From the NCBI GenBank assembly GCA_964478135.1, contig CAYZGQ010000001.1, positions 3,365 to 67,364 of the forward strand: a DNA stretch of 64,000 nucleotides. The letters are read 5' to 3'. Below are positions 1 through 64,000 of the stretch, one piece after another (position 1 is the stretch's first letter; every line of letters starts with the position of its first letter). Under the pieces are notes generated by a model. The model was given only the letters and a program-made list of their open reading frames with translations. It had not been told where the DNA came from and searched no databases. The position numbers and the translations under genes were made by a program. This stretch comes from an uncultured Candidatus Saccharibacteria bacterium. Lineage in GTDB: Bacteria; Patescibacteriota; UBA1384; GWA2-35-9; CAYZGQ01.

Positions 1-2
1 GA

Positions 3-314
3 AATCTTATCCGGCGCGAGATCGAGCTTGAGCCGGTCGATAAAATCATCCTTATTGGCACGAAAGTCGTTGTCCTGGGACAAGGCAAGGCGACCTGGTT
101 TTCGGCCCCACAATCGAGCGCCGCCCACAACAGTTTGCCTGTTGGGACTAAGGTTAAGGTGGTCAATTTGGCCAACAGCCAAGCGGTGATAGTGACCGTG
201 ATTGGGGCGGGTATTCGCGGTCCGGCTGTGATTGATCTCTCGCCCGACGCCTTTGCGGTCCTGGCGCCTCTTATCACAGGGGTGATTAACGTTAGGCTTG
301 AGAAAGCGTCATGA
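3..314 (+). CDS. RlpA-like (DPBB domain) lytic transglycosylase, C-terminal fragment (5'-partial at window edge)
   Basis: Frame-3 translation: ...HNSLPVGTKVKVVNLANSQAVIVTVIGAGIRGPAVIDLSPDAFAVLA... matches the RlpA double-psi beta-barrel consensus. The stop TGA at 312-314 overlaps the rsmA ATG. Confidence 0.5.
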   Translation, partial: NLIRREIELEPVDKIILIGTKVVVLGQGKATWFSAPQSSAAHNSLPVGTKVKVVNLANSQAVIVTVIGAGIRGPAVIDLSPDAFAVLAPLITGVINVRLEKAS

Positions 315-1165
315 ACGATCTTCAAGACCAGTTAATCTTGGAACTCAAGCGATACGCGGTTAAGCCCAACAAGAGGCTGGGTCAGTTTTTTGTGATTGAT
401 TCTCGAACAATCCAAACTATGGTTGAATTGGGACAGATTAGTCCAGCTGATACTGTTTTAGAAATTGGTCCGGGTTTTGGTGGGCTGACCCAAGCCCTCG
501 GACGCCAGGCGGCCCGAGGGCTTGTTGTGGCTCTGGAAAAAGATTTTAAACTGGTCACTATCTTGAGCGCCAAGTTTAAGAATTGGCACAATATCAAAAT
601 TGTCCATACCGACGCTCTGGCGTTTGAGTACTCGGTTTTGGTTCGACCATTCAAAGTTGTGGCTAATCTGCCTTATCAAATAACCTCACCGATAATCCGT
701 CGATTGATCGACGAATCGGCTCAACTGATGGTTCTCATGGTTCAAAAAGAAGTTGGACAGCGCATCAGCGCCAGGCCGGGCGATTCCAAGCGTGGGGTGT
801 TGACGATTATTATTGAACTCTTTGGTTTAGCCGAGCTGGTCCAGATCGTCCCACGGACCAGTTTTTTTCCGAAACCTGATGTTGAGGGGGCAATCATTCG
901 ACTAACGCCCAAGCGGGATCGGACCAGGAATGAAAGACAAAATAAGATCGTCATGCTCTTGGCTAAGGCGGGTTTTTCGGGCAAAAGGAGACAGATTCAC
1001 AATAGTTTGAGTGCGGGCTTGAGATTATCAAAAAGGACTGTCCTTGAACTCCTTAAGAGTGCTAAGATTAATCCAGGACAACGCGCTCAAGAGTTGTCAC
1101 TTAAGGACTGGCAGAGATTGGCGGTCGAATACTCAAGTTTAATTGCTTCCAAGCGCGCGCTTTAG
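311..1165 (+). CDS. rsmA: 16S rRNA (adenine1518/1519-N6)-dimethyltransferase KsgA/RsmA
   Basis: Motifs GQFFVID (the GQNFL box) and the SAM-binding EIGPGFGGLT. ATG start, length 284 aa. Confidence 0.9.
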   Translation: MNDLQDQLILELKRYAVKPNKRLGQFFVIDSRTIQTMVELGQISPADTVLEIGPGFGGLTQALGRQAARGLVVALEKDFKLVTILSAKFKNWHNIKIVHTDALAFEYSVLVRPFKVVANLPYQITSPIIRRLIDESAQLMVLMVQKEVGQRISARPGDSKRGVLTIIIELFGLAELVQIVPRTSFFPKPDVEGAIIRLTPKRDRTRNERQNKIVMLLAKAGFSGKRRQIHNSLSAGLRLSKRTVLELLKSAKINPGQRAQELSLKDWQRLAVEYSSLIASKRAL

Positions 1166-1178
1166 GGTTGGATATGAC

Positions 1179-1901
1179 ATGCTCTATATTGTCGCCACAC
1201 CCATCGGTAACTTAGAAGATATTACCCTTCGGGCCCTTAGAATACTCCAAGAGGCTGATTTGATTGTGGCGGAAGACACTCGTCGAGTCGCTAAATTGTT
1301 ACAGCGCCACGCTATCGCGACACCAACCCAGTCCTATCATCAGCACTCTGGGCCAGTCAAACTAGACTTTATTCTTAATCAACTCAAGCAGGGCCGTGTC
1401 ATTGCCCTGGTTAGTGATGCTGGGACCCCGGCCATTTCTGATCCTGGCGGCCAGCTTGTTGAGCTGGCCAGCCAAGCTGGAGTTGAAGTTTCTCCAATCC
1501 CTGGACCCTCGGCAGTTACAGCCGCTCTTTCGGTGTCTGGTTTTCCAGCCCAGCAATTTTTGTTTCTTGGTTACCTGCCCAAAAAGAAGGGTCGGGCGAC
1601 GATTCTGGCAAGCCTGAAAGATTACCTTGCCGGGATTAAGACCGTTGTCCTGTATGAATCACCCCAGCGTTTAGGCAGAACCCTTAGTGATCTCAAGCAG
1701 GGGTTGGGAGAGAATCAAGTTTGTATCGGTCGTGAAATGACCAAGCTGTACGAACAGATTTTTCGGGGAACGCTGACCCAGGCGATCGAGCACTTTAGTG
1801 GTGTCGTCAAGGGAGAGCTGACAATCGTGTTACACACTAACTCCAAGGTTCAAAGCTCAAATACCGGTTCAAGCTCAAGGCTTAAACCTTACAACAGTTG
1901 A
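1179..1901 (+). CDS. rsmI: 16S rRNA (cytidine1402-2'-O)-methyltransferase RsmI
   Basis: MLYIVATPIGNLEDITLRALRILQEADLIVAEDTRR is the typical RsmI (tetrapyrrole methylase fold) N-terminus. The ORF track begins at a TTG at 1143, inside rsmA. The ATG at 1179, just after the rsmA stop, is preferred. Confidence 0.85.
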   Translation: MLYIVATPIGNLEDITLRALRILQEADLIVAEDTRRVAKLLQRHAIATPTQSYHQHSGPVKLDFILNQLKQGRVIALVSDAGTPAISDPGGQLVELASQAGVEVSPIPGPSAVTAALSVSGFPAQQFLFLGYLPKKKGRATILASLKDYLAGIKTVVLYESPQRLGRTLSDLKQGLGENQVCIGREMTKLYEQIFRGTLTQAIEHFSGVVKGELTIVLHTNSKVQSSNTGSSSRLKPYNS

Positions 1902-1954
1902 GATTTATTAATTTAGGTTTGATTTGGAGTTTGTTACTTTGCTAAGTTAAGGCT

Positions 1955-2248
1955 ATGACCGACCGAAGTGATAAGTCTCAAGTTACCCTGCGCGTCTTTG
2001 GTCAAGTTACTGGGGTGAGTTTTCGCTACTACATCCTCCAGCAGGCCGAAAAGATTGGTCAGATTACTGGCTTTGTTCGCAACGAGTTCAACGGTTCGGT
2101 TTTGATTGTCGCCCAAGGGCCAAAAGAAAAACTAGAACGTCTTATTAAGTCGGCCAGACAGGGTTCTCGGTTGGCTCGAGTGACAAAGGTGGCGATTGAT
2201 TGGTCTGAACCCATAGATCGATTCGATAACTTCACACTAGGGCTCTAG
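1955..2248 (+). CDS. acyP: acylphosphatase
   Basis: 97 aa. Has the acylphosphatase signature VFGQVTGVSFRYY (V.G.VQGV.FR). Confidence 0.8.
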   Translation: MTDRSDKSQVTLRVFGQVTGVSFRYYILQQAEKIGQITGFVRNEFNGSVLIVAQGPKEKLERLIKSARQGSRLARVTKVAIDWSEPIDRFDNFTLGL

Positions 2249-2287
2249 GTCTTTACCAATTCGCGGTCGTTCAGGTATGATCAAGCT

Positions 2288-3706
2288 ATGACACAGCCCA
2301 CGCGGGTCTACATTACGACCTCGATTGCCTATGTTAACGCGCCGCCTCACATCGGTTACGCTCTAGAATTGATCCAGGCCGATGTTTTGGCCCGCTACTA
2401 CCGTCAAGAGGGAGCTGAAGTCTTTTTTCTCACCGGGACTGACGAGCATGGCCAGAAGAACTATCAAACAGCCAAGGCGGCTGGCCAAGATACTCAAACG
2501 TTTATCAATGCGATTGCCCCAAAATTCAAGGCTTTAACCAAGGCGTTGAACATTTCCAACGACGATTTTATCCGTACTTCGGATAAAAAACGCCATCATC
2601 CAACAGCCCAGAAATTTTGGCAGGCGCTTGATCGGGCAGGCGATTTGTATAAGAAGCGCTATCAGGGCCTGTACTGTGTCGGTCATGAGTCATTCATCCT
2701 CCAAAAGGAGCTGGTGACTGGTTTGTGTCCGGATCACAAGACCAGGCCAGAGTTGATTGACGAAGAAAATTATTTTTTCAGACTTTCCAGATACCAAGAC
2801 GAGCTCAAGCACCTGATCGAGAGCGATCGGATAAAAATTGTACCGGCCAATCGCAAGCACGAAAGCCTTAATTTTATCGATCAAGGTCTAAAAGACATTT
2901 CATTCTCTCGCTCCAAGAAAACTTTGCCTTGGGGTGTCGGAGTGCCCTCTGATCCAGATCAAGTTATGTACGTCTGGGCCGATGCCCTGACTAACTATCT
3001 TTCGGCAATCGGCTATCACGACAACAGGCATATCAAGTGGTGGAATCAAGCCGATCAGCGAGTCCATTTGATTGGCAAAGATATCGTTCGGTTTCACGCC
3101 CTATACTGGCCGGCCATGCTCTTATCAGCCAAACTGCCAGTTCCGACCAAGTTGCTGGTTCATGGTCACATCACAGTTGAGAACCAAAAGATGTCCAAGA
3201 GTCTGGGTAATGTGGTTGATCCATTTGAGTTGATTAAACCCTATGGAGTTGATCCAGCCCGCTACTTTCTGCTGCGCCAAATCCCCACGAGCGACGATGG
3301 CGATTTTTCATGGCAACACTTCCAAGAGCGTTACCGAAGCGATCTGGCCAATGATTTAGGCAACTTGCTTCAGCGCAGTCTAGTTTTGATCAAAAAACAC
3401 AAACTGGTTATTAAACCAAGTGTTAAACCCAGCCCTATCAAGGTCAACGATCTGATCGAGCGGTTTGATCTGGCCGGCGCGCTAGACTCAATTTGGAAAA
3501 TTGTAACCGAGGCCAACAAATACGTTGATCAACAAAAACCCTGGCAGTTTGAGTTAGGCGATTCACGAGCTCGGCAGGTTCTAACCAGTTTGTACCGCCG
3601 CCTTGAAACCGTCGCGGCTGATCTTAAACCACTCCTGCCTGACACGAGCGCCAATATGTTGGGCCAACTCAACTCGAAACAACCCGAGCCACTTTTCCCG
3701 CGCTAG
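2288..3706 (+). CDS. metG: methionyl-tRNA synthetase (short form, no C-terminal tRNA-binding extension)
   Basis: Class I HIGH motif (PHIGY) and KMSKS (KMSKSLGN). 472 aa. Confidence 0.9.
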   Translation: MTQPTRVYITTSIAYVNAPPHIGYALELIQADVLARYYRQEGAEVFFLTGTDEHGQKNYQTAKAAGQDTQTFINAIAPKFKALTKALNISNDDFIRTSDKKRHHPTAQKFWQALDRAGDLYKKRYQGLYCVGHESFILQKELVTGLCPDHKTRPELIDEENYFFRLSRYQDELKHLIESDRIKIVPANRKHESLNFIDQGLKDISFSRSKKTLPWGVGVPSDPDQVMYVWADALTNYLSAIGYHDNRHIKWWNQADQRVHLIGKDIVRFHALYWPAMLLSAKLPVPTKLLVHGHITVENQKMSKSLGNVVDPFELIKPYGVDPARYFLLRQIPTSDDGDFSWQHFQERYRSDLANDLGNLLQRSLVLIKKHKLVIKPSVKPSPIKVNDLIERFDLAGALDSIWKIVTEANKYVDQQKPWQFELGDSRARQVLTSLYRRLETVAADLKPLLPDTSANMLGQLNSKQPEPLFPR

Positions 3707-3707
3707 T

Positions 3708-4553
3708 ATGTTAGTCTTGATTATTGCTGGTCTAGCGGAAAGTTTTGGCACCATTTTGGAGAAGTATTCGCTCTCGAGGGTCAGGTTGAGCGTGTCGGAA
3801 CACTTGGTCGCCCTTCATACTGGTCTGGCCCTTGTCACAGTCTTGGTTTTACCGTGGTTTGGCTCGATTAATCTAGAATTGGCGATTCAGCCGGCTAACT
3901 TATTCAAGCTTGTTTTAGTCTTGGTCATTGCCGCTGGTTGGAATCTTGGTTATGCCAAGGCACTCAAGGCCGAGTCGCTGGACGAGTTTGAAGCGATTAT
4001 TTTAATCGCTCCTTTGGCAACTATTATTTTGTCAGCGCTTTTTTTGAACTCTGAACGTGATGGGCGGATCATTCTAGCCTCAAGTCTGTCGGTGGCTGCC
4101 TTATTCTGGGCCCATATCAAACGCCACCATCTTGTTTTCAAAAGATCGAGTCGTCTTTTATTTGGTGTGGTTGGGCTAATGGCGGTCGAGGTGGTACTTT
4201 TACGCCAGTTGCTTGACGTTTTTTCACCGGCCGTTTTATACGTTTTTAGAACCGGTTTTGTCGCGTTGATTATTTTTTCTTTCTTCCGGCCACGCCTTAA
4301 CCGAGCGATTAAACATTGGCCGGTCATTCTCGGGGCGACGATCCTATTCGTGGTATTTCGACTCATCCAGTACACCGCTTTTGTTAACCAGGGAGTCGTC
4401 TACAGCACTGGCGTGCTGGTTTTGTCACCGTTTTTGGTTCTTGTGGCCGATAATCTTATCTTGAAAGAGAAGATCCAACCCCGACAGTTACTCGCTATTT
4501 TCGTGATCGTTGCCTCGATTGTATACGCCACGGTCTCAAGCGGGCGATCTTGA
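3708..4553 (+). CDS. polytopic membrane protein, DMT/EamA-like permease (about 10 TM)
   Basis: Hydrophobic throughout with a two-fold repeat pattern. The ATG at 3708 (M36 of the track ORF) sits 1 nt after the metG stop. The upstream 105 nt overlaps metG and is probably not coding for this gene. Confidence 0.45.
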   Translation: MLVLIIAGLAESFGTILEKYSLSRVRLSVSEHLVALHTGLALVTVLVLPWFGSINLELAIQPANLFKLVLVLVIAAGWNLGYAKALKAESLDEFEAIILIAPLATIILSALFLNSERDGRIILASSLSVAALFWAHIKRHHLVFKRSSRLLFGVVGLMAVEVVLLRQLLDVFSPAVLYVFRTGFVALIIFSFFRPRLNRAIKHWPVILGATILFVVFRLIQYTAFVNQGVVYSTGVLVLSPFLVLVADNLILKEKIQPRQLLAIFVIVASIVYATVSSGRS

Positions 4554-4647
4554 TTATGACCACCAAACTGTTCTCTTTAGGACTACTTAGCGATATAATT
4601 CAGCCTTGGTCGATTAAGATTCAATTTTGAGTTATGAGTTTTGAATT

Positions 4648-5445
4648 ATGTTGATCGATAGCCATTGTCATTTGAATTTTAAAGCCTTTGAGGCGGATTG
4701 GCCGAGTGTTTTAGAGCGGTCCGTCCAAGCCGGAGTTGGGCTGATAGTTGTTTCGACCGATCTTAAAACCAGTCAAAAAGCGCTTGAAATTGCCCAAAAT
4801 CAAGATCGGGTTTGGGCGGCGGTTGGCTTTCACCCAATCCATGTTGTCGATCGAGACTGGCGGTCTGAAGTCAACCGTATTTTGGAATTGGTGAGACACC
4901 CTAAAGTGGTCGCACTTGGTGAGATTGGTTTTGATCGATTTGATCTTAAGCGCAGAAATATTCCCACAAGTGACTGGCCGAGTCTTATTGCAACCCAGTC
5001 CAGGATTGTTGATCTCTTTCTCGCCGAGTCAAAAGTATCTAAAAAGCCAATTATTTTTCACTCTCGCGAGGCCCAAGACCTAATCAGTCAAACAGTCACT
5101 AGCCACAAAGCCAATCGGAGCCAGAAGGAGTGGTTTGTGCAACACTGTTTTCCCGGACGACTCGAGGATGCCAGCCAGATTATTGCCTCTGGCGGACTGA
5201 TCTCATTTACCGGTTTGATTACCTATAATCATCAGTCGGACGAGGTGGTAAAACAACTGCCGCTTGAGAAAATAATGATCGAGACTGACTCGCCCTACTT
5301 GACGCCAGAGCCTTTCCGAGGCCAGCGCAATGAGCCGGGCTACGTCCGGGCGGTGGCCGATCGAATTGCTCAACTCAAAGGTCTTACATTTCAAGAGGTG
5401 GCTCGGACAACGACCGGCAACGCCGAACGATTCTTTGGGGTTTGA
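4648..5445 (+). CDS. tatD: TatD-family metal-dependent DNase/hydrolase
   Basis: N-terminal IDSHCHL motif and TatD-like length (265 aa). Confidence 0.85.
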   Translation: MLIDSHCHLNFKAFEADWPSVLERSVQAGVGLIVVSTDLKTSQKALEIAQNQDRVWAAVGFHPIHVVDRDWRSEVNRILELVRHPKVVALGEIGFDRFDLKRRNIPTSDWPSLIATQSRIVDLFLAESKVSKKPIIFHSREAQDLISQTVTSHKANRSQKEWFVQHCFPGRLEDASQIIASGGLISFTGLITYNHQSDEVVKQLPLEKIMIETDSPYLTPEPFRGQRNEPGYVRAVADRIAQLKGLTFQEVARTTTGNAERFFGV

Positions 5446-5479
5446 AATGGCATTGAATCGCCATAGTTAGATTTTCACA

Positions 5480-6697
5480 ATGACTACTTTGGGGTTTGAA
5501 ATGATTCGAAGAGAGTTTCCAATTTTTAAGACCAATCCAGACTTGGTTTATTTAGATAGCGCCAGTAGCGCCCAAAAGCCGAGCTTAGTGATTGAGGCGA
5601 TCGAAGAGTTCTACCAAAAGCGTTACGCTAATGTTCATCGAGGATTGTATCGTCTTAGCCAAGAGGCGAGTGAGCAGTTTGAACAGGCGCGAGTAAGGGT
5701 CGCGCGCTTTATTGGGGCCCAACCACAAGAGATTGTTTTTACATCCGGGGCAACCGAGTCAATCAACCTAGTTGCTCAGGGCAGTCTTAATTCTGGCCTT
5801 AAATCTGGACATAATATTGTCATAACTGAACTGGAGCACCACTCAAACATTGTGCCATGGCAGTTGCTGACCCGAACCAGGGGGATAGAGTTAAGATGGA
5901 TTAGCTATGATCATGCTCAAGGAGGGCTGAATCTTAAATTAGCCAAAACTTTGATTGATTCAGAGACTCATCTGGTAGCCATTACCGGAATGTCGAATGT
6001 TTTGGGAGTTAAACCGCCAGTCGCTCACCTGGCGACCTTGGCTCGGAGTAGGGGGGCTCGAGTTTTAGTTGACGCGACTCAATTAGTCGTCCACCAGAAG
6101 ATTGAACTATCAAAACTTGGTGTGGACTATCTTGTCTTCTCAAGTCATAAGCTTTACGGTCCGACCGGAACAGGCGTATTATGGGTTAACCCTAAACACC
6201 ACCAGTCGTTTGAGCCGGTCTTGACTGGTTCGCAGATAGTGAGCGCGGTTTCGAAAAAAGGTCCAACTTGGCGAGACTTTCCAGAGAAATTGGAGCCGGG
6301 CACGCCCAATATATCCGGCGTGGTCGGTTTGGCCAGGGCGATTGATTGGGTAGAAAAAACTCGGTTAAAGCACCAGGCGCTTGATCAAATGGAAGGTTTA
6401 CTGGCCCAAAAGGCGGCCCAAAGCCTGAAACAGATTCCTGGAGTCAGGGTCTTGAGTGATCATTCAAACTGTAATCCGATCTTGTCTTTCGTTTTTGAAC
6501 ATGTTCATCCTCATGATGTGGCTGAATATTTAGGCCAAAACTCGATCGCGATCCGGGCCGGTCATCACTGCGCCGAGCCTCTTCATCAGTCTCTTGGGTT
6601 CTTGGCAACCTGTCGGGTAAGTTTCGGTTACTACTCGAATCTAGATGATGTTAACCGATTGGTAAGATCATTAATTAAGTTGGCCCGATATGGTTAA
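5480..6697 (+). CDS. sufS: cysteine desulfurase (class V aminotransferase), SufS/CsdA-like
   Basis: The PLP-lysine motif FSSHKLYGPTGTG and an RAGHHCA region near the C-terminus. 405 aa. Confidence 0.85.
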   Translation: MTTLGFEMIRREFPIFKTNPDLVYLDSASSAQKPSLVIEAIEEFYQKRYANVHRGLYRLSQEASEQFEQARVRVARFIGAQPQEIVFTSGATESINLVAQGSLNSGLKSGHNIVITELEHHSNIVPWQLLTRTRGIELRWISYDHAQGGLNLKLAKTLIDSETHLVAITGMSNVLGVKPPVAHLATLARSRGARVLVDATQLVVHQKIELSKLGVDYLVFSSHKLYGPTGTGVLWVNPKHHQSFEPVLTGSQIVSAVSKKGPTWRDFPEKLEPGTPNISGVVGLARAIDWVEKTRLKHQALDQMEGLLAQKAAQSLKQIPGVRVLSDHSNCNPILSFVFEHVHPHDVAEYLGQNSIAIRAGHHCAEPLHQSLGFLATCRVSFGYYSNLDDVNRLVRSLIKLARYG

Positions 6698-7058
6698 TGA
6701 TTACTTTCGTATTCTAGAACAGGCGAGAGATCTTAAGTTCGCCCGCCGGCCCAAAGCTTTTGATCACAAGATTAAAGCTGAAAATCACGCCTGCGGCGAT
6801 TATGTCGATTTCTACCTCTCGCTTGATAAAAACAAGATCAAAGAGCTGGTCTTTTCAGCTAACGCCTGTGTTTTGGCAACCCTGGCCGCCAATGAGCTAT
6901 GCCGTATCTTAACCCATAAGCCGATCAGTCACATCAAGAATATCTCAGTCGATCTACTGGAAAAAAGGCTTGGCTCTAAGATTAGCTCATCCCGCAAGCA
7001 GTGCCTTAGACTGGGTTTGACCAGTCTGACCGAGGCTTTATTCAGCCAATCAAAATAG
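6690..7058 (+). CDS. sufU: SufU/IscU-like Fe-S cluster scaffold / sulfur acceptor
   Basis: Three conserved Cys in the SufU arrangement: ENHACGD, SANACVLATLAANELC and RKQCLRL. Overlaps sufS by 8 nt. Confidence 0.7.
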   Translation: MVNDYFRILEQARDLKFARRPKAFDHKIKAENHACGDYVDFYLSLDKNKIKELVFSANACVLATLAANELCRILTHKPISHIKNISVDLLEKRLGSKISSSRKQCLRLGLTSLTEALFSQSK

Positions 7059-7071
7059 TAAAATAAACACT

Positions 7072-8022
7072 ATGGTAACTTTTTTAGATCTAATCTTGTT
7101 TGTCTGGGTGGCGTTTTGGCTTTTTCAGGGCTGGCGTAAAGGCCTGTTCAGAACCGGGGCTGAATTAATTGGCTTAATTTTTACGATTGTCCTAGCCCTT
7201 CAGCTCGCCCGTCCGTTCTCTGTCTTAATAGCCGGCGTGGTTGATTCCGGTCTGGCCTACCCGATCAGCTTCTTATCTTTATGGCTAATTTTTCATTTAA
7301 TATGGCTGTTAATTATTAGGCTGGTTGAAACAAGCCTACCTCAAAAAGTTCTTGGGTCGGAAGTCAATAAAGTAGCCGGCAGTCTATTGGCTGGATTATA
7401 TGGAGTAACCGCAATCGGTCTTAGTCTTGCTATTATTTTAGCTTTGCCGGTTAATAACCGATTTAAATCAGTCATAACAGATAGTGCCGTGGCCTCTCAA
7501 CTGATCGGTCGAACCGCTCGATTAACCCGATTTTTGGAAAGCCAGATCCAACGGTCAGTTGGTCAGACCCTTAGCTACTTTACAGTTCGGCCTCTCTCGC
7601 AAAATAGCTACGAGATTAAACTTAAGCCCGGCCCCTTAACCGTTGATCTGTCAAGTCAAAAAAAGATGCTCGAACTTGTTAATTTGGAACGGCGCAAGGC
7701 CGGGCAAAGGGATCTTGAGCTGGATCAAGATCTGACTAGATTAGCCCAAGGTCAGGCCCAAGACATGTGGCTTAGGCGCTATTTTGGCCACGTCAATCCA
7801 GATGGTCAAGATCCGTTTGCCCGGATGGATAAAGCAAAAATCAGTTATCAAAGCGCGGGCGAAAATCTAGCCCTAGCCCCAAGCGTCGAACTGGCTCACC
7901 TTGGCTTAATGGATTCCTCCGGTCATCGAGCAAACATTCTAAACCCAGGTTTTGGCAGGGTTGGCATAGGAGTGGTTGATGGAGGGTTTGGCAAGATATT
8001 TGTCCAGGAATTCACCAATTAA
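7072..8022 (+). CDS. CvpA-family membrane domain fused to a CAP/SCP (YkwD-like) extracytoplasmic domain
   Basis: The N-terminal 4 TM segments resemble colicin V production protein. The C-terminal GHVNPDG...YQSAGENLA...SGHRANILNPGFGRVGIGVV matches the CAP/PR-1 consensus. Confidence 0.6.
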   Translation: MVTFLDLILFVWVAFWLFQGWRKGLFRTGAELIGLIFTIVLALQLARPFSVLIAGVVDSGLAYPISFLSLWLIFHLIWLLIIRLVETSLPQKVLGSEVNKVAGSLLAGLYGVTAIGLSLAIILALPVNNRFKSVITDSAVASQLIGRTARLTRFLESQIQRSVGQTLSYFTVRPLSQNSYEIKLKPGPLTVDLSSQKKMLELVNLERRKAGQRDLELDQDLTRLAQGQAQDMWLRRYFGHVNPDGQDPFARMDKAKISYQSAGENLALAPSVELAHLGLMDSSGHRANILNPGFGRVGIGVVDGGFGKIFVQEFTN

Positions 8023-8883
8023 ATGCGACTGCTTGAAGGCCAATCGGTTGCCGGGAAAATACTTTTAAATCTAAAAAGGCAGATTGTTCACGATCAGTTA
8101 AGCCCCTGTCTGGCGATCGTGCTGGTTGGGGCCGATCCGGCTAGTTTAAACTACATTAAACAGAAGCAAAAAGCGGCTGATTTTGTTGGTATCGCGACTA
8201 AACTCTATCAGTTAGACAGCCGAGCATCCTACTGGCAAGTGATCGCCTTGATCGATCAACTAAACAGGACGGATCGAGTCAACGGCATCCTGGTCCAGTT
8301 ACCCCTACCAAAAGCTATCAGTCCTGAAATAGTCGGAGTCTCAATTGACCGGATGAAAGATGTGGATGGCTTTCGATTCGAACTGTTCAAACCACCGGCC
8401 GCCTTAGCGATCATAGAGTTATTAAAAGAATACCAAATTGAAGTTAAAGGAAAAAAGATCGTTATCATCGGAAATGGCTTTTTGATCGGCCGGCCGTTTG
8501 CTAAGCTGTCTCGAGCCTTGGGCGCGCGGGTTGAAACAATCAACAGCCAAACCCCGCGGGCACGCCAACTTGCCAGATCGGCCCAGATACTGGTTAGCGC
8601 GACTGGCCAAGCCCGATTGATTGATCGCTCTTGGGTTAAACCGGGTCAGGTGGTTGTTGACGCCGGCGGGGGATATATTGATCAAAATAGGACTCCCAAG
8701 TTTGTCGGTGAGATTAATTTTGATCAGGTCGCTCCGATCGTTAACGCGATCAGTCCCAATCCGGCGGGAGTCGGTCCAATGACGGTCGCCATGCTTATGG
8801 CCAATGTAGTTAAAGCGGCCAAAATTCAGCAAGCTATGGCCAGCCAGTCAGATCGTAAATCAGTTCCTGGGAGACCGATCTAA
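8023..8883 (+). CDS. folD: bifunctional methylenetetrahydrofolate dehydrogenase/cyclohydrolase
   Basis: GILVQLPLP motif with an NAD(P) Rossmann region. 286 aa. Confidence 0.85.
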   Translation: MRLLEGQSVAGKILLNLKRQIVHDQLSPCLAIVLVGADPASLNYIKQKQKAADFVGIATKLYQLDSRASYWQVIALIDQLNRTDRVNGILVQLPLPKAISPEIVGVSIDRMKDVDGFRFELFKPPAALAIIELLKEYQIEVKGKKIVIIGNGFLIGRPFAKLSRALGARVETINSQTPRARQLARSAQILVSATGQARLIDRSWVKPGQVVVDAGGGYIDQNRTPKFVGEINFDQVAPIVNAISPNPAGVGPMTVAMLMANVVKAAKIQQAMASQSDRKSVPGRPI

Positions 8884-8927
8884 ATTTGTCTTCACTTCCA
8901 GTTGATTTAGTGACATACTGATCAATT

Positions 8928-10043
8928 ATGGCTGGAATTATCTCAACTAAAAAAGCTAAAAAGCCGAAAGTCCTGGTTGCTCTTTCTGGGGGGGTTGATA
9001 GCGCCGTAGCCGCGGCTCTTCTGATTAAGCAAGATTATCAAGTCGAGGCCGCTTTTATGAAGAACTATACCCATCCGATTAAGACCCGGGTTGGATTGGC
9101 TTGCCCGTGGCAGGACGATTTGGCCTGCGCCCGCGAGGTGGCAAAACAGCTTGGTATTCGCCTCCATATTTTTAATTTTGAACTGGCGTACTATGAGAAA
9201 GTAGTCAGAAATTTTTTTAATGAGTACGCGGCCGGCAATACTCCTAACCCAGATGCTTTGTGTAACCGAGAAATAAAGTTTGGGCTTTTTTTAAAGCAAG
9301 CCCGCCGATTAGATTTTCAAAAAGTAGCGACCGGTCATTACGCTCAAGTCAAAACAAAAGTTTCTGATCCAACCCAAACGAGATTTTTAAGAGGGGTTGA
9401 TCTGAATAAAGATCAATCTTATTTTATGGCTTTAGTCAGACCGGATCAGCTTGAGCGGGTTATACTGCCAATTGGCGCTATGATTAAGCCGCGAGTCCGT
9501 CAGTTAGCGAGAGAGTTTGGCCTACCCAACGCCAACCGCAAGGACAGTCAGGGCATTTGTTTTATTGGTCCGGTTAAAGTCAATCAATTCCTTCGATCTT
9601 ATTTACCGGTCAAAAAAGGCCAAGTTATGACAACTGATAATCAGGTTGTGGGTCAACACGACGGGGCTTGGTTTTACACGATCGGTCAGCGTCACGGTCT
9701 CGGTCTTGGGGCTGACTTGCCTTACTATGTTGTTGGAAAGTCTGTCAAAAATAACACCCTGACTGTTAGTCTTGGTCCGGAAGATAGCGCCCTGTATTCA
9801 AGAGAGTTTCGGGTCAGATCATTGAACATAATCGCCAGAGCCAGCTTTGATCGAGGTTCGATATCTTGTCAAGTTCAAACCCGGTATCGTCAGCAACCGA
9901 TCGCCGGAACAGTCTTCCCTCAAGGCGCAAAGCAGGCCAAGGTAATTCTTAAAGAGCCGATTCGAGCCGTGACTCCAGGACAAGTAGCGGTATTTTACAC
10001 TGATAACGAGGTTTTGGCCGGAGGGACTATCGTGCTAAAATGA
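8928..10043 (+). CDS. mnmA: tRNA-specific 2-thiouridylase MnmA
   Basis: PP-loop SGGVDSAV and the catalytic Cys region GICFIG. 371 aa. Confidence 0.85.
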   Translation: MAGIISTKKAKKPKVLVALSGGVDSAVAAALLIKQDYQVEAAFMKNYTHPIKTRVGLACPWQDDLACAREVAKQLGIRLHIFNFELAYYEKVVRNFFNEYAAGNTPNPDALCNREIKFGLFLKQARRLDFQKVATGHYAQVKTKVSDPTQTRFLRGVDLNKDQSYFMALVRPDQLERVILPIGAMIKPRVRQLAREFGLPNANRKDSQGICFIGPVKVNQFLRSYLPVKKGQVMTTDNQVVGQHDGAWFYTIGQRHGLGLGADLPYYVVGKSVKNNTLTVSLGPEDSALYSREFRVRSLNIIARASFDRGSISCQVQTRYRQQPIAGTVFPQGAKQAKVILKEPIRAVTPGQVAVFYTDNEVLAGGTIVLK

Positions 10044-11251
10044 AAACATCAAGGTTACTAATACTTATGATTCGTTTTAAAAGTCCTATTCTCGGGATTA
10101 TGATATTGGCTTTAGGTTGGTTGGGCGGATTTTTGCATGGCCACAGAAATCTTGTCTTTGAGCAATCGATTAAACCAACGATTGTTAACACAACTCTTCG
10201 AGAGCCAGATAAAGTTGATTTTTCACTCTTCTGGGACGCCTATAACGAAATTGCCCGAAAAGCGGTTGTTGAGCTGAATCCCAAACAGGCTCTTTATGGT
10301 TCAATTAGTGGTCTAGTCGGCACTTTAAAAGATCCTTTTTCTGTTTTTTTAAACCCCGATCAGTCCCGCCAATTTATAGATGATCTGGCGGGACAGTTCG
10401 ATGGGATCGGGGCCGAACTAGCCCTTAAGGATAATCAATTGATCGTGGTTGCCCCCCTGGAAGGTTCGCCAGCTCAAAAATCGGGCATCAAGGCCAAAGA
10501 TGTCATTGTCAAGATTGACGGGGTTGAGACTTCAACTCTCTCTTTCGGAGAGGCGATCGGCAAAATTAGAGGAGCAAAACGGAGCGTTGTAAAATTAACG
10601 ATTGCCAGGCAAGGCCAAGAGACCTTAATTGAATCGCCAGTCACCCGTGATACAATTCGGGTTAAGAGTGTTACGTCCCAAACCCGGGATCAAATCCTTG
10701 TGATTAAAGTCAGTCAATTTGGTCAAGACACATTAGGACTGGTTAAGTCATTGGCCAGCCAGGCCAAACGAGATCAGCCAAAAGGTATCGTCCTTGATTT
10801 AAGAAACAACCCAGGCGGTTTTCTGGATTCGGCGATTGATATTTCATCCCTTTTTTTAGATGGAGGAACGGTGGTTTTTGAGCAAGACAAGACTGGTCAA
10901 ACTAAGGAGTTTCAAACCACGCTTGAGCCGATGTTCGATCAACTGCCTATGGTGGTTATCATTAATGCCGGTTCTGCTTCAGCCAGCGAGATTGTCGCAG
11001 GAGCGCTTCAAGATAGGGGACGGTCTAAAATTGTGGGCGAACAATCTTTTGGCAAGGGTTCTGTTCAGGATTTGACCAAGCTTAGAGATGGTTCAACTTT
11101 GCGGATTACAACCGCAAGATGGTTAACACCTAACAAACGTCAGATTAACAGTCAAGGTATTCAACCCGACGAAAAGGTCCAAGATGATTCGGCGACCGAG
11201 GCTGACGAACAGCTTAACCGGGCCATAGAACTTTTATCAGTTAATAACTAA
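10040..11251 (+). CDS. ctpA: C-terminal processing peptidase (S41, Ctp/Prc family) with PDZ domain
   Basis: PDZ segment GSPAQKSGIKAKDVIVKIDG and S41 catalytic region LDLRNNPGGF...GSASASEI. N-terminal TM anchor. ATGA overlap with mnmA. Confidence 0.8.
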   Translation: MKTSRLLILMIRFKSPILGIMILALGWLGGFLHGHRNLVFEQSIKPTIVNTTLREPDKVDFSLFWDAYNEIARKAVVELNPKQALYGSISGLVGTLKDPFSVFLNPDQSRQFIDDLAGQFDGIGAELALKDNQLIVVAPLEGSPAQKSGIKAKDVIVKIDGVETSTLSFGEAIGKIRGAKRSVVKLTIARQGQETLIESPVTRDTIRVKSVTSQTRDQILVIKVSQFGQDTLGLVKSLASQAKRDQPKGIVLDLRNNPGGFLDSAIDISSLFLDGGTVVFEQDKTGQTKEFQTTLEPMFDQLPMVVIINAGSASASEIVAGALQDRGRSKIVGEQSFGKGSVQDLTKLRDGSTLRITTARWLTPNKRQINSQGIQPDEKVQDDSATEADEQLNRAIELLSVNN

Positions 11252-11257
11252 ACTGAA

Positions 11258-11581
11258 ATGGTAAAACTCGTCTTAAACCAATCGGTGCCGCGTCTAGGTA
11301 ATAGAGGTGATATCGTGACAGTATCCCCAGGTTTCGCTCGCAACTACTTGATTGCCAGAAATATGGCTGTTATGCTAGAAACATCGACCGCTCGGGCGCT
11401 AGTGGCAGAGATTAGATCCAGGGCCCGTATTAACGTCAAGGCAAAAACTACTCAATCAAAACTTGGCCAAGCACCAGCCGGGTCTAAAAGTTCCAAGAGA
11501 ATTGCTAGAAAGATACTCAAATTAAACAAGCAAGAATCAAGAAAATTAGCTGAAAACGTTACAATTAAGGAATCTTTATAA
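11258..11581 (+). CDS. rplI: ribosomal protein L9-like (N-domain only, basic C-terminal tail)
   Basis: MVKLVLNQSVPRLGNRGDIVTVSPGFARNYLIARNMAV matches the L9 N-terminal domain. The protein is only 107 aa and lacks the L9 C-terminal globular domain. Confidence 0.55.
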   Translation: MVKLVLNQSVPRLGNRGDIVTVSPGFARNYLIARNMAVMLETSTARALVAEIRSRARINVKAKTTQSKLGQAPAGSKSSKRIARKILKLNKQESRKLAENVTIKESL

Positions 11582-11628
11582 TTTCGATTAATTCGTTTAA
11601 TAAGAGTGAATAAAAAAAAGGAGGAATT

Positions 11629-12576
11629 ATGCCCGAGTTTGATCTTTCCCCGCCACCGCCCCAAGGACAAAATAATCCCAACGCGCCAGGCCAAGGATCA
11701 GTTAGTGATCTTAGAAACGCTCCAGTCTCTCCAGTCGCTGGGACAGCGCCTTTTAAACCTGACGCTGGGGCGATCGGTTCAGTGCCCAGCCATGAGCCAA
11801 ACCCCGGCCAAACGGTTGGTCCTAACCCCAATCAACCTGTGGTTTCGTCGGTTTTGGGTCCACCGGCGCCGGTTCAGCCCGATCAAGCTGGATCGGTCGC
11901 ACCTCCGGATAAGCCTTCTCTAGGTCCAGAACTACCAGCCGCTCAATCAGAATTACCCCCGGTAAAATCAGGGCGATCGGGTATGTGGAAGATTTTTATC
12001 GCCCTGGGCTTGGCGGTAGTGCTGACGGCTATTGTCTACGCTTTTGTTAGTCTACCATCACTGCGCGGCTTAATCGGCCTTGATAGCCCAGACAATCTAG
12101 TGCTAGATGATCAAGATCAAGTCAGCGATCTTGATGATCTGGGTTTTTCCGAGTTCGGGGATGATTTTTCAGACACGAGTCTCAATAACGGTGTGGTTGG
12201 AGATTTATCTCAAGGGAGGGTACCGGTTGGTCAACAAAATAACACTTCCTCGAACCTCGATAACCAGAGAAAGAATGATTTGTCATTGATTCAAAGTTAT
12301 CTCGAGGCTTACTTTACAGACAAGGGCGCCTATCCTGTCGCTGGATCATTTATTAAAACGAGCGATCCTTCTTCGGTTTTGCAGGCCGCGCTGTTACCGA
12401 GCTACGCCAGCCAATTACCAGACGATCCTAACTCGGGCCAAGGATGGTGGTATGGCTACCGTTCAGTTGATGGAGCTTCTTATGAACTGACCGCCCGGCT
12501 CGAAAACGAGATTGATCCGCAAGGGGTTAAAGATATTAGCGGTTTAACGCTTTACAAACTGAATAATCCCCGATAA
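11629..12576 (+). CDS. membrane protein: ~117-aa proline-rich N-terminal region, one TM helix, pseudopilin (GspG/type IV pilin)-like C-terminal domain
   Basis: Strong SD AAGGAGG at 11617-11623. Residues 1-117 are P/G/N/Q-rich. The TM is MWKIFIALGLAVVLTAIVYAF, preceded by ...SGRSG. The C-terminus DLSLIQSYLEAYFTDKGAYP...LPDDPNSGQGWWYGYRS resembles the GspG motif (Y..DnGrYP ... DPWG..Y.Y). Confidence 0.5.
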   Translation: MPEFDLSPPPPQGQNNPNAPGQGSVSDLRNAPVSPVAGTAPFKPDAGAIGSVPSHEPNPGQTVGPNPNQPVVSSVLGPPAPVQPDQAGSVAPPDKPSLGPELPAAQSELPPVKSGRSGMWKIFIALGLAVVLTAIVYAFVSLPSLRGLIGLDSPDNLVLDDQDQVSDLDDLGFSEFGDDFSDTSLNNGVVGDLSQGRVPVGQQNNTSSNLDNQRKNDLSLIQSYLEAYFTDKGAYPVAGSFIKTSDPSSVLQAALLPSYASQLPDDPNSGQGWWYGYRSVDGASYELTARLENEIDPQGVKDISGLTLYKLNNPR

Positions 12577-12643
12577 ATCTGGAACGATCGTTCTTCCTGA
12601 ACCAGTGGTTTAGTGAAACTATTCGTACTATAATTAGACTGTT

Positions 12644-13207
12644 ATGCCACGGAGGGGACTTAATTATCTTCTTTTTAGTTTAGTTGTTGTTTCGGCGATT
12701 TTGATGATCCTTTTTTGGCGCAGGAGTCCCAAACAGCCAGTTGACCGGCTGGCCCAGGAGCAGAAAGCGGCCGTTCTCTTTACCAGCGCCAAGGAGGCCC
12801 AAACATCGAGAGACTTTAAAACCGCGGTTGCCCGCTATCAGGAAGCGATCTCGTTCAACCCGAATGAGCCGGTTTATTTTGAGTCGCTCGGAGTCGCCCA
12901 GTATAACATTAAGGATTACCGGGGGGCGATTGCCAGTTTTGAGCAGGCGCTCAAATTGACGCCCGGGAGCGCCTTTTTATGGAACGGTTTGGCCAACGCC
13001 GCTCGCGACAGCGGCGATCGCCAGAGAGCCTTTGAGAGCTACCGCAAGGCGATCGAGCTTGACCCGGGTTTTTTGGTCGGCTACACCAACTTGGCTTACC
13101 TTTACCGAGACCAAGGCGCGGTTGACCGGGCTAAGGAGGTAATCGCCGAAGGTCTGGCCAAAAATCCCGACTCGGTTGAGTTGAAAGACATTTTAAAAAA
13201 CCTATGA
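12644..13207 (+). CDS. TPR-repeat protein with N-terminal TM anchor
   Basis: N-terminal hydrophobic helix followed by about 4 TPR units (YQEAISFNPNEPVYFESLGVAQYNIKDYRGAIASFEQALKLTP ...). Its stop overlaps the next gene as ATGA. Confidence 0.6.
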   Translation: MPRRGLNYLLFSLVVVSAILMILFWRRSPKQPVDRLAQEQKAAVLFTSAKEAQTSRDFKTAVARYQEAISFNPNEPVYFESLGVAQYNIKDYRGAIASFEQALKLTPGSAFLWNGLANAARDSGDRQRAFESYRKAIELDPGFLVGYTNLAYLYRDQGAVDRAKEVIAEGLAKNPDSVELKDILKNL

Positions 13208-16200
13208 AACGTCATTTGATTAAAACTCTCGAACGTTTGCTTCATCTGCGGCGCCGGACGACAGGCAGAGTTCACGCCCATCTGGTTGGTCGATGGGGCT
13301 GGTATCGAATCTGGCACGAATTTCCTTTTCACCGCCAGGTTCATTTAACCTCTCTTATTTTGATAGTTTTTGGCACGCTCGGTTTGGTCTTGACAGCCAC
13401 TCGGCCGGCCTTGGCAACTGACTACACCGTCTCGACCAACTCGACTTGGTGCGACTCGGGCGATCTGCCGGCCTCAATCGGCAATCTGACAATTAATTCC
13501 GGCGTTACCCTGACACTCGGCGGGACATCTGGCAACGCGGTCAACGGCCAGAATACTGGCGGGACCGACGCCTGTTCTTATGAGGCGCCGAGTTCGGGTG
13601 TCAGTTGGACAATGACCGGGACAGGGACCTTGACGGTTAACGGCACAATCAAAGTTCAAAGCGAGATTTCCGGCTCAACTGGCGGCACAGTCAAAATAGA
13701 TTTTGCGACAGTGACAGTTGCTTCAGGAGGTAAAATTCATGCTGACAGCACGGGGTTTCTCTCATGTAACACATCAGGTTGTACTGGAGGCGGAGCAGGT
13801 GGAGGACAGTGGACCTCTGGCTATTACGGTGGCGGTGGGGGGCATGGCGGGAAAGGCGGCACCGGTCATATTACTAATGGAAAAGGAGGTTCGGTAAATG
13901 GTAATTCATTTGCTCCTGTGACACTGGGTTCGGGCGGAGCGGGAGGTTCTCAAGGGGCAGGAGGTGGAGCAGTTTATATTAATTCAAGTGGCACCGTTAC
14001 AGTTACAGGAACGGTATCCGCAAATGGTGAGGTAAGCAATAGCAGTGTTGGCGGAGGGGGATCTGGAGGGAGCATTTACATTACCGCCGCTACTGTTGCC
14101 GGCGCAGGGACTGTTACAACGACTGGGGGGGATGGTGGTAGCGCATCCGCTGGTGCGGGCGGAGGCGGTAGAGTTGATATTCGCTATTCGACAGCCAATA
14201 CCTTTAGCGTTGCCAACGCAACAGCCGCAACTGGTTCTACTGGCGTAGCTGGTGATGCTGGAACAATTATTTTTATTGATTCAACCAACAAGGATGGGTA
14301 TATCTACAAAACTTTTACATTCAGTGCGGCGCAAGGAATAGATACAAACTTAGCGACAACTACTGACGGAATATTTAATTTTCGCGATCTTACTTTAGGC
14401 GACGCTTCCAACACTGCAACTGTGTTAGCAATATCAACCGGAACAAGCCCCAATGGTAAAGGACCAACCCTCAATCTAACTGGAAACTTTACTTTAGCCA
14501 GTGGCTCAACCTTTTCAGCCAATGGCACGGGTTATTCCGGTGGTTCAACAACTGGCGTTGGGCCTGGGGGTGGAACCTGGGCTAGCGGGTTTTACGGTGG
14601 TGGAGGAGGGTATGGCGGAGCTGGCGCCACGGGGAGCTCCAGCTATGGTGTTGGTGGCCCTACTTATGGTTCAGCTTCAGCGCCAATTGATCTTGGTTCT
14701 GAAGGTGGAGGCGATCTAGCATCCTCATCGGGTGATGGCGGCGGCGCTATTAGAATCAATGCTACTTCAGGCACTGTTACTATCAATGGCACGATTTCAG
14801 CCAATGGTTCTGCTGGAGGCAGTAGTGTATCTGCCGGCGGTTCAGGCGGCAGTATCTATATTACAGCAGCGACGACCGCTGGCACTGGTTCAATTACAGC
14901 TAATGGCGGCGCTGGAGGTAGTGGCAGCGCTGGCGGAGGGGGCGGCGGTCGGTTGGGTCTTTATTATGTGACTGCCCAAAATCACACCGGTAGCAGGACG
15001 GCCAGCCTCGGGAGCGGCGGGACTGGCGGCTCGGCCGGCACGGTCACTCTCAAATCAATCCCAGCCGCTCCGACCCTTTCCTCTCCGGCCGACGCCGACG
15101 GGGTTTCAACCACGCCGGCTTTGCAGTTTTCAACCACTAATGCCGGCACGAATGAAAATGTTCAGTACTACATCCAGATTGACGACAATTCTGATTTTTC
15201 CTCGGTCACTCAAACGATTGACCAAACCGCCTCTCAAACCGGTTGGACCGGACAAGATCGGGCTAACGGCACGAGCGCGACCGCCGGATCAAGTTTTTAC
15301 GCCTCCTCGACCAGCGCCACTTTTACGGTCCAGACCGCTCTGACCACCAACACCACCTATTACTGGCGCGTTCGAGCCATTGCCTCGGGTGGATCGAATA
15401 TCTATGGCAGTTACTCGAGTTCTCGTTCGTTCGTGACCAACGACCCGCCCCAAGTCTCGATCACCAACACCCCGAGCCAGGATTCTTCCGGCAACATCGC
15501 GATCAACTACAATATCTGTGATACCAACCACTCGACGCTGACCATGCGGGTCCAGTTTACGACCAACAACTCGATCTACACGACCGTCGCCGCCGGGGCG
15601 CTCTCGGGCACCAACAGCTTTGGGTCGGTCACCGGCGTCTCGAGTAATTGCGCCTCGCCCAGCGCCAAGACAGTCACCTTTGACGTCTCGGCCGATTCTA
15701 ATGTCCCGGCCTCCTACTACTCGGCCGCCTCGGGAAACTGGAAAGTTCGCATCCAAGCCGACGATGGCATCGCCAACGGCCAGATCAACTCGACCGCCTC
15801 GTCCGCCTTTGAGCTGGACAACGTCTCGCCCGCTACCCCGACCCATTCTTCGCCGGCCAACGCCAGCTACACCAACGACACCACCCCGGATTTGACCGGA
15901 TCGGCCTATTCCGACGACACTACTCAAACCAATCTTCGGATTCAGATTGACGATAATTCGGATTTTAGTTCGGTCGCTGTTGACTACACCAAAGGCGCTT
16001 CCGGCGTGACCTTTACGGTCGGTCAGGCGGTCGGTTCGGGGACATACACCGCCGGATCGGCCGGTCAAACTTTAGCCGACGGGACATACTACTTTCGGCT
16101 GCGCTACACCGATTCAAAAGGCAATCTATCGAGTTATTCGACCGGCACCTCGTTTACCGTTGACGCGACTTCGCCGGTCGCGCCTAGCTCGTTCAATATT

Positions 16201-19200
16201 TTTGACACTTCAACCGGCTCTAATAATTCCCATCAGGTTGAATGGAACGCCGCTACCGAGGCAAACTTCAAAAATTATCTTGTCCTGCGTTCAACCGATG
16301 ACGTCAGTTATTCGACGCTCTCAACCATTACCGATTCAACCATCCGCAACTATCGAGACTCCAGCCTTGACTCGGCTACGACTTACTACTATAAGATTCG
16401 GACGACCGACCAGGCTGACACGGCGACCGATACGGCCGCCGTGTCGAACAAACCCGGCGCCCCGACCCTCTCGGCGATTTCTTCCGGCACGCCCGGGACC
16501 AACTCGGCCACCATTACTTGGACTTCAAGCGAAAACGGCAGTTCAGAAGTTCGACTCGGGACCTCAAGCGGCAGTTATGGTCTTGGCGTTCGGGGCAACA
16601 ATGCCGACTCGGCTACCTCCCATTCCCAGTTGGTTTCAAATCTCAATCCCAATACGACCTATTACTACATCGTTAGGTCTCGAGACGGCAGTGGACTGGC
16701 GACCACCTCGGCCGAGAATAGTTTTACCACCGCGGCCAAAGTTTCAGCCAGCTCTCTTGCCTCGAGCGTCAGTCACACGACCGCCACCCTGACTTGGAAC
16801 ACCACTGGCACCAACACCTCGAGTGTTGTTGACTGGGGAACCTCAAGCGGCAGCTACAGCCGATCAGACGGCGACGCCGACGCTTCAGAGACGACCCACT
16901 CGGTTACCTTGAAAGGACTAGCTCCGGGCACGACCTATTACTGGCGGGTCAACTCGACCGATTCAAACCTAAATGCCATTACCTCGACCGAGCAGAACTT
17001 GACCACGACCGCCAGACCGGCGATTTCATCAGTCTCATCCGGCACGCCCGGTCAAACCAGCGCCGCGATCACCTTTTCGACCGACCGGTCGGTCAAGGAT
17101 GTTTTTGTTGATTACATTGCTTCCTCAACAAGCGGCGCCTGCGCCAGTGTCTCGAATGCCAAAACGGTTTCGGGCGGGATCGCCGCCAGCGCCGGCACGT
17201 CCCACAGCGTCTCTTTAACCGGTCTTTCGGCCGGCACGACCCATCGGTTCAGAGTTCGAGTGATCGAGCTTGACGCTTCAGCTGAGAGCGCCAATCAACA
17301 GGTTCAAACGATTGATGACAACTCCGGCGCCTGCTACAGCTTTACCAGCGCGACCGACTCGACCGCTCCGACTATTTCCAATCTCGCTTCCGGCAACATC
17401 ACCAACACCTCGGCGGTTATCACTTGGGAGACCGACGAGCCGGCGACCGGCCTTGTTTCGGTCAGCTCTTCAAGCGGTTTTGGTTTTGCCAGCGGCAGCC
17501 AGACAACCGCCAACCCCTCGGCCAATAATCAGAAACAGACCGCCGTTATTACCGGGTTGACCAGAAACACAACCTACTATTTCTTGGCCCGGTCGGTTGA
17601 CGGTTCAAATAATGCCACGACTGCTCCTGAAGCTTCATTCACGACGACCGGCGACGCGACCGGTCCGGTTATTTCCGGCTTGACCGCAAGCTCGATCACG
17701 ACCGACGGCGCCCTCATAACCTGGACGACCGACGAGCCGGCCACGACTCAAGTCAACTATGGCCAAACGACCAATCTGGGCTCGTCCTCGGCCAAAGATG
17801 AAAAGCTTGATCGCAATCACCGAGTCACGCTATCCGGTCTTTCGGGCGCCACGCTCTATTACTTCCAGGTGGTTTCCCAAGACGCCAACGCTAACGAGAC
17901 CAAGAGCCCTGTTTCCTCGACCACCACCTTGACCACCCAGACCGTGCCGAGTGTCTCGAGCATCTCGCTGGGAGAGATTAGTTCAAAAACAGCGACTGTC
18001 AGCTGGAGCTCCAATCTCGCTGGCGATTCGTTCGTCGATTATGGTCTGACTTCGAGTTATGGTTCGCGTCAAGGTCGAGCTGATGACAGCCAAACCGCAC
18101 ACTCAATCACTCTCTCTGGCTTGAAGTCCTCGACCACTTATTACTTTCGAGTCAGAACAAAAGATTCAAACGGCAACGAAGTCATCTCGTCTGGTTCAAG
18201 CTTTACAACCGAGAGCTCGGAAGACGATGTCTCGTCTGACAAATTGGCCCCGGTCATCAGCGGCAATGAAGCCAGCCTCTCTGGTCTAACCGATACTCGA
18301 GCGACAATCAGCTGGACAACCAACGAGGAGTCAACCTCGAGGGTGGATTATGGTCTTGACCAATCTCTCAATCAGTCCCAAAGCGACGATACTTTTGTGA
18401 CCAAGCATGAATTGAAGTTGACCGGCCTTGAAGCGGGCAAGAAGTATCGTTTTCAAGTCTCGAGTCTCGATCGAAACAAGAACCGCGGCAAAGGGAGCGT
18501 TCAAGAGTTTACGACCGCCAAGTCTTCGGCCATTTCCGACGCTTCGCTCGTCACTCAAGAGCTCGATAAACTGATCCTTTCGGTTCAAACGACCGAGGCG
18601 ACCAAGGTGAGGGCTCTCTTTGGCGCCGGTTTGGACAGACTTGACTCCGAAGTTTCAAGTCTGGGCGCCGAGACCTCGAGCCACGCCTTTGTGATCGAGA
18701 ATCTCACTCCGGGGACGGCCTATTATTTTCAGTTTTCGGTTAAGGACAAGTTTGGTCAGGAAACGACCACACCGAGTTTTTGGAAGTTTGAAACTCGAGC
18801 CTTGCCGAAAATTACGGCCGTTAATGTAACCGACCAACAGGCGACCCAGGCGGTCTTGTTGGTTTCAGTCAACACTAAAGCCCAAGTGATCGCGGCTTAC
18901 ACCGATCTTAATAGCAAAAGCCGGAGCGTTGGCTCTGGAGCGCTGGCCGAAAAGCACGAAATTAGGCTGGACGGTCTGAAACCAGAAGCAACCATTCCAG
19001 TTGCCTTGACCGCGATTGACGCATCTGGCAATCAGGCCGTTTTTCAAACCAATGTTTCGACCACCGGCGATCGGTCCGCGCCCGAATTTCAAAAAATCGA
19101 GACCGAGATTATCGGCGGGAGCGGCAACAAAGGGGCGACGATCATCGTCTCGGCGGTGCTTAGCGAGCTGGCGACACTTAATGGTCAGGCCGGTCTGGCC

Positions 19201-19461
19201 GCCAGCAATCAGACGCCGATAACCACGCCCAAAAACGCCGCCGCTAAGGAACAGACATTGGTTTTTCGGAATCTGCCTTCTGGTCAGTTTGTTAAGTTTA
19301 AGCTGATAGCCGAAGATCCGGCAGGCAATGTCACAGAGTCGCCCGACATCACCACCTTTACCCCGGAGCCGAGTAAAAGCGCTCTGACCCTTATCACGAC
19401 TCAACTTGAAACTATCTTCGGCGGTCTGGGAAAAGGCCTTCAGTCTTTATTTGGCAAGTAA
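13204..19461 (+). CDS. giant secreted/cell-surface protein (2085 aa): two ~230-aa Gly-rich beta-helix-like repeats followed by an array of fibronectin-III-like domains
   Basis: N-terminal hydrophobic segment with an AxA site (RPALA). Tandem Gly-rich repeats (GGGxGG...SGGSIYITAAT x2). At least 10 FN3-like modules with recurring TTYYWRV/YYFRV/YYYKIR/YYFQV signatures. S/T-rich. Confidence 0.8.
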   Translation: MKRHLIKTLERLLHLRRRTTGRVHAHLVGRWGWYRIWHEFPFHRQVHLTSLILIVFGTLGLVLTATRPALATDYTVSTNSTWCDSGDLPASIGNLTINSGVTLTLGGTSGNAVNGQNTGGTDACSYEAPSSGVSWTMTGTGTLTVNGTIKVQSEISGSTGGTVKIDFATVTVASGGKIHADSTGFLSCNTSGCTGGGAGGGQWTSGYYGGGGGHGGKGGTGHITNGKGGSVNGNSFAPVTLGSGGAGGSQGAGGGAVYINSSGTVTVTGTVSANGEVSNSSVGGGGSGGSIYITAATVAGAGTVTTTGGDGGSASAGAGGGGRVDIRYSTANTFSVANATAATGSTGVAGDAGTIIFIDSTNKDGYIYKTFTFSAAQGIDTNLATTTDGIFNFRDLTLGDASNTATVLAISTGTSPNGKGPTLNLTGNFTLASGSTFSANGTGYSGGSTTGVGPGGGTWASGFYGGGGGYGGAGATGSSSYGVGGPTYGSASAPIDLGSEGGGDLASSSGDGGGAIRINATSGTVTINGTISANGSAGGSSVSAGGSGGSIYITAATTAGTGSITANGGAGGSGSAGGGGGGRLGLYYVTAQNHTGSRTASLGSGGTGGSAGTVTLKSIPAAPTLSSPADADGVSTTPALQFSTTNAGTNENVQYYIQIDDNSDFSSVTQTIDQTASQTGWTGQDRANGTSATAGSSFYASSTSATFTVQTALTTNTTYYWRVRAIASGGSNIYGSYSSSRSFVTNDPPQVSITNTPSQDSSGNIAINYNICDTNHSTLTMRVQFTTNNSIYTTVAAGALSGTNSFGSVTGVSSNCASPSAKTVTFDVSADSNVPASYYSAASGNWKVRIQADDGIANGQINSTASSAFELDNVSPATPTHSSPANASYTNDTTPDLTGSAYSDDTTQTNLRIQIDDNSDFSSVAVDYTKGASGVTFTVGQAVGSGTYTAGSAGQTLADGTYYFRLRYTDSKGNLSSYSTGTSFTVDATSPVAPSSFNIFDTSTGSNNSHQVEWNAATEANFKNYLVLRSTDDVSYSTLSTITDSTIRNYRDSSLDSATTYYYKIRTTDQADTATDTAAVSNKPGAPTLSAISSGTPGTNSATITWTSSENGSSEVRLGTSSGSYGLGVRGNNADSATSHSQLVSNLNPNTTYYYIVRSRDGSGLATTSAENSFTTAAKVSASSLASSVSHTTATLTWNTTGTNTSSVVDWGTSSGSYSRSDGDADASETTHSVTLKGLAPGTTYYWRVNSTDSNLNAITSTEQNLTTTARPAISSVSSGTPGQTSAAITFSTDRSVKDVFVDYIASSTSGACASVSNAKTVSGGIAASAGTSHSVSLTGLSAGTTHRFRVRVIELDASAESANQQVQTIDDNSGACYSFTSATDSTAPTISNLASGNITNTSAVITWETDEPATGLVSVSSSSGFGFASGSQTTANPSANNQKQTAVITGLTRNTTYYFLARSVDGSNNATTAPEASFTTTGDATGPVISGLTASSITTDGALITWTTDEPATTQVNYGQTTNLGSSSAKDEKLDRNHRVTLSGLSGATLYYFQVVSQDANANETKSPVSSTTTLTTQTVPSVSSISLGEISSKTATVSWSSNLAGDSFVDYGLTSSYGSRQGRADDSQTAHSITLSGLKSSTTYYFRVRTKDSNGNEVISSGSSFTTESSEDDVSSDKLAPVISGNEASLSGLTDTRATISWTTNEESTSRVDYGLDQSLNQSQSDDTFVTKHELKLTGLEAGKKYRFQVSSLDRNKNRGKGSVQEFTTAKSSAISDASLVTQELDKLILSVQTTEATKVRALFGAGLDRLDSEVSSLGAETSSHAFVIENLTPGTAYYFQFSVKDKFGQETTTPSFWKFETRALPKITAVNVTDQQATQAVLLVSVNTKAQVIAAYTDLNSKSRSVGSGALAEKHEIRLDGLKPEATIPVALTAIDASGNQAVFQTNVSTTGDRSAPEFQKIETEIIGGSGNKGATIIVSAVLSELATLNGQAGLAASNQTPITTPKNAAAKEQTLVFRNLPSGQFVKFKLIAEDPAGNVTESPDITTFTPEPSKSALTLITTQLETIFGGLGKGLQSLFGK

Positions 19462-19483
19462 GTCCTTAAATTAAAGACAAGCG

Positions 19484-20188
19484 ATGCCAGCCAGCAACGT
19501 AATTGAACTTAGATCGGTCACGAAAATCTTTGACAAGGGCAAGCCGAACGAGTTCTATGCCCTCCGAGATGTCAGTCTCGAAGTCAAGGCCGGAGAATAC
19601 TTAATTCTTTTTGGGCCGTCCGGTTCGGGCAAATCAACCCTTTTGAACATTGTGGCCGGTCTTGATCCCTACGAGAAAGGCGAGGTCTTGATCCGAGGCG
19701 AGCGGCTCTCGAAAAAAAGTCAGAACGAGCTGGCTCGCCACCGGCGGGAAAAGGTCGGTATGGTCTTTCAGCAGTTTAACCTTTTGAAAGGGATGTCTGT
19801 TCTTGACAATGTTGCTTTGCCCGATTTGTTTGCCGGTAAATCTTACAAGGTCCGGCGCAATCGGGCCAAAGAACTCTTGAGTCGGTTGGGGTTGAGTAAA
19901 ATGGCTTATCGCAAGCCCAACGAACTCTCGGGCGGACAACAGCAGAAAGTCGCGATCGCCCGGGCCCTGATTCACAACCCTTGGATTTTGCTGGTTGACG
20001 AGCCGACCGGCAATCTGGACTCCAAGTCGGCCGAAGAGGTGATGAATCTACTCAAAGACCTTAACCAGAAGGGCAAGCGGACGATCATGCTGATTACTCA
20101 TAATCCGGATTATCTTGACTATTCCAATCGGGTGGTTTACATGCGCGATGGGAAAATCGAGCGAGAAAAGAGGTCAAGATCACGATGA
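19484..20188 (+). CDS. ABC transporter ATP-binding protein (LolD/MacB/FtsE-like)
   Basis: Walker [13 protein letters not shown] signature [15 protein letters not shown], Walker B ILLVDEPT. Confidence 0.85.
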
Positions 20189-21381
20189 GGCCGGTCGATT
20201 TTTTGAGATTAAGCCTTCAAAATATTTGGGGCAATCGTTTAAGATCAAGCCTGACTGTTTTGGGAGTTAGTATTGGCATTGGCTCAATCGTTTTTTTGGT
20301 CGGCTTAGGCTTTGGCCTGCAACGTCTGACAATTAACCGGATAATCTCTTCGGCCGCCTTGACCACCTTGGATGTCACGACCACCAAGTCGGCCCTTCTT
20401 AAGCTCGATCAAGAAGCGACCAGCCGGTTTGCCAACATCACCGGAGTTGAGGCGGTTTCGCCGATTTTCCGACTGCCTGGTCAGAGTCAGCGGGACGGGA
20501 CGGCGACCGAGACTCTGATTCAGGGGGTCGAGCCCTCGTTTTTTGACCTTGAGGGGATGAAGCTTGTAGCCGGAAGAATCCCGACAGACTTTTTAAAGCC
20601 GGTTTTGGTCGTCAGCGCGAGCACGGTCAAGCTTCTTGGTTTTGAAAGTCCGCAGGCGGCGCTCGATCAAAAACTTGAGATCCGGGCGGCAATTGTCGGC
20701 TCGGAGGACGGTGAGAATAATGGTCTGGTGGCTCAAAAAAATTATAAATTGCCAGTCGCCGGCGTGGTCGAAAACGAATCCTCGGTCGTTTATCTGCCGA
20801 TTGAGCTGGTGCGATCGGAACAGTTGATCAATTACGATCAGGTCAAGGTTAAGGCGCGCTCGATCGTGGAAATAGACCAGATCAAACAGGGAATCAGCGA
20901 CCTTGGGTTTCAGGTGACATCGGTTGCCGATTTGGTTGAGGAGGTCAATCGGATCTTTCGCTATTTCCAGATCATTATGGGCGGTTTTGGTCTAATCGCT
21001 CTCCTTGTCGCTTCGATCGGAATGTTTAATACGATGACAATCGCCCTGCTTGAGAGAACTCGGGACATAGGAGTTATGAAGGCGATCGGGGCGAGAAACT
21101 TCGACATTAAAGTCTTATTTGTCGCCGAGTCAACTATTCTAGCCGTTCTTGGCGGCTCTCTCGGAGTCTTTTTGGCTTGGTTCTTGAGCCTTTTGGTCAA
21201 CGGTTTCGTCAGCCAGATCGCCCGAGCCGGCGGCGTCGGCCCGATTGATCTCTTTTACTTCAACCCGATCTTTGTTTTGTTGGTGGTTTTGTTTTCCCTT
21301 GTTGTCGGTTTGCTAACCGGCATCTATCCGGCGCTTCGGGCCGCCAGACTCAATCCCTTAACCGCGCTAAGATACGAATAG
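20185..21381 (+). CDS. ABC transporter permease, MacB-like periplasmic domain plus FtsX 4-TM domain
   Basis: N-terminal TM, a roughly 200-aa extracytoplasmic domain, and a C-terminal FtsX-like TM bundle. ATGA coupling to the ATPase. Confidence 0.8.
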   Translation: MRPVDFLRLSLQNIWGNRLRSSLTVLGVSIGIGSIVFLVGLGFGLQRLTINRIISSAALTTLDVTTTKSALLKLDQEATSRFANITGVEAVSPIFRLPGQSQRDGTATETLIQGVEPSFFDLEGMKLVAGRIPTDFLKPVLVVSASTVKLLGFESPQAALDQKLEIRAAIVGSEDGENNGLVAQKNYKLPVAGVVENESSVVYLPIELVRSEQLINYDQVKVKARSIVEIDQIKQGISDLGFQVTSVADLVEEVNRIFRYFQIIMGGFGLIALLVASIGMFNTMTIALLERTRDIGVMKAIGARNFDIKVLFVAESTILAVLGGSLGVFLAWFLSLLVNGFVSQIARAGGVGPIDLFYFNPIFVLLVVLFSLVVGLLTGIYPALRAARLNPLTALRYE

Positions 21382-21411
21382 TCGCCTCACTTGCTCCAAG
21401 GTTTTGATTGA

Positions 21412-23517
<2,106 letters not shown>

Positions 23518-23548
23518 AAACAGTCTTTAATCCTAGTACCATACCGTT

Positions 23549-23854
23549 ATGGCTCGATCAACCAGCACTCGTTCAATAAGCCAGCAGACCGTTCGTCACA
23601 TCGCTGGCTTGGCTCGACTTAAACTTTCAGACGAGGCAGTCAAACTTGCCTCAAGTCAGCTGTCAGTGATTTTGGGTCATATGGCAGATCTTGAACAGGT
23701 TGACACGACTGGAGTAGAGCCGATTGGTCAAATAGCTGATTTGTCCAATGTTTTCCAACCAGATGAGCCAGGTTCATGCTTAAGTCAGGAGCAGGTGCTG
23801 GCTCAAGTTAAATCAAAACAAGCCGGTCGGCTAAAGGTGCGGTCGGTATTGTAA
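23549..23854 (+). CDS. gatC: Asp/Glu-tRNA amidotransferase subunit C
   Basis: About 100 aa with a GatC-like core (VRHIAGLARLKLSDEAV...VDTTGVEP). Confidence 0.8.
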   Translation: MARSTSTRSISQQTVRHIAGLARLKLSDEAVKLASSQLSVILGHMADLEQVDTTGVEPIGQIADLSNVFQPDEPGSCLSQEQVLAQVKSKQAGRLKVRSVL

Positions 23855-23956
23855 GCGACTGAAACTGTCAGCCAACAAAATTCTTGTCTGCTTAAGTGAA
23901 CTAAGGTTATCCTGGTTGCAGGATCGCCCGAGCAGACCAACAAAAGATTAAATTAT

Positions 23957-25444
23957 ATGGCAGTACCAAAAACAATCGCCCTGGCTTACCGGGCGCTTCA
24001 AAAAAGAGACATCAGCTCGGTCGAACTGACGCGAGCTGTTCTCGATCAGATTAGGCAGTTTGATCCGCAAATCAAGGCCTTTCTTTATTTTGATCAAGAT
24101 CAGGCTATAACACAGGCTAGGGCGAGTGACAGTCGCAGACGCTCCGGTCAATCAAAAGGCATTTTGGACGGAATTCCGATCGCGCTCAAGGACGTTTTGG
24201 TCACAACTGACATGCCCACGACCGCCGCGTCCAAGATTCTGGAAGGCTTTATGTCAGCCTACGACGCAACAGTGGTTGCGAAACTTAGGTCCCAAGGCGC
24301 GGTACTAATCGGCAAGACGAACATGGACGAGTTTGCCATGGGTTCTTCGACCGAGAATTCGGCCTACGGGCCGACAAAAAATCCATGGGATCTAGGGCGC
24401 GTGCCGGGTGGATCATCCGGAGGCAGTGCGGCCGCGCTGGCCGCTGGAATGTGTCTGGCCGCGCTTGGTTCGGATACAGGAGGTTCAATTCGCCAGCCAG
24501 CCAGTTTTTGCGGCGTGGTCGGCTTTAAGCCGAGCTATGGCGCTGTTTCGCGCTACGGTTTAATCGCTATGTCGTCGAGTCTCGATCAGATCGGACCGAT
24601 GACCCAAACAGTAGCAGATGCTAAGATATTGTTTGAAGCTATCAAGGGTCAGGATCGGTCAGACGCAACGAGCGTTCAAATTAAAAGACCAACTAGGAGC
24701 AACCGTCAGGTTAAGGCAATAGGTCTTGCCAAAGAGTACTTTGGTCAGGGACTAGATTCACAGGTGAAACCATTGGTTGTCAGAGCGATTGAACTGCTTG
24801 CTCGATCAACCGGGGCAGATATTGTTGAGATATCTTTACCGAACGCCCGCTTTAGCGTCTCGGTCTACTACATTTTAATGTCGAGCGAAGTGGCCAGTAA
24901 TCTGGCGCGCTACGATGGAGTTAAGTACGGCTTGCAGATTCAAGGCGACACTTTGCTCGAGAGTTACCTTGAAAGCCGTTCCAAGGGTTTTGGTCAAGAG
25001 GCTAAGCGCCGGATTATGCTGGGTACTTTTTCTTCGTCAGCCGGCTATAGCGATCAGTATTACCAGAAAGCCCAGCTCGCGCGGGCCAAAATTAAGCAGG
25101 ACTTTGATCAGGCGTTCGAAAAGGTTGATTTAATCGCCGCGCCAGTCGCTCCAACTACCGCGTTCAAGCTAGGTGAAAAGGTTGACCAGCCTCTTCAAAT
25201 GTACCTTTCAGATATTTACACTATTCCAACCAATCTAGCTGGTTTGCCCGGTATTTCAATTCCTTGCGGTTTGGTTGAGGGTCTGCCTGTTGGTCTCCAG
25301 TTGATGGCTAATCGATTTGAGGACGAGTTTTTACTCGATATTGGTCAAAAATACGACCAGGCGCGCGGTCAGTTACCCGGTCCACCATATACTAGCGGTA
25401 CTAATGCCAAGGGAAGACAGATCAAAGTGAGATTAAAGTTATGA
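23957..25444 (+). CDS. gatA: Asp/Glu-tRNA amidotransferase subunit A (amidase signature family)
   Basis: Amidase signature GGSSGGSAAALAAG with the Ser-cisSer-Lys catalytic region. 495 aa. Confidence 0.9.
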   Translation: MAVPKTIALAYRALQKRDISSVELTRAVLDQIRQFDPQIKAFLYFDQDQAITQARASDSRRRSGQSKGILDGIPIALKDVLVTTDMPTTAASKILEGFMSAYDATVVAKLRSQGAVLIGKTNMDEFAMGSSTENSAYGPTKNPWDLGRVPGGSSGGSAAALAAGMCLAALGSDTGGSIRQPASFCGVVGFKPSYGAVSRYGLIAMSSSLDQIGPMTQTVADAKILFEAIKGQDRSDATSVQIKRPTRSNRQVKAIGLAKEYFGQGLDSQVKPLVVRAIELLARSTGADIVEISLPNARFSVSVYYILMSSEVASNLARYDGVKYGLQIQGDTLLESYLESRSKGFGQEAKRRIMLGTFSSSAGYSDQYYQKAQLARAKIKQDFDQAFEKVDLIAAPVAPTTAFKLGEKVDQPLQMYLSDIYTIPTNLAGLPGISIPCGLVEGLPVGLQLMANRFEDEFLLDIGQKYDQARGQLPGPPYTSGTNAKGRQIKVRLKL

Positions 25445-25893
25445 AAAAGCGACTGAACAATCAGCCTTCCTATCAAGAGAAAGTCTTTGACGCCTTGATT
25501 GGTGGAGTAGGCAAGATCGTCGGTTTAGTACGAATTAGCCCTAAATCGAGCAGACCGATCAAGTCAATTGATCGTTTGGAGATCACCACTCGCTGGCGTC
25601 AGATCGAGCAGAGTCATCGTTTAGGAGGTTCATCTGGGCTCAAGCAGGCGGTGATTGAAGCCGATAATCTGCTCGATAAGGCATTGAGAATGAAAGTTTC
25701 AGGCCAAACTATGGGGGAACGTTTAATTAACGCTCAAAGCTTAATAAGTTCTCAAGCCTATCAAGCCGCCTGGGAAGGACATAAACTGCGCAACCGTATT
25801 GTTCACCAAGACCAGAGCGAGGTGTTGAGTTTTGAGACAGAACAGGCGCTTAAGGGTTTCAAACAAGCTCTTCTCGAATTGGGAGGATTATGA
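25441..25893 (+). CDS. hypothetical 150-aa protein with HEPN-like RNxxxH motif, embedded in the gatCAB operon
   Basis: ATGA overlaps at both ends (gatA stop and gatB start). All-helical-looking sequence ending ...AWEGHKLRNRIVHQDQSE, which matches the HEPN Rx4-6H motif. Confidence 0.5.
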   Translation: MKKRLNNQPSYQEKVFDALIGGVGKIVGLVRISPKSSRPIKSIDRLEITTRWRQIEQSHRLGGSSGLKQAVIEADNLLDKALRMKVSGQTMGERLINAQSLISSQAYQAAWEGHKLRNRIVHQDQSEVLSFETEQALKGFKQALLELGGL

Positions 25894-27308
25894 ATCATTA
25901 CAGACCGATTATCGGACTTGAGATACACGCAGAACTGTCAACCAAGACTAAAATGTTCTGCCGTTGTCCCAACCCAATCTATCTTAGTAAAAAGGTTGAG
26001 ACTAGGCGGACTGATAAGACAAGTCAAGAAAAAAGGGCAAAATTAACGCCAAACACTCTTGTTTGCCCGGTCTGTCTTGGAATGCCGGGCAGTCTTCCAG
26101 TTATGAATGAGACTGCGGTGAAACTAACTATGCGAACCGGCCAGGCTCTTAACTGCACAATCGCCCAGTTTACCAAGTGGGATCGCAAGAACTATTTTTA
26201 TCCAGATCTACCTAAAAACTATCAAATCTCACAATATGATCTACCTCTGGCTTATGACGGATTTCTTGACTTGGAAGGAGCAAGCGGACAAGGCAAGATC
26301 AGGATCACTAGGATCCATCTGGAGGAAGACACCGGTCAATTGGTTCATTTATCAAATGGTTCCAGTTTGGTTGATTACAACAGAGCGGGCGTGCCTTTGA
26401 TTGAATTAGTGACGCAACCAGACATAGACTCGGCTGAACAGGCTAAGCAATTCGCTAAGGAGTATCAGCAGATTTTAAGAGTTTTGGCTGTTTCAAGCGC
26501 CGATATGGAGCAGGGTGAGATGAGAGTTGAGGTTAACGTGTCCCTAACGCGAATCAGCTCGAATCTCGATTCGAATCCAGCCGGTGTTGGGACTAAGGTG
26601 GAAGTTAAAAATTTAAATAGTTTTAGGTCGGTTGAGCGGGCGATTAACTACGAGATCAACCGACAGACTAAAATACTTGATTCTGGGATTAAGGTCGTTC
26701 AGGAAACAAGAGGTTGGGATGAGTCAAAGCAAAAAACATTCAGTCAGAGGGTCAAGGAAACAGCGGCTGATTACCGCTACTTTCCTGAACCAGATCTGCC
26801 ACCGATAGATACAACTAAAATTTCCCTTGACCCAATACCGGAGTTACCAATTAACCGTCGTCGTCGCTATATCGGTTTGGGGATTACCGATTCTGACGCC
26901 AAGGTGATCGTGGGCGATCGCAAAAGGGAGCAGATACTCGATCAAGTGATAACACAATCACCTAAAAGCGCCAAAAAAATAGCCAATTTTTTGGTCAATA
27001 AACCCCAGGCAGTTAATCTTGGAGTTAAAGAACTGACAAGAATCGCTCGGTTCTCGGCTCATCAGCAAAAGCAATCCTTCAAGGCTGGTCGGGCAATATC
27101 TCAAGTGAACCAAGACCGATTAGCCGGCTCGGGGCAGATCGTCAGTGCGCTTGATCGCGTATTCGATTCAAACCAAGACGCGGTCGATAAATACAAAGCT
27201 GGCAAAAAACAAGTCATCGGTTTTTTAGTTGGTCAGGTTATGTCAGAACTTAAAGGGCAGGCAGACCCTGGTTTGATCAGACAGGCAATTGAGAAAGCTC
27301 TCGAGTAG
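25890..27308 (+). CDS. gatB: Asp/Glu-tRNA amidotransferase subunit B
   Basis: N-terminus IIGLEIHAELSTKTKMFCRCPN is canonical GatB. 472 aa. SD GGGAGG upstream. Confidence 0.9.
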   Translation: MNHYRPIIGLEIHAELSTKTKMFCRCPNPIYLSKKVETRRTDKTSQEKRAKLTPNTLVCPVCLGMPGSLPVMNETAVKLTMRTGQALNCTIAQFTKWDRKNYFYPDLPKNYQISQYDLPLAYDGFLDLEGASGQGKIRITRIHLEEDTGQLVHLSNGSSLVDYNRAGVPLIELVTQPDIDSAEQAKQFAKEYQQILRVLAVSSADMEQGEMRVEVNVSLTRISSNLDSNPAGVGTKVEVKNLNSFRSVERAINYEINRQTKILDSGIKVVQETRGWDESKQKTFSQRVKETAADYRYFPEPDLPPIDTTKISLDPIPELPINRRRRYIGLGITDSDAKVIVGDRKREQILDQVITQSPKSAKKIANFLVNKPQAVNLGVKELTRIARFSAHQQKQSFKAGRAISQVNQDRLAGSGQIVSALDRVFDSNQDAVDKYKAGKKQVIGFLVGQVMSELKGQADPGLIRQAIEKALE

Positions 27309-27324
27309 TCATTCGATTCGGGTC

Positions 27325-27361
27325 TTGACGGATCGGTCAAACTAAGTCACAATTTTTGTGA
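27325..27361 (+). promoter_or_regulatory. inverted repeats upstream of the giant HTH-fibre gene (candidate operator)
   Basis: TTGAC-ggatcg-GTCAA at 27325-27340 and TCACA-attttt-TGTGA at 27347-27361. They lie between the gatB stop (27308) and the SD AGGAGAAAGGAGG at 27391-27403. Confidence 0.35.
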
Positions 27362-27445
27362 TATGTGATCTATGCAGGTGCGCATATTTAAGGAGAAAGG
27401 AGGATAACTACGTCCTCTCAATTAAGTCGCAATCCACTGGCCCAT

Positions 27446-30400
27446 TTGATCCCGCTGGCACAAGCAGGCCAGCTTTTTGGCTATTCAGCCGGTCATATGA
27501 ACTATTTAGCCCGGTCAGGGAAAATAATCGCTTTGAAACTCGGGGGTCAGTGGTACACGACTCGGGCGGCTGTTTCAGCCTACCAGGCCGGTCAACCCCA
27601 ACCGGAAAACCCGACCGGATTTATGTCTTTAGCCCAAGCGGCCAAGCAGTATGGCTATAGCGCCGGACATCTCAACCTTTTAGCCCGAGAAGGTAAGCTT
27701 GAAGCGGTGAAACTTGGGCGAAACTGGTACACGACCGAGCGCGCTATCGACCAGTACCGACAAGGCGTGCGTGAGATAGAATTAGTGCCAGATAGTCCTG
27801 ACCCGGCGCTCCAGATATCCCAGCCAGAAAATATTAATGTTAAAGTCAGGCCAGTAGCCAGTTACCAGGGATTTGGCATAACCGAAACCGATGATGACGC
27901 GCCAGGTCCGACCGGGGGATTTAGGCTCAAGTCAGTTATGGTCAGCCGTGGTTTTAAGCTCGGGTTGATCACACTTATAGTGTCTGGGCTGGCTTTTGGA
28001 CTGGGACGACTGGTTCAAGGCTGGCGCACGGGTGAGTTGAATGGACTGGGGCCATCTGGCATCGCGGCTTATTTGTTTGGTGGAGAGTTGGCCCAAGGAG
28101 ATCGTCTGGGCTCGGGTTTTCTCGGCAGTATCACACGAGAGCGAGCTCAATCCGATACGCCTGGGGTCAGACCCGAGGCGAGCCCTAGTCCGGACACTGT
28201 GGTCAATAACACGACAGTCAACAACTATAACCAGACCGTTAACAACGACAATCGTCAGGTGACAAACATCAGTACAACCAAAACTGCTAAAGATATTGTT
28301 GGAGAGTTATCCGACCCGCAGGTGAGTGATGACATCACGATTAACTCGAGCAAGGCTGGTTCGTTTAGTCCAAGCGGTAACACTACTGCCTTGACGGTCA
28401 AGCAAAGTTCAGCCAGTCCCTCGGAAACCCCGATCGTTAAGATTCAAAACGCGTCTGGGGCTAACCTTGTCACAGTTGATTTTGAAGGCAATTTAGGTCT
28501 GGCTGGTGGATCTAGATTGGAAATAGGCGGTCAGCAAATAGGAATTGCCAATCTAGCGGATGGATCTTCTATCGCGTCTCTTTCCGGTAGTCAAACTCTG
28601 ACTAATAAAACTTTGAGCGCGGGCGTTATCTACCAAGGATCGGCGATTAGCCCGAGCTACGGCGGGACCGGTCTAACATCAGCTCCCAGCAACGGCCAAC
28701 TCTTGATCGGCAATGGCTCGGGTTATACTCTGGCGGCTCTAACGGCTGGGACGGCAATTAATGTGACCAACGGTTCTGGTTCAATTACGATCGCTAATTC
28801 AGGTGTTACCTCGCTATCTGCCGGAACCGGCATCGCTGTTAGCGGTTCGTCGGGCGCGGTTACACTGACCAATTCGGGCGTGACCGCTCTGACCGGCACA
28901 ACCAACCAGGTCAGCCTGTCTGGTTCAACCGGTTCGATCACCATCTCAACGCCCCAAAACATTCATACCGGCGCCAGTCCAACCTTTTCAAGGCTCAATT
29001 TATCCGAGGCGTCCAATCAGTTGGTTCTTCAGTCAAATAGTGTTACAGGCAGTCTGACCTGGACGCCGGTCACATCCAATAAAACGATCACTCTGCCTAA
29101 TCTCACCGGAACCGCTTTTTTGATTGATGGAGGCCAGACGATCAGCTCTGCTGTCTGGAACGCTAGCGCTATCGGCCCGAGCTATGGCGGGACTGGTCAG
29201 ACGACCCTGGCCAAGGGTGATATTTTGTATGGCTCGGCGACTGATATTTGGTCGCGACTGGCTGTTGGCAGTATTGGTTATGTCCTCCAGGTCTCCCTAG
29301 ACGGCGTTCCAGAATGGGCGACTATTTCTTCCTTATCTGTTGGTAATGCTGACACGCTTGATTCGCTTGATTCAGCGGATTTTTTGCGCGCGACCGCCTC
29401 GGACACTTTTGAAGGAGTTAATTCAAGAACCCTGACCATTCAGTCTGATCTTTCCTCAGGCGCGAGGACGGTTGACCTTTTGACGATCAGCCAGGCGAAC
29501 GATCCAACCAATAACTTTACGACTGGCAATCTCCTAACAATTGCCCAACTCGACACCGGTTCGTCGGCCGATGCCTTAGAACTTAATCAGACTGGATCTG
29601 GTAAGGCTATTAACATTGTTTCAGGCGAGCTGGCGACAGCCGGCAACATCGTTCAAACCGGGGCAACCACGCTGTCAACCGGCACGGGCGCGGTCTCGCT
29701 CGGGGGTGACACGACCATCGCTACTGGAAAGAACTTGACTCTCGCGTCCGGGACAGGCACTTTTAGTCAGATTTTTAGTAATACGACCGGTACTGGAGCA
29801 AACTGGAATATCACTAACTCTGGTTCTTCTGGGACTAACACTGTTGGCGGGATAGGATTAGTGTTGGCTGGAACCGCCAACACGACTGGTTCGAATGTGA
29901 TTAATGCTATTAATTTTTCCAATGTCCCTCCGGCGACCAATAATTCTTATTACGCCCTGAATGTCGGAACCGGCTTTACTGATATTGTACGCTACAATGG
30001 CGCCCAGTTGATCTCTGGCTCGGGTGTCATTCAATCGGCCGCGCTTTCTGGTAACTACACTGGTGTTACTGGAGTTGGGATTTTATCCACCGGCACCTGG
30101 AATGCAGACACAATCATCTTTGCCAAGGGCGGCACGGGCTTAACAGCCACGCCCAGCAATGGCCAACTCTTGATCGGCAATGGCTCGGGTTACACTCTGG
30201 CCGGCTTAACCGGCACTACCAATCAGATCAATGTCGCTAGCGGGGCCGGTTCGATCACCCTCTCAACTCCCCAAAACATCCATACCGCCGCCAGTCCAAC
30301 CTTTGCCGGTTTGACTTTGTCCGACTTGACCCCTGGTTCTTTGGTCTTTGCCGGCGCCGGCGGGGTGATCAGCCAGGACAACGCCAAGTTCTTCTGGGAT

Positions 30401-32896
30401 CAGACAAATACTCGATTGGGTCTCGGGACAAGTTCGCCACTTTTTCCGATTCATGTTGTTAGATCGGGCGGTGGCGGGACGTTGAATTTTGACACTTACG
30501 CCGGTTCTGGACTGGGCAACAGCGCCATTCAAGGTCGGCGGGCGGCCGGAACTTTGGCCAGCCCGACAGCCACTCTGTCGGATATGACTCTGTTCGATCT
30601 GCTTGGGTCTGGCTACGACGGTTCAGCTTTCACCGGACAGATCGCTTCGATACGCATGCAAGCCAATCAGAATTTTAGCCCGACCAGTCAGGGCACCAGG
30701 ATTGTCTTTTTGACCACGGCCAATGATTCGACGACCGCGACTGAACGGCTGCGGATCAAACACAATGGCGATGTGGCAATCGGCAACGGCTCGACCGATC
30801 AGATATTATTTGGTTCGACCGGCTCGGCGGTCTTCAACGAACAGGGCAATGATGCCGATTTTCGGGTCGAGGGCGACACCGACGCCAATCTATTGTTCAC
30901 CGACGCTTCGGCCGATGTCTTGGGTGTCGGCACCGCGACCTTCGAAGCCAACACCCGCAAGATGGAGGTGAGATACACCGATACCGCGACCTCCGGAGGC
31001 ACCTTTTCAACGATTAGATTGCTTTCGGACATCAATGCTCCTTCTAACTCCACGGCATCCCATTTTGGTCTAGGAACGACTTTAAGAACCGCGAGCGGCA
31101 ACGCTTCCAACTACACCGACTCCACGACAGGTATTAAGGCGATGAACTTTGTCGTCCAGCACCGAGGCACAGGCACGGTTACTAGAATGACAGGCTTGGG
31201 CGGCAATGTCACCAACAGCTCAAGCGGTACGATTACGACTGCCGAGAGCATCGTGGCTGGGGTTGACCTGACCTCAACCGGTCCGATTACTACTTGGAAC
31301 GCCCTGCGGGTCTTCGCGCCCTCTATCACTGGCTCTGGGGTGCTGACTAACGCTCGCGGGCTTTACATCAGTAACATCACAGGGGCCTCCACGCAGAATC
31401 TAGCTATCCTGACAGAAGGGGGCGGAGTAGTCTTTAATGAAAACGGCACGGACAGCGATTTCCGGGTCGAGGGCGACACCGATGCCAATCTATTGTTCAC
31501 CGACGCTTCGGCTGATCGGGTTGGTATAGGGACAAACACCCCTTCGCTCAAACTTCACGTGGTGGACAACTCTTCAACTTCGGCTATTTTCCAGCGCAAC
31601 AGCACTGCCACCGGTTCGAGTGTTGGCTCAACGGTTTTTTTGGATAATTTGGACACCACGACCAACAATGGAGCTCGTTTGATTTTTAGAACCAACGATA
31701 CTGGCGGCGCAACCAGGCAAGCGGCTGGAATAGGCTCGCTCGTAACCGCCCGGGGTGCTAGCAGTGTGACTGGCGATCTGGTATTCCTGACCAACAACAA
31801 CTCAACCGGCGTTTCCGAGGTTGCTCGGTTAACCGGAGCGGGCGCGCTTGGCATTGGTGAGTCGCCGGCGGCCAATATGAAGCTTGATGTCGCTGGCCGG
31901 GTTCAGATTAATCTGGCCGGAACCCAAACCTCGGTTGCCTTGTGCGGTAGTCACCCGGCTGGCGGCGGGGCCTCGGTTTCCGATGTCGAGATTGTTGACT
32001 GCACCGGCACGCCGGCGGCTGACTATGCCGAGATCTATCCGGTTTCAAACGATGTTGAATACACTGATTTAGTGGCTATCGGACCGGATTCGGTTAAAAC
32101 CACCGATCAAAACTCGATTCAAAGGCTAGTCAAAGCTACGATCGCCAATCAAGCCAACACTTTAGGAGTCGTTGTTGACAACTACGGCGATTTCTCCTCG
32201 GTCGGTCACAACATTAAAGGTTCTGATAATCCCAAACCGGTCGCGCTTTCAGGCCGGGTGAGAGTGAAAGTTTCCGGCCAGTCGGGCGCGATAGCGCCCG
32301 GCGATTATCTGACCGCCTCGTCCAAACCCGGTCGGGCGATGAAGGCGACCTCAAGCGCCAAGATAGTTGGAGTGGCTTTGGGATCATTTAGCGGCGACGA
32401 GGGGACGGTAATGATGTTTGTCAGCAATTTCTGGTATAATCCGTCTTCGGGCGAGAGTATTCAGGGTACCCAAACTGCATCCTACCAGGCGCTCGAAGTT
32501 GCCGGCCTTTTGCGAACGAATCTTTTGGAGGTTGCCGGGCCAGCCGAGTTCAAAGGTAGTTTAGTTGTCTGGGGTGAAACAACCTTTAAGGCACCGGTTG
32601 TGGTTCAAAAGACGCTGACTGCTAAAGAAAAGATCGTGTCCAAAGGTGACCTTGAGCTCAAGGGCAATCTTGTTCTAAACCCCGACATTAAAGGGTCAGC
32701 CTTGCCAGTGACTAAGGGCGCGACCAGCCTTGAGGTCGTGTTTAGCAAGCCCCAAGCTGACACAAGCTACTTGGCTTTCGTCACGCCATCCCAGCCGATC
32801 GGTTTTGGCGTTACCAAACAATCTGACAAAATGATCGTTACCTTTGAGGCCGAGGCGCCGGAAGGATTAATCCTGGATTGGCTGATAGTCAGATGA
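27446..32896 (+). CDS. giant membrane-anchored protein (1816 aa): two N-terminal excisionase-type HTH (HTH_17-like) repeats, one TM helix, tail-fibre-like S/T/G-rich ectodomain
   Basis: Repeats LAQAGQLFGYSAGHMNYLARSGKIIALKLGGQWYTTRAAVSAYQAG and LAQAAKQYGYSAGHLNLLAREGKLEAVKLGRNWYTTERAIDQYRQG fit the excisionase/MerR-type HTH pattern. TM helix at about aa 175-195. The ectodomain has GPSYGGTG and (V/I)GIGT...KLHV tail-fibre-like motifs. The ORF track start is a TTG and the true start is uncertain. Confidence 0.75.
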   Translation: MIPLAQAGQLFGYSAGHMNYLARSGKIIALKLGGQWYTTRAAVSAYQAGQPQPENPTGFMSLAQAAKQYGYSAGHLNLLAREGKLEAVKLGRNWYTTERAIDQYRQGVREIELVPDSPDPALQISQPENINVKVRPVASYQGFGITETDDDAPGPTGGFRLKSVMVSRGFKLGLITLIVSGLAFGLGRLVQGWRTGELNGLGPSGIAAYLFGGELAQGDRLGSGFLGSITRERAQSDTPGVRPEASPSPDTVVNNTTVNNYNQTVNNDNRQVTNISTTKTAKDIVGELSDPQVSDDITINSSKAGSFSPSGNTTALTVKQSSASPSETPIVKIQNASGANLVTVDFEGNLGLAGGSRLEIGGQQIGIANLADGSSIASLSGSQTLTNKTLSAGVIYQGSAISPSYGGTGLTSAPSNGQLLIGNGSGYTLAALTAGTAINVTNGSGSITIANSGVTSLSAGTGIAVSGSSGAVTLTNSGVTALTGTTNQVSLSGSTGSITISTPQNIHTGASPTFSRLNLSEASNQLVLQSNSVTGSLTWTPVTSNKTITLPNLTGTAFLIDGGQTISSAVWNASAIGPSYGGTGQTTLAKGDILYGSATDIWSRLAVGSIGYVLQVSLDGVPEWATISSLSVGNADTLDSLDSADFLRATASDTFEGVNSRTLTIQSDLSSGARTVDLLTISQANDPTNNFTTGNLLTIAQLDTGSSADALELNQTGSGKAINIVSGELATAGNIVQTGATTLSTGTGAVSLGGDTTIATGKNLTLASGTGTFSQIFSNTTGTGANWNITNSGSSGTNTVGGIGLVLAGTANTTGSNVINAINFSNVPPATNNSYYALNVGTGFTDIVRYNGAQLISGSGVIQSAALSGNYTGVTGVGILSTGTWNADTIIFAKGGTGLTATPSNGQLLIGNGSGYTLAGLTGTTNQINVASGAGSITLSTPQNIHTAASPTFAGLTLSDLTPGSLVFAGAGGVISQDNAKFFWDQTNTRLGLGTSSPLFPIHVVRSGGGGTLNFDTYAGSGLGNSAIQGRRAAGTLASPTATLSDMTLFDLLGSGYDGSAFTGQIASIRMQANQNFSPTSQGTRIVFLTTANDSTTATERLRIKHNGDVAIGNGSTDQILFGSTGSAVFNEQGNDADFRVEGDTDANLLFTDASADVLGVGTATFEANTRKMEVRYTDTATSGGTFSTIRLLSDINAPSNSTASHFGLGTTLRTASGNASNYTDSTTGIKAMNFVVQHRGTGTVTRMTGLGGNVTNSSSGTITTAESIVAGVDLTSTGPITTWNALRVFAPSITGSGVLTNARGLYISNITGASTQNLAILTEGGGVVFNENGTDSDFRVEGDTDANLLFTDASADRVGIGTNTPSLKLHVVDNSSTSAIFQRNSTATGSSVGSTVFLDNLDTTTNNGARLIFRTNDTGGATRQAAGIGSLVTARGASSVTGDLVFLTNNNSTGVSEVARLTGAGALGIGESPAANMKLDVAGRVQINLAGTQTSVALCGSHPAGGGASVSDVEIVDCTGTPAADYAEIYPVSNDVEYTDLVAIGPDSVKTTDQNSIQRLVKATIANQANTLGVVVDNYGDFSSVGHNIKGSDNPKPVALSGRVRVKVSGQSGAIAPGDYLTASSKPGRAMKATSSAKIVGVALGSFSGDEGTVMMFVSNFWYNPSSGESIQGTQTASYQALEVAGLLRTNLLEVAGPAEFKGSLVVWGETTFKAPVVVQKTLTAKEKIVSKGDLELKGNLVLNPDIKGSALPVTKGATSLEVVFSKPQADTSYLAFVTPSQPIGFGVTKQSDKMIVTFEAEAPEGLILDWLIVR
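30849..30918 (+). repeat. intragenic repeat copy A (about 70 nt, about 90% identical to copy B exactly 600 nt downstream)
   Basis: ttcgggtcgagggcgacaccgacgccaatctattgttcaccgacgcttcggccgat versus the copy at 31449-31518. Encodes DFRVEGDTDANLLFTDASAD in both. Confidence 0.8.
31449..31518 (+). repeat. intragenic repeat copy B
   Basis: Near-identical to 30849-30918. The flanking sequence is conserved only at the protein level. Confidence 0.8.
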
Positions 32897-32949
32897 ACCG
32901 TCTTTAATAAGTTAATAGACTAACTAAAAAAGGGGAGAAAGGAGATTGT

Positions 32950-33408
32950 ATGAAGTCCAAAACAGTTGTTATCGCGTTGGTGGTGATAGCGATCGTGTCC
33001 ACAGCCGCCTATTACTTTGGCGTGGTTATTCAAACACGAGCCCAAAAGCCGACCGCCCAATCTGTGTCTCGTAGTTACGAGGCGGTCTTTCTAACTAACG
33101 GCCAGGTTTATTTTGGCAAAGTGGCCAAAAGAGACCGGGACGAGATCGTGGTCAGAGACATTTATTACTTGAGAGTTGAGCAACAACTTCAGCCCGCTCC
33201 AGAGAATCAGACGGACCAGCAACCTAAAATAGCTTTAGTTAAGCTGGGTGATGAAATCCACGGCCCTCAAGACATTATGAGGATCAATACCCAACATGTT
33301 CTTTTCACAGAGAAGCTAAAAGAAAACGGTCAGGTAGTCCAGACAATTCTGCGTCACAAGCAAGGCGCGACCAGCCAGTCTTCGGCTCAACAATCTCCGG
33401 TCGAGTGA
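32950..33408 (+). CDS. small membrane-anchored protein (N-terminal TM, 152 aa), function unknown
   Basis: Strong SD (GGGGAGAAAGGAG) 6 nt before the ATG. N-terminal hydrophobic helix VVIALVVIAIVSTAAYYFGVV. Confidence 0.5.
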   Translation: MKSKTVVIALVVIAIVSTAAYYFGVVIQTRAQKPTAQSVSRSYEAVFLTNGQVYFGKVAKRDRDEIVVRDIYYLRVEQQLQPAPENQTDQQPKIALVKLGDEIHGPQDIMRINTQHVLFTEKLKENGQVVQTILRHKQGATSQSSAQQSPVE

Positions 33409-33447
33409 TGGACTGACTTGACCAGATCGTGGTAGTATATAAAAATC

Positions 33448-34581
33448 ATGACTAAACGTCTCATCGTTGCGGGCGCTCTAATTTTGGCACTTTTGATTGG
33501 CGGAGCCGGCGGAGCGGCCTTTGTTTTGATCAGTGGTATTTCGAGTGTTCCGTCAGGCGCTATTGGGTCGGCCAAAAGTGATGCCAGCCGGGTTGAGAAA
33601 GTGGTTGTCGAGCAGTCATCGGGCGTGATAGACAGTGTTAAGAAAGTTTCTTCATCGGTTGTGGCGATCACTGTTAAGGGACAAGTGATTGATTTCTTTT
33701 TTGGACCAGTTTCTACCAGTTCGGCCGGCACTGGTTTTATCGTTACTGCCGATGGGTTAATTATCACTAATAAACATGTTGTTGCGGACGATAAGTCGGA
33801 ATACACGGTTTTCTTGCCAGACGGACGAAATTTTTCGGCCAAGGTGGTTGACCGCGACCCGCTCCAGGATTTGGCCTTTATTAAGATCGAGTCGAACGGT
33901 TTGCCGGTGGTTGAGTTGGGAGATTCTGACCGATTACAGGTAGGCGAGCAGGTGATTGCGATCGGCAACGCCTTGGGCGAGTTTCAAAATACAGTAACAG
34001 TTGGAGTGATTTCAGCCAAGAATCGTCAGATTACGGCATCAAACGGGGGTCAGGCCGAACCACTATCCGGCCTTTTACAAACCGATGCGGCCATCAACTC
34101 GGGCAACTCCGGCGGCCCGCTGGTTAATTTACGCGGTCAAGTGATCGGGATTAACACCGCTACCGCGACCAAGGGCGCCGCCGAAGGAATTGGCTTTGCC
34201 ATACCGACTAACACTGTTAAGCCTTCTTTAACCAGGATTACTAAACTCGGCCGAATTGCTCGGCCAATGCTTGGAGTTAGGTTTGCCAACATCACAAAAG
34301 AGTTGGCTGACCTGGAAAACTTGCCGGTTACTCAAGGCGCTTTGCTCGTGTCAGATGTCCAGGGTCGCCAACAAGCGGTTGTGGCCGGCGGACCGGCTGA
34401 CAAAGCCGGCCTTAAAAACGGTGACATTATTAGCCACATTAATGGTGATAAGATTGATCAGAGTAACTCTTTGCCCCAATTGATTGATCAGTATAACCCG
34501 GGGGACACGGTTGAGCTGACCGTGATCCGAGACCAAAAGACGCTCAAGATCAAAGTTCGACTCGAGGAGCTCAAGGTTTAG
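33448..34581 (+). CDS. htrA: HtrA/DegP-family serine protease with C-terminal PDZ domain
   Basis: Trypsin-like catalytic Ser motif GNSGGPLVNLRGQVIGINTA, His and Asp regions (TNKHVV, DLAFIKI), and a PDZ domain (GLKNGDIISHINGDKI). N-terminal TM. Confidence 0.85.
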   Translation: MTKRLIVAGALILALLIGGAGGAAFVLISGISSVPSGAIGSAKSDASRVEKVVVEQSSGVIDSVKKVSSSVVAITVKGQVIDFFFGPVSTSSAGTGFIVTADGLIITNKHVVADDKSEYTVFLPDGRNFSAKVVDRDPLQDLAFIKIESNGLPVVELGDSDRLQVGEQVIAIGNALGEFQNTVTVGVISAKNRQITASNGGQAEPLSGLLQTDAAINSGNSGGPLVNLRGQVIGINTATATKGAAEGIGFAIPTNTVKPSLTRITKLGRIARPMLGVRFANITKELADLENLPVTQGALLVSDVQGRQQAVVAGGPADKAGLKNGDIISHINGDKIDQSNSLPQLIDQYNPGDTVELTVIRDQKTLKIKVRLEELKV

Positions 34582-34597
34582 GCCGGCCATTTGGGTT

Positions 34598-35275
34598 CTA
34601 GCTGGCTGGCGAGGGGCTTGGGCTAGCGGCTGATTGGCCAGTTTGACGGGCGAACACAATGTAACGTTTGACGAGCGTGCCCGGAGGCCAAGAGGTTTGG
34701 AGAGTTATGGTTTTGTCTTTCGGATCTTTGGGCGTTGGGTCTAGAACCGAGAAGTCGTCAGAGGCGACCACCTTCTTGCCAAAGACCTCGTATTGGTAGG
34801 CGACATTTTTGTAATAGACGATGAACCGATCGCCTTTGTCGAGTTTGTCGATACTTTTGAAGATTTCTTTAAGTTCTGGTTTACCCGGGAAGTTTTTAAA
34901 GTAGCTCGAGTGACCGAAGATGTACATATTTCCCAGTTGGTCCGGTTTCTGGCTACCTTTTAGATGTGCGACACCGAGCTGGGAGGTGATTTTTTGATAG
35001 ACCGGTTCGTTAGCCCCGTCAACATCCGCGATAATTGGAACCCGGATGCTGATTTTTTCGATCTCAAGACCAAATTCTTTGATCTCGACTGGTTCTGGCA
35101 GGGAACTTTGATTAAGCCCTGAAGGAGAGGCAGAGGGTTGAACGATTGATACGTTCAAGCCTGACTTTACCAAAGCAAGCGTTCCGGCAACAACCATAGC
35201 GCTTGCTAGTCCAATACCAAGAATAACTAGCTTTTTTTGAGTAGTCACTTGTGGCAAGACAGATTGTGGGTTCAC
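34598..35275 (-). CDS. sortase-family transpeptidase homolog with Ser in place of the catalytic Cys (the protein has no Cys)
   Basis: N-terminal TM anchor. Conserved sortase His (MYIFGHSSY). The TLxTC motif reads KTITLQTSWPPG (codon tct). Conserved Arg (LVKRYIVFARQ). The GTG start overlaps the upstream LPKTG gene's stop as GTGA. Confidence 0.7.
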   Translation of the reverse strand: MNPQSVLPQVTTQKKLVILGIGLASAMVVAGTLALVKSGLNVSIVQPSASPSGLNQSSLPEPVEIKEFGLEIEKISIRVPIIADVDGANEPVYQKITSQLGVAHLKGSQKPDQLGNMYIFGHSSYFKNFPGKPELKEIFKSIDKLDKGDRFIVYYKNVAYQYEVFGKKVVASDDFSVLDPTPKDPKDKTITLQTSWPPGTLVKRYIVFARQTGQSAASPSPSPAS

Positions 35276-38200
35276 GCGAGCCGGCGTCGAAGGGTTACCG
35301 CGACCGATCCAGCGGCAAGAGCGGCCAGTCCGATCAAGGCCAGTAGGTTGAGCGCGAGCGTGTTGGCCCCGGTTTTCGGCAGCTCAACAACCTGCGCCGA
35401 AACCTGATCGGTGTTAATTGACTCGTTGCCAGTTGTATCGAGGGAGCGCAGGGTGTAGTAGTATGTCCCTTTGGCGGTCAGGCTGTCATTATAACTCGTG
35501 TCTGCCTTGACGGTCGTCTTAATTTTATCGCCTAGCTTTCCAGATTCACTCGAGCGGTAAATGTTAATCTTGTCAAAGTCAGAGTCGGTTGGATTTTTCC
35601 AAGTTAAACTGATCTTACCAGTGCCGGCAGTCGCTTTGACTTCGCTTGGAGCGGCCGGCGGGGCGCTGTCAGCGTTGGCCGCCAGGCCAAAGACGGTTAA
35701 GTGGGAAACCAAACAACTAACTTCGTTTTTAGTGGTGTCAACGGTGCAGTTTTCCTTAGACAGTGAACCATCGGTCTCGTTGAATGAGACGATCTGGATA
35801 TCAGCTTCTTTGACCCCGGCCGGAATATCGGATTCTTTATAGGGGAAGGTGACGGTCAAGGGACTGTTGGGAGAAGTAATGTTAGAACCATTAGAGTCGA
35901 TCGCCGTGATATTATAAGCCTTTCCAAAGACAGAGGCACCTTCTTGGGCAGGCATTTCTGCTGTGGCGCCAACATTAAGCGTGACATTAGCGTCATCATT
36001 GTTTTTATCGAGTGCATCTGCGGGCACTTGGATGTTCATACCATCGCTTAAGGAGATTGCCGTAGCCGAACCCGAATTGCCAGTTCTTGAAGCGTCAGCT
36101 GGCAAAACGTTGCTTTGGGTAGTCAAACTAAAATCTTGGGTGAGATTGGTCGTTTGACCCTTGGTGTTAACCAGTTTTTCACCTGGTAGGATTATGACAT
36201 CTTTTTGGTTATCAGCATCTTTGGCGACATCAAGGTGCCAGACAGTATCTTTGGTGGCATTCATTGAGTATTTGCCATTGGAATCAGTCCGGACTTGGTT
36301 GACAGCGCCGTCGTCGGAATAGGCGCTGACAAGGGCATTGTTGACTGTTTGAGCGCTGGAATCATTAACTGTGCCTTCAAACTTAAAGTCGGCTTTGCGT
36401 AACTTAAAGTCAACCCCAGTTTTAGTTTCTTGATTGCCCACGCTAACGATTTGTTCAGCCGGTGGTAGCCAGCCATTTTTATTCAGCACTTCGGGCGCCA
36501 TAAAAACTCGGATGTTTTGGGTTTCACTGGAAGTGACATCGATTGAGTAGCTACCATTCGTATCAGTTTGGCCACTGAATTCGAAGAAGTCAGGCACAGG
36601 ACCTTTAGTTGCGTTGCGGTTATCGTCGTCTAGGCCGTTGTCCACTTTAACTTTCGCTCCCACGACCGCGTTACCATCGGGATCGGTGACTTTACCTTGG
36701 ATTTTGCTGTCAAGGGCTTTGAGTGTTACTTTAACCTCTGCCGTTTGGCCGGCCGTCAGGCTGACTTTGTCTTTGGGGGGTACCATGGCAAAGCCTGAAC
36801 CTGGTTCGATAAAGACACCGACACGGTAGGGGCTTTGCCCGGCAACAACACTAATGTTGTTAACAGAGGCGGCTCCGCCATGACCGGCGAAATCACCCAT
36901 GACATTGACACCTTTGTCAGAAATAGCAAAGGCGTGGGCAAAGACGCCGGAAATGGCACTGCCGTCAGATTTCACTAACTTAACGGCAATGTTAGCATCG
37001 GTAGGAACCAGCTTGATATCAATTGATTTGACCTCGTTTTTAGCAAGTTTGACCTTGCTAAATCCTTCGGGCATAAAGCCGTTCATTGGCATCATTGGGT
37101 TTAATGTGTACTCATTGTCACCGGGAACTTTGATATTAGCGCTCCCACGCTGGATTGGTTTACCCAGAAAGCCGATCGTATCACTATTAACTTCCATAAA
37201 GCCAAAGCTGTCAGAGACGACAGCTTTGGTGTCAGAACGGGTAATCCTGGCCTTGATGGTGGCATCGGCGTTAAGTGCCTCGAAGGTAGCTGTTCCACCG
37301 GCTTCAACGAACTGTGGCCCGCCTTTGATCACCTTGGAACTGCCAGCCTGTTGCTCTTGATCCTTTTGACCACCTTCAGGTCCAAAGTTCTCTGACATCA
37401 CCATCACGCCGTATTTGCCCGTGCCGACCACAGGGATCGTGCCGGTTGCTTCGGTCCCAGTCAGCTTAAGAATAGTAAAGCCGAATTCACCGCCTCCACC
37501 GACGCCCATCTTAAAGACATTGGCATTCATGTCGGCGGAGCCGTTTTTAACCACGACTTTGATTGCCTTTTCTTTTTTTACCAGAGTCAGGATACCGAGG
37601 TTTTTGGTTTCGCCGGCTTTAACCGCGATTGGCTCAATGACAGGCGCTGCGAACTGGGCGGCGTTGGGATTTTGGAAGTTCGGTGGCGAAAAGATGTCGA
37701 AATTATAGCTTTTTCCTCCGGCTACTTTCACGTTGAAGTTGACCGAGGAGGCACCCGGGGTAATCTGGAGGGGCGCGCCAAAGCCAAAGTCATTACCGGC
37801 CCGGATACCAAGACCGGTGCCTTGAGCTAGGGCGGATCCATCAGGCGTGGTAATTGTACCGGTAACCGCGGCGTCGACTTTTACGAAGTTATTAATGTTA
37901 ACGGTGACTGTTTCCACTGAATCGTCGTCTTTAAAGCTAGCCTGAATTGGCGGACCGCTCATCACGAAACTGCCGGCCCCATCGCTCGGGGCATGGATAT
38001 TCCATCTACCACCCGAGAGTTTGACGCTGTAGTTGCCGCTCCCGTCGGTTTTAGTTTGGGCAAAACCACCCGCTTCTTTAAAGAAGTTTAAGCTAGTAGT
38101 GATTACAGCTTCACCGGTCGCGGTGGTTGCTTTACCGGTTAAAGTTTTGGTCGCAGATTTAAATTTAATGGTTTTGCCAGTCAATTGGCTGCCGGTGTAG

Positions 38201-38577
38201 GTACCAAGATCTGTGAACGGGGGAGAGATTAATCCAGTGGTTGAGCCGTCAAACGGTGGGAAAAGATCGGCCACGAGCTTGTCGCCGCTTTGGGTGTTAT
38301 TAGCGAAGTCTTGGATAGTTGCCAGGCCGTTAGCGTCTGAATTGCTAAATAAGGAATATTTAAAATCAATCGGATGGACGTTAACTCCGGCGTTTTTGAC
38401 CGGCGCGCCATCGGCATCCTGGATGGTAATTACAATAATGGTTTTAGCCGTGGGTGGTGGTTGGGCGAGTGAGGCGCCAGAGTAGGCGAGGACTAGGCCC
38501 GCGATAGTGAAGACGCTTGTAAGGCCGCGCCAGTACAGGCGGAAAGCACCCGCCTGGGTCGTTCCTGATTGTAACAT
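35272..38577 (-). CDS. LPKTG-anchored cell-surface protein (about 1100 aa) with carboxypeptidase-regulatory-like/Ig-like domains and a C-terminal FN3 module
   Basis: Signal peptide. C-terminus ...VVELPKTGANTLALNLLALIGLAALAAGSVAVTLRRRLA is an LPxTG motif plus hydrophobic segment plus basic tail. The track start at 38598 is a TTG. The ATG at 38577 (MLQSG...) follows a strong SD AAAGGAGGG and is preferred. Confidence 0.8.
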   Translation of the reverse strand: MLQSGTTQAGAFRLYWRGLTSVFTIAGLVLAYSGASLAQPPPTAKTIIVITIQDADGAPVKNAGVNVHPIDFKYSLFSNSDANGLATIQDFANNTQSGDKLVADLFPPFDGSTTGLISPPFTDLGTYTGSQLTGKTIKFKSATKTLTGKATTATGEAVITTSLNFFKEAGGFAQTKTDGSGNYSVKLSGGRWNIHAPSDGAGSFVMSGPPIQASFKDDDSVETVTVNINNFVKVDAAVTGTITTPDGSALAQGTGLGIRAGNDFGFGAPLQITPGASSVNFNVKVAGGKSYNFDIFSPPNFQNPNAAQFAAPVIEPIAVKAGETKNLGILTLVKKEKAIKVVVKNGSADMNANVFKMGVGGGGEFGFTILKLTGTEATGTIPVVGTGKYGVMVMSENFGPEGGQKDQEQQAGSSKVIKGGPQFVEAGGTATFEALNADATIKARITRSDTKAVVSDSFGFMEVNSDTIGFLGKPIQRGSANIKVPGDNEYTLNPMMPMNGFMPEGFSKVKLAKNEVKSIDIKLVPTDANIAVKLVKSDGSAISGVFAHAFAISDKGVNVMGDFAGHGGAASVNNISVVAGQSPYRVGVFIEPGSGFAMVPPKDKVSLTAGQTAEVKVTLKALDSKIQGKVTDPDGNAVVGAKVKVDNGLDDDNRNATKGPVPDFFEFSGQTDTNGSYSIDVTSSETQNIRVFMAPEVLNKNGWLPPAEQIVSVGNQETKTGVDFKLRKADFKFEGTVNDSSAQTVNNALVSAYSDDGAVNQVRTDSNGKYSMNATKDTVWHLDVAKDADNQKDVIILPGEKLVNTKGQTTNLTQDFSLTTQSNVLPADASRTGNSGSATAISLSDGMNIQVPADALDKNNDDANVTLNVGATAEMPAQEGASVFGKAYNITAIDSNGSNITSPNSPLTVTFPYKESDIPAGVKEADIQIVSFNETDGSLSKENCTVDTTKNEVSCLVSHLTVFGLAANADSAPPAAPSEVKATAGTGKISLTWKNPTDSDFDKINIYRSSESGKLGDKIKTTVKADTSYNDSLTAKGTYYYTLRSLDTTGNESINTDQVSAQVVELPKTGANTLALNLLALIGLAALAAGSVAVTLRRRLA

Positions 38578-38630
38578 TATCCCTCCTTTTGAGCTCAAGA
38601 TATATTTAATTAATTTGTAATTCTGTTTTT

Positions 38631-38659
38631 AAAATAACAAGATTTGGCAGATGTGTCAA
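38631..38659 (-). promoter_or_regulatory. sigma70-like promoter for the LPKTG-protein/sortase operon
   Basis: On the minus strand: TTGACA, a 17-nt spacer, then TATTTT. About 50 nt upstream of the SD and ATG at 38577. Confidence 0.45.
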
Positions 38660-38678
38660 GTTTCAGACTGTGGAAAGC

Positions 38679-39587
38679 TTAATTCTTTTTGGATTGTTGA
38701 GTTATTGATTCAAAGATCGGTTCAAGTTGACCATCTAAAATAGAGTTTATTCTGGAAAAACTTTTACCCGATCGATGGTCGGTCACCCTGTCCTGGGGGA
38801 AGTTGTAAGTTCTGATTTTTTCCGATCGATCACCCGAACCAACCATTTGTTTGCGAACTTTATCGGTCTTGGCGTGGATGCTGGCATCCTCGATTTTATT
38901 GAGCCGGGCGGCTAAAACCGCCAGTGCGCTTTGTCTGTTGGCCGTTTGAGAACGTTCGTCCTGTGAGGTCGCGACTAGGCCGGTTGGCCGGTGAACGATT
39001 CGGACCGCTGTCTCAACCTTATTAACATTTTGACCGCCGTGACCGCCGGCGCGAAAAAATGATATTTCAAGCTCGCTTGGTTTTAATTTAGCCGAGTCTT
39101 GTTTGACAACCGGCAAAACCGCGACCGTGGCGGCGGATGTGTGAATTCGGCCTCTCTTTTCCGTTACTGGTGTTCGCTGGACCCGGTGAACACCAGCCTC
39201 GGTTTTGAGGGAGTGATAGGGACTTGGGTTAGTTTCAAGTTGAGCCGATCCTTGGTTTTGTTTAACTTCTACTATGGCCGATTTAATCCCGCCTTGACTT
39301 GACGTTTGAATCTCAATCGGCCGCCAAATCCACGATCGGCGATGGCAAAAGTGCCGATACATTCTTAAAAGATCGGCCGCCCAAATTTCAGCCTCACCCC
39401 CGCCCACGCCGGCCCTGATTTCAAGAAAACAGTCATTGACTCGTTCTTCCTTTTGGCCCTTAAACTGACCGGTTTGAGCCTCGAGGCGTTTAATGTCCTC
39501 GCGAGCCATCTGCCCGATCGCAGGATCAGGATTTGAAGCGAGCGCCCGCGCCTGATTGAGCTGTTTGACAATTGTTTGATAGTCCAT
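38679..39587 (-). CDS. prfA: peptide chain release factor 1
   Basis: GGQ motif ([18 protein letters not shown]) and the RF1-specific PxT tripeptide context ([10 protein letters not shown]). 302 aa. Confidence 0.85.
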
Positions 39588-39791
39588 AGTTTTGGGCTGG
39601 TTTGAGTTTGTTTCGCCGGCAATTGGTTTGAAACTGACCCAGTCTTGCCAACCGAGCTAAGATAATGTTACACTCATCAACTGGATTGGTAAAATGTAAT
39701 ACTAAAATATAGACTCTCATACTAGACGAGAGAGATTGATTTTTTCTCTCTTTATCTTTAATTGTAATTTACTTTTGTCTTGCCGATCAAA

Positions 39792-40028
39792 ATGAAAAAA
39801 AAGATCCATCCAACCTATCACCAGGCGAGCGTGAGGTGCGCCTGCGGCGCTAACTACACCGTTGGCTCAACCAAGACTAACATGAGTATTGAGGTTTGTA
39901 GCGCCTGTCATCCACTTTTTACAGGCGATGCTAAGTTTTTGGACACAGCCGGGAGGATTGATCGCTTTAAGGCGAGACTTAAACAGTTGTCCGAGGCCGA
40001 ACCTAAGACTGCAAAAAAGTTAAAGTAA
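39792..40028 (+). CDS. rpmE: ribosomal protein L31 (Zn-ribbon type)
   Basis: MKKKIHPTYHQASVRCACG...CSACHPLFTG matches L31 including the CxC...CxxC pattern. The track ORF starts 12 nt upstream at another ATG. Confidence 0.75.
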   Translation: MKKKIHPTYHQASVRCACGANYTVGSTKTNMSIEVCSACHPLFTGDAKFLDTAGRIDRFKARLKQLSEAEPKTAKKLK

Positions 40029-40068
40029 CTAAAGCCTTTTTGCTAATTTCAACCCAATAACTGGATAT

Positions 40069-40959
40069 ATGGCTACCAAGATTATTAAAGTAAAAGCGGT
40101 CAAGTCAGCCCAAACAACTACCGGTCGCCAGAAGACCGAAAGCCATCTTATGGGTAAGACGAGCAAGGCCAAGGAGCCTTCAAAGATAGCCCTGCCAAGT
40201 GTTGAGAAACTATTTGAACTGGGCGCCCATTTTGGTCATCAGCGCTACCGATCTCATCCTGATTTTCAGGAATACGTCTGGCAAGTGCGCGATGGAGTTA
40301 TGATTTTGGATTTAAGCCAAACGCTTGACCGGCTCAAACTGGCGCTTGATTTTTTGGACAAGCAGAGTCGACTTGGCAAAAAAATACTAATTGTTGGGAC
40401 CAAGAGAATCAGTCGTGATTTGGTCGAGCGCTTGGGTAAAGAAACAAACACAGCTTGGGTCTCAAACCGGTGGTTGTCTGGTACTTTGACTAACTTTGCC
40501 ACTCTGATTGGACAAATCAAAAAACTCAATCGTTTAAGCGAGTTGATCGGCTCGAAAGAGTTTGAGCAGATGACTAAAAAGGAACGTTTAATCTGGGAGC
40601 GAAAACTGGCCAGGCTCCACGACAACTTTGACGGTTTGAGCAGTCTTGAGGCAAGACCGGATATATTAGTGGTGATTGACGGACACGCTCACCGGATTAG
40701 CACAGATGAAGCCAAACGTTTGGGGATCACCACGGTCGTGTTCGCCGACAGCGACACTGATCCTAGCCTGTGCGATTACTTGGTCCCGATTAACGATGAT
40801 TCACGATCAACGATCGAGCTGGTGATTAATTTAATCGGTCAAGCGATCGGCGGTGCCAGAACATCTGATCAGACAACAAAGCCGGACAGTCTAGTAAAAA
40901 GTGACAGAGCCAGAGCGCGCGGTTTAAGTAAAATCAATAATGTCCAAGACGTTAGTTGA
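40069..40959 (+). CDS. rpsB: ribosomal protein S2
   Basis: LFELGAHFGHQRYRSHPDFQEYVWQVRDGVMILDL matches the S2 signature region. The N-terminus is 30-40 aa longer than typical, so an internal start (M28, nt 40150) is possible. Confidence 0.85.
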   Translation: MATKIIKVKAVKSAQTTTGRQKTESHLMGKTSKAKEPSKIALPSVEKLFELGAHFGHQRYRSHPDFQEYVWQVRDGVMILDLSQTLDRLKLALDFLDKQSRLGKKILIVGTKRISRDLVERLGKETNTAWVSNRWLSGTLTNFATLIGQIKKLNRLSELIGSKEFEQMTKKERLIWERKLARLHDNFDGLSSLEARPDILVVIDGHAHRISTDEAKRLGITTVVFADSDTDPSLCDYLVPINDDSRSTIELVINLIGQAIGGARTSDQTTKPDSLVKSDRARARGLSKINNVQDVS

Positions 40960-41404
40960 GACGATCAAAAAGCTCCGGGATGAAACAGGGGCCGGACTAA
41001 TGGATGTTAAAAAGGCGCTCACTCAAGCTGGTTCGGATCTCAACAAGGCGAGAGTGATTCTGCGTCAGACAAGCGCTGTCAAAGCGGTTCAAAAGAGTGA
41101 ACGCTCGACCCAAGCCGGCTTGATCGAATCATACGTCCACGCCGGCAAAATCGGGGTGCTGGTTGAGCTGGGTTGTCAGACCGATTTTGTGGCGCGCACG
41201 AGTGAGTTCAAGGCGCTAGCCCATGAACTAGCCCTGCAAGTGGCCTCAATGGCCCCTAAAAACGTGACCGAGCTGTTTAGCCAAAACTACATCAAAGACG
41301 AGTCAACCACGATCAAGCAGATTGTGAATAACGCGATCGCGAAACTGGGCGAAAATATTCAAATTAAGCGTTTTGTAAGGTTTGAACTTGGTCAGGGCGA
41401 CTGA
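40940..41404 (+). CDS. tsf: elongation factor Ts (short form)
   Basis: N-terminal UBA-like ETIKKLRDETGAGLMDVKKALTQAGSDLNKA. 154 aa. Overlaps rpsB by 20 nt. Confidence 0.8.
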   Translation: MSKTLVETIKKLRDETGAGLMDVKKALTQAGSDLNKARVILRQTSAVKAVQKSERSTQAGLIESYVHAGKIGVLVELGCQTDFVARTSEFKALAHELALQVASMAPKNVTELFSQNYIKDESTTIKQIVNNAIAKLGENIQIKRFVRFELGQGD

Positions 41405-41575
41405 CCATTCTTCAAACTGTAATGTCTCAACCGATTAGTTGCTCTTGACAAGGCTGGTTTATGTCTTGACAATGTAAGTAAGACACAAACCGAAGGAGGG
41501 GAAATTAATTCAAGACAGAATGAGACTTGGGGGTTTAGTCTAGGAGAGTCTCTTGCGAAGCCCTTTATATGGCTA

Positions 41576-44500
41576 GTGCTGGGTGTTTTAGCCCTGCTCG
41601 GTCTGGTTTTAGTCAGTCCTTCGGCCGTCCAGGCCGGTGCAATCACCGGTTTGTCGGTTACAGTCAGTGACACGAGCGTCCAAGGGACGGCTGACTGGAC
41701 AATTGCCCTGACTCCAGAACAGTCAGTCCCAGCCAAGTCAAATGGCGGTCGGATTCACATGTGTGTCTATGGACCAGGCTCGATGAGTTTTCGGGATGGT
41801 TCTGTCGCGCTCGATTCGTCGGCTAGCACGAGCGGTTTGTCAATCTATGAACGGTTGGGAAATTGTATCACCCTTCAGTCAAACAGCGAGATCGCAGGAG
41901 GAACGGTTATCACTGCCAAACTGACAGGGGTTAGAAACCCAGACAAAGCCGGACGGTATGTTGGTCACATCTACAGCTCGACCTACGGCACCGCCCGAGA
42001 CGGCACCTCTCGCTGGGGCGGGCTCTACAATAGTTCTTTTACCATCGGCGATTTGACCAAGAACACTATTTCAGGTACGGTCACAGATGCCAATGGCGCA
42101 CCGGTCCGGTTTGCCTCCGTCTCTGTTTGGGGTAGCGGCGGCGGCGCTTGGGGCTACAGCTACACCGATCAAAATGGCCAGTACGCGATCGGCAGTCTAA
42201 CCACTGGCTCCTACAACTTTAGCGTCTACGGTCCCTACAACGAAGACGGTATCTTTTATTTTGCGCCTGATGTTTCGAGTATTTCAATTTCCGATACTTC
42301 GGCCACGACCAAAAACGCCAGCTTTTTAGCGACTCCCAAAACATTGCAAATTAAGGTTGAGGACGGCTCTGGTACAGCCATAACCGATGCCTATGTCTCG
42401 ATCTGGTCCAGAAACGGGAATGGTTGGGCTCAAACCAAAAACAACACCAACGGAGTCTACAAGATTAATGTTCCGAAAAACCGGACTTTTGGGTTTAGCG
42501 TTTATCCCCAAAATTGGCCTTCAACCTGGCAGTCATGCGGCAGTTATAACGAAGAAGTTACGACCGCCAACACCGATACGGCCGAGACTGTCAGTAAGAC
42601 GTTTAAGGTTTCCTCGCTCAACGCCACGGTCAAAGGTAAGATTGAGCGGTCTGACGATAGCACGCCCAAGCGCTGGTCAGTGAGCGTGAGTTTCCAGTCA
42701 AGCGGAGGTTGCTGGGCTTCAGCCGACTTTCCCGACGACACTGGTAATTTCAGCGCTAAAGTTGTCAGTGGCGAGACTATCACCGCGACTGGTTGGGTTT
42801 CGAGTGATCTCAACGAATCATTCCCAACGGTCAGTAACTTTTCGGTCCAAGCCAACCAAGAGCACAACCTGGGCGTAATCAAACTTAAAAAGCGTGATAA
42901 AAAGCTCGCTGTGACGGTTGTGGACAAAAATGGCGATCCGGTTAACAAGGCCAACGTCTACGCTTGGAAAACTGGCGGTTCGTATGAATATGCCAACGGC
43001 ACAACTGGCTCCGATGGCAATGCGGAACTCTTTTTGAGTCCAGGCAGCTGGAATGTTTCGGCCGGGCCAGAGTACCGCTGGAATGGCTCAAACAACGAAT
43101 ATGACTATGTCTCCAACTGGAAGTCTCAATTGATCAGCTTTTCCGAGTCAGACACGACTAAAACGATCAAGTTTATCTTCCAAAAGGTTACCTCAACGAT
43201 TAATGTCACCGTGACCGATGAGGCTGGGAGCGTCCTTAACCTATCGGGTAGTTTGTCGGCCAACGATGGTTCGCAAGAATGGTCAAATATCTGGTCCCAG
43301 CTCAATAGTGGCAAAGGCAAGCTTAGGGTTCCCCGAGGGACCTGGAGTGTTAACGCCAGTATTTGGGATGAGACCTATAGCTCACCAAATCCGGTTGACA
43401 TCACGATCGGTGATAATGAGACCAAAGAGATCAAGCCCAAGGCCTTGATCAATGATTCGACCATTTCCGGCAAAATCTACACAGAAGATGAAGATGGTAA
43501 CCGGACCCTGCTTAAAAACACTTGGCTTAGCATCTATGCTAACAAAAAAAATTCCTACTCTTCTTGGCGGTCAGCCTCGGTCAACCAAGAAGAAGGAACC
43601 TATTCGATCAAAGTTTCCTCGGGTGACTGGAGGCTCGGTTACTGGTTTTATAACAACAATTATATGTCAGGATACGGGAACGAAGTTGATGTATCGGTTA
43701 AATCAGGTGAAACTAAGACCCAAGATATTATTCTGCGCAAAGCTAACTACACCATCTCGGTCAAGGCGCTCGATCCAGACGGCAAGGCGCTGATGGGGGC
43801 TTGGATCACGGCTGACACGCGCAATCCTAAAGAGCGGACCGAAGCTGGTACTTGGTACTCAACCGGTACCTCAACCAATAATCAGGGAGAGGGGACGATT
43901 CAAGTGTCAGCCAACACTTACTGGATTAGTGGTTCGATGTGGTCAGGTTATATCAGTCCAGAGCGCCAAGAGGTTAAGGTCAATAAAGACAATCCAACTG
44001 CCAGTGTCACTCTCCAGTTCGGTCGGTCTGATGCGACTATATCTGGCACAGTCAAGCTCGATGACAAAGGGACTAAGTCGTTTGTTAATGCGGTCAGCGA
44101 GAAAGGCCGCTATGCCGAGACTAATTCAAGTAACGAAGGCCATTACATCCTCAACGTCTCGAAAGACGACACTTGGGTCGTCAAGGCAGTTAAAAAGGAT
44201 GGCGCAACTTTGTATCGATCAGACAAGAATCGAGTTGATCTCACTGGTAAGACCACGGGCATAGTCAATCTCGATTTGGTAAAAGAAACAATCAAGTTGC
44301 CGGAGGGGACGACCAGCACCTTTAATGCCAGCCAGTCAACTACCGTTAAGATTAAAAATGGCAATGTTGACGAAGTGATCATCACTGTTCCGACTGGCAC
44401 CCTGTCGAGCGATAATGAACAGATAACTGTAACGGCCGATGTGACCGAAGAGGTCACCGACACTTCAACTAGCGAGCCTGTTTTCGACTACGGTTATGAC

Positions 44501-45193
44501 ATCAACGCCAACGGTAGCCAATCCGGCACAATCAGCCAGTTGAAGGATAACGTGACCGTGACCGTAAACTATTCGGCCAACGAGCAGGCGATCCAAGATG
44601 AGGGAACAGAAGAGGACCTAGTGGTAGCCCGTTTCAACAACGAGAAAGGTGAATGGGAGCAACTCCAAGGTTGCGCTACAAACAAGGATGACAACACTAT
44701 TACCTGTCAAAATAATCACTTCACCAAGTTTGCGGTTGTCGCTTCAACCGACATCACCCCACCTTCTGCTCCAGGTAGCCAGAAGGCGATTGCTTCGAAC
44801 GCTAAGATTTCTTTAAGCTGGAGCAAGCCAAGCCAGGCCGACTTTGCCGGGGTTAACATCTATCGGTCAACCGAGAGTGGCAAGCTGGGTGATAAGATTT
44901 ACGGCAAAAATACCTCCACCAGTCACGACGATACGGTTCTGATCAACGACACGGTCTATTACTATACCCTCAAGTCAGTTGACAAAGCCGGTAACGAGTC
45001 AACCGCATCCGATCAGCTCAAAGCCAAGCCTTCAGCAACCTCGCCGGAGTCATCGGACGGTTCAACCACTGCCACGCTCTCAATTCTGCCCAAGACTGGT
45101 CAACCAGCCTCGCCTTTGAATTGGTTGTTGGCGATTCTGACAGTGATCAGCCTGGCCGGGGTCAGGGCATCGAGGATTGTCCGGATTAAGTGA
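41576..45193 (+). CDS. LPKTG-anchored cell-surface protein (1205 aa), paralogous architecture to 35272-38577
   Basis: GTG start immediately after an in-frame stop. Signal peptide LLGLVLVSPSAVQA. Multiple carboxypeptidase-regulatory-like domains (GTVTDANGAPV). C-terminal FN3 module (VNIYRSTESGKLGDKI...YYYTLKSVDKAGNES) and a sorting signal LPKTGQPASPLNWLLAILTVISLAGVRASRIVRIK. Confidence 0.8.
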   Translation: MLGVLALLGLVLVSPSAVQAGAITGLSVTVSDTSVQGTADWTIALTPEQSVPAKSNGGRIHMCVYGPGSMSFRDGSVALDSSASTSGLSIYERLGNCITLQSNSEIAGGTVITAKLTGVRNPDKAGRYVGHIYSSTYGTARDGTSRWGGLYNSSFTIGDLTKNTISGTVTDANGAPVRFASVSVWGSGGGAWGYSYTDQNGQYAIGSLTTGSYNFSVYGPYNEDGIFYFAPDVSSISISDTSATTKNASFLATPKTLQIKVEDGSGTAITDAYVSIWSRNGNGWAQTKNNTNGVYKINVPKNRTFGFSVYPQNWPSTWQSCGSYNEEVTTANTDTAETVSKTFKVSSLNATVKGKIERSDDSTPKRWSVSVSFQSSGGCWASADFPDDTGNFSAKVVSGETITATGWVSSDLNESFPTVSNFSVQANQEHNLGVIKLKKRDKKLAVTVVDKNGDPVNKANVYAWKTGGSYEYANGTTGSDGNAELFLSPGSWNVSAGPEYRWNGSNNEYDYVSNWKSQLISFSESDTTKTIKFIFQKVTSTINVTVTDEAGSVLNLSGSLSANDGSQEWSNIWSQLNSGKGKLRVPRGTWSVNASIWDETYSSPNPVDITIGDNETKEIKPKALINDSTISGKIYTEDEDGNRTLLKNTWLSIYANKKNSYSSWRSASVNQEEGTYSIKVSSGDWRLGYWFYNNNYMSGYGNEVDVSVKSGETKTQDIILRKANYTISVKALDPDGKALMGAWITADTRNPKERTEAGTWYSTGTSTNNQGEGTIQVSANTYWISGSMWSGYISPERQEVKVNKDNPTASVTLQFGRSDATISGTVKLDDKGTKSFVNAVSEKGRYAETNSSNEGHYILNVSKDDTWVVKAVKKDGATLYRSDKNRVDLTGKTTGIVNLDLVKETIKLPEGTTSTFNASQSTTVKIKNGNVDEVIITVPTGTLSSDNEQITVTADVTEEVTDTSTSEPVFDYGYDINANGSQSGTISQLKDNVTVTVNYSANEQAIQDEGTEEDLVVARFNNEKGEWEQLQGCATNKDDNTITCQNNHFTKFAVVASTDITPPSAPGSQKAIASNAKISLSWSKPSQADFAGVNIYRSTESGKLGDKIYGKNTSTSHDDTVLINDTVYYYTLKSVDKAGNESTASDQLKAKPSATSPESSDGSTTATLSILPKTGQPASPLNWLLAILTVISLAGVRASRIVRIK

Positions 45194-45903
45194 AATATGC
45201 TTTAACGGCACATCTTTTATCCCGGGCGGGCAAAATAGATGAGCCTGATTTGATGATACTCATAACGGAAGCGGGATAATGGTGACCGTAAGCGATCGAT
45301 CAATCGCCGACCACTTACAGGCTGGCGTAAAGACATTGATTTAACCGACAAATCTCAAAAAAGCGGTTGGTTTTTTTTGTTTTGCTCGCGCTTTGTGAAT
45401 CTTAGACCAGGCAGGATCGAGGGTGAGGTATGGGCCCGAATAATTTAGGAGTCTGCTGGAAGGATCAGTCAATGTCTGATGAGCCCAGGCTGATCAAGGC
45501 CGGTTTTACCACCTGCTATTGACAATGGGCCTTAAAAAGTGTCTGGCTCCAGGTACCTTGGACTGGGTAGGGCCCGGCAGGCCCGACATTTGTCAAGACA
45601 AACAATCGCCACGATCAGCCTCGGATCTTGCGGATCTAGAATGCCTCGCGTCTAGCAGCCTGATATAAAACACCCCGAGAGACTTGACTAGTCAAGACCG
45701 TCAGATGACACTGGAGACCGTCTGGCCAAAGGCCGACCGGATGAGCGTCCAATAAGCGTGATATCGCAATAACTAAAAAATAGGTCAATTCAGTCTGGTG
45801 GTACCAGGCCGCGGATCAGGCTCTGACTGGTTCAAGATAAAAAATAAACGGGATGGGGCAATAATCAGCCATTGGGGTCGCCCAAAAGGCGATTTTTGAT
45901 CAA
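45194..45903. other. 710-bp region with no ORF of 60 codons or more on either strand; candidate structured non-coding RNA or regulatory region
   Basis: Stops in all six frames. Contains a perfect 14-bp palindrome CTTGACTAGTCAAG (45683-45696), the inverted repeat TTGTCaaGACAA (45590-45601), GGGCCC-containing stem candidates and -35-like TTGACA elements. Confidence 0.4.
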
Positions 45904-45963
45904 ATGATGGACCCAGTGGTAAGGGTGCTTGAAAAGAGTTATTCAGCCAGGCACAATTGTGTT

Positions 45964-46446
45964 ATGATGACTGTCCTGGCGGCCGGGGTGTTTGATGTGA
46001 TACATCCTGGTCACATTTACTTTCTCGAGCAATCCAAGAAGCTGGGTGACCGCTTAGTGGTCGTTGTGACGTCTGACGAGACGGCCGAGACCCAAAAGAG
46101 ACACCCTTTTTTTAATGTTAAGCACCGGTTGTCTATCGTCCAATCACTTCGATCGGTTGATCTGGCGGTTATTGGGCAGGCAGGCGAGACCCTTAAAAGT
46201 GTGATTGATATTAAGCCAGACGTGATCGCGATCGGCCACGATCAATTCATTCAACCAATCGGTAGCAAAAGTTTAACAACTGGCATCGAGCCGGGCCGGA
46301 CAAGCGTTCAGCCCCAAGACCACGGGCTAGCCCAACTGGGCCGCGATTTGGCAAAATTGGGTTGGCGAGGTAAAATTGTCCGTATAGACAAAATGCCTGG
46401 GATTAGAGTTTCATCGAGTCGAATTAAGAAGTTACTTAGACGCTGA
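45964..46446 (+). CDS. cytidylyltransferase-like nucleotidyltransferase (HxGH family; TagD/RibL/RfaE-domain-II-like)
   Basis: The nucleotidyltransferase motif MMTVLAAGVFDVIHPGHIYFL (GxFDxxHxGH) and a later IAIGHDQ. Alternative ATG starts at 45904, 45907 and 45967. Confidence 0.6.
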   Translation: MMTVLAAGVFDVIHPGHIYFLEQSKKLGDRLVVVVTSDETAETQKRHPFFNVKHRLSIVQSLRSVDLAVIGQAGETLKSVIDIKPDVIAIGHDQFIQPIGSKSLTTGIEPGRTSVQPQDHGLAQLGRDLAKLGWRGKIVRIDKMPGIRVSSSRIKKLLRR

Positions 46447-46487
46447 CGTTAACTCGTTTTTTCTATTAGCTAGTTTCCACCAAAACA

Positions 46488-47045
46488 ATGCTTGATCAAA
46501 TCATCAAACAAACTCGAGACAAAATGGAACAGGTCCTAGCCCAGATGAGCCAGGATTTTAGCCAGTTGCGCACCGGCAAGGCCTCGGCCGTCTTAGTCGA
46601 GTCGATTATTGTTGACCAGTACGGGGCCAAACTGCCGATTAAGCAACTGGCCACAATTACCGTTCCAGATGTCAATTTAATCGTGATCACGCCTTGGGAT
46701 AAGGGGTCTTTGGTTCAGATCGAGGCGGCGATTGATCAGTCAAACCTTGGCCTCAACTCGGTTAATGACGGATCTTCTATCCGTTTGAACTTGCCGCCGA
46801 TGTCAGCCGAGCGCCGAGCTCAAATAGCTAGGCTGGTCCTGACAAGAGCCGAAGAGGCCCGAGTGGCCCTTAGAGAACTCCGTCAATCAGCCTGGTCCCA
46901 GGTTCAAAAAAATGAAAAGTTGGGTCAGTTAACCCAAGACGATCGTTACCGAGGCGAAGAGATGCTTAATAAGTTGATTGCCGAGTTTAACGACGAGGTT
47001 AAAAAGAGTGCTCAATCAAAGGAGCAAGAAATTAGTTCGGTCTAA
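46488..47045 (+). CDS. frr: ribosome recycling factor
   Basis: 185 aa. RRF-like throughout (MEQVLAQMSQDFSQLRTGKASAVLVESIIVDQYG...). Confidence 0.9.
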   Translation: MLDQIIKQTRDKMEQVLAQMSQDFSQLRTGKASAVLVESIIVDQYGAKLPIKQLATITVPDVNLIVITPWDKGSLVQIEAAIDQSNLGLNSVNDGSSIRLNLPPMSAERRAQIARLVLTRAEEARVALRELRQSAWSQVQKNEKLGQLTQDDRYRGEEMLNKLIAEFNDEVKKSAQSKEQEISSV

Positions 47046-47095
47046 CAAACAGTTTTGTTTGACTAGAATTACAATTTATTATTTTTAATCAAACT

Positions 47096-48154
47096 ATGGT
47101 TCTAATCACAGTTGTCGCCCTGATTTTAATCCTTGGAGTGATTATTTTCGTCCACGAGTTAGGGCATTTTTTGACCGCCCGCTTATTCGGTTTTAAAGTT
47201 GATGAGTTCGCCTTTGGCTTTGGCCCAAGGATATTTAAAAGACAATCTAAGCAAACTCTTTTCAGCGTTAACGCTTTTCCGCTGGGAGGCTATGTTAAGC
47301 TCCATGGCGAGGGTCAGGCTCTTGATGATTCTGATTCATTTGAGACAAAACCGATCTTACATAGAGCGGCGGTTGTCTTAGCGGGCGTGGCGATGAACTT
47401 GATTTTAGCTTGGTTGGTATTGAGTTTTTGGTACTTATTGGTGATTGTTCAGCCGCCCGACAACTCGGTGATTGTCGGTCGGGTTATTGCCGGTGGTTCA
47501 GCCCAGGCGGCTGGAATTCAAGCCGGTGATTTGCTCGTCCAGGGTGACTCGGTCAGATTTGAGCACGCCCGGGCGGTGGCCGAGTTTACTCGATCTCATA
47601 CCGGACAAACTGTCGAACTGGTGGTGCGGCGATTTGGCAAGGATGTTGTCAAGAGAGTCAAGCTAGGTGATGATCCAACCGCTCCACTTGGACTAGCCCC
47701 GATTGACTTAGTTGATCTTCCGGAAGGCTTAGAGGTTGGTCGTTCATCCCTGTATGCCCTTCAAGAAGTAACTTTAGTTATCAAAGCCAACAGTCAGTTT
47801 ATTGGTCAGCTTGTGACCGGTATTTTTAGCCGGGCTCCGGCCCCTGTAGGCGAGGTGGCTGGTCCGGTCGGGATTTATGGTTACTTGTCTCAAATGGTTT
47901 CGATTGGCCCGATTTTTGTGCTCCGTTTTAGCGCAATCTTGTCGCTAGTGGTGGCTTTTTTCAACATTTTGCCCATTCCAGCCCTTGACGGCGGGCGGCT
48001 ATTTTTTATCTTGATTGAGGGTCTAGCCGGCCGGAAATTAGTCCGCCAGCAGATCGAGCAGGCGGTCCACGCAGTTGGTTTTGTCTTTCTGGTCGGTCTG
48101 ATCCTTTTAGTAACGTATCAAGATATCGCAAAGCTGATTGGCAGTCGGCTCTAA
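47096..48154 (+). CDS. rseP: RIP site-2 metalloprotease RseP (M50 family) with PDZ domain
   Basis: HExxH in a TM helix (FVHELGHFLTARLFG), a PDZ region (GGSAQAAGIQAGDLLVQ), and the C-terminal LDGG motif (ALDGGRLFF). Confidence 0.8.
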   Translation: MVLITVVALILILGVIIFVHELGHFLTARLFGFKVDEFAFGFGPRIFKRQSKQTLFSVNAFPLGGYVKLHGEGQALDDSDSFETKPILHRAAVVLAGVAMNLILAWLVLSFWYLLVIVQPPDNSVIVGRVIAGGSAQAAGIQAGDLLVQGDSVRFEHARAVAEFTRSHTGQTVELVVRRFGKDVVKRVKLGDDPTAPLGLAPIDLVDLPEGLEVGRSSLYALQEVTLVIKANSQFIGQLVTGIFSRAPAPVGEVAGPVGIYGYLSQMVSIGPIFVLRFSAILSLVVAFFNILPIPALDGGRLFFILIEGLAGRKLVRQQIEQAVHAVGFVFLVGLILLVTYQDIAKLIGSRL

Positions 48155-48268
48155 CCGACTTAAGCTAAAAGTCAAGGTCCAAAATGAAAAATAACGCTCA
48201 AAAACGTCAGCCCTTTTTGATTTTTAAGTTGCAGTTTTGCTCTTTTCGCTTTACTCTTTGAACAGAGT

Positions 48269-49528
48269 ATGCGTTTCAGCCAGCTTATAACTAAAACCTT
48301 GCGGGATGAACCCAAGGATGAGCAATCGATCAGCGCGCGATTGCTCATCCGGGCTGGTTTTATTCATAAAAACATGGCTGGGGTTCACTCGTTTTTGCCC
48401 CTTGGTTTGAGGGTTTTGCGCAAGATCGAGCAGATTATTCGCCAGGAAATGGACCGGATCGGAGCTCAAGAGGTTTTGCTCAACGCGCTCCAGTCAAAAG
48501 AGCTCTGGCTTAAAACCGGTCGTTGGCAGAGCGCCAACCAAGTAATGTACCAGTTTAAAGATCACTCGGGCAAAGAGCTTGGATTGGGCTGGACCCACGA
48601 AGAAGTGGTGGTTGACATTATGACTCACCACATTCAGTCCTACCACGATCTACCCAAAGCAATCTATCAGATTCAGACCAAGTTTCGCCACGAACCCCGA
48701 GCCAAGTCAGGCATTTTGCGAGGCCGTGAGTTTGGCATGAAAGATCTTTATTCGTTTCACCTCGATGGTGACGATTTGGATCGCTACTACGACATAGTTA
48801 AGGATGCCTATCTCACGATTTTTAAGAGGGTTCATCTTGATAATGTTTGGTTGACCGAAGCCTCGGGCGGACAGTTTTCTAAACTCTCACACGAGTTTCA
48901 GGTTGTCTCTGGCAGTGGAGAGGATACGATTTATACTTGCGATGAGTGTCGGTTTGCTCGAAACGCCGAATTGATTGATCAGTCTGGTCTGCGCTGTCCA
49001 ATGGGTCATCCCTTGACCAAACAGCCGGCGATTGAGGTTGGCAACATCTTTAAGCTCGGATCTCGTTTTAGCCAGGCGGTCGGTCTTTTTGTGACCGATC
49101 AAAGTGGAGTCCGCCAGCCGGTTATTATGGCGTCATATGGGATAGGTACAGGTCGGCTGATGGGTGCGATTGTTGAGCTGTTTCACGATGATCGAGGAAT
49201 CGTCTGGCCAGCCCAGCTAGCACCCTATCAGATCCATTTGATTGATTTAAAAACCAGCAATCACCAGCAAGCAACACGGACTAAGGCTGAAACAATCTAT
49301 CGCAAGCTGACTGAACATGGTTTTACGGTCCTGTGGGATGACCGCGACCAAGTCTCACCGGGGGAAATGTTTAATGATGCTGACTTGATTGGTTCTCCTG
49401 TCCGCTTGGTTGTGGGCGGTAGAGTGTCAGACGGTCGGGTTGAACTCAAACAGCGAGTCCAAGAAGACGTGATACAGGTTATCGATCAGAATGTGGTTGA
49501 CCAATTGATCAAGATGGGGTATACTTAA
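48269..49528 (+). CDS. proS: prolyl-tRNA synthetase (short form lacking the INS editing domain)
   Basis: The N-terminus MRFSQLITKTLRDEPKDEQSISARLLIRAGFI...GRW matches bacterial ProRS motif 1. 419 aa versus about 570 for the full-length bacterial type. Confidence 0.85.
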   Translation: MRFSQLITKTLRDEPKDEQSISARLLIRAGFIHKNMAGVHSFLPLGLRVLRKIEQIIRQEMDRIGAQEVLLNALQSKELWLKTGRWQSANQVMYQFKDHSGKELGLGWTHEEVVVDIMTHHIQSYHDLPKAIYQIQTKFRHEPRAKSGILRGREFGMKDLYSFHLDGDDLDRYYDIVKDAYLTIFKRVHLDNVWLTEASGGQFSKLSHEFQVVSGSGEDTIYTCDECRFARNAELIDQSGLRCPMGHPLTKQPAIEVGNIFKLGSRFSQAVGLFVTDQSGVRQPVIMASYGIGTGRLMGAIVELFHDDRGIVWPAQLAPYQIHLIDLKTSNHQQATRTKAETIYRKLTEHGFTVLWDDRDQVSPGEMFNDADLIGSPVRLVVGGRVSDGRVELKQRVQEDVIQVIDQNVVDQLIKMGYT

Positions 49529-49557
49529 ACTACTAACTAAATTTCCAAGGAGGTTCG

Positions 49558-49842
49558 ATGGACGATTCAATGAATCCCGTTGGCGGTGGTACGGGTGCCG
49601 GCGATACCGGTTCTACCGACACTGGCGCCGGGGCTGTTCCTAGTACGCCAAGCGGCGACACCAGTACGGGGGATGCAGATCAAACCCCTGCTTCTGGGGG
49701 GGGTAGCTCGGTCCCAACGCCCCCAGCTCCTTCTGGCGGCGATGGTGGTTGGACTCCTGCTGGGGCTGATACAGCTAGCATACCAGATGGTGATTCCGAT
49801 TATTCGGCCGACGCAGTTCCAACTCCACCCGCCGGTCAGTAA
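49558..49842 (+). CDS. small acidic Gly/Thr/Asp/Pro-rich low-complexity protein (94 aa)
   Basis: SD AAGGAGG 4 nt before the ATG. Followed by an intrinsic terminator. No TM or recognisable domain. The overlapping ORFs 49567-49863(-), 49580-49921(+) and 49775-50002(-) are alternative-frame artefacts of the same GC-rich low-complexity stretch. Confidence 0.4.
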   Translation: MDDSMNPVGGGTGAGDTGSTDTGAGAVPSTPSGDTSTGDADQTPASGGGSSVPTPPAPSGGDGGWTPAGADTASIPDGDSDYSADAVPTPPAGQ

Positions 49843-49872
49843 CCCGAATTTGTCGCCAAACATCCAAAAACA

Positions 49873-49893
49873 ACCCCTTAAGGGGTCGTTTTT
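49873..49893 (+). terminator. rho-independent terminator
   Basis: ACCCCttaaGGGGT hairpin followed by a TTTTT tract, 31 nt after the stop at 49842. Confidence 0.5.
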
Positions 49894-50024
49894 GGATGCT
49901 GGTTGTGATAGATTGAGTTAAGCGATCATTGTGCCCCGGTTGCGAACAACTATTGTCTAGTTTTTTCCAGTCCCAGTCCCAGTCTTTATTGCTAGTTGTC
50001 ACTATCTAACTTTTATGTAAAGTA

Positions 50025-50777
50025 ATGATTGGTTACCCGCTGATTATTGGCAACTGGAAGATGATGACGACCTTGTCCGACGCGATGGTAGTGCTCTCGA
50101 TGCTTAAAAAGCGGGCCGAGGGGCTGGGACAGGTTGAAATCGTACCCTGCCCACCCTTTGTTTATTTAGTTCCAGCCAAAGAAGAGCTGGCGCGCGCCCC
50201 CCACAACCTTAAGCTGGGCGCGCAGAGTGTTTTTTGGAAGGAGCAAGGGGCTTACACTGGTCAGATTTCAATTAAAATGCTCAAGGGTTTAGTTGATTAT
50301 GTAATCGTTGGTCACAGCGAGGTCATGCGCTGGGGCTATGAAACGTTAGATCAAGTTAGTCGCAAAGTTAATTTGTGTCTTGATTACGGTCTAACCCCGA
50401 TAATTTGCCTAGGTGAGGAGCACAAAAGCGATCACTCCAGCGCGACACTAGGACGCAATCTCCAATTGATTCTCAAAAACGTCCCAAAGGCTGATTTTGA
50501 CAAGTTGGTTATCTGCTACGAGCCGGTTTGGGCGATTTCCAGGGGCGATCTTAAAACAAGCCAAGCCGCCAGCGGCAGTTATGCCCAAAAAATGGCTTCC
50601 AAAATTCGCCAGGTTATTGGAGGCCAAGGCCGTATTCTCTACGGCGGGTCAGTCACAGCCGAAAACGCGGTCGAGTTTTTGCACCAGGATGATATCCAAG
50701 GTTTATTGGTTGGGGCGGCGTCACTTAAGGCAAGAGAGTTTTTAGCGATCTGCGAGCTAGCGAGCGATCTGGGCTAG
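50025..50777 (+). CDS. tpiA: triosephosphate isomerase
   Basis: IIGNWKMM (the NWKMN motif) and the catalytic-region VICYEPVWAISRGD. 250 aa. Confidence 0.85.
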   Translation: MIGYPLIIGNWKMMTTLSDAMVVLSMLKKRAEGLGQVEIVPCPPFVYLVPAKEELARAPHNLKLGAQSVFWKEQGAYTGQISIKMLKGLVDYVIVGHSEVMRWGYETLDQVSRKVNLCLDYGLTPIICLGEEHKSDHSSATLGRNLQLILKNVPKADFDKLVICYEPVWAISRGDLKTSQAASGSYAQKMASKIRQVIGGQGRILYGGSVTAENAVEFLHQDDIQGLLVGAASLKAREFLAICELASDLG

Positions 50778-50808
50778 TCAGACTTATGGAAATAATTAGC
50801 TGCCAGCT

Positions 50809-51867
50809 GTGAAACTAAGAACCGTCAAGAACGTTAGTTGTTCGGGCCAACGAGTTTTGGTCAGAACCGGTTTCGATGTTCCGATTAAAAGTGGTCGGGT
50901 CCTAGATATTGGCAGGCTCGAAGCCGCTGGCCCAACCTTAAAGTATTTGATTAAGCGCCAAGCTCGTTTGATTATCGCGTCTCATCAGGGCCGTCCTGAT
51001 GGAAAATTTTTAGCCGCCTTGAGTCTTAGGCCGATCATAAAGGTGATTGAACGACTGCTTAATCGGCCGGTTATTTTTGCCAAGAGATGCGTTGGCGTTC
51101 AAACTAGAAAAATGGTCAGTCAGCTTGTGCCAGGCGAGGTAATGTTGCTTGAAAACTTGCGTTTTGAGCCGGGTGAGACGGCCAACGATCCAAGTTTTGC
51201 CCGTCAACTGGCCGGATTGTGCGACATTTATGTCAACGAGGCTTTCCCTAACTGTCATCGAAACCACGCCAGCATGACCGGTCTGGCTAAACTTGTGCCA
51301 GCCTACGCCGGGTTTCAAGTTGAACAAGAGGTTTTTCAGCTTTCCAAGCTCCTGGCGTCTCCGGCTAAACCATTTGTGGTGATTATCGGCGGAGCCAAGG
51401 TTGAGGACAAAGCGTCAGTCATCGATCGGTTAAAGAGCAAGGCCGATTGGGTGCTGGTCGGCGGTAAGACAGCCCTTGAAATTAACCAGCGCGGTTTGTA
51501 TCGAGCTGACAAAAACGTCTTGGTCGCTGATGATTTTGTCCTGGACGAATCAGGTGTCAAGCTTGATATTAGCCGAAAGGTTGTCGATTGGTTTACCCCG
51601 AAGATTTTGAAGGCCCAAACTATTTTTTGGAATGGCAATCTAGGCAAGACCGAGGATGCCCGTTTTAGGGCTGGCAGCGAGACGATTGGGGCGCTTGTGG
51701 CCAATTCGTCAGCCGTGAGCGTGATTGGCGGCGGCGATACAGCCAACCTTGTCCGAGAGTTAGGGATTGCTCGCAAGATGACCTTTATCTCAACCGGCGG
51801 CGGGGCGACGACCCAATTTCTGGCTACCGGCGGACGTTTGCCAGGACTCGAACCGCTCTATCGTTAG
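50809..51867 (+). CDS. pgk: phosphoglycerate kinase
   Basis: GTG start. VLVRTGFDVPIK (the RVDFNVP motif) and a C-terminal VIGGGDTAN. 352 aa. Confidence 0.85.
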   Translation: MKLRTVKNVSCSGQRVLVRTGFDVPIKSGRVLDIGRLEAAGPTLKYLIKRQARLIIASHQGRPDGKFLAALSLRPIIKVIERLLNRPVIFAKRCVGVQTRKMVSQLVPGEVMLLENLRFEPGETANDPSFARQLAGLCDIYVNEAFPNCHRNHASMTGLAKLVPAYAGFQVEQEVFQLSKLLASPAKPFVVIIGGAKVEDKASVIDRLKSKADWVLVGGKTALEINQRGLYRADKNVLVADDFVLDESGVKLDISRKVVDWFTPKILKAQTIFWNGNLGKTEDARFRAGSETIGALVANSSAVSVIGGGDTANLVRELGIARKMTFISTGGGATTQFLATGGRLPGLEPLYR

Positions 51868-52017
51868 TTTTTAGACTTGTCAAGTCTACTGGTAGCCCTA
51901 CATGCTCTGAACAATGTCAGTTAATTATGATTTGAACCTTGTTAGGTTTTTGTAATTATCAGTGTCAGAGGTTTACAATCAAACCTTGATTAGTTATGGT
52001 GAGCGGCTGGAGGAGAT

Positions 52018-52410
52018 ATGGCAAAGCATCTGGCTATTTTTAGCCCTAATCAACTGATCGAAAAAATTTTTCGCTCTATCAAGACGGTTGATGGTCGCTT
52101 GACCCAAGACCGAGTCGCTCCCTATGGGTTGGTTAAAAAAGGCGACACAATCCTGATTAAAATCAGCGGCGGACCGGTTTTAGGTCAGGTTGAAGTGGAT
52201 AACGTTTTGTTTTTTGAGCTGACAGATGGGGAACTATTGGGTAAACTTCGGAAAGAGTATGGGGCTGACATGGCGGTTGACGATCGTTTCTGGGAACTTA
52301 AACGAGAGGCCCGCTTTGCCAGCATCATCTTCTTAACCAAACCCAAACGTTACCTGACGGCGCTCAAGTTCAAAAAGCGCGATCGCCGGGCTTGGGTCGT
52401 AGTGGGATAA
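52018..52410 (+). CDS. small PUA/ASCH-like domain protein (130 aa)
   Basis: The beta-rich pattern IFRSIKTVDGRLTQDR...GDTILIKISGGPVLGQVEV resembles the ASCH (G.KT.E.R) fold. Weak assignment. Confidence 0.35.
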   Translation: MAKHLAIFSPNQLIEKIFRSIKTVDGRLTQDRVAPYGLVKKGDTILIKISGGPVLGQVEVDNVLFFELTDGELLGKLRKEYGADMAVDDRFWELKREARFASIIFLTKPKRYLTALKFKKRDRRAWVVVG

Positions 52411-52540
52411 AAGAAGGAGGTTGTCCTTTGACAATTATTCGTCGGTCGATTTTATCGGTCGGCTCGTGCATTTTAATGGCGGAAAATTTGTCGGATTGTG
52501 GGATTAGTGGATCGATGGCAAAGCTAAAAGGAGGTAGGGA

Positions 52541-53404
52541 ATGAACAATCTTACTCTAGAAAATCTTTCCTTGCCCAAGGAAGATTATTTTAAGATCAAC
52601 TTTCAAGTTACCGATGAGATGTGCCTGGGTCATTTTGATCCCAAACGACACTACGGGGTCTTGCCTGGTGCGTACCTTTTTGGGTTGGTTTGTGATTATT
52701 TCACCCAGAATAATAACCGTTCAATCACTGCAATTACTAAAGCTCAATTTACCCGACTGATACTACCGAGCATGGAGGTGTTAATCGAAGTTTGGATCAA
52801 GGGCAATCAGGTAAGAGTGGTTTGTTTTGCCGAAGGCCGGTCGGCGGCTACCATGGATCTGTTGCTGACCGAGTTGTCCGGGTCACAGGACGATTGCCCA
52901 GGCGCAGTGTCTTTGGCCGGAACTTATCTCCCATCCGATCAACTTAATGACTTATTGCCGTTTAGTTCTGATTTTATATTGATTCGGGATGTCGTAATCG
53001 GAGAGGATTGTTCCTTCTGTCTTGTTAGATCGAAACAAGACCCTCGTTTTTTTGACGATCAAAGGTTAAAATTGTCGGGTCTGATCGAAGCCGGTAATCA
53101 TTTATTAATCACTCACGTCTTATCACTCCATCAGGAGCTCGTCGGACAGGTGCCGTTTCTGGTCAGGCTGACCGATGTCAGCTTCTCGGGCCCTCGACTG
53201 GTTAATCCGAATTGTGTTCTACTGATGGTTGATAATCTTAATATGCGAGGTAATCACGGACGTGCTCGAGTAATCGGCTGTCAGACGGATGTAACAGAAA
53301 TCTACCGGGCTCAAGTTAGCTTCCGTAGTGACTCAAGTGGTGTCGAGCATAAATACCAACCCGGTACGCCAGTACCGAGCAACCCATCCCCAGCTTTGCC
53401 TTGA
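52541..53404 (+). CDS. FabZ/FabA-like hotdog-fold dehydratase, tandem double-hotdog (287 aa)
   Basis: The first hotdog has the FabZ active-site context CLGHFDPKRHYGVLPGAYLFGLV (HF..P..PG.L). The second half is hotdog-like without the His motif. SD AAAGGAGG upstream. Confidence 0.5.
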   Translation: MNNLTLENLSLPKEDYFKINFQVTDEMCLGHFDPKRHYGVLPGAYLFGLVCDYFTQNNNRSITAITKAQFTRLILPSMEVLIEVWIKGNQVRVVCFAEGRSAATMDLLLTELSGSQDDCPGAVSLAGTYLPSDQLNDLLPFSSDFILIRDVVIGEDCSFCLVRSKQDPRFFDDQRLKLSGLIEAGNHLLITHVLSLHQELVGQVPFLVRLTDVSFSGPRLVNPNCVLLMVDNLNMRGNHGRARVIGCQTDVTEIYRAQVSFRSDSSGVEHKYQPGTPVPSNPSPALP

Positions 53405-53417
53405 ACCGGCTAAAACG

Positions 53418-54152
53418 GTGGTAATAACTGGCGGATCGGGGACGATCGGTCGAGCGATGGTCTGGCAATTCGGGGCCAATGGCTGCGACGTAGTGGTCCA
53501 GTATAATAGAGACGAACCGGCGGCTCGATTTACTGCCGAGTCAGCCCAACGGCAGTTTGGGGTCAAGACCTGGCTTGTCCAGCAAGATTTTGCTCAACCA
53601 GGATCTGGCAAGAATTTCTGGCTCAATGTCAAAGCTATAGTCGGCCAAACCCCGGACATTCTGGTCATCAATGCCGGTTTCCTTGGCATCGGATCAAACG
53701 GGCTTTCCCTGACTGAAGAAGAATTATATGACAGTATCCAAGTCAACGCCGTGCAACCGTTTTTCTTAATGCAGGCGATGATGAATGACCCGGACACCCC
53801 CTCTGATTCCCAAATCTTGGTCCATCTTTCTAAGGGTTGGGACAAGTGGCTGCCCGGTTACGCTGGATTAGGCATGGCCAAAGCCCTTCTGATGCGGATG
53901 GTCATTGAACTAGCCCAAGTAGGAGCGCCCCGCCGTATTTGCGTCAACGCCATTACGAGCGACCTAGTTGCCCAGACCGACGTTATGAATTGGTTTCCCC
54001 CTCATGAGGTCGCGCTCCACCTCGATCGGATGCCCTTTGGGAGACTGATATACCCAGAGGATGTGGCAATATTTTTCTGCCACACTGCCTGTAACTTAGG
54101 TGTTACCGGCCAAAACCTTGTGTTCGATGGCGGGGTAGGGAATGTAGCATGA
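53418..54152 (+). CDS. SDR-family oxidoreductase, FabI-like enoyl-reductase type (Y-x6-K)
   Basis: Rossmann motif VVITGGSGTIGRA. Active-site region GYAGLGMAKAL is Tyr-x6-Lys as in FabI (YNVMGLAKA). The start is uncertain. An ATG at 53328 would give a 77-nt overlap with the hotdog gene. A GTG at 53418 lies just after its stop. Confidence 0.55.
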   Translation: MVITGGSGTIGRAMVWQFGANGCDVVVQYNRDEPAARFTAESAQRQFGVKTWLVQQDFAQPGSGKNFWLNVKAIVGQTPDILVINAGFLGIGSNGLSLTEEELYDSIQVNAVQPFFLMQAMMNDPDTPSDSQILVHLSKGWDKWLPGYAGLGMAKALLMRMVIELAQVGAPRRICVNAITSDLVAQTDVMNWFPPHEVALHLDRMPFGRLIYPEDVAIFFCHTACNLGVTGQNLVFDGGVGNVA

Positions 54153-54163
54153 GATTTTCAGTC

Positions 54164-54190
54164 AAAGAAGGCCCAAACAGGCCTTCTTTT
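54164..54190 (+). terminator. rho-independent terminator
   Basis: AAAGAAGGCC-caaaca-GGCCTTCTTT hairpin with T-run, 12 nt after the SDR stop. Confidence 0.55.
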
Positions 54191-54214
54191 GAGAGCCGGG
54201 TCGTGCTAGAGTAA

Positions 54215-55486
54215 TTGGCACAGATGGCGAATCGTCACTCTAGTTCGAGCCGACTTTCAGTCCCCGAGATTAAGGTGAGCCTCAAAAAGTTGCCTCGGTC
54301 ACGGGTTGCGCTGACGATTAGAGTATTCCAACAAATGTTAGGCGCCACGGCCAAACGGGTCTACTCAGCCATTGCTCCCCAAGTGACAGTGGCCGGCTTT
54401 CGGCCGGGCAAGGCGCCGATTGACAAAACGATCGAGGCGTTCGGTCGCGTCCGTTTTAGCAACGAAGTCCTTAACTTAGCCCTAAAAGAAAGCTACCAGC
54501 AGGGGCTTGAGAAAAATCAACTTGTGCCAGTGGCTGGGCCCTCAATCAGCTTGGCGGCTTGGCGGCTCGACGAGCGTGGCCGGCCGCTTGAGAATCTAGT
54601 CTACACGGCTGAAGTTGATGTCATGCCCAAGGTGTCAGTCAGCGGCTACCAGTCGATCCGTCTCAAAGACTATCAACCGTTGTCAAGCGAGGTGACCGAT
54701 CAGGAGGTTGAGGCGGTGTTAGATCATTTGAGCCGTCAGCGGGGTGAGCTCAAACCGCTTGACCGACCGGCGAGACTGGGAGACTGGATCCTTATTAGTT
54801 TTAAGGGCAGTATCGAAGGTGTGGTCAAAGAGCCGCTCACGTCAAAAAATTATCCTCTTGTTCTTGGGTCGAGGCGAATGGTCCATGGTTTTGAAGATAA
54901 TGTGGTTGGTATGAAGGCTGGTCAAAAAAAAACCTTTGAGTTGAGACTGCCCAAGTCAATCAAGGATTTGGGCGGCCGGAGAGCGGGCTTTGAAGTTTTG
55001 CTCCATGAGGTTAAAGAAATTATTAAGCGGCCGATTGACCAGGCCTTTGCCCAGTCTCTTGGTCACGAATCTCTTGAGAGTCTTAAAAAGGCGATCAGGG
55101 CCAATTTAGTTCGGGAAAAGAGTCAACGGGCGCGTCAACACCTGGAACAGACCGCTATACGGGAACTGCTTAAAAAACTGTCAGTCGAGATTCCAGACAG
55201 CTTAATCGAGCGTGAGCTTGGGCGGATGCTCGATTCGATTCGTGAGAGCGTTACCAAACAGGGACTGACCATGGAGGGCTACTTGGCTTCAATTAAAAAG
55301 ACGATCGAGCAACTGGCCCAAGACCTTCGAACCCGAGCCCAAGACTCGGTTCGAGCCGGTTTAGCCTTGACCGCACTTGGCCAGGCCGAAGCAATTGATA
55401 CCAATCAGCCAGGGTCAACTAATAAAGTGATTAACAGATTGATCGAGATTGGACTGCGATCAGATAAGAAATCAGATAAGAATTGA
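54215..55486 (+). CDS. tig: trigger factor
   Basis: The ribosome-binding signature GFRPGKAP (GFRxGxxP), a PPIase-like middle domain, and a tig-clpP gene order. Confidence 0.8.
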
Positions 55487-55610
55487 CAATACGAGACCGA
55501 TTGATGATAGGGCTGACCTAACGAGTTTCGAAACCGAGCCGATCGGGCGATCGGGACAAATTATGGACAAACTGTCCAAAAACACGTTAAAATACAGTCA
55601 ATATAAGGCA

Positions 55611-56222
55611 ATGAATCAAAAAACCGTTGAGACAAACCAAATGCTCGTGCCAATGGTCCTGGAAAAAAGCCAGTTTGGCGAGCGAGCCTACGATATTTTT
55701 TCTCGCTTGCTCAAGGATCGGATTATTTTTCTGGGCACGCCGATCACCGACGAAGTGGCCAATCTTGTAATGGCCCAACTGCTTTTTTTGGAAGCAGACG
55801 ATCCTAAAAAGGACATTCAGATGTATATTAACTCGCCCGGGGGAGTGGTCACGGCTGGTTTGGCGATCTATGACACCTTGTGTTATCTCAAGTCCGATGT
55901 TTCGACTATCTGTATCGGTCAGGCCGCCTCGGCGTCGGCAATTTTACTGGCCGCTGGCACTAAAGGCAAGCGCTACGCCCTGCCTAACGCCCGGGTTATG
56001 ATTCACCAGGTTATGGGCGGAGCCGAGGGTCAGGCCAAGGATGTTGAGATTCAAACCCGGGAAATCATGCGGGTCAAACAAGCGATTAACCAGATTATGG
56101 CGAGACACACCGGCCAGCTGATCGATAAAATTGAGCGCGACACCGACCGAGATTTTTACATGAGCGCCGAGGAAGCCAAAAAGTATGGTATTATTGATCA
56201 GATTATTACCAAAGCGAAGTGA
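55611..56222 (+). CDS. clpP: ATP-dependent Clp protease proteolytic subunit
   Basis: [32 protein letters not shown]...[14 protein letters not shown] matches ClpP, including the catalytic Ser (GQAAS) and His (MIHQ). The track ORF extends upstream to 55449, overlapping tig. An internal ATG at 55611 is preferred. Confidence 0.85.
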
Positions 56223-56251
56223 ATATTTAGGCTAAGCTCATTACGAATAGT

Positions 56252-57007
56252 TTGATCCCTAATCAGATAAAAAAAGTGTCTAAGTCCAAGACAGATACTC
56301 GAGATGGTTATTATGGCCGATCGTATTATTGCCAGGCTGAACGGGGCTATCACGAAAGCCATCTTGATCGGGCGCGAGATCAAAAGGCGCTCCATCCCTT
56401 TTTTTGGTCAGTCTTAACCGAGGGAAAGTTTCAGCCAAAGACACTGCTCGATGCCGGTTGCGGTTTGGGTCTGTACGCCGATTTTGCGGCGAGCCAAGGG
56501 GTGGTTGTCACCGGTCTTGACCGTTCCAGTTTTGCCTGTCAGGAATCAAGTCAGCTACTCGGATCAAACAAGGTGGTCAGGCATGATTTGGAAAAGACAG
56601 CCATACCCTTTAGGGCCAACAGATTTGATGCGGTAGCTTGCCTGGACGTGATCGAGCACGTCAAGAGGGATCAGTATGTCCTTAATCAAATTTACCGGGT
56701 AATTAAACCTGGCGGACGAATTTTAATCACCACACCCAACGCGTCTGGCTGGTGGCATAGAATTTTTGGTCAAAGTGATTTTAGCCATGTTAATGTCCAG
56801 GATCAGCGCTACTGGCGCCAACTTTTAACCAAGACCGGCTTTATCAATATCGAGCTAACCGGCATAGCTTTATTCGATCTCTTGCCCCATAAAAGATTGA
56901 GAAAACTTTTTAAACGCCGACGGGCGCGGCCGATCCGATTATCTTGGCCACCCTTTTTGGTTTGGGCCTTAGTTATCAGAGCCTCAAAGCCGGTAGGCTG
57001 GTCTTAG
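56252..57007 (+). CDS. class I SAM-dependent methyltransferase
   Basis: SAM motif I LLDAGCGLGLY. Motif II/post-II DAVACLDVIEHV...IKPGGRILITTPN. Confidence 0.75.
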   Translation: MIPNQIKKVSKSKTDTRDGYYGRSYYCQAERGYHESHLDRARDQKALHPFFWSVLTEGKFQPKTLLDAGCGLGLYADFAASQGVVVTGLDRSSFACQESSQLLGSNKVVRHDLEKTAIPFRANRFDAVACLDVIEHVKRDQYVLNQIYRVIKPGGRILITTPNASGWWHRIFGQSDFSHVNVQDQRYWRQLLTKTGFINIELTGIALFDLLPHKRLRKLFKRRRARPIRLSWPPFLVWALVIRASKPVGWS

Positions 57008-57044
57008 AGCATCTGATCGTGGTATCGTAGTATTATCACGCTTT

Positions 57045-58163
57045 TTGGGAAAAGGAGGGATCATTAAAACAGGCGGTAAAAGGATCTTAATTTTAAACTG
57101 GTACGATAAGCGTCATCCCAAATCAGGGGGGGCTGAAGTTTACCTTGAAGAGGTGGCTAAAGAGCTTAGTTTACTTGGCCATGAAGTCCATTGGTTTGCT
57201 AGTTCCTTTTCTGGTAATACTCCCCACGAGTTAGTTGAGGGTATCACAATCGAGCGTTTTCATCAGTCGTACTTAATCAATCTAGTCAGCTTGTGGCGTT
57301 TGTTCAAGGAGCGTTCCCGTTTTGATCTGGTGATTGACGCGACCAACAAATTGCCTTACCTAACCTCGATATTTTTTAGATCAAAATCCTTGCCCTTGTT
57401 TTTGCACATCAACGATCAAATTTTTACCAAAGAATTCGGCCAGATTTTTGGTCGGCTGGGCAGGTGGTTTGAACGACAGATGGTCAAAACCTACCGTCGG
57501 CTCAAGGTTGTGGCGATCTCGAAAAGCACGGCCAGCGATCTTGAAAAATTGGGATTGTCACAAGAACAAGTCGTGATCGCGGTTCCAGGTGTTAAGACCG
57601 ATCTGTACCGCCCTGGCAAAAAATCTGACTATCCTTTGATCGTGTCGGTCAACAGACTCCGCCGCTATAAAAACCTCGACATTTTGATCAAGTCTTTTAA
57701 GGCTGTTAACCGGTCAATTCCTAAAGCCCGGCTCGTGATAATGGGCAGGGGTCCAGATTATGCCCGTTTGGTTAGGTTGATTCATAAGTTCAAGCTTGAG
57801 CAATCGGTCAGACTGACTGGATTTGTGTCCGAGAGGGAAAAAATTAACTGGCTTCAAAAAGCTTGGATTCACGTCAATCCTTCAACCAAAGAAGGTTGGG
57901 GTCTTAACGTGATTGACGCGGCGGCCTGCGGCACGCCCTCGGTCGGAAGCGATGTCGCGGGTTTGAGAGATTCGATCCAAGATGGTGCTACAGGTTGGCT
58001 GGTGCCAGTTGGAGCCGAGTCTGCTTTGTCAAGAAAGCTGATTAAAGTTTTAAAAGACCATCAGCTAAGGCGGCAGATTGGTAAACGATGCCTCGGCTGG
58101 GCCAGTCAATTCAGCTGGGCGCAGACCGCTCGAATGTTCGATGAAGTCATTAGCTCTCGCTAG
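57045..58163 (+). CDS. glycosyltransferase family 4 (GT-B, retaining)
   Basis: C-terminal EGWGLNVIDAAACGTPSVGSDVAGLRDSI matches the GT4 E-x7-E region. Confidence 0.75.
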   Translation: MGKGGIIKTGGKRILILNWYDKRHPKSGGAEVYLEEVAKELSLLGHEVHWFASSFSGNTPHELVEGITIERFHQSYLINLVSLWRLFKERSRFDLVIDATNKLPYLTSIFFRSKSLPLFLHINDQIFTKEFGQIFGRLGRWFERQMVKTYRRLKVVAISKSTASDLEKLGLSQEQVVIAVPGVKTDLYRPGKKSDYPLIVSVNRLRRYKNLDILIKSFKAVNRSIPKARLVIMGRGPDYARLVRLIHKFKLEQSVRLTGFVSEREKINWLQKAWIHVNPSTKEGWGLNVIDAAACGTPSVGSDVAGLRDSIQDGATGWLVPVGAESALSRKLIKVLKDHQLRRQIGKRCLGWASQFSWAQTARMFDEVISSR

Positions 58164-60174
58164 GACAGATCAATTTAAGCTGTTTTTGAGTGTCATTGTT
58201 AGTTTAGCCTTTGTGTGGCGACTGACAATCGCCCTAGCCGGGCCCTGGCGGCCGGATGAAATTGTCTATATTGACTGGCTTGGTCAGTGGTTTCGCGGTC
58301 ATTTTTTTGAGTATTTTTTTCAGATTAAACAGACCGTTTTTCCGCCCCAGTCACCGGTTTTTGGCAACCCTCCTTTAGCCATGTGGTTGATGGCGCTCGC
58401 AAGCGCCGTGTCCGAGTTTTTCGGTCAAAGCGCTTTAATCGGAGCGAGACTGGTTAACGTTTTCTTGGGTTCGCTGGCGGTTTACCTGACAGCTAGTTTA
58501 GGCAAGCGCCTGTTTAGCCATAAGGTTGGTCTTGTGGCGGCGGCAACAATGGCCGCGACTCCTTTTGTGGCGGTCAACAACGCCACAGCTTACCTTGACA
58601 CGCTTTTGGTAAGCTTGATTATCGCCAGCTGGCTCGTTCTTGAGAGTTATCGCAGATCCAATACTAGAGCGAACGCTCTAATGATTGGGGTGATTAATGG
58701 TTTAGCCTTGCTGACCAAGGCCAGCGCCTTGCCTTTTGTCCTCCTTAATCTGATTGGAGTGTACGTCTTAACTCGATCGACCGGTCTCTTTCGAGGCAGA
58801 CAGTTGAGAGTGGCTTTTTGGTCCAGCTTGATCGTACCGCTTGTTTTGTGGCCTGGCGCCAGGGATTTTGGCCATATCTACCAGATAATTAGTTACTTCT
58901 CAACAATCGGCAAAGAAGCCCTGTTTGAGAGTCTGGCTCCAACGTCTCTAATTTACTTAAACATGATGGTCAGTATCCTGCCTTTGGCTTCAGTGTTTGG
59001 ATTAGGGTTGTTTATCGTTTGGTTTATTAAGGACGGCCTGGAGAGCCGGCCAGCCTGGTGGCTAGTTCTAAATCTGGCGGCCTACTTCAGTTTTTTGATC
59101 GCCATCACTGGTCCTAGGGATAGCCATCACTTGGTGGTGATATCGCCAGCCCTGTCTATAATATCGGCCCTTGGGCTAGTCTGGATTTTCAAACGATTAA
59201 ATCAATCCGCTGTCTTGACTCTTAAAATCGTGGTCGCGCTTTCGTTTTTGGCTCCCGCCCTGTCGATTAAACCGGCCTTCGCCAGCTTGTATGTTAACAG
59301 CCTGATCACTAAGAATCAGGCAAGAGACAAGTTCGTTCTGGCCAGTGGAGGTGAGGGTCTAGTTGAGTTGGCGGCCTGGCTCAAAGAAAACGTTGGAGGG
59401 CAAGACGTGATCGCCAGCGGCTACGAAAATTTTCAGCTGGCCAAATATATTGATAATCCGATCGTGCCCTTTTTTGGTTTTGATGGACTAGATGGAGTCA
59501 GGGCTCGAGGCGCCAATTGGGTCGTGGTAACAAGCTCTATAGAGAATCGGTCCAATCAGGCGAGCTGGCGCTACTTTAGCCAGCTCGCACCGAACTTTGA
59601 AGTATCCTATCAAGGTTTGACCGTTCAAAGGGTTTATAAAATTAACTATGACGACACATTCTCGGGCGTTAATATTAAGATCGGTCACCCTGGCTTAACA
59701 TCCTGGAGAACGGGCAAGCGTTTACCCCAAGATGAAGTTATTTTTGTTCCAGAAGAAGGGGGGGTAAAGATTGACTACAGCTTCCCTGACGAAGGACCGC
59801 TTAGCTGGTTTTTCCTGGAATCAGAGGCTGTTTTTGATCTAAAGCCATACCGGGGGATCGCCCTTGATGTTTATGGGGATGGTCTTGGAATAGACACTCT
59901 AACAACCCATCGGGGTTTGCCTCGGCAGTCGCTCAAAATTGACCTAATGGGGGAAAACAGGAGAGCCAATGTTTTAAGATACAGCCTCGGTGTCGCGTGG
60001 CCGGGCTGGCGCAGGGTCTATATTCCGTTTGAGCTGTTCCAGCCGCAAGTTCTAGAACCAGATGTTACCATGCCCGGACTAAGTGATAAACTGGTGCTCA
60101 AATTTGCCCTTGATTCAAGGTCACAACAGCGGGCTAAAATCGGTTTGCGCAACATTGTTTTAGTTCCAAAGTAG
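58141..60174 (+). CDS. polytopic GT-C-type glycosyltransferase (PMT/ArnT-like, about 12 TM) with C-terminal extracytoplasmic domain
   Basis: About 400 aa of TM helices with a first-loop region ...DEIVYIDWLGQW... and PPLAMWLMALA, typical of the GT39/GT83 fold families. A roughly 280-aa soluble C-domain. Start set at the internal ATG 58141. The track ORF starts at 58078, inside the previous gene. Confidence 0.55.
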   Translation: MKSLALARTDQFKLFLSVIVSLAFVWRLTIALAGPWRPDEIVYIDWLGQWFRGHFFEYFFQIKQTVFPPQSPVFGNPPLAMWLMALASAVSEFFGQSALIGARLVNVFLGSLAVYLTASLGKRLFSHKVGLVAAATMAATPFVAVNNATAYLDTLLVSLIIASWLVLESYRRSNTRANALMIGVINGLALLTKASALPFVLLNLIGVYVLTRSTGLFRGRQLRVAFWSSLIVPLVLWPGARDFGHIYQIISYFSTIGKEALFESLAPTSLIYLNMMVSILPLASVFGLGLFIVWFIKDGLESRPAWWLVLNLAAYFSFLIAITGPRDSHHLVVISPALSIISALGLVWIFKRLNQSAVLTLKIVVALSFLAPALSIKPAFASLYVNSLITKNQARDKFVLASGGEGLVELAAWLKENVGGQDVIASGYENFQLAKYIDNPIVPFFGFDGLDGVRARGANWVVVTSSIENRSNQASWRYFSQLAPNFEVSYQGLTVQRVYKINYDDTFSGVNIKIGHPGLTSWRTGKRLPQDEVIFVPEEGGVKIDYSFPDEGPLSWFFLESEAVFDLKPYRGIALDVYGDGLGIDTLTTHRGLPRQSLKIDLMGENRRANVLRYSLGVAWPGWRRVYIPFELFQPQVLEPDVTMPGLSDKLVLKFALDSRSQQRAKIGLRNIVLVPK

Positions 60175-60218
60175 GGGATTGTTTGCTCCGGGTTTTGTCA
60201 AGTGACTAGAGCTGGCCC

Positions 60219-61343
60219 ATGAGAATCGTCATAACCGATTTTGATGATCTTACTAACCCTTATGGCGGCGGTCAGGCCATTAGAACTTTTGAAATTGCCA
60301 AAAGACTGGCTCTCAAACACGACCTAACGGTTGTTACTTTTGGTCACTGGGGTAAAAAACCAAAGGTTGTCGAGGCGGTTCGATTTGTTCCGATTGGTTT
60401 TGGTCGTTTTCCGATTAACCACCTAAGTTATTTAGCCCAATTACCCAAAACCGTTTCAAAAATTCCCCACGACATTGTGCTGGAGCAGTGGACTCCGCCA
60501 ATTGGCATGAGTCTGCCGCCTTTGCCCTTAGTCACCAAGGCACCGGTGGTCGCTTCTTTGTCTTGGTTTTTTAGCCAATGGATGAGCCGGAAATATCACC
60601 TGCCTTTTGCCAAGTTAACGTTTGGGCTGGCTAAGTCGTATCGTTTCGCGATTGGGATGACCGAGTTTGACGCGGCTAGATTTCGCAAACTGAATCCTCA
60701 TGCCAAGGTCTGGACGATTCCCTACGCGGCTGACAGTCCCGATGTTGTCAGAGGTAATTTTGGTATGACACAATTGAGTATTGAGCCAGACTTCGAATAC
60801 ATTTTGTTTTTAGGCCGGCTTGATATTCATCAAAAAGGTTTGGACCTATTGATTAAAATTTTTGTTGACAACAGAGAAAAATTACCTGTCCTGATCGTGG
60901 CGGGGGAGGGCCGAGAGCGAAAACGTCTCTTAAGAATGATCGTAAGGAAAGGTTTGTCCGACCGAGTTATTCTGCTCGGTCGTGTTGACGGAGAGCGTAA
61001 ACAACTCCTTATTGCTAAGGCTAGGGCGCTAGCTGTTCCTTCTCGCTATGAAACTTTTGGCCAGGTGGTGATTCAAGCTTTTGCGCAAAGAACGCCGGTC
61101 GTTATGTTTAACTTGCCCCAATTTCGTAAAATAGTCCCTCAAGGATATCCACTGTTTGCCCCTGCCTTTGATTTGGCTCGATTTGGTCAGTTGCTAAGAC
61201 GTGTTTGTCAAGACGTTGATTTTAGGTCAAAAATAGTCACTCAATATCAATTGGCTCGACAATTTATAGATTGGGATACTATTGCCGATTATCACCAAAA
61301 AGTGTTTGATCAAGTCGTTTTGAAAAATCAGCGCCGGGAATAA
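60219..61343 (+). CDS. glycosyltransferase (GT4-like GT-B)
   Basis: C-terminal YETFGQVVIQAFAQRTPVV (E..G....EA.a.G.PVV) motif. 374 aa. Confidence 0.7.
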   Translation: MRIVITDFDDLTNPYGGGQAIRTFEIAKRLALKHDLTVVTFGHWGKKPKVVEAVRFVPIGFGRFPINHLSYLAQLPKTVSKIPHDIVLEQWTPPIGMSLPPLPLVTKAPVVASLSWFFSQWMSRKYHLPFAKLTFGLAKSYRFAIGMTEFDAARFRKLNPHAKVWTIPYAADSPDVVRGNFGMTQLSIEPDFEYILFLGRLDIHQKGLDLLIKIFVDNREKLPVLIVAGEGRERKRLLRMIVRKGLSDRVILLGRVDGERKQLLIAKARALAVPSRYETFGQVVIQAFAQRTPVVMFNLPQFRKIVPQGYPLFAPAFDLARFGQLLRRVCQDVDFRSKIVTQYQLARQFIDWDTIADYHQKVFDQVVLKNQRRE

Positions 61344-61369
61344 GACTAGTTTGTGGTACAATACAAAAA

Positions 61370-62521
61370 ATGAGGCGGGTGACTATTTTTCGGTTCGGCC
61401 CGATGAGAAATTTAGTAGTCTTGGTTTTTGGGCTGGTCATTTTTAGCCTGGCAGGCACGGGGGCGGCTTTGGGTCAAACTCGCGATCTATGCCTAGCCGA
61501 TCCCTACTGCACCGATAAAACTCGAGAAGAGGTTGGCATTTTTCAAAAACTAGATCCCTCCGGACAAACAGCCGAGGCGGTTAGTTTGATTAAGCTAGTG
61601 GTTGAGTCGGCTGTTGGTCCGATCGCGATCACTGCTGCCGCCAGTACCTTTGCCGGTGGTATTGGTTTTGTCTTACAAATACCCTTGATACCAGCTTGGA
61701 CCAGACGTAGGGCCAAACCCTGGGGGAGTGTTCTCGATAGAGTTTCCGGAGCGACCCTGTCGGCTGTTTTGGTCCGCTTGTTTGAAACAGAATTTGGCCG
61801 ACTTGTGGCTAGCGCCCTATCCGACAGCCAAGGGCGATTTAGTTTTCAGTTAACTGAACCGGGACGTTTTTTTGTCTTGGCCAGCGCCAGCGGTTATGAG
61901 CTGACTAGAACTCAAGATTTTATTGTTTCAGACCCTCGCCAGGGCAAGCCTGGTTCAGACTGGAAGATTTATCTTAACCCAATTTCGACCGCCCGAAGCT
62001 TAAAACAAGATCACTTAATTTGGTTAAGACCGGTCAGCGTGTTCCTAACTCTTATCAGGCGACCGTTACTCGTTCTTGGCAGTTTGGTTACTTTAATGGC
62101 TCTGGTGACAAGCTTTGATCTAAAGGTTTTGATGTTTGCCTTTTTTTACTTGATTTTGTGGTTGCTCGAGTACTGGCAATCAAGACCACCCAAGCCCTAT
62201 GGCCAGCTGATTGATCGGGCAAGCGGCCGGCCTGTTACTTTGGCTCTTATTCGGGCCTACCGAGTTCGGTCCAACTCTCGTTCGTATCTTGCCCAAACGA
62301 CTGTTTCAAACAATCAGGGTCAGTATCGCTTACTGGTAGCGCCAGGAAAGTACTACTTTGAGATTGAGCGCCCAGGCTATTTTAAGTTAAGGATCGGTCC
62401 GAAGCGGTTATTCGGTCTAAAAACTCAACCTAATTATCGATTTAAACTCCAACCGGTGACTCAACCGCTTGGTCAAAAATCGTGGTCAGCGACAGTTGAG
62501 CGGACTGGAGTGTCGGTATGA
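61370..62521 (+). CDS. membrane protein with two carboxypeptidase-regulatory-like domains interleaved with TM helices
   Basis: Signal/TM, then SGATLSAVLVRLFE...GRFSFQLTEPGRFFV, then TM helices, then SGRPVTLALIRAYRV...GQYRLLVAPGKYYFE. Function unknown. Confidence 0.5.
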   Translation: MRRVTIFRFGPMRNLVVLVFGLVIFSLAGTGAALGQTRDLCLADPYCTDKTREEVGIFQKLDPSGQTAEAVSLIKLVVESAVGPIAITAAASTFAGGIGFVLQIPLIPAWTRRRAKPWGSVLDRVSGATLSAVLVRLFETEFGRLVASALSDSQGRFSFQLTEPGRFFVLASASGYELTRTQDFIVSDPRQGKPGSDWKIYLNPISTARSLKQDHLIWLRPVSVFLTLIRRPLLVLGSLVTLMALVTSFDLKVLMFAFFYLILWLLEYWQSRPPKPYGQLIDRASGRPVTLALIRAYRVRSNSRSYLAQTTVSNNQGQYRLLVAPGKYYFEIERPGYFKLRIGPKRLFGLKTQPNYRFKLQPVTQPLGQKSWSATVERTGVSV

Positions 62522-62528
62522 GATTGGT

Positions 62529-64000
62529 ATGAAATCGGTCTTGTTGCTCATATTAGATGGTTTTGGCCTGGCTCCTCTACTGGAAGGTAACGCCGTTGCC
62601 CAAGCTAAGACTCCAATCCTTGACGCCTTGTCGCGTCAGGCGAGACTTTTCGCCCTTCACGGCGCGGGCGAGGCGGTTGGTTTACCCTGGGGGGTGATCG
62701 GCAATTCAGAAGTGGGTCACACCACAATGGGTGCGGGCCGAGTCGTTCTTCAGGATTATCCTCAAATCAATCAAGCGATCCAAAACGGAACTTTTTTTAG
62801 AAACCAGAGCCTTTTAGACACAGTCGATCATGTCAAAAAGAACAACTCAACTCTGCATGTTATGGGTATCTGTTCTAACGCTGGCGTCCACGGCTATATT
62901 GATCACATTATTGGTGTGATTGAGTTGGCCAAGCGATCGGGTTTGAATCGGCTTGGAATTCATCTCATAACTGATGGGCGAGACACTCCACCTCAAAGCG
63001 GTCAGGTATTCGTTGGCCGAATCAAGCAGGCGATTAGTCAGCGTGGTGTTGGGACTATCGCGACCTTGGTCGGTCGATACTGGGCCATGGATCGGGATAA
63101 AAATTGGGATCGGATCAAACTGGCCTATGATGCGCTCACACTATCGGGCAAGAGCCCCAGTGTGAGCGATCCAGTGTCAGCTCTCAAAGCGGCCTACCAG
63201 ACTGGTCAGAATGACGAGAACCTTAAACCGATAATTCTGGAGTCCCAACTCCGCCTTAAGTCTTTAGACGGGCTGATCTTTACTAACTTTCGTAGTGACC
63301 GGGCGATTCAGTTGACCAAAGCCCTGGCCGATCCAAAATTCGATAACTTTGCGCTTAAGCCGCTTAACAACTTTAAGATGGTAACGATGACTACTTTCGA
63401 GGATTCAAACCTACCGACACTGACAGCCTTTAGCGCGATTATGTTAGCCAACCCCCAGACTAACCCGACCGACCAGCCCTTGGGGCAGATTGTGGATCAG
63501 GCCGGACTGACTCAAGTCAGGATCGCCGAGACTGAAAAGTCGGCCCACGTGACCCAATTTTTTGATCTGGGTCGAGCCGATCCCTACTCAACCCGAGACC
63601 GAAGAATTATTGTCCCTTCTAAAAAAGTTAGTTCGTTTGCCCAAGCGCCGGAGATGTCGGCGGCAGAGATTGCCTACCAAGCTGAAAAAGTTATGGCTGA
63701 TCGACCCAATCTGATGGTTATTAACTTGGCCAACGCCGATATGGTTGGTCACACCGGTGATTTCAAGGCGACCCTGAAGGCGGTCGAAATCCTGGATCGA
63801 GTAGTTGGTCAATTAGTCAGTCAAGCTCAATCCAAGGATATTGACGTTATGATTACAGCCGATCATGGCAACGCCGAGGCTATGGTTGAGTTAGACGGAT
63901 ACTCGTCCAATAAAGAACACTCAATCAATCCAGTCCCGTTTTTGATTGTCACGGCCGATCGACCGGTCAACTTAACCCGGACCCGCCCGTTGACTCCCAA
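62529..64000 (+). CDS. gpmI: 2,3-bisphosphoglycerate-independent phosphoglycerate mutase (3'-partial at window edge)
   Basis: ILDGFG, the phosphoserine site GNSEVGH, DGRDT and TADHGNAE are the iPGM hallmarks. The frame stays open to the window end. The track ORFs 62974-63165(+) and 63588-63812(-) lie in other frames inside it and are artefacts. Confidence 0.85.
   Translation, partial: MKSVLLLILDGFGLAPLLEGNAVAQAKTPILDALSRQARLFALHGAGEAVGLPWGVIGNSEVGHTTMGAGRVVLQDYPQINQAIQNGTFFRNQSLLDTVDHVKKNNSTLHVMGICSNAGVHGYIDHIIGVIELAKRSGLNRLGIHLITDGRDTPPQSGQVFVGRIKQAISQRGVGTIATLVGRYWAMDRDKNWDRIKLAYDALTLSGKSPSVSDPVSALKAAYQTGQNDENLKPIILESQLRLKSLDGLIFTNFRSDRAIQLTKALADPKFDNFALKPLNNFKMVTMTTFEDSNLPTLTAFSAIMLANPQTNPTDQPLGQIVDQAGLTQVRIAETEKSAHVTQFFDLGRADPYSTRDRRIIVPSKKVSSFAQAPEMSAAEIAYQAEKVMADRPNLMVINLANADMVGHTGDFKATLKAVEILDRVVGQLVSQAQSKDIDVMITADHGNAEAMVELDGYSSNKEHSINPVPFLIVTADRPVNLTRTRPLTP

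What the first reader, a model, noticed from the sequence alone, without database searches (positions are those of the whole stretch)
52429..54152. Isolated FabZ-like double-hotdog dehydratase plus FabI-like (Y-x6-K) reductase pair with a coupled upstream mini-ORF
The first protein carries the FabZ/FabA catalytic His context (LGHFDP...VLPGAY) in hotdog 1, with a degenerate hotdog 2. The second protein is an SDR with the enoyl-ACP-reductase-type Tyr-x6-Lys (GYAGLGMAKA). No other fatty-acid-synthesis genes (fabD, fabH, fabF, acpP) are visible in 64 kb of otherwise minimal housekeeping content. The pair may act on a non-FAS substrate such as lipid or quinone salvage, or host-derived acyl chains. 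A 37-codon ORF sits upstream (TTG at 52429, 7 nt after a strong SD AAGGAGG). It ends in TGA overlapping the dehydratase ATG, which suggests leader-peptide-type translational control.
Basis: partly seen in the sequence, partly recalled or inferred. Interest (0 to 1): 0.5.

Follow-up and report, generated by a model that had tools for sequence, protein, structure and literature searches.

The report
Orphan protein plus FabL-like reductase
A reduced, symbiont-type (Patescibacteria) genome carries a lineage-specific two-gene insert: a clear but very divergent FabL-type enoyl-reductase-like enzyme, preceded by a protein with no detectable relatives whose proposed "FabZ dehydratase" identity could not be confirmed by any profile or structure method.

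Summary
The ORFs are real, with small coordinate errors. ORF2 (to 54152) is a short-chain dehydrogenase with the enoyl-reductase-type Tyr-x6-Lys. Its best family and best solved-structure matches are both B. subtilis FabL, but it scores far below the FabL family cut-off (99 vs 328 bits).

ORF1 (52541-53404) is an orphan. It has no relative among about 15 billion proteins and no Pfam or NCBIfam hit even at E=10. Both AlphaFold models were poor, and fold searches gave no hotdog match. FabZ profiles score it at noise level (empirical p about 0.001-0.008; hhalign probability 1.5% or less). So "FabZ-like double hotdog" is a motif-level lead, not a finding.

No fab, acpP or pls genes lie in the 64 kb. 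A related Patescibacteria genome has the same ProRS-TIM-PGK-ASCH-tig-ClpP order without the pair. The roughly 1.8 kb (52411-54214) is therefore a lineage-specific indel, with native-like codon usage and its own hairpin terminator.

The upstream mini-ORF exists (TTG at 52428, 38 codons, ATGA overlap). However, SD plus start is not beyond chance, there is no RNA structure signal, and conservation cannot be tested.

Best guess, at low confidence: a stand-alone dehydratase plus enoyl-thioester reductase pair acting on scavenged acyl chains.

The parts
52411..54214 (+). Lineage-specific ~1.8 kb segment between the stop of the ASCH-like gene (52408-52410) and the start of trigger factor. It holds everything listed below.
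   Evidence: In L137 (MAG Patescibacteria group bacterium, JBASTP010000002.1) the order ProRS-TIM-PGK-ASCH-like-tig-ClpP is the same. There the ASCH-like stop overlaps the tig ATG, with nothing in between. GC content and codon usage of the segment are native-like.
52414..52420 (+). SD-like AAGGAGG, 7 nt upstream of TTG 52428.
   Evidence: Sequence. Of 14 AAGGAGG sites in the window, only 4 precede a long ORF.
52428..52544 (+). Mini-ORF of 38 codons (LTIIRRSILSVGSCILMAENLSDCGISGSMAKLKGGRE). Its TGA overlaps the ORF1 ATG. The TTG is also the first half of a perfect TTGACA hexamer.
   Evidence: The frame-specific codon log-odds is only +2.0 over 38 codons. RNA fold z = -0.41. No Rfam hit. No homologous locus exists.
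52528..52534 (+). Shine-Dalgarno sequence (AAGGAGG) of ORF1, 6 nt before the ATG.
52541..53404 (+). ORF1, 287 aa: an orphan protein and a possible tandem hotdog. Candidate His31 lies in GHF (52628-52636). Candidate Glu183 lies in LIEAGNH (53081-53101). The tail after residue 262 is Pro-rich.
   Evidence: Coding: a long ORF with frame-specific codon log-odds of +26. No relatives were found. No family match. AF2 pLDDT was 35 and 50.7, and fold searches gave no hotdog match. FabZ profiles scored it at noise level.
53328..54152 (+). ORF2: a FabL-like SDR of 274 aa if it starts at GTG 53328 (alternatives are 53337, 53340 and less likely 53418). TGGSGTIG is at 53427-53450. Arg61 (YNRD) is at 53502-53513. 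Y178-x6-K185 is at 53856-53882.
   Evidence: Pfam adh_short_C2 6.9e-23. NCBIfam FabL 99 bits, against a cut-off of 328. PDB 3oic (FabL) 3.6e-19 with Y and K aligned. Alignment with FabL and the nearest relatives.
54164..54189 (+). Perfect 10-bp hairpin (AAAGAAGGCC / GGCCTTCTTT, 6-nt loop) followed by TTTTG. It is terminator-like and lies 12 nt after the ORF2 stop.
   Evidence: (I10) and the sequence. The simple terminator scan did not list it because the T-run is short.

Best explanation
A small, lineage-specific operon sits between the ASCH-like gene and tig in a divergent Patescibacteria (CPR) genome. It has its own ribosome-binding site and its own terminator hairpin.

The downstream gene encodes a very divergent FabL-type SDR. 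It has the glycine motif TGxxxGxG, an Arg after strand 2 that suggests NADPH use, and the enoyl-reductase Tyr-x6-Lys dyad. I infer that it reduces the C=C bond of a trans-2-enoyl thioester.

The upstream gene encodes a 287-aa orphan protein. The most likely reading, though unproven, is a strongly diverged tandem hotdog with one composite active site: His31 from the first half (GHF) and Glu183 from the second half (LIEAGNH). [quoted passage not shown]

Together the two proteins would convert 3-hydroxyacyl thioesters through enoyl to saturated acyl thioesters. That is the last two steps of an elongation cycle, here without the condensing and keto-reducing steps. The plausible substrates are acyl chains scavenged from a host.

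Shown: the ORFs, the SDR family and catalytic motif, the indel, the absence of other fab genes in 64 kb, and the orphan status of ORF1.
Inferred: the fold and activity of ORF1, the substrate, and cooperation between the two proteins.

The mini-ORF is most likely an incidental ORF in the 5' leader.
For: - ORF2: best NCBIfam model is FabL and best solved structure is B. subtilis FabL 3oic (3.6e-19). The alignment places Y178 and K185 on the FabL Tyr and Lys, and R61 on the FabL Arg of YARS.
- In classical SDR relatives the Tyr sits at K-4, where ORF2 has Leu. Tyr-x6-Lys is the FabI ENR motif (PMC3791895).
- ORF1 and ORF2 are tightly packed (overlapping), share a strand, and are flanked by one strong SD and one hairpin.
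- ORF1 scores highest of all 48 window proteins against three FabZ profiles, and 3rd to 6th of 766 natural control ORFs. N-half versus shuffles: 2-8 of 2000 reach its score.
- The matched pieces are collinear with FabZ: GHF..PG, then 63-96 on FabZ 94-127, then 133-152 on FabZ 11-30 at the start of the second half.
- AF2 secondary structure of the full-length model shows a helix followed by 4-5 strands, twice.
- FabZ catalytic residues are labelled on different monomers, and each substrate tunnel is built from both monomers (PMC5143422).
- The pair is absent from the syntenic relative. CPR genomes are reported to lack lipid synthesis, and some carry partial FAS-II sets without the ACP machinery (PMC7242380).
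Against: - ORF1 has no Pfam or NCBIfam hit even at E<=10.
- hhalign probabilities against a FabZ alignment are 1.5% and 0.7%.
- The FabZ score falls as the profile is made more diverse, from 6.6 to 3.8 bits. An unrelated 1149-aa surface protein scores higher.
- The two halves show no similarity to each other.
- ORF2 is far below the FabL equivalog cut-off, and generic SDR families score only 14-20 bits lower. Its substrate is therefore open.
- The nearest Y-x6-K relative (P0003) has no hotdog neighbour.
- No acyl carrier, CoA ligase or acyltransferase gene lies nearby.
Confidence: 0.35

Rival explanations
1. ORF1 is an unrelated lineage-specific protein and not a hotdog. ORF2 is a divergent SDR working on some non-lipid substrate. 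The GHF..PG motif and the FabZ-like pieces are chance resemblances.
For: All family, profile-profile and structure tests for a hotdog fold were negative or at noise level. Control proteins reach the same FabZ-profile scores. GHF-x(4-14)-PG also occurs by chance in controls. ORF2 scores 99 bits for FabL against 85 bits for a glucose dehydrogenase subfamily model.
Against: ORF2 has the enoyl-reductase Tyr-x6-Lys in place of Tyr-x3-Lys. ORF1 is the top-scoring window protein against FabZ profiles, and three collinear matched pieces fall in the expected order. A dehydratase is the natural partner of an enoyl reductase.
Confidence: 0.4
2. This is an ordinary fragment of a complete type II fatty-acid synthase whose other genes (acpP, fabD/H/F/G) lie elsewhere in the genome.
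For: The rest of the genome could not be inspected. Some CPR lineages (Nealsonbacteria) carry near-complete FAS-II sets (PMC7242380).
Against: Neither protein reaches any FabZ, FabA, FabI or FabL curated threshold. ORF1 has no relative among about 15 billion proteins, whereas true FabZ is ubiquitous. The syntenic relative lacks the pair. Patescibacteria are generally reported to lack lipid synthesis (PMC11665869). No fab, acp or pls gene lies in the 64 kb.
Confidence: 0.1
3. ORF1 and ORF2 are made as one fusion protein (N-terminal orphan or hotdog part, Pro-rich linker, SDR) through a +1 shift at the ORF1 stop (CCU-UGA-A read as CCU-U-GAA). Alternatively, they descend from such a fused gene that was split by a 1-nt indel.
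For: ORF2 is in the +1 frame. The ORF1 stop (53402-53404) lies exactly at the N-terminal edge of the SDR homology: E26 is GAA at 53403-53405 and aligns with FabL residue 2. There is no canonical start between 53340 and K29. The ORF1 tail QPGTPVPSNPSPALP looks like an interdomain linker. The sequence is identical in independent assemblies, so this is not an assembly error.
Against: No SD-like stimulator lies upstream of the site. tRNA-Pro re-pairing from CCU to CUU is poor. Three in-frame GTG starts at 53328-53340 offer an ordinary alternative. Codon log-odds in the overlap slightly favour the ORF2 frame (+2.6 against 0.0).
Confidence: 0.08
4. The 38-codon upstream ORF is a translated leader peptide that controls ORF1 through termination-reinitiation at the ATGA overlap.
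For: AAGGAGG lies 7 nt before TTG 52428. The ORF is open for 38 codons while the other two frames are closed. Its stop overlaps the ORF1 ATG. Codon log-odds are weakly positive, at +2.0.
Against: ORF1 has its own strong SD inside the mini-ORF, so coupling is not needed. AAGGAGG predicts a gene start in only 4 of 14 cases in this window. There are no alternative hairpins or stable structure (z = -0.41) and no Rfam family. Synonymous codon usage is poor (-1.35). No relative exists, so conservation cannot be tested.
Confidence: 0.12

Closest known systems
FabL (enoyl-ACP reductase III, B. subtilis; PDB 3oic/3oid; NCBIfam NF005975)
   Same: SDR fold with the classical TGxxxGxG motif, an Arg after strand 2, and the Tyr-x6-Lys catalytic dyad in register. 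FabL is the best match in both NCBIfam and PDB.
   Different: Only about 26-29% identity. The score is 99 bits against a family cut-off of 328. No FAS II or ACP context is visible. ORF2 has an N-terminal extension or an overlap with ORF1.
FabZ / FabA (3-hydroxyacyl-ACP dehydratases, Pfam PF07977)
   Same: GHF...PG loop followed by a predicted long helix and beta-strands. There are short collinear matches to FabZ beta3-beta4 and, in the second half, to the LLPHRYPFLLVD strand and the ILEAMAQ helix (and by eye).
   Different: No significant profile or structure match. The His loop is 3 residues longer. The first half has no Glu/Asp at the FabZ/FabA position. The protein is a single 287-aa chain, not a 150-aa homodimer subunit. 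It has no relatives at all.
[quoted passage not shown] 2007, cited in PMC5143422)
   Same: The proposed layout: one chain with two hotdog halves, the His in the first and the acidic residue in the second, followed in the pathway by an enoyl reductase.
   Different: Those are domains of megasynthases, with the HxxxGxxxxP and DxxxQ/H motifs and a Pfam PS-DH signature. ORF1 matches none of these. Their ER partner is an MDR-family enzyme, not an SDR (own knowledge).
HtdX-FabG4 operon of mycobacteria and MFE-2 / 17beta-HSD4 (double-hotdog hydratase 2 plus SDR); own knowledge, not tested here
   Same: A double-hotdog (de)hydratase of roughly 280 aa, genetically or physically linked to an SDR that acts on CoA-linked acyl chains outside the main FAS.
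   Different: There the hotdog is MaoC/hydratase-2 type, and the SDR is a 3-hydroxyacyl/3-ketoacyl oxidoreductase with Tyr-x3-Lys, not an enoyl-reductase-type SDR.
ACP-independent fatty-acid synthesis proposed for archaea and raised for some CPR (Lombard et al. 2012, cited in PMC7242380)
   Same: FAS-like dehydratase and reductase steps in organisms that lack the ACP machinery.
   Different: That proposal involves a full set of four activities. Here only two candidate steps are present, and the lineage relative lacks even these.

Membership tests
FabL-type enoyl-ACP reductase (NCBIfam NF005975) | Score at or above the curated equivalog cut-off (328 bits) | tested here: not met
   99 bits. It is the best of 206 families but far below the cut-off.
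FabL-type enoyl-ACP reductase (NCBIfam NF005975) | Tyr-x6-Lys catalytic dyad in register with FabL/FabI, with no Tyr at K-4 | tested here: met
   Y178 and K185 align with the FabL Tyr and Lys in 3oic. Position K-4 is Leu. The motif is described in PMC3791895.
FabL-type enoyl-ACP reductase (NCBIfam NF005975) | Classical SDR Rossmann motif TGxxxGxG and a basic residue after strand 2 (NADPH) | tested here: met
   TGGSGTIG is at residues 34-41. YNRD aligns with FabL YARS. Cofactor preference itself is inferred.
FabL-type enoyl-ACP reductase (NCBIfam NF005975) | Enoyl-ACP reductase activity, or complementation of fabI(ts) | not testable with these tools
   Needs an enzyme assay or E. coli JP1111 complementation.
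FabZ/FabA dehydratase (Pfam PF07977) | Significant match to the family profile | tested here: not met
   No Pfam or NCBIfam hit for the whole protein or either half, even at E<=10. Own FabZ HMMs score 1.8-6.6 bits. hhalign probability is 1.5% and 0.7%.
FabZ/FabA dehydratase (Pfam PF07977) | Hotdog fold: a long central helix wrapped by a 5-6-stranded antiparallel sheet | tested here: inconclusive
FabZ/FabA dehydratase (Pfam PF07977) | Catalytic His in the GHFP loop, plus Glu (FabZ) or Asp (FabA) on the central helix | tested here: inconclusive
   His31 in GHF is present. The helix of the first half has Gly at the Glu/Asp position. A candidate Glu183 (LIEAGNH) lies in the second half, which lacks the His (FFDDQ in place of FFQGH). 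This comes from reading the sequence, with no significant alignment behind it.
Leader-peptide / uORF translational control | uORF with a functional initiation site, conserved among relatives | tested here: inconclusive
   SD plus TTG is present, but AAGGAGG is a poor predictor of starts here (4 of 14). No homologous locus exists.
Leader-peptide / uORF translational control | Alternative RNA structures or a terminator whose formation depends on uORF translation | tested here: not met
   MFE is -35.8 kcal/mol against a shuffle mean of -34.4 (z = -0.41). Only a weak 8-pair, 3-GC hairpin lies at 52444-52464. No Rfam match.
Complete type II FAS locus | acpP, fabD, fabH, fabF and fabG in the neighbourhood or genome | tested here: not met
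   None among the called genes of the 64 kb.

The most novel reading that the evidence does not exclude
A Patescibacterium that cannot make fatty acids has evolved or acquired a minimal stand-alone 'dehydratase + enoyl reductase' module. The module consists of a single-chain FabZ-derived double hotdog with one composite His/Glu site and a FabL-type reductase, possibly even expressed as one fusion protein through a +1 shift at the stop codon. It would turn host-derived 3-hydroxy or 2-enoyl acyl chains into saturated chains for the organism's own membrane. If so, it would be the first dedicated lipid-remodelling enzyme pair described in this group.
Probability: 0.12. Interest if true: 0.6.

Novelty: new variant of a known kind. 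Interest (0 to 1): 0.3.

Why it matters
Patescibacteria (CPR) are thought to be unable to make lipids. How they obtain and tailor their membrane acyl chains is an open question (PMC7242380, PMC11665869). An isolated dehydratase/enoyl-reductase pair would be a concrete, testable candidate for acyl-chain remodelling.

As it stands, only the reductase half is credible. The pair occurs in a single known lineage, so its general importance is limited.

The case also shows two practical points. Automated gene calls cut off the cofactor-binding motif of the reductase. And a short catalytic-looking motif (GHF..PG) is not enough to assign a hotdog dehydratase.

Tried and rejected
- **Relatives of ORF1.** A word-indexed search of 5.8 billion clusters found only the query itself. 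Exhaustive HMMER over 1.84 billion representatives found the query plus two spurious repeat proteins with MBG and TIG domains. The genome-contig scan found none.
- **FabZ profiles.** A search seeded with E. coli FabZ, and a metagenome scan, returned almost only gamma-proteobacterial sequences. This was a poor use of two capped searches. I added P. aeruginosa, H. pylori, P. falciparum and C. jejuni FabZ and E. coli FabA from memory. I accepted them only after PDB searches scored each at near-identity levels (about 2.1-2.25 bits per residue) against 1u1z, 3b7j, 1z6b, 3d6x and 1mka.
- **Internal duplication of ORF1.** There is no similarity between the two halves.
- **Horizontal-transfer signature.** GC content and codon usage are native-like.
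- **Flanking repeats.** One exact 11-nt direct repeat brackets the cassette, but about 0.5 such pairs are expected by chance.
- **Gene neighbourhood of the nearest SDR relatives.** No hotdog gene lies nearby.
- **Riboswitch or known RNA in the leader.** None was found.
- **Sigma-70 promoter downstream of the TTGACA at 52428.** No acceptable -10 hexamer was found.
- **Organism name.** Cluster look-up of six window proteins gave no names. The genome itself did not turn up in the genome collection scans.
Full report
**What is in the sequence**

The region holds three forward-strand ORFs.

- The mini-ORF starts at TTG 52428-52430. AAGGAGG lies at 52414-52420, 7 nt upstream. The ORF ends with a TGA at 52542-52544.
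- That TGA overlaps the ATG of ORF1 (52541-53404, 287 aa). ORF1 has its own AAGGAGG 6 nt upstream.
- ORF2 runs to 54152 in the +1 frame relative to ORF1.

ORF2's Rossmann motif TGGSGTIG begins at 53427. The only in-frame start codons upstream of it are GTG 53328, 53337, 53340 and 53418. Homologues all extend 5-7 residues beyond an invariant Lys (K29), so 53418 is unlikely. ORF2 therefore probably overlaps ORF1 by 65-77 nt. Public gene calls start it at ATG 53457 (231 aa), which removes the cofactor motif.

A perfect 10-bp hairpin followed by TTTTG lies 12 nt after the ORF2 stop. The same sequence, 99.98% identical and without gaps, is present in two independent read-set assemblies. The frame arrangement is therefore not an assembly artefact.

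**ORF2**

ORF2 is a short-chain dehydrogenase/reductase. It matches Pfam adh_short_C2 at 6.9e-23.

- Its best NCBIfam model is FabL at 99 bits, but the curated cut-off is 328. The next models follow closely: a glucose dehydrogenase subfamily at 85 bits and generic SDRs at 79 bits and below.
- Its best solved structure is B. subtilis FabL (3oic, E = 3.6e-19). In that alignment Y178 and K185 fall on the FabL Tyr and Lys, and Arg61 (YNRD) falls on the FabL YARS.
- In classical SDR relatives the catalytic Tyr is 4 residues before the Lys. ORF2 has Leu at that position and Tyr 7 residues before the Lys.
- Tyr-x6-Lys is the motif of the FabI enoyl-ACP reductase, and FabL is another SDR-family ENR (PMC3791895).
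- The nearest database relative is a Caldilinea SDR at 29% identity. It shares Y-x6-K but has no hotdog neighbour.

'FabL-like' describes it more precisely than 'FabI-like'. It is not a member of the FabL equivalog family by the curated threshold.

**ORF1**

ORF1 is clearly coding. It is an 864-nt ORF with a strong SD and a frame-specific codon log-odds of +26, against about -110 to -130 in the other two frames. But it is an orphan.

- A word-indexed search of 5.8 billion protein clusters returned only the query itself.
- An exhaustive HMMER scan of 1.84 billion representatives returned the query plus two repeat proteins (MBG and TIG domains), which are spurious.
- Nothing was found in 185,579 species genomes or in PDB sequences.
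- No Pfam or NCBIfam family matches the whole protein or either half, even at E<=10.
- AlphaFold2 without an alignment gave pLDDT 35 for the full length and 50.7 for residues 1-120.

I tested the FabZ hypothesis directly with three FabZ HMMs of increasing diversity. I accepted them only after PDB searches scored them at near-identity levels.

- The N-half scores 6.6, 5.2 and 3.8 bits. Only 2-8 of 2000 shuffles reach that score.
- The C-half scores about 0 bits (p about 0.04-0.06).
- hhalign gives probabilities of 1.5% and 0.7%.
- Among 766 natural control ORFs, ORF1 ranks 3rd to 6th, and first among the 48 window proteins. An unrelated 1149-aa surface protein scores higher.
- The motif GHF-x(4-14)-PG occurs twice by chance in 289,000 control residues.

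The matched pieces are collinear with FabZ. GHF..PG comes first. Residues 63-96 then fall on FabZ beta3-beta4. Residues 133-152 (QLNDLLPFSSDFILIRDVV) fall on the FabZ N-terminal strand, at the start of the second half.

By eye, the second half carries LIEAGNH where FabZ has ILEAMAQ, but has FFDDQ where FabZ has FFQGH. The first half has the His but a Gly at the Glu position. That complementary pattern is what a single-chain pseudo-dimer with one composite site would look like. In the FabZ dimer the catalytic His58' and Glu72 are labelled on different monomers and each tunnel is built from both monomers. The animal FAS dehydratase domain shares its catalytic residues between two pseudosubunits (PMC5143422).

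This is an attractive reading, but it rests on unaided inspection. Every objective test is negative or at noise level. I put the chance that ORF1 is a hotdog-fold protein at roughly 40-50%.

**Context**

The called genes of the 64 kb are housekeeping genes:

- tRNA synthetases, GatCAB, LigA, ribosomal proteins, RRF, TIM, PGK, trigger factor and ClpP;
- a sortase;
- four giant surface proteins;
- glycosyltransferases.

None is a fab, acp or pls gene.

PGK's best matches in the species-genome collection are only 39-42% identical and are mostly Saccharibacteria. One locus, L137, is labelled 'Patescibacteria group bacterium'. It shares the order ProRS-TIM-PGK-ASCH-like-tig-ClpP at 31-83% amino-acid identity. 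In L137 the ASCH-like stop overlaps the tig start (ATGA), with nothing in between.

So window positions 52411-54214 are a lineage-specific indel. The segment comprises the leader with the mini-ORF, ORF1, ORF2 and the hairpin. Its GC content and codon usage are like the rest of the window (ORF1 ranks 16 and ORF2 ranks 10 of 48). It is therefore not a recent foreign insertion.

CPR bacteria are reported to lack lipid synthesis. Some carry partial FAS-II sets without the ACP machinery (PMC7242380; PMC11665869). Whether this particular genome has other FAS genes elsewhere could not be checked.

**The mini-ORF**

The SD-like site and the ATGA overlap are real. However:

- AAGGAGG occurs 14 times in the window and precedes a long ORF only 4 times.
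- A start codon within 3-12 nt of any site is expected about 40% of the time (my estimate).
- The TTG is part of a TTGACA hexamer that has no usable -10 partner.
- The 156-nt leader folds no better than shuffles (z = -0.41).
- No Rfam family matches.
- Synonymous codon usage is poor, and the frame log-odds is only +2.0.
- ORF1 has its own strong SD, so it does not need coupling.
- No relative exists, so conservation cannot be tested.

I rate leader-peptide control at about 0.12.

**An extra observation**

The ORF1 stop codon sits exactly at the N-terminal edge of the SDR homology. GAA at 53403-53405 encodes E26, which aligns with FabL residue 2. ORF2 is in the +1 frame, and the ORF1 tail is Pro-rich and linker-like.

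A +1 shift at CCU-UGA-A would give a fusion protein. Alternatively, the two genes could descend from a fused gene split by a 1-nt indel. Against programmed shifting:

- there is no SD-like stimulator upstream;
- CCU-to-CUU re-pairing is poor;
- three GTG starts are available;
- the overlap's codon statistics slightly favour the ORF2 frame.

I keep this as a low-probability rival (0.08).

**Verdict**

The solid result is a highly divergent FabL-type (Tyr-x6-Lys) SDR, paired with an orphan protein, in a lineage-specific operon of a Patescibacteria genome.

My best mechanistic guess is a stand-alone dehydratase plus enoyl-thioester reductase acting on scavenged acyl chains (confidence 0.35). It is only slightly behind the sceptical rival, that ORF1 is unrelated to hotdog enzymes and the substrate is unknown (0.40).

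Interest is modest (0.3). The idea touches an open question, how CPR bacteria handle lipids. But one partner is unidentifiable, the pair is confined to one lineage, and the genome-wide FAS status is unknown.

Noticed in passing
window 52533-52543 and 54134-54144: An exact 11-nt direct repeat, GGTAGGGAATG, brackets the cassette. The first copy spans the ORF1 ATG and the second lies 8 nt before the ORF2 stop. About 0.5 such pairs are expected by chance in 2 kb, so it may mean nothing.
   Followed up: partly
window 53328-53405: The ORF1 stop lies exactly at the N-terminal edge of the SDR homology of ORF2, which is in the +1 frame. The ORF1 tail is Pro-rich and linker-like. This raises the possibility of a +1 frameshift fusion or a formerly fused gene.
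   Followed up: partly
window 53457 (L001 10001-10696): Public gene calls start the SDR at ATG 53457 (231 aa). This cuts off the TGGSGTIG cofactor-binding motif, so it is an annotation error.
   Followed up: yes
window 52018-52410; L137 7009-7392: A 130-aa ASCH-like protein (Pfam ASCH only at E = 0.1) is conserved at 53% identity in the Patescibacteria relative. There its stop overlaps the trigger-factor ATG (ATGA). An ASCH-tig translational coupling appears to have been broken here by the insert.
   Followed up: partly
window 54215-54275: Trigger factor here has about 13 extra N-terminal residues relative to L137 and no SD before either candidate start (TTG 54215 or ATG 54224). The real start may be further downstream, near GTG 54275.
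   Followed up: no
window 27397 and 41493: Two more AAGGAGG sites lie 49 and 83 nt upstream of the starts of giant surface-protein genes (27446, 41576), not at SD distance. The site at 52414 lies 127 nt before ORF1. This may be a recurring leader element or may be chance.
   Followed up: no
window 49580-49921: This 113-aa ORF has the highest GC content (58%) and the worst synonymous codon usage of the 48 ORFs. Public gene calls there give a 94-aa product without a Pfam hit. Its status as a gene is doubtful.
   Followed up: no
window 13204-19461, 27446-32896, 35272-38598 (-), 41576-45193, 34598-35275 (-): Four giant proteins (1108-2085 aa) sit near a sortase gene. Three carry matches recorded here (CarboxypepD_reg or fn3/Pur_ac_phosph_N); the 1816-aa protein was not covered by the Pfam look-ups. 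This suggests a large sortase-anchored surface repertoire, typical of episymbiotic Patescibacteria.
   Followed up: no
ORF1 residue 45 (window 52673-52675): A second assembly of the same population encodes Cys instead of Tyr at residue 45 (PGAY to PGAC). This lies directly after the putative catalytic loop.
   Followed up: no
window 50809-51867 and 40940-41404: PGK is short (352 aa), as in Saccharibacteria. EF-Ts is only 154 aa. Such truncated housekeeping proteins fit a reduced CPR genome.
   Followed up: no
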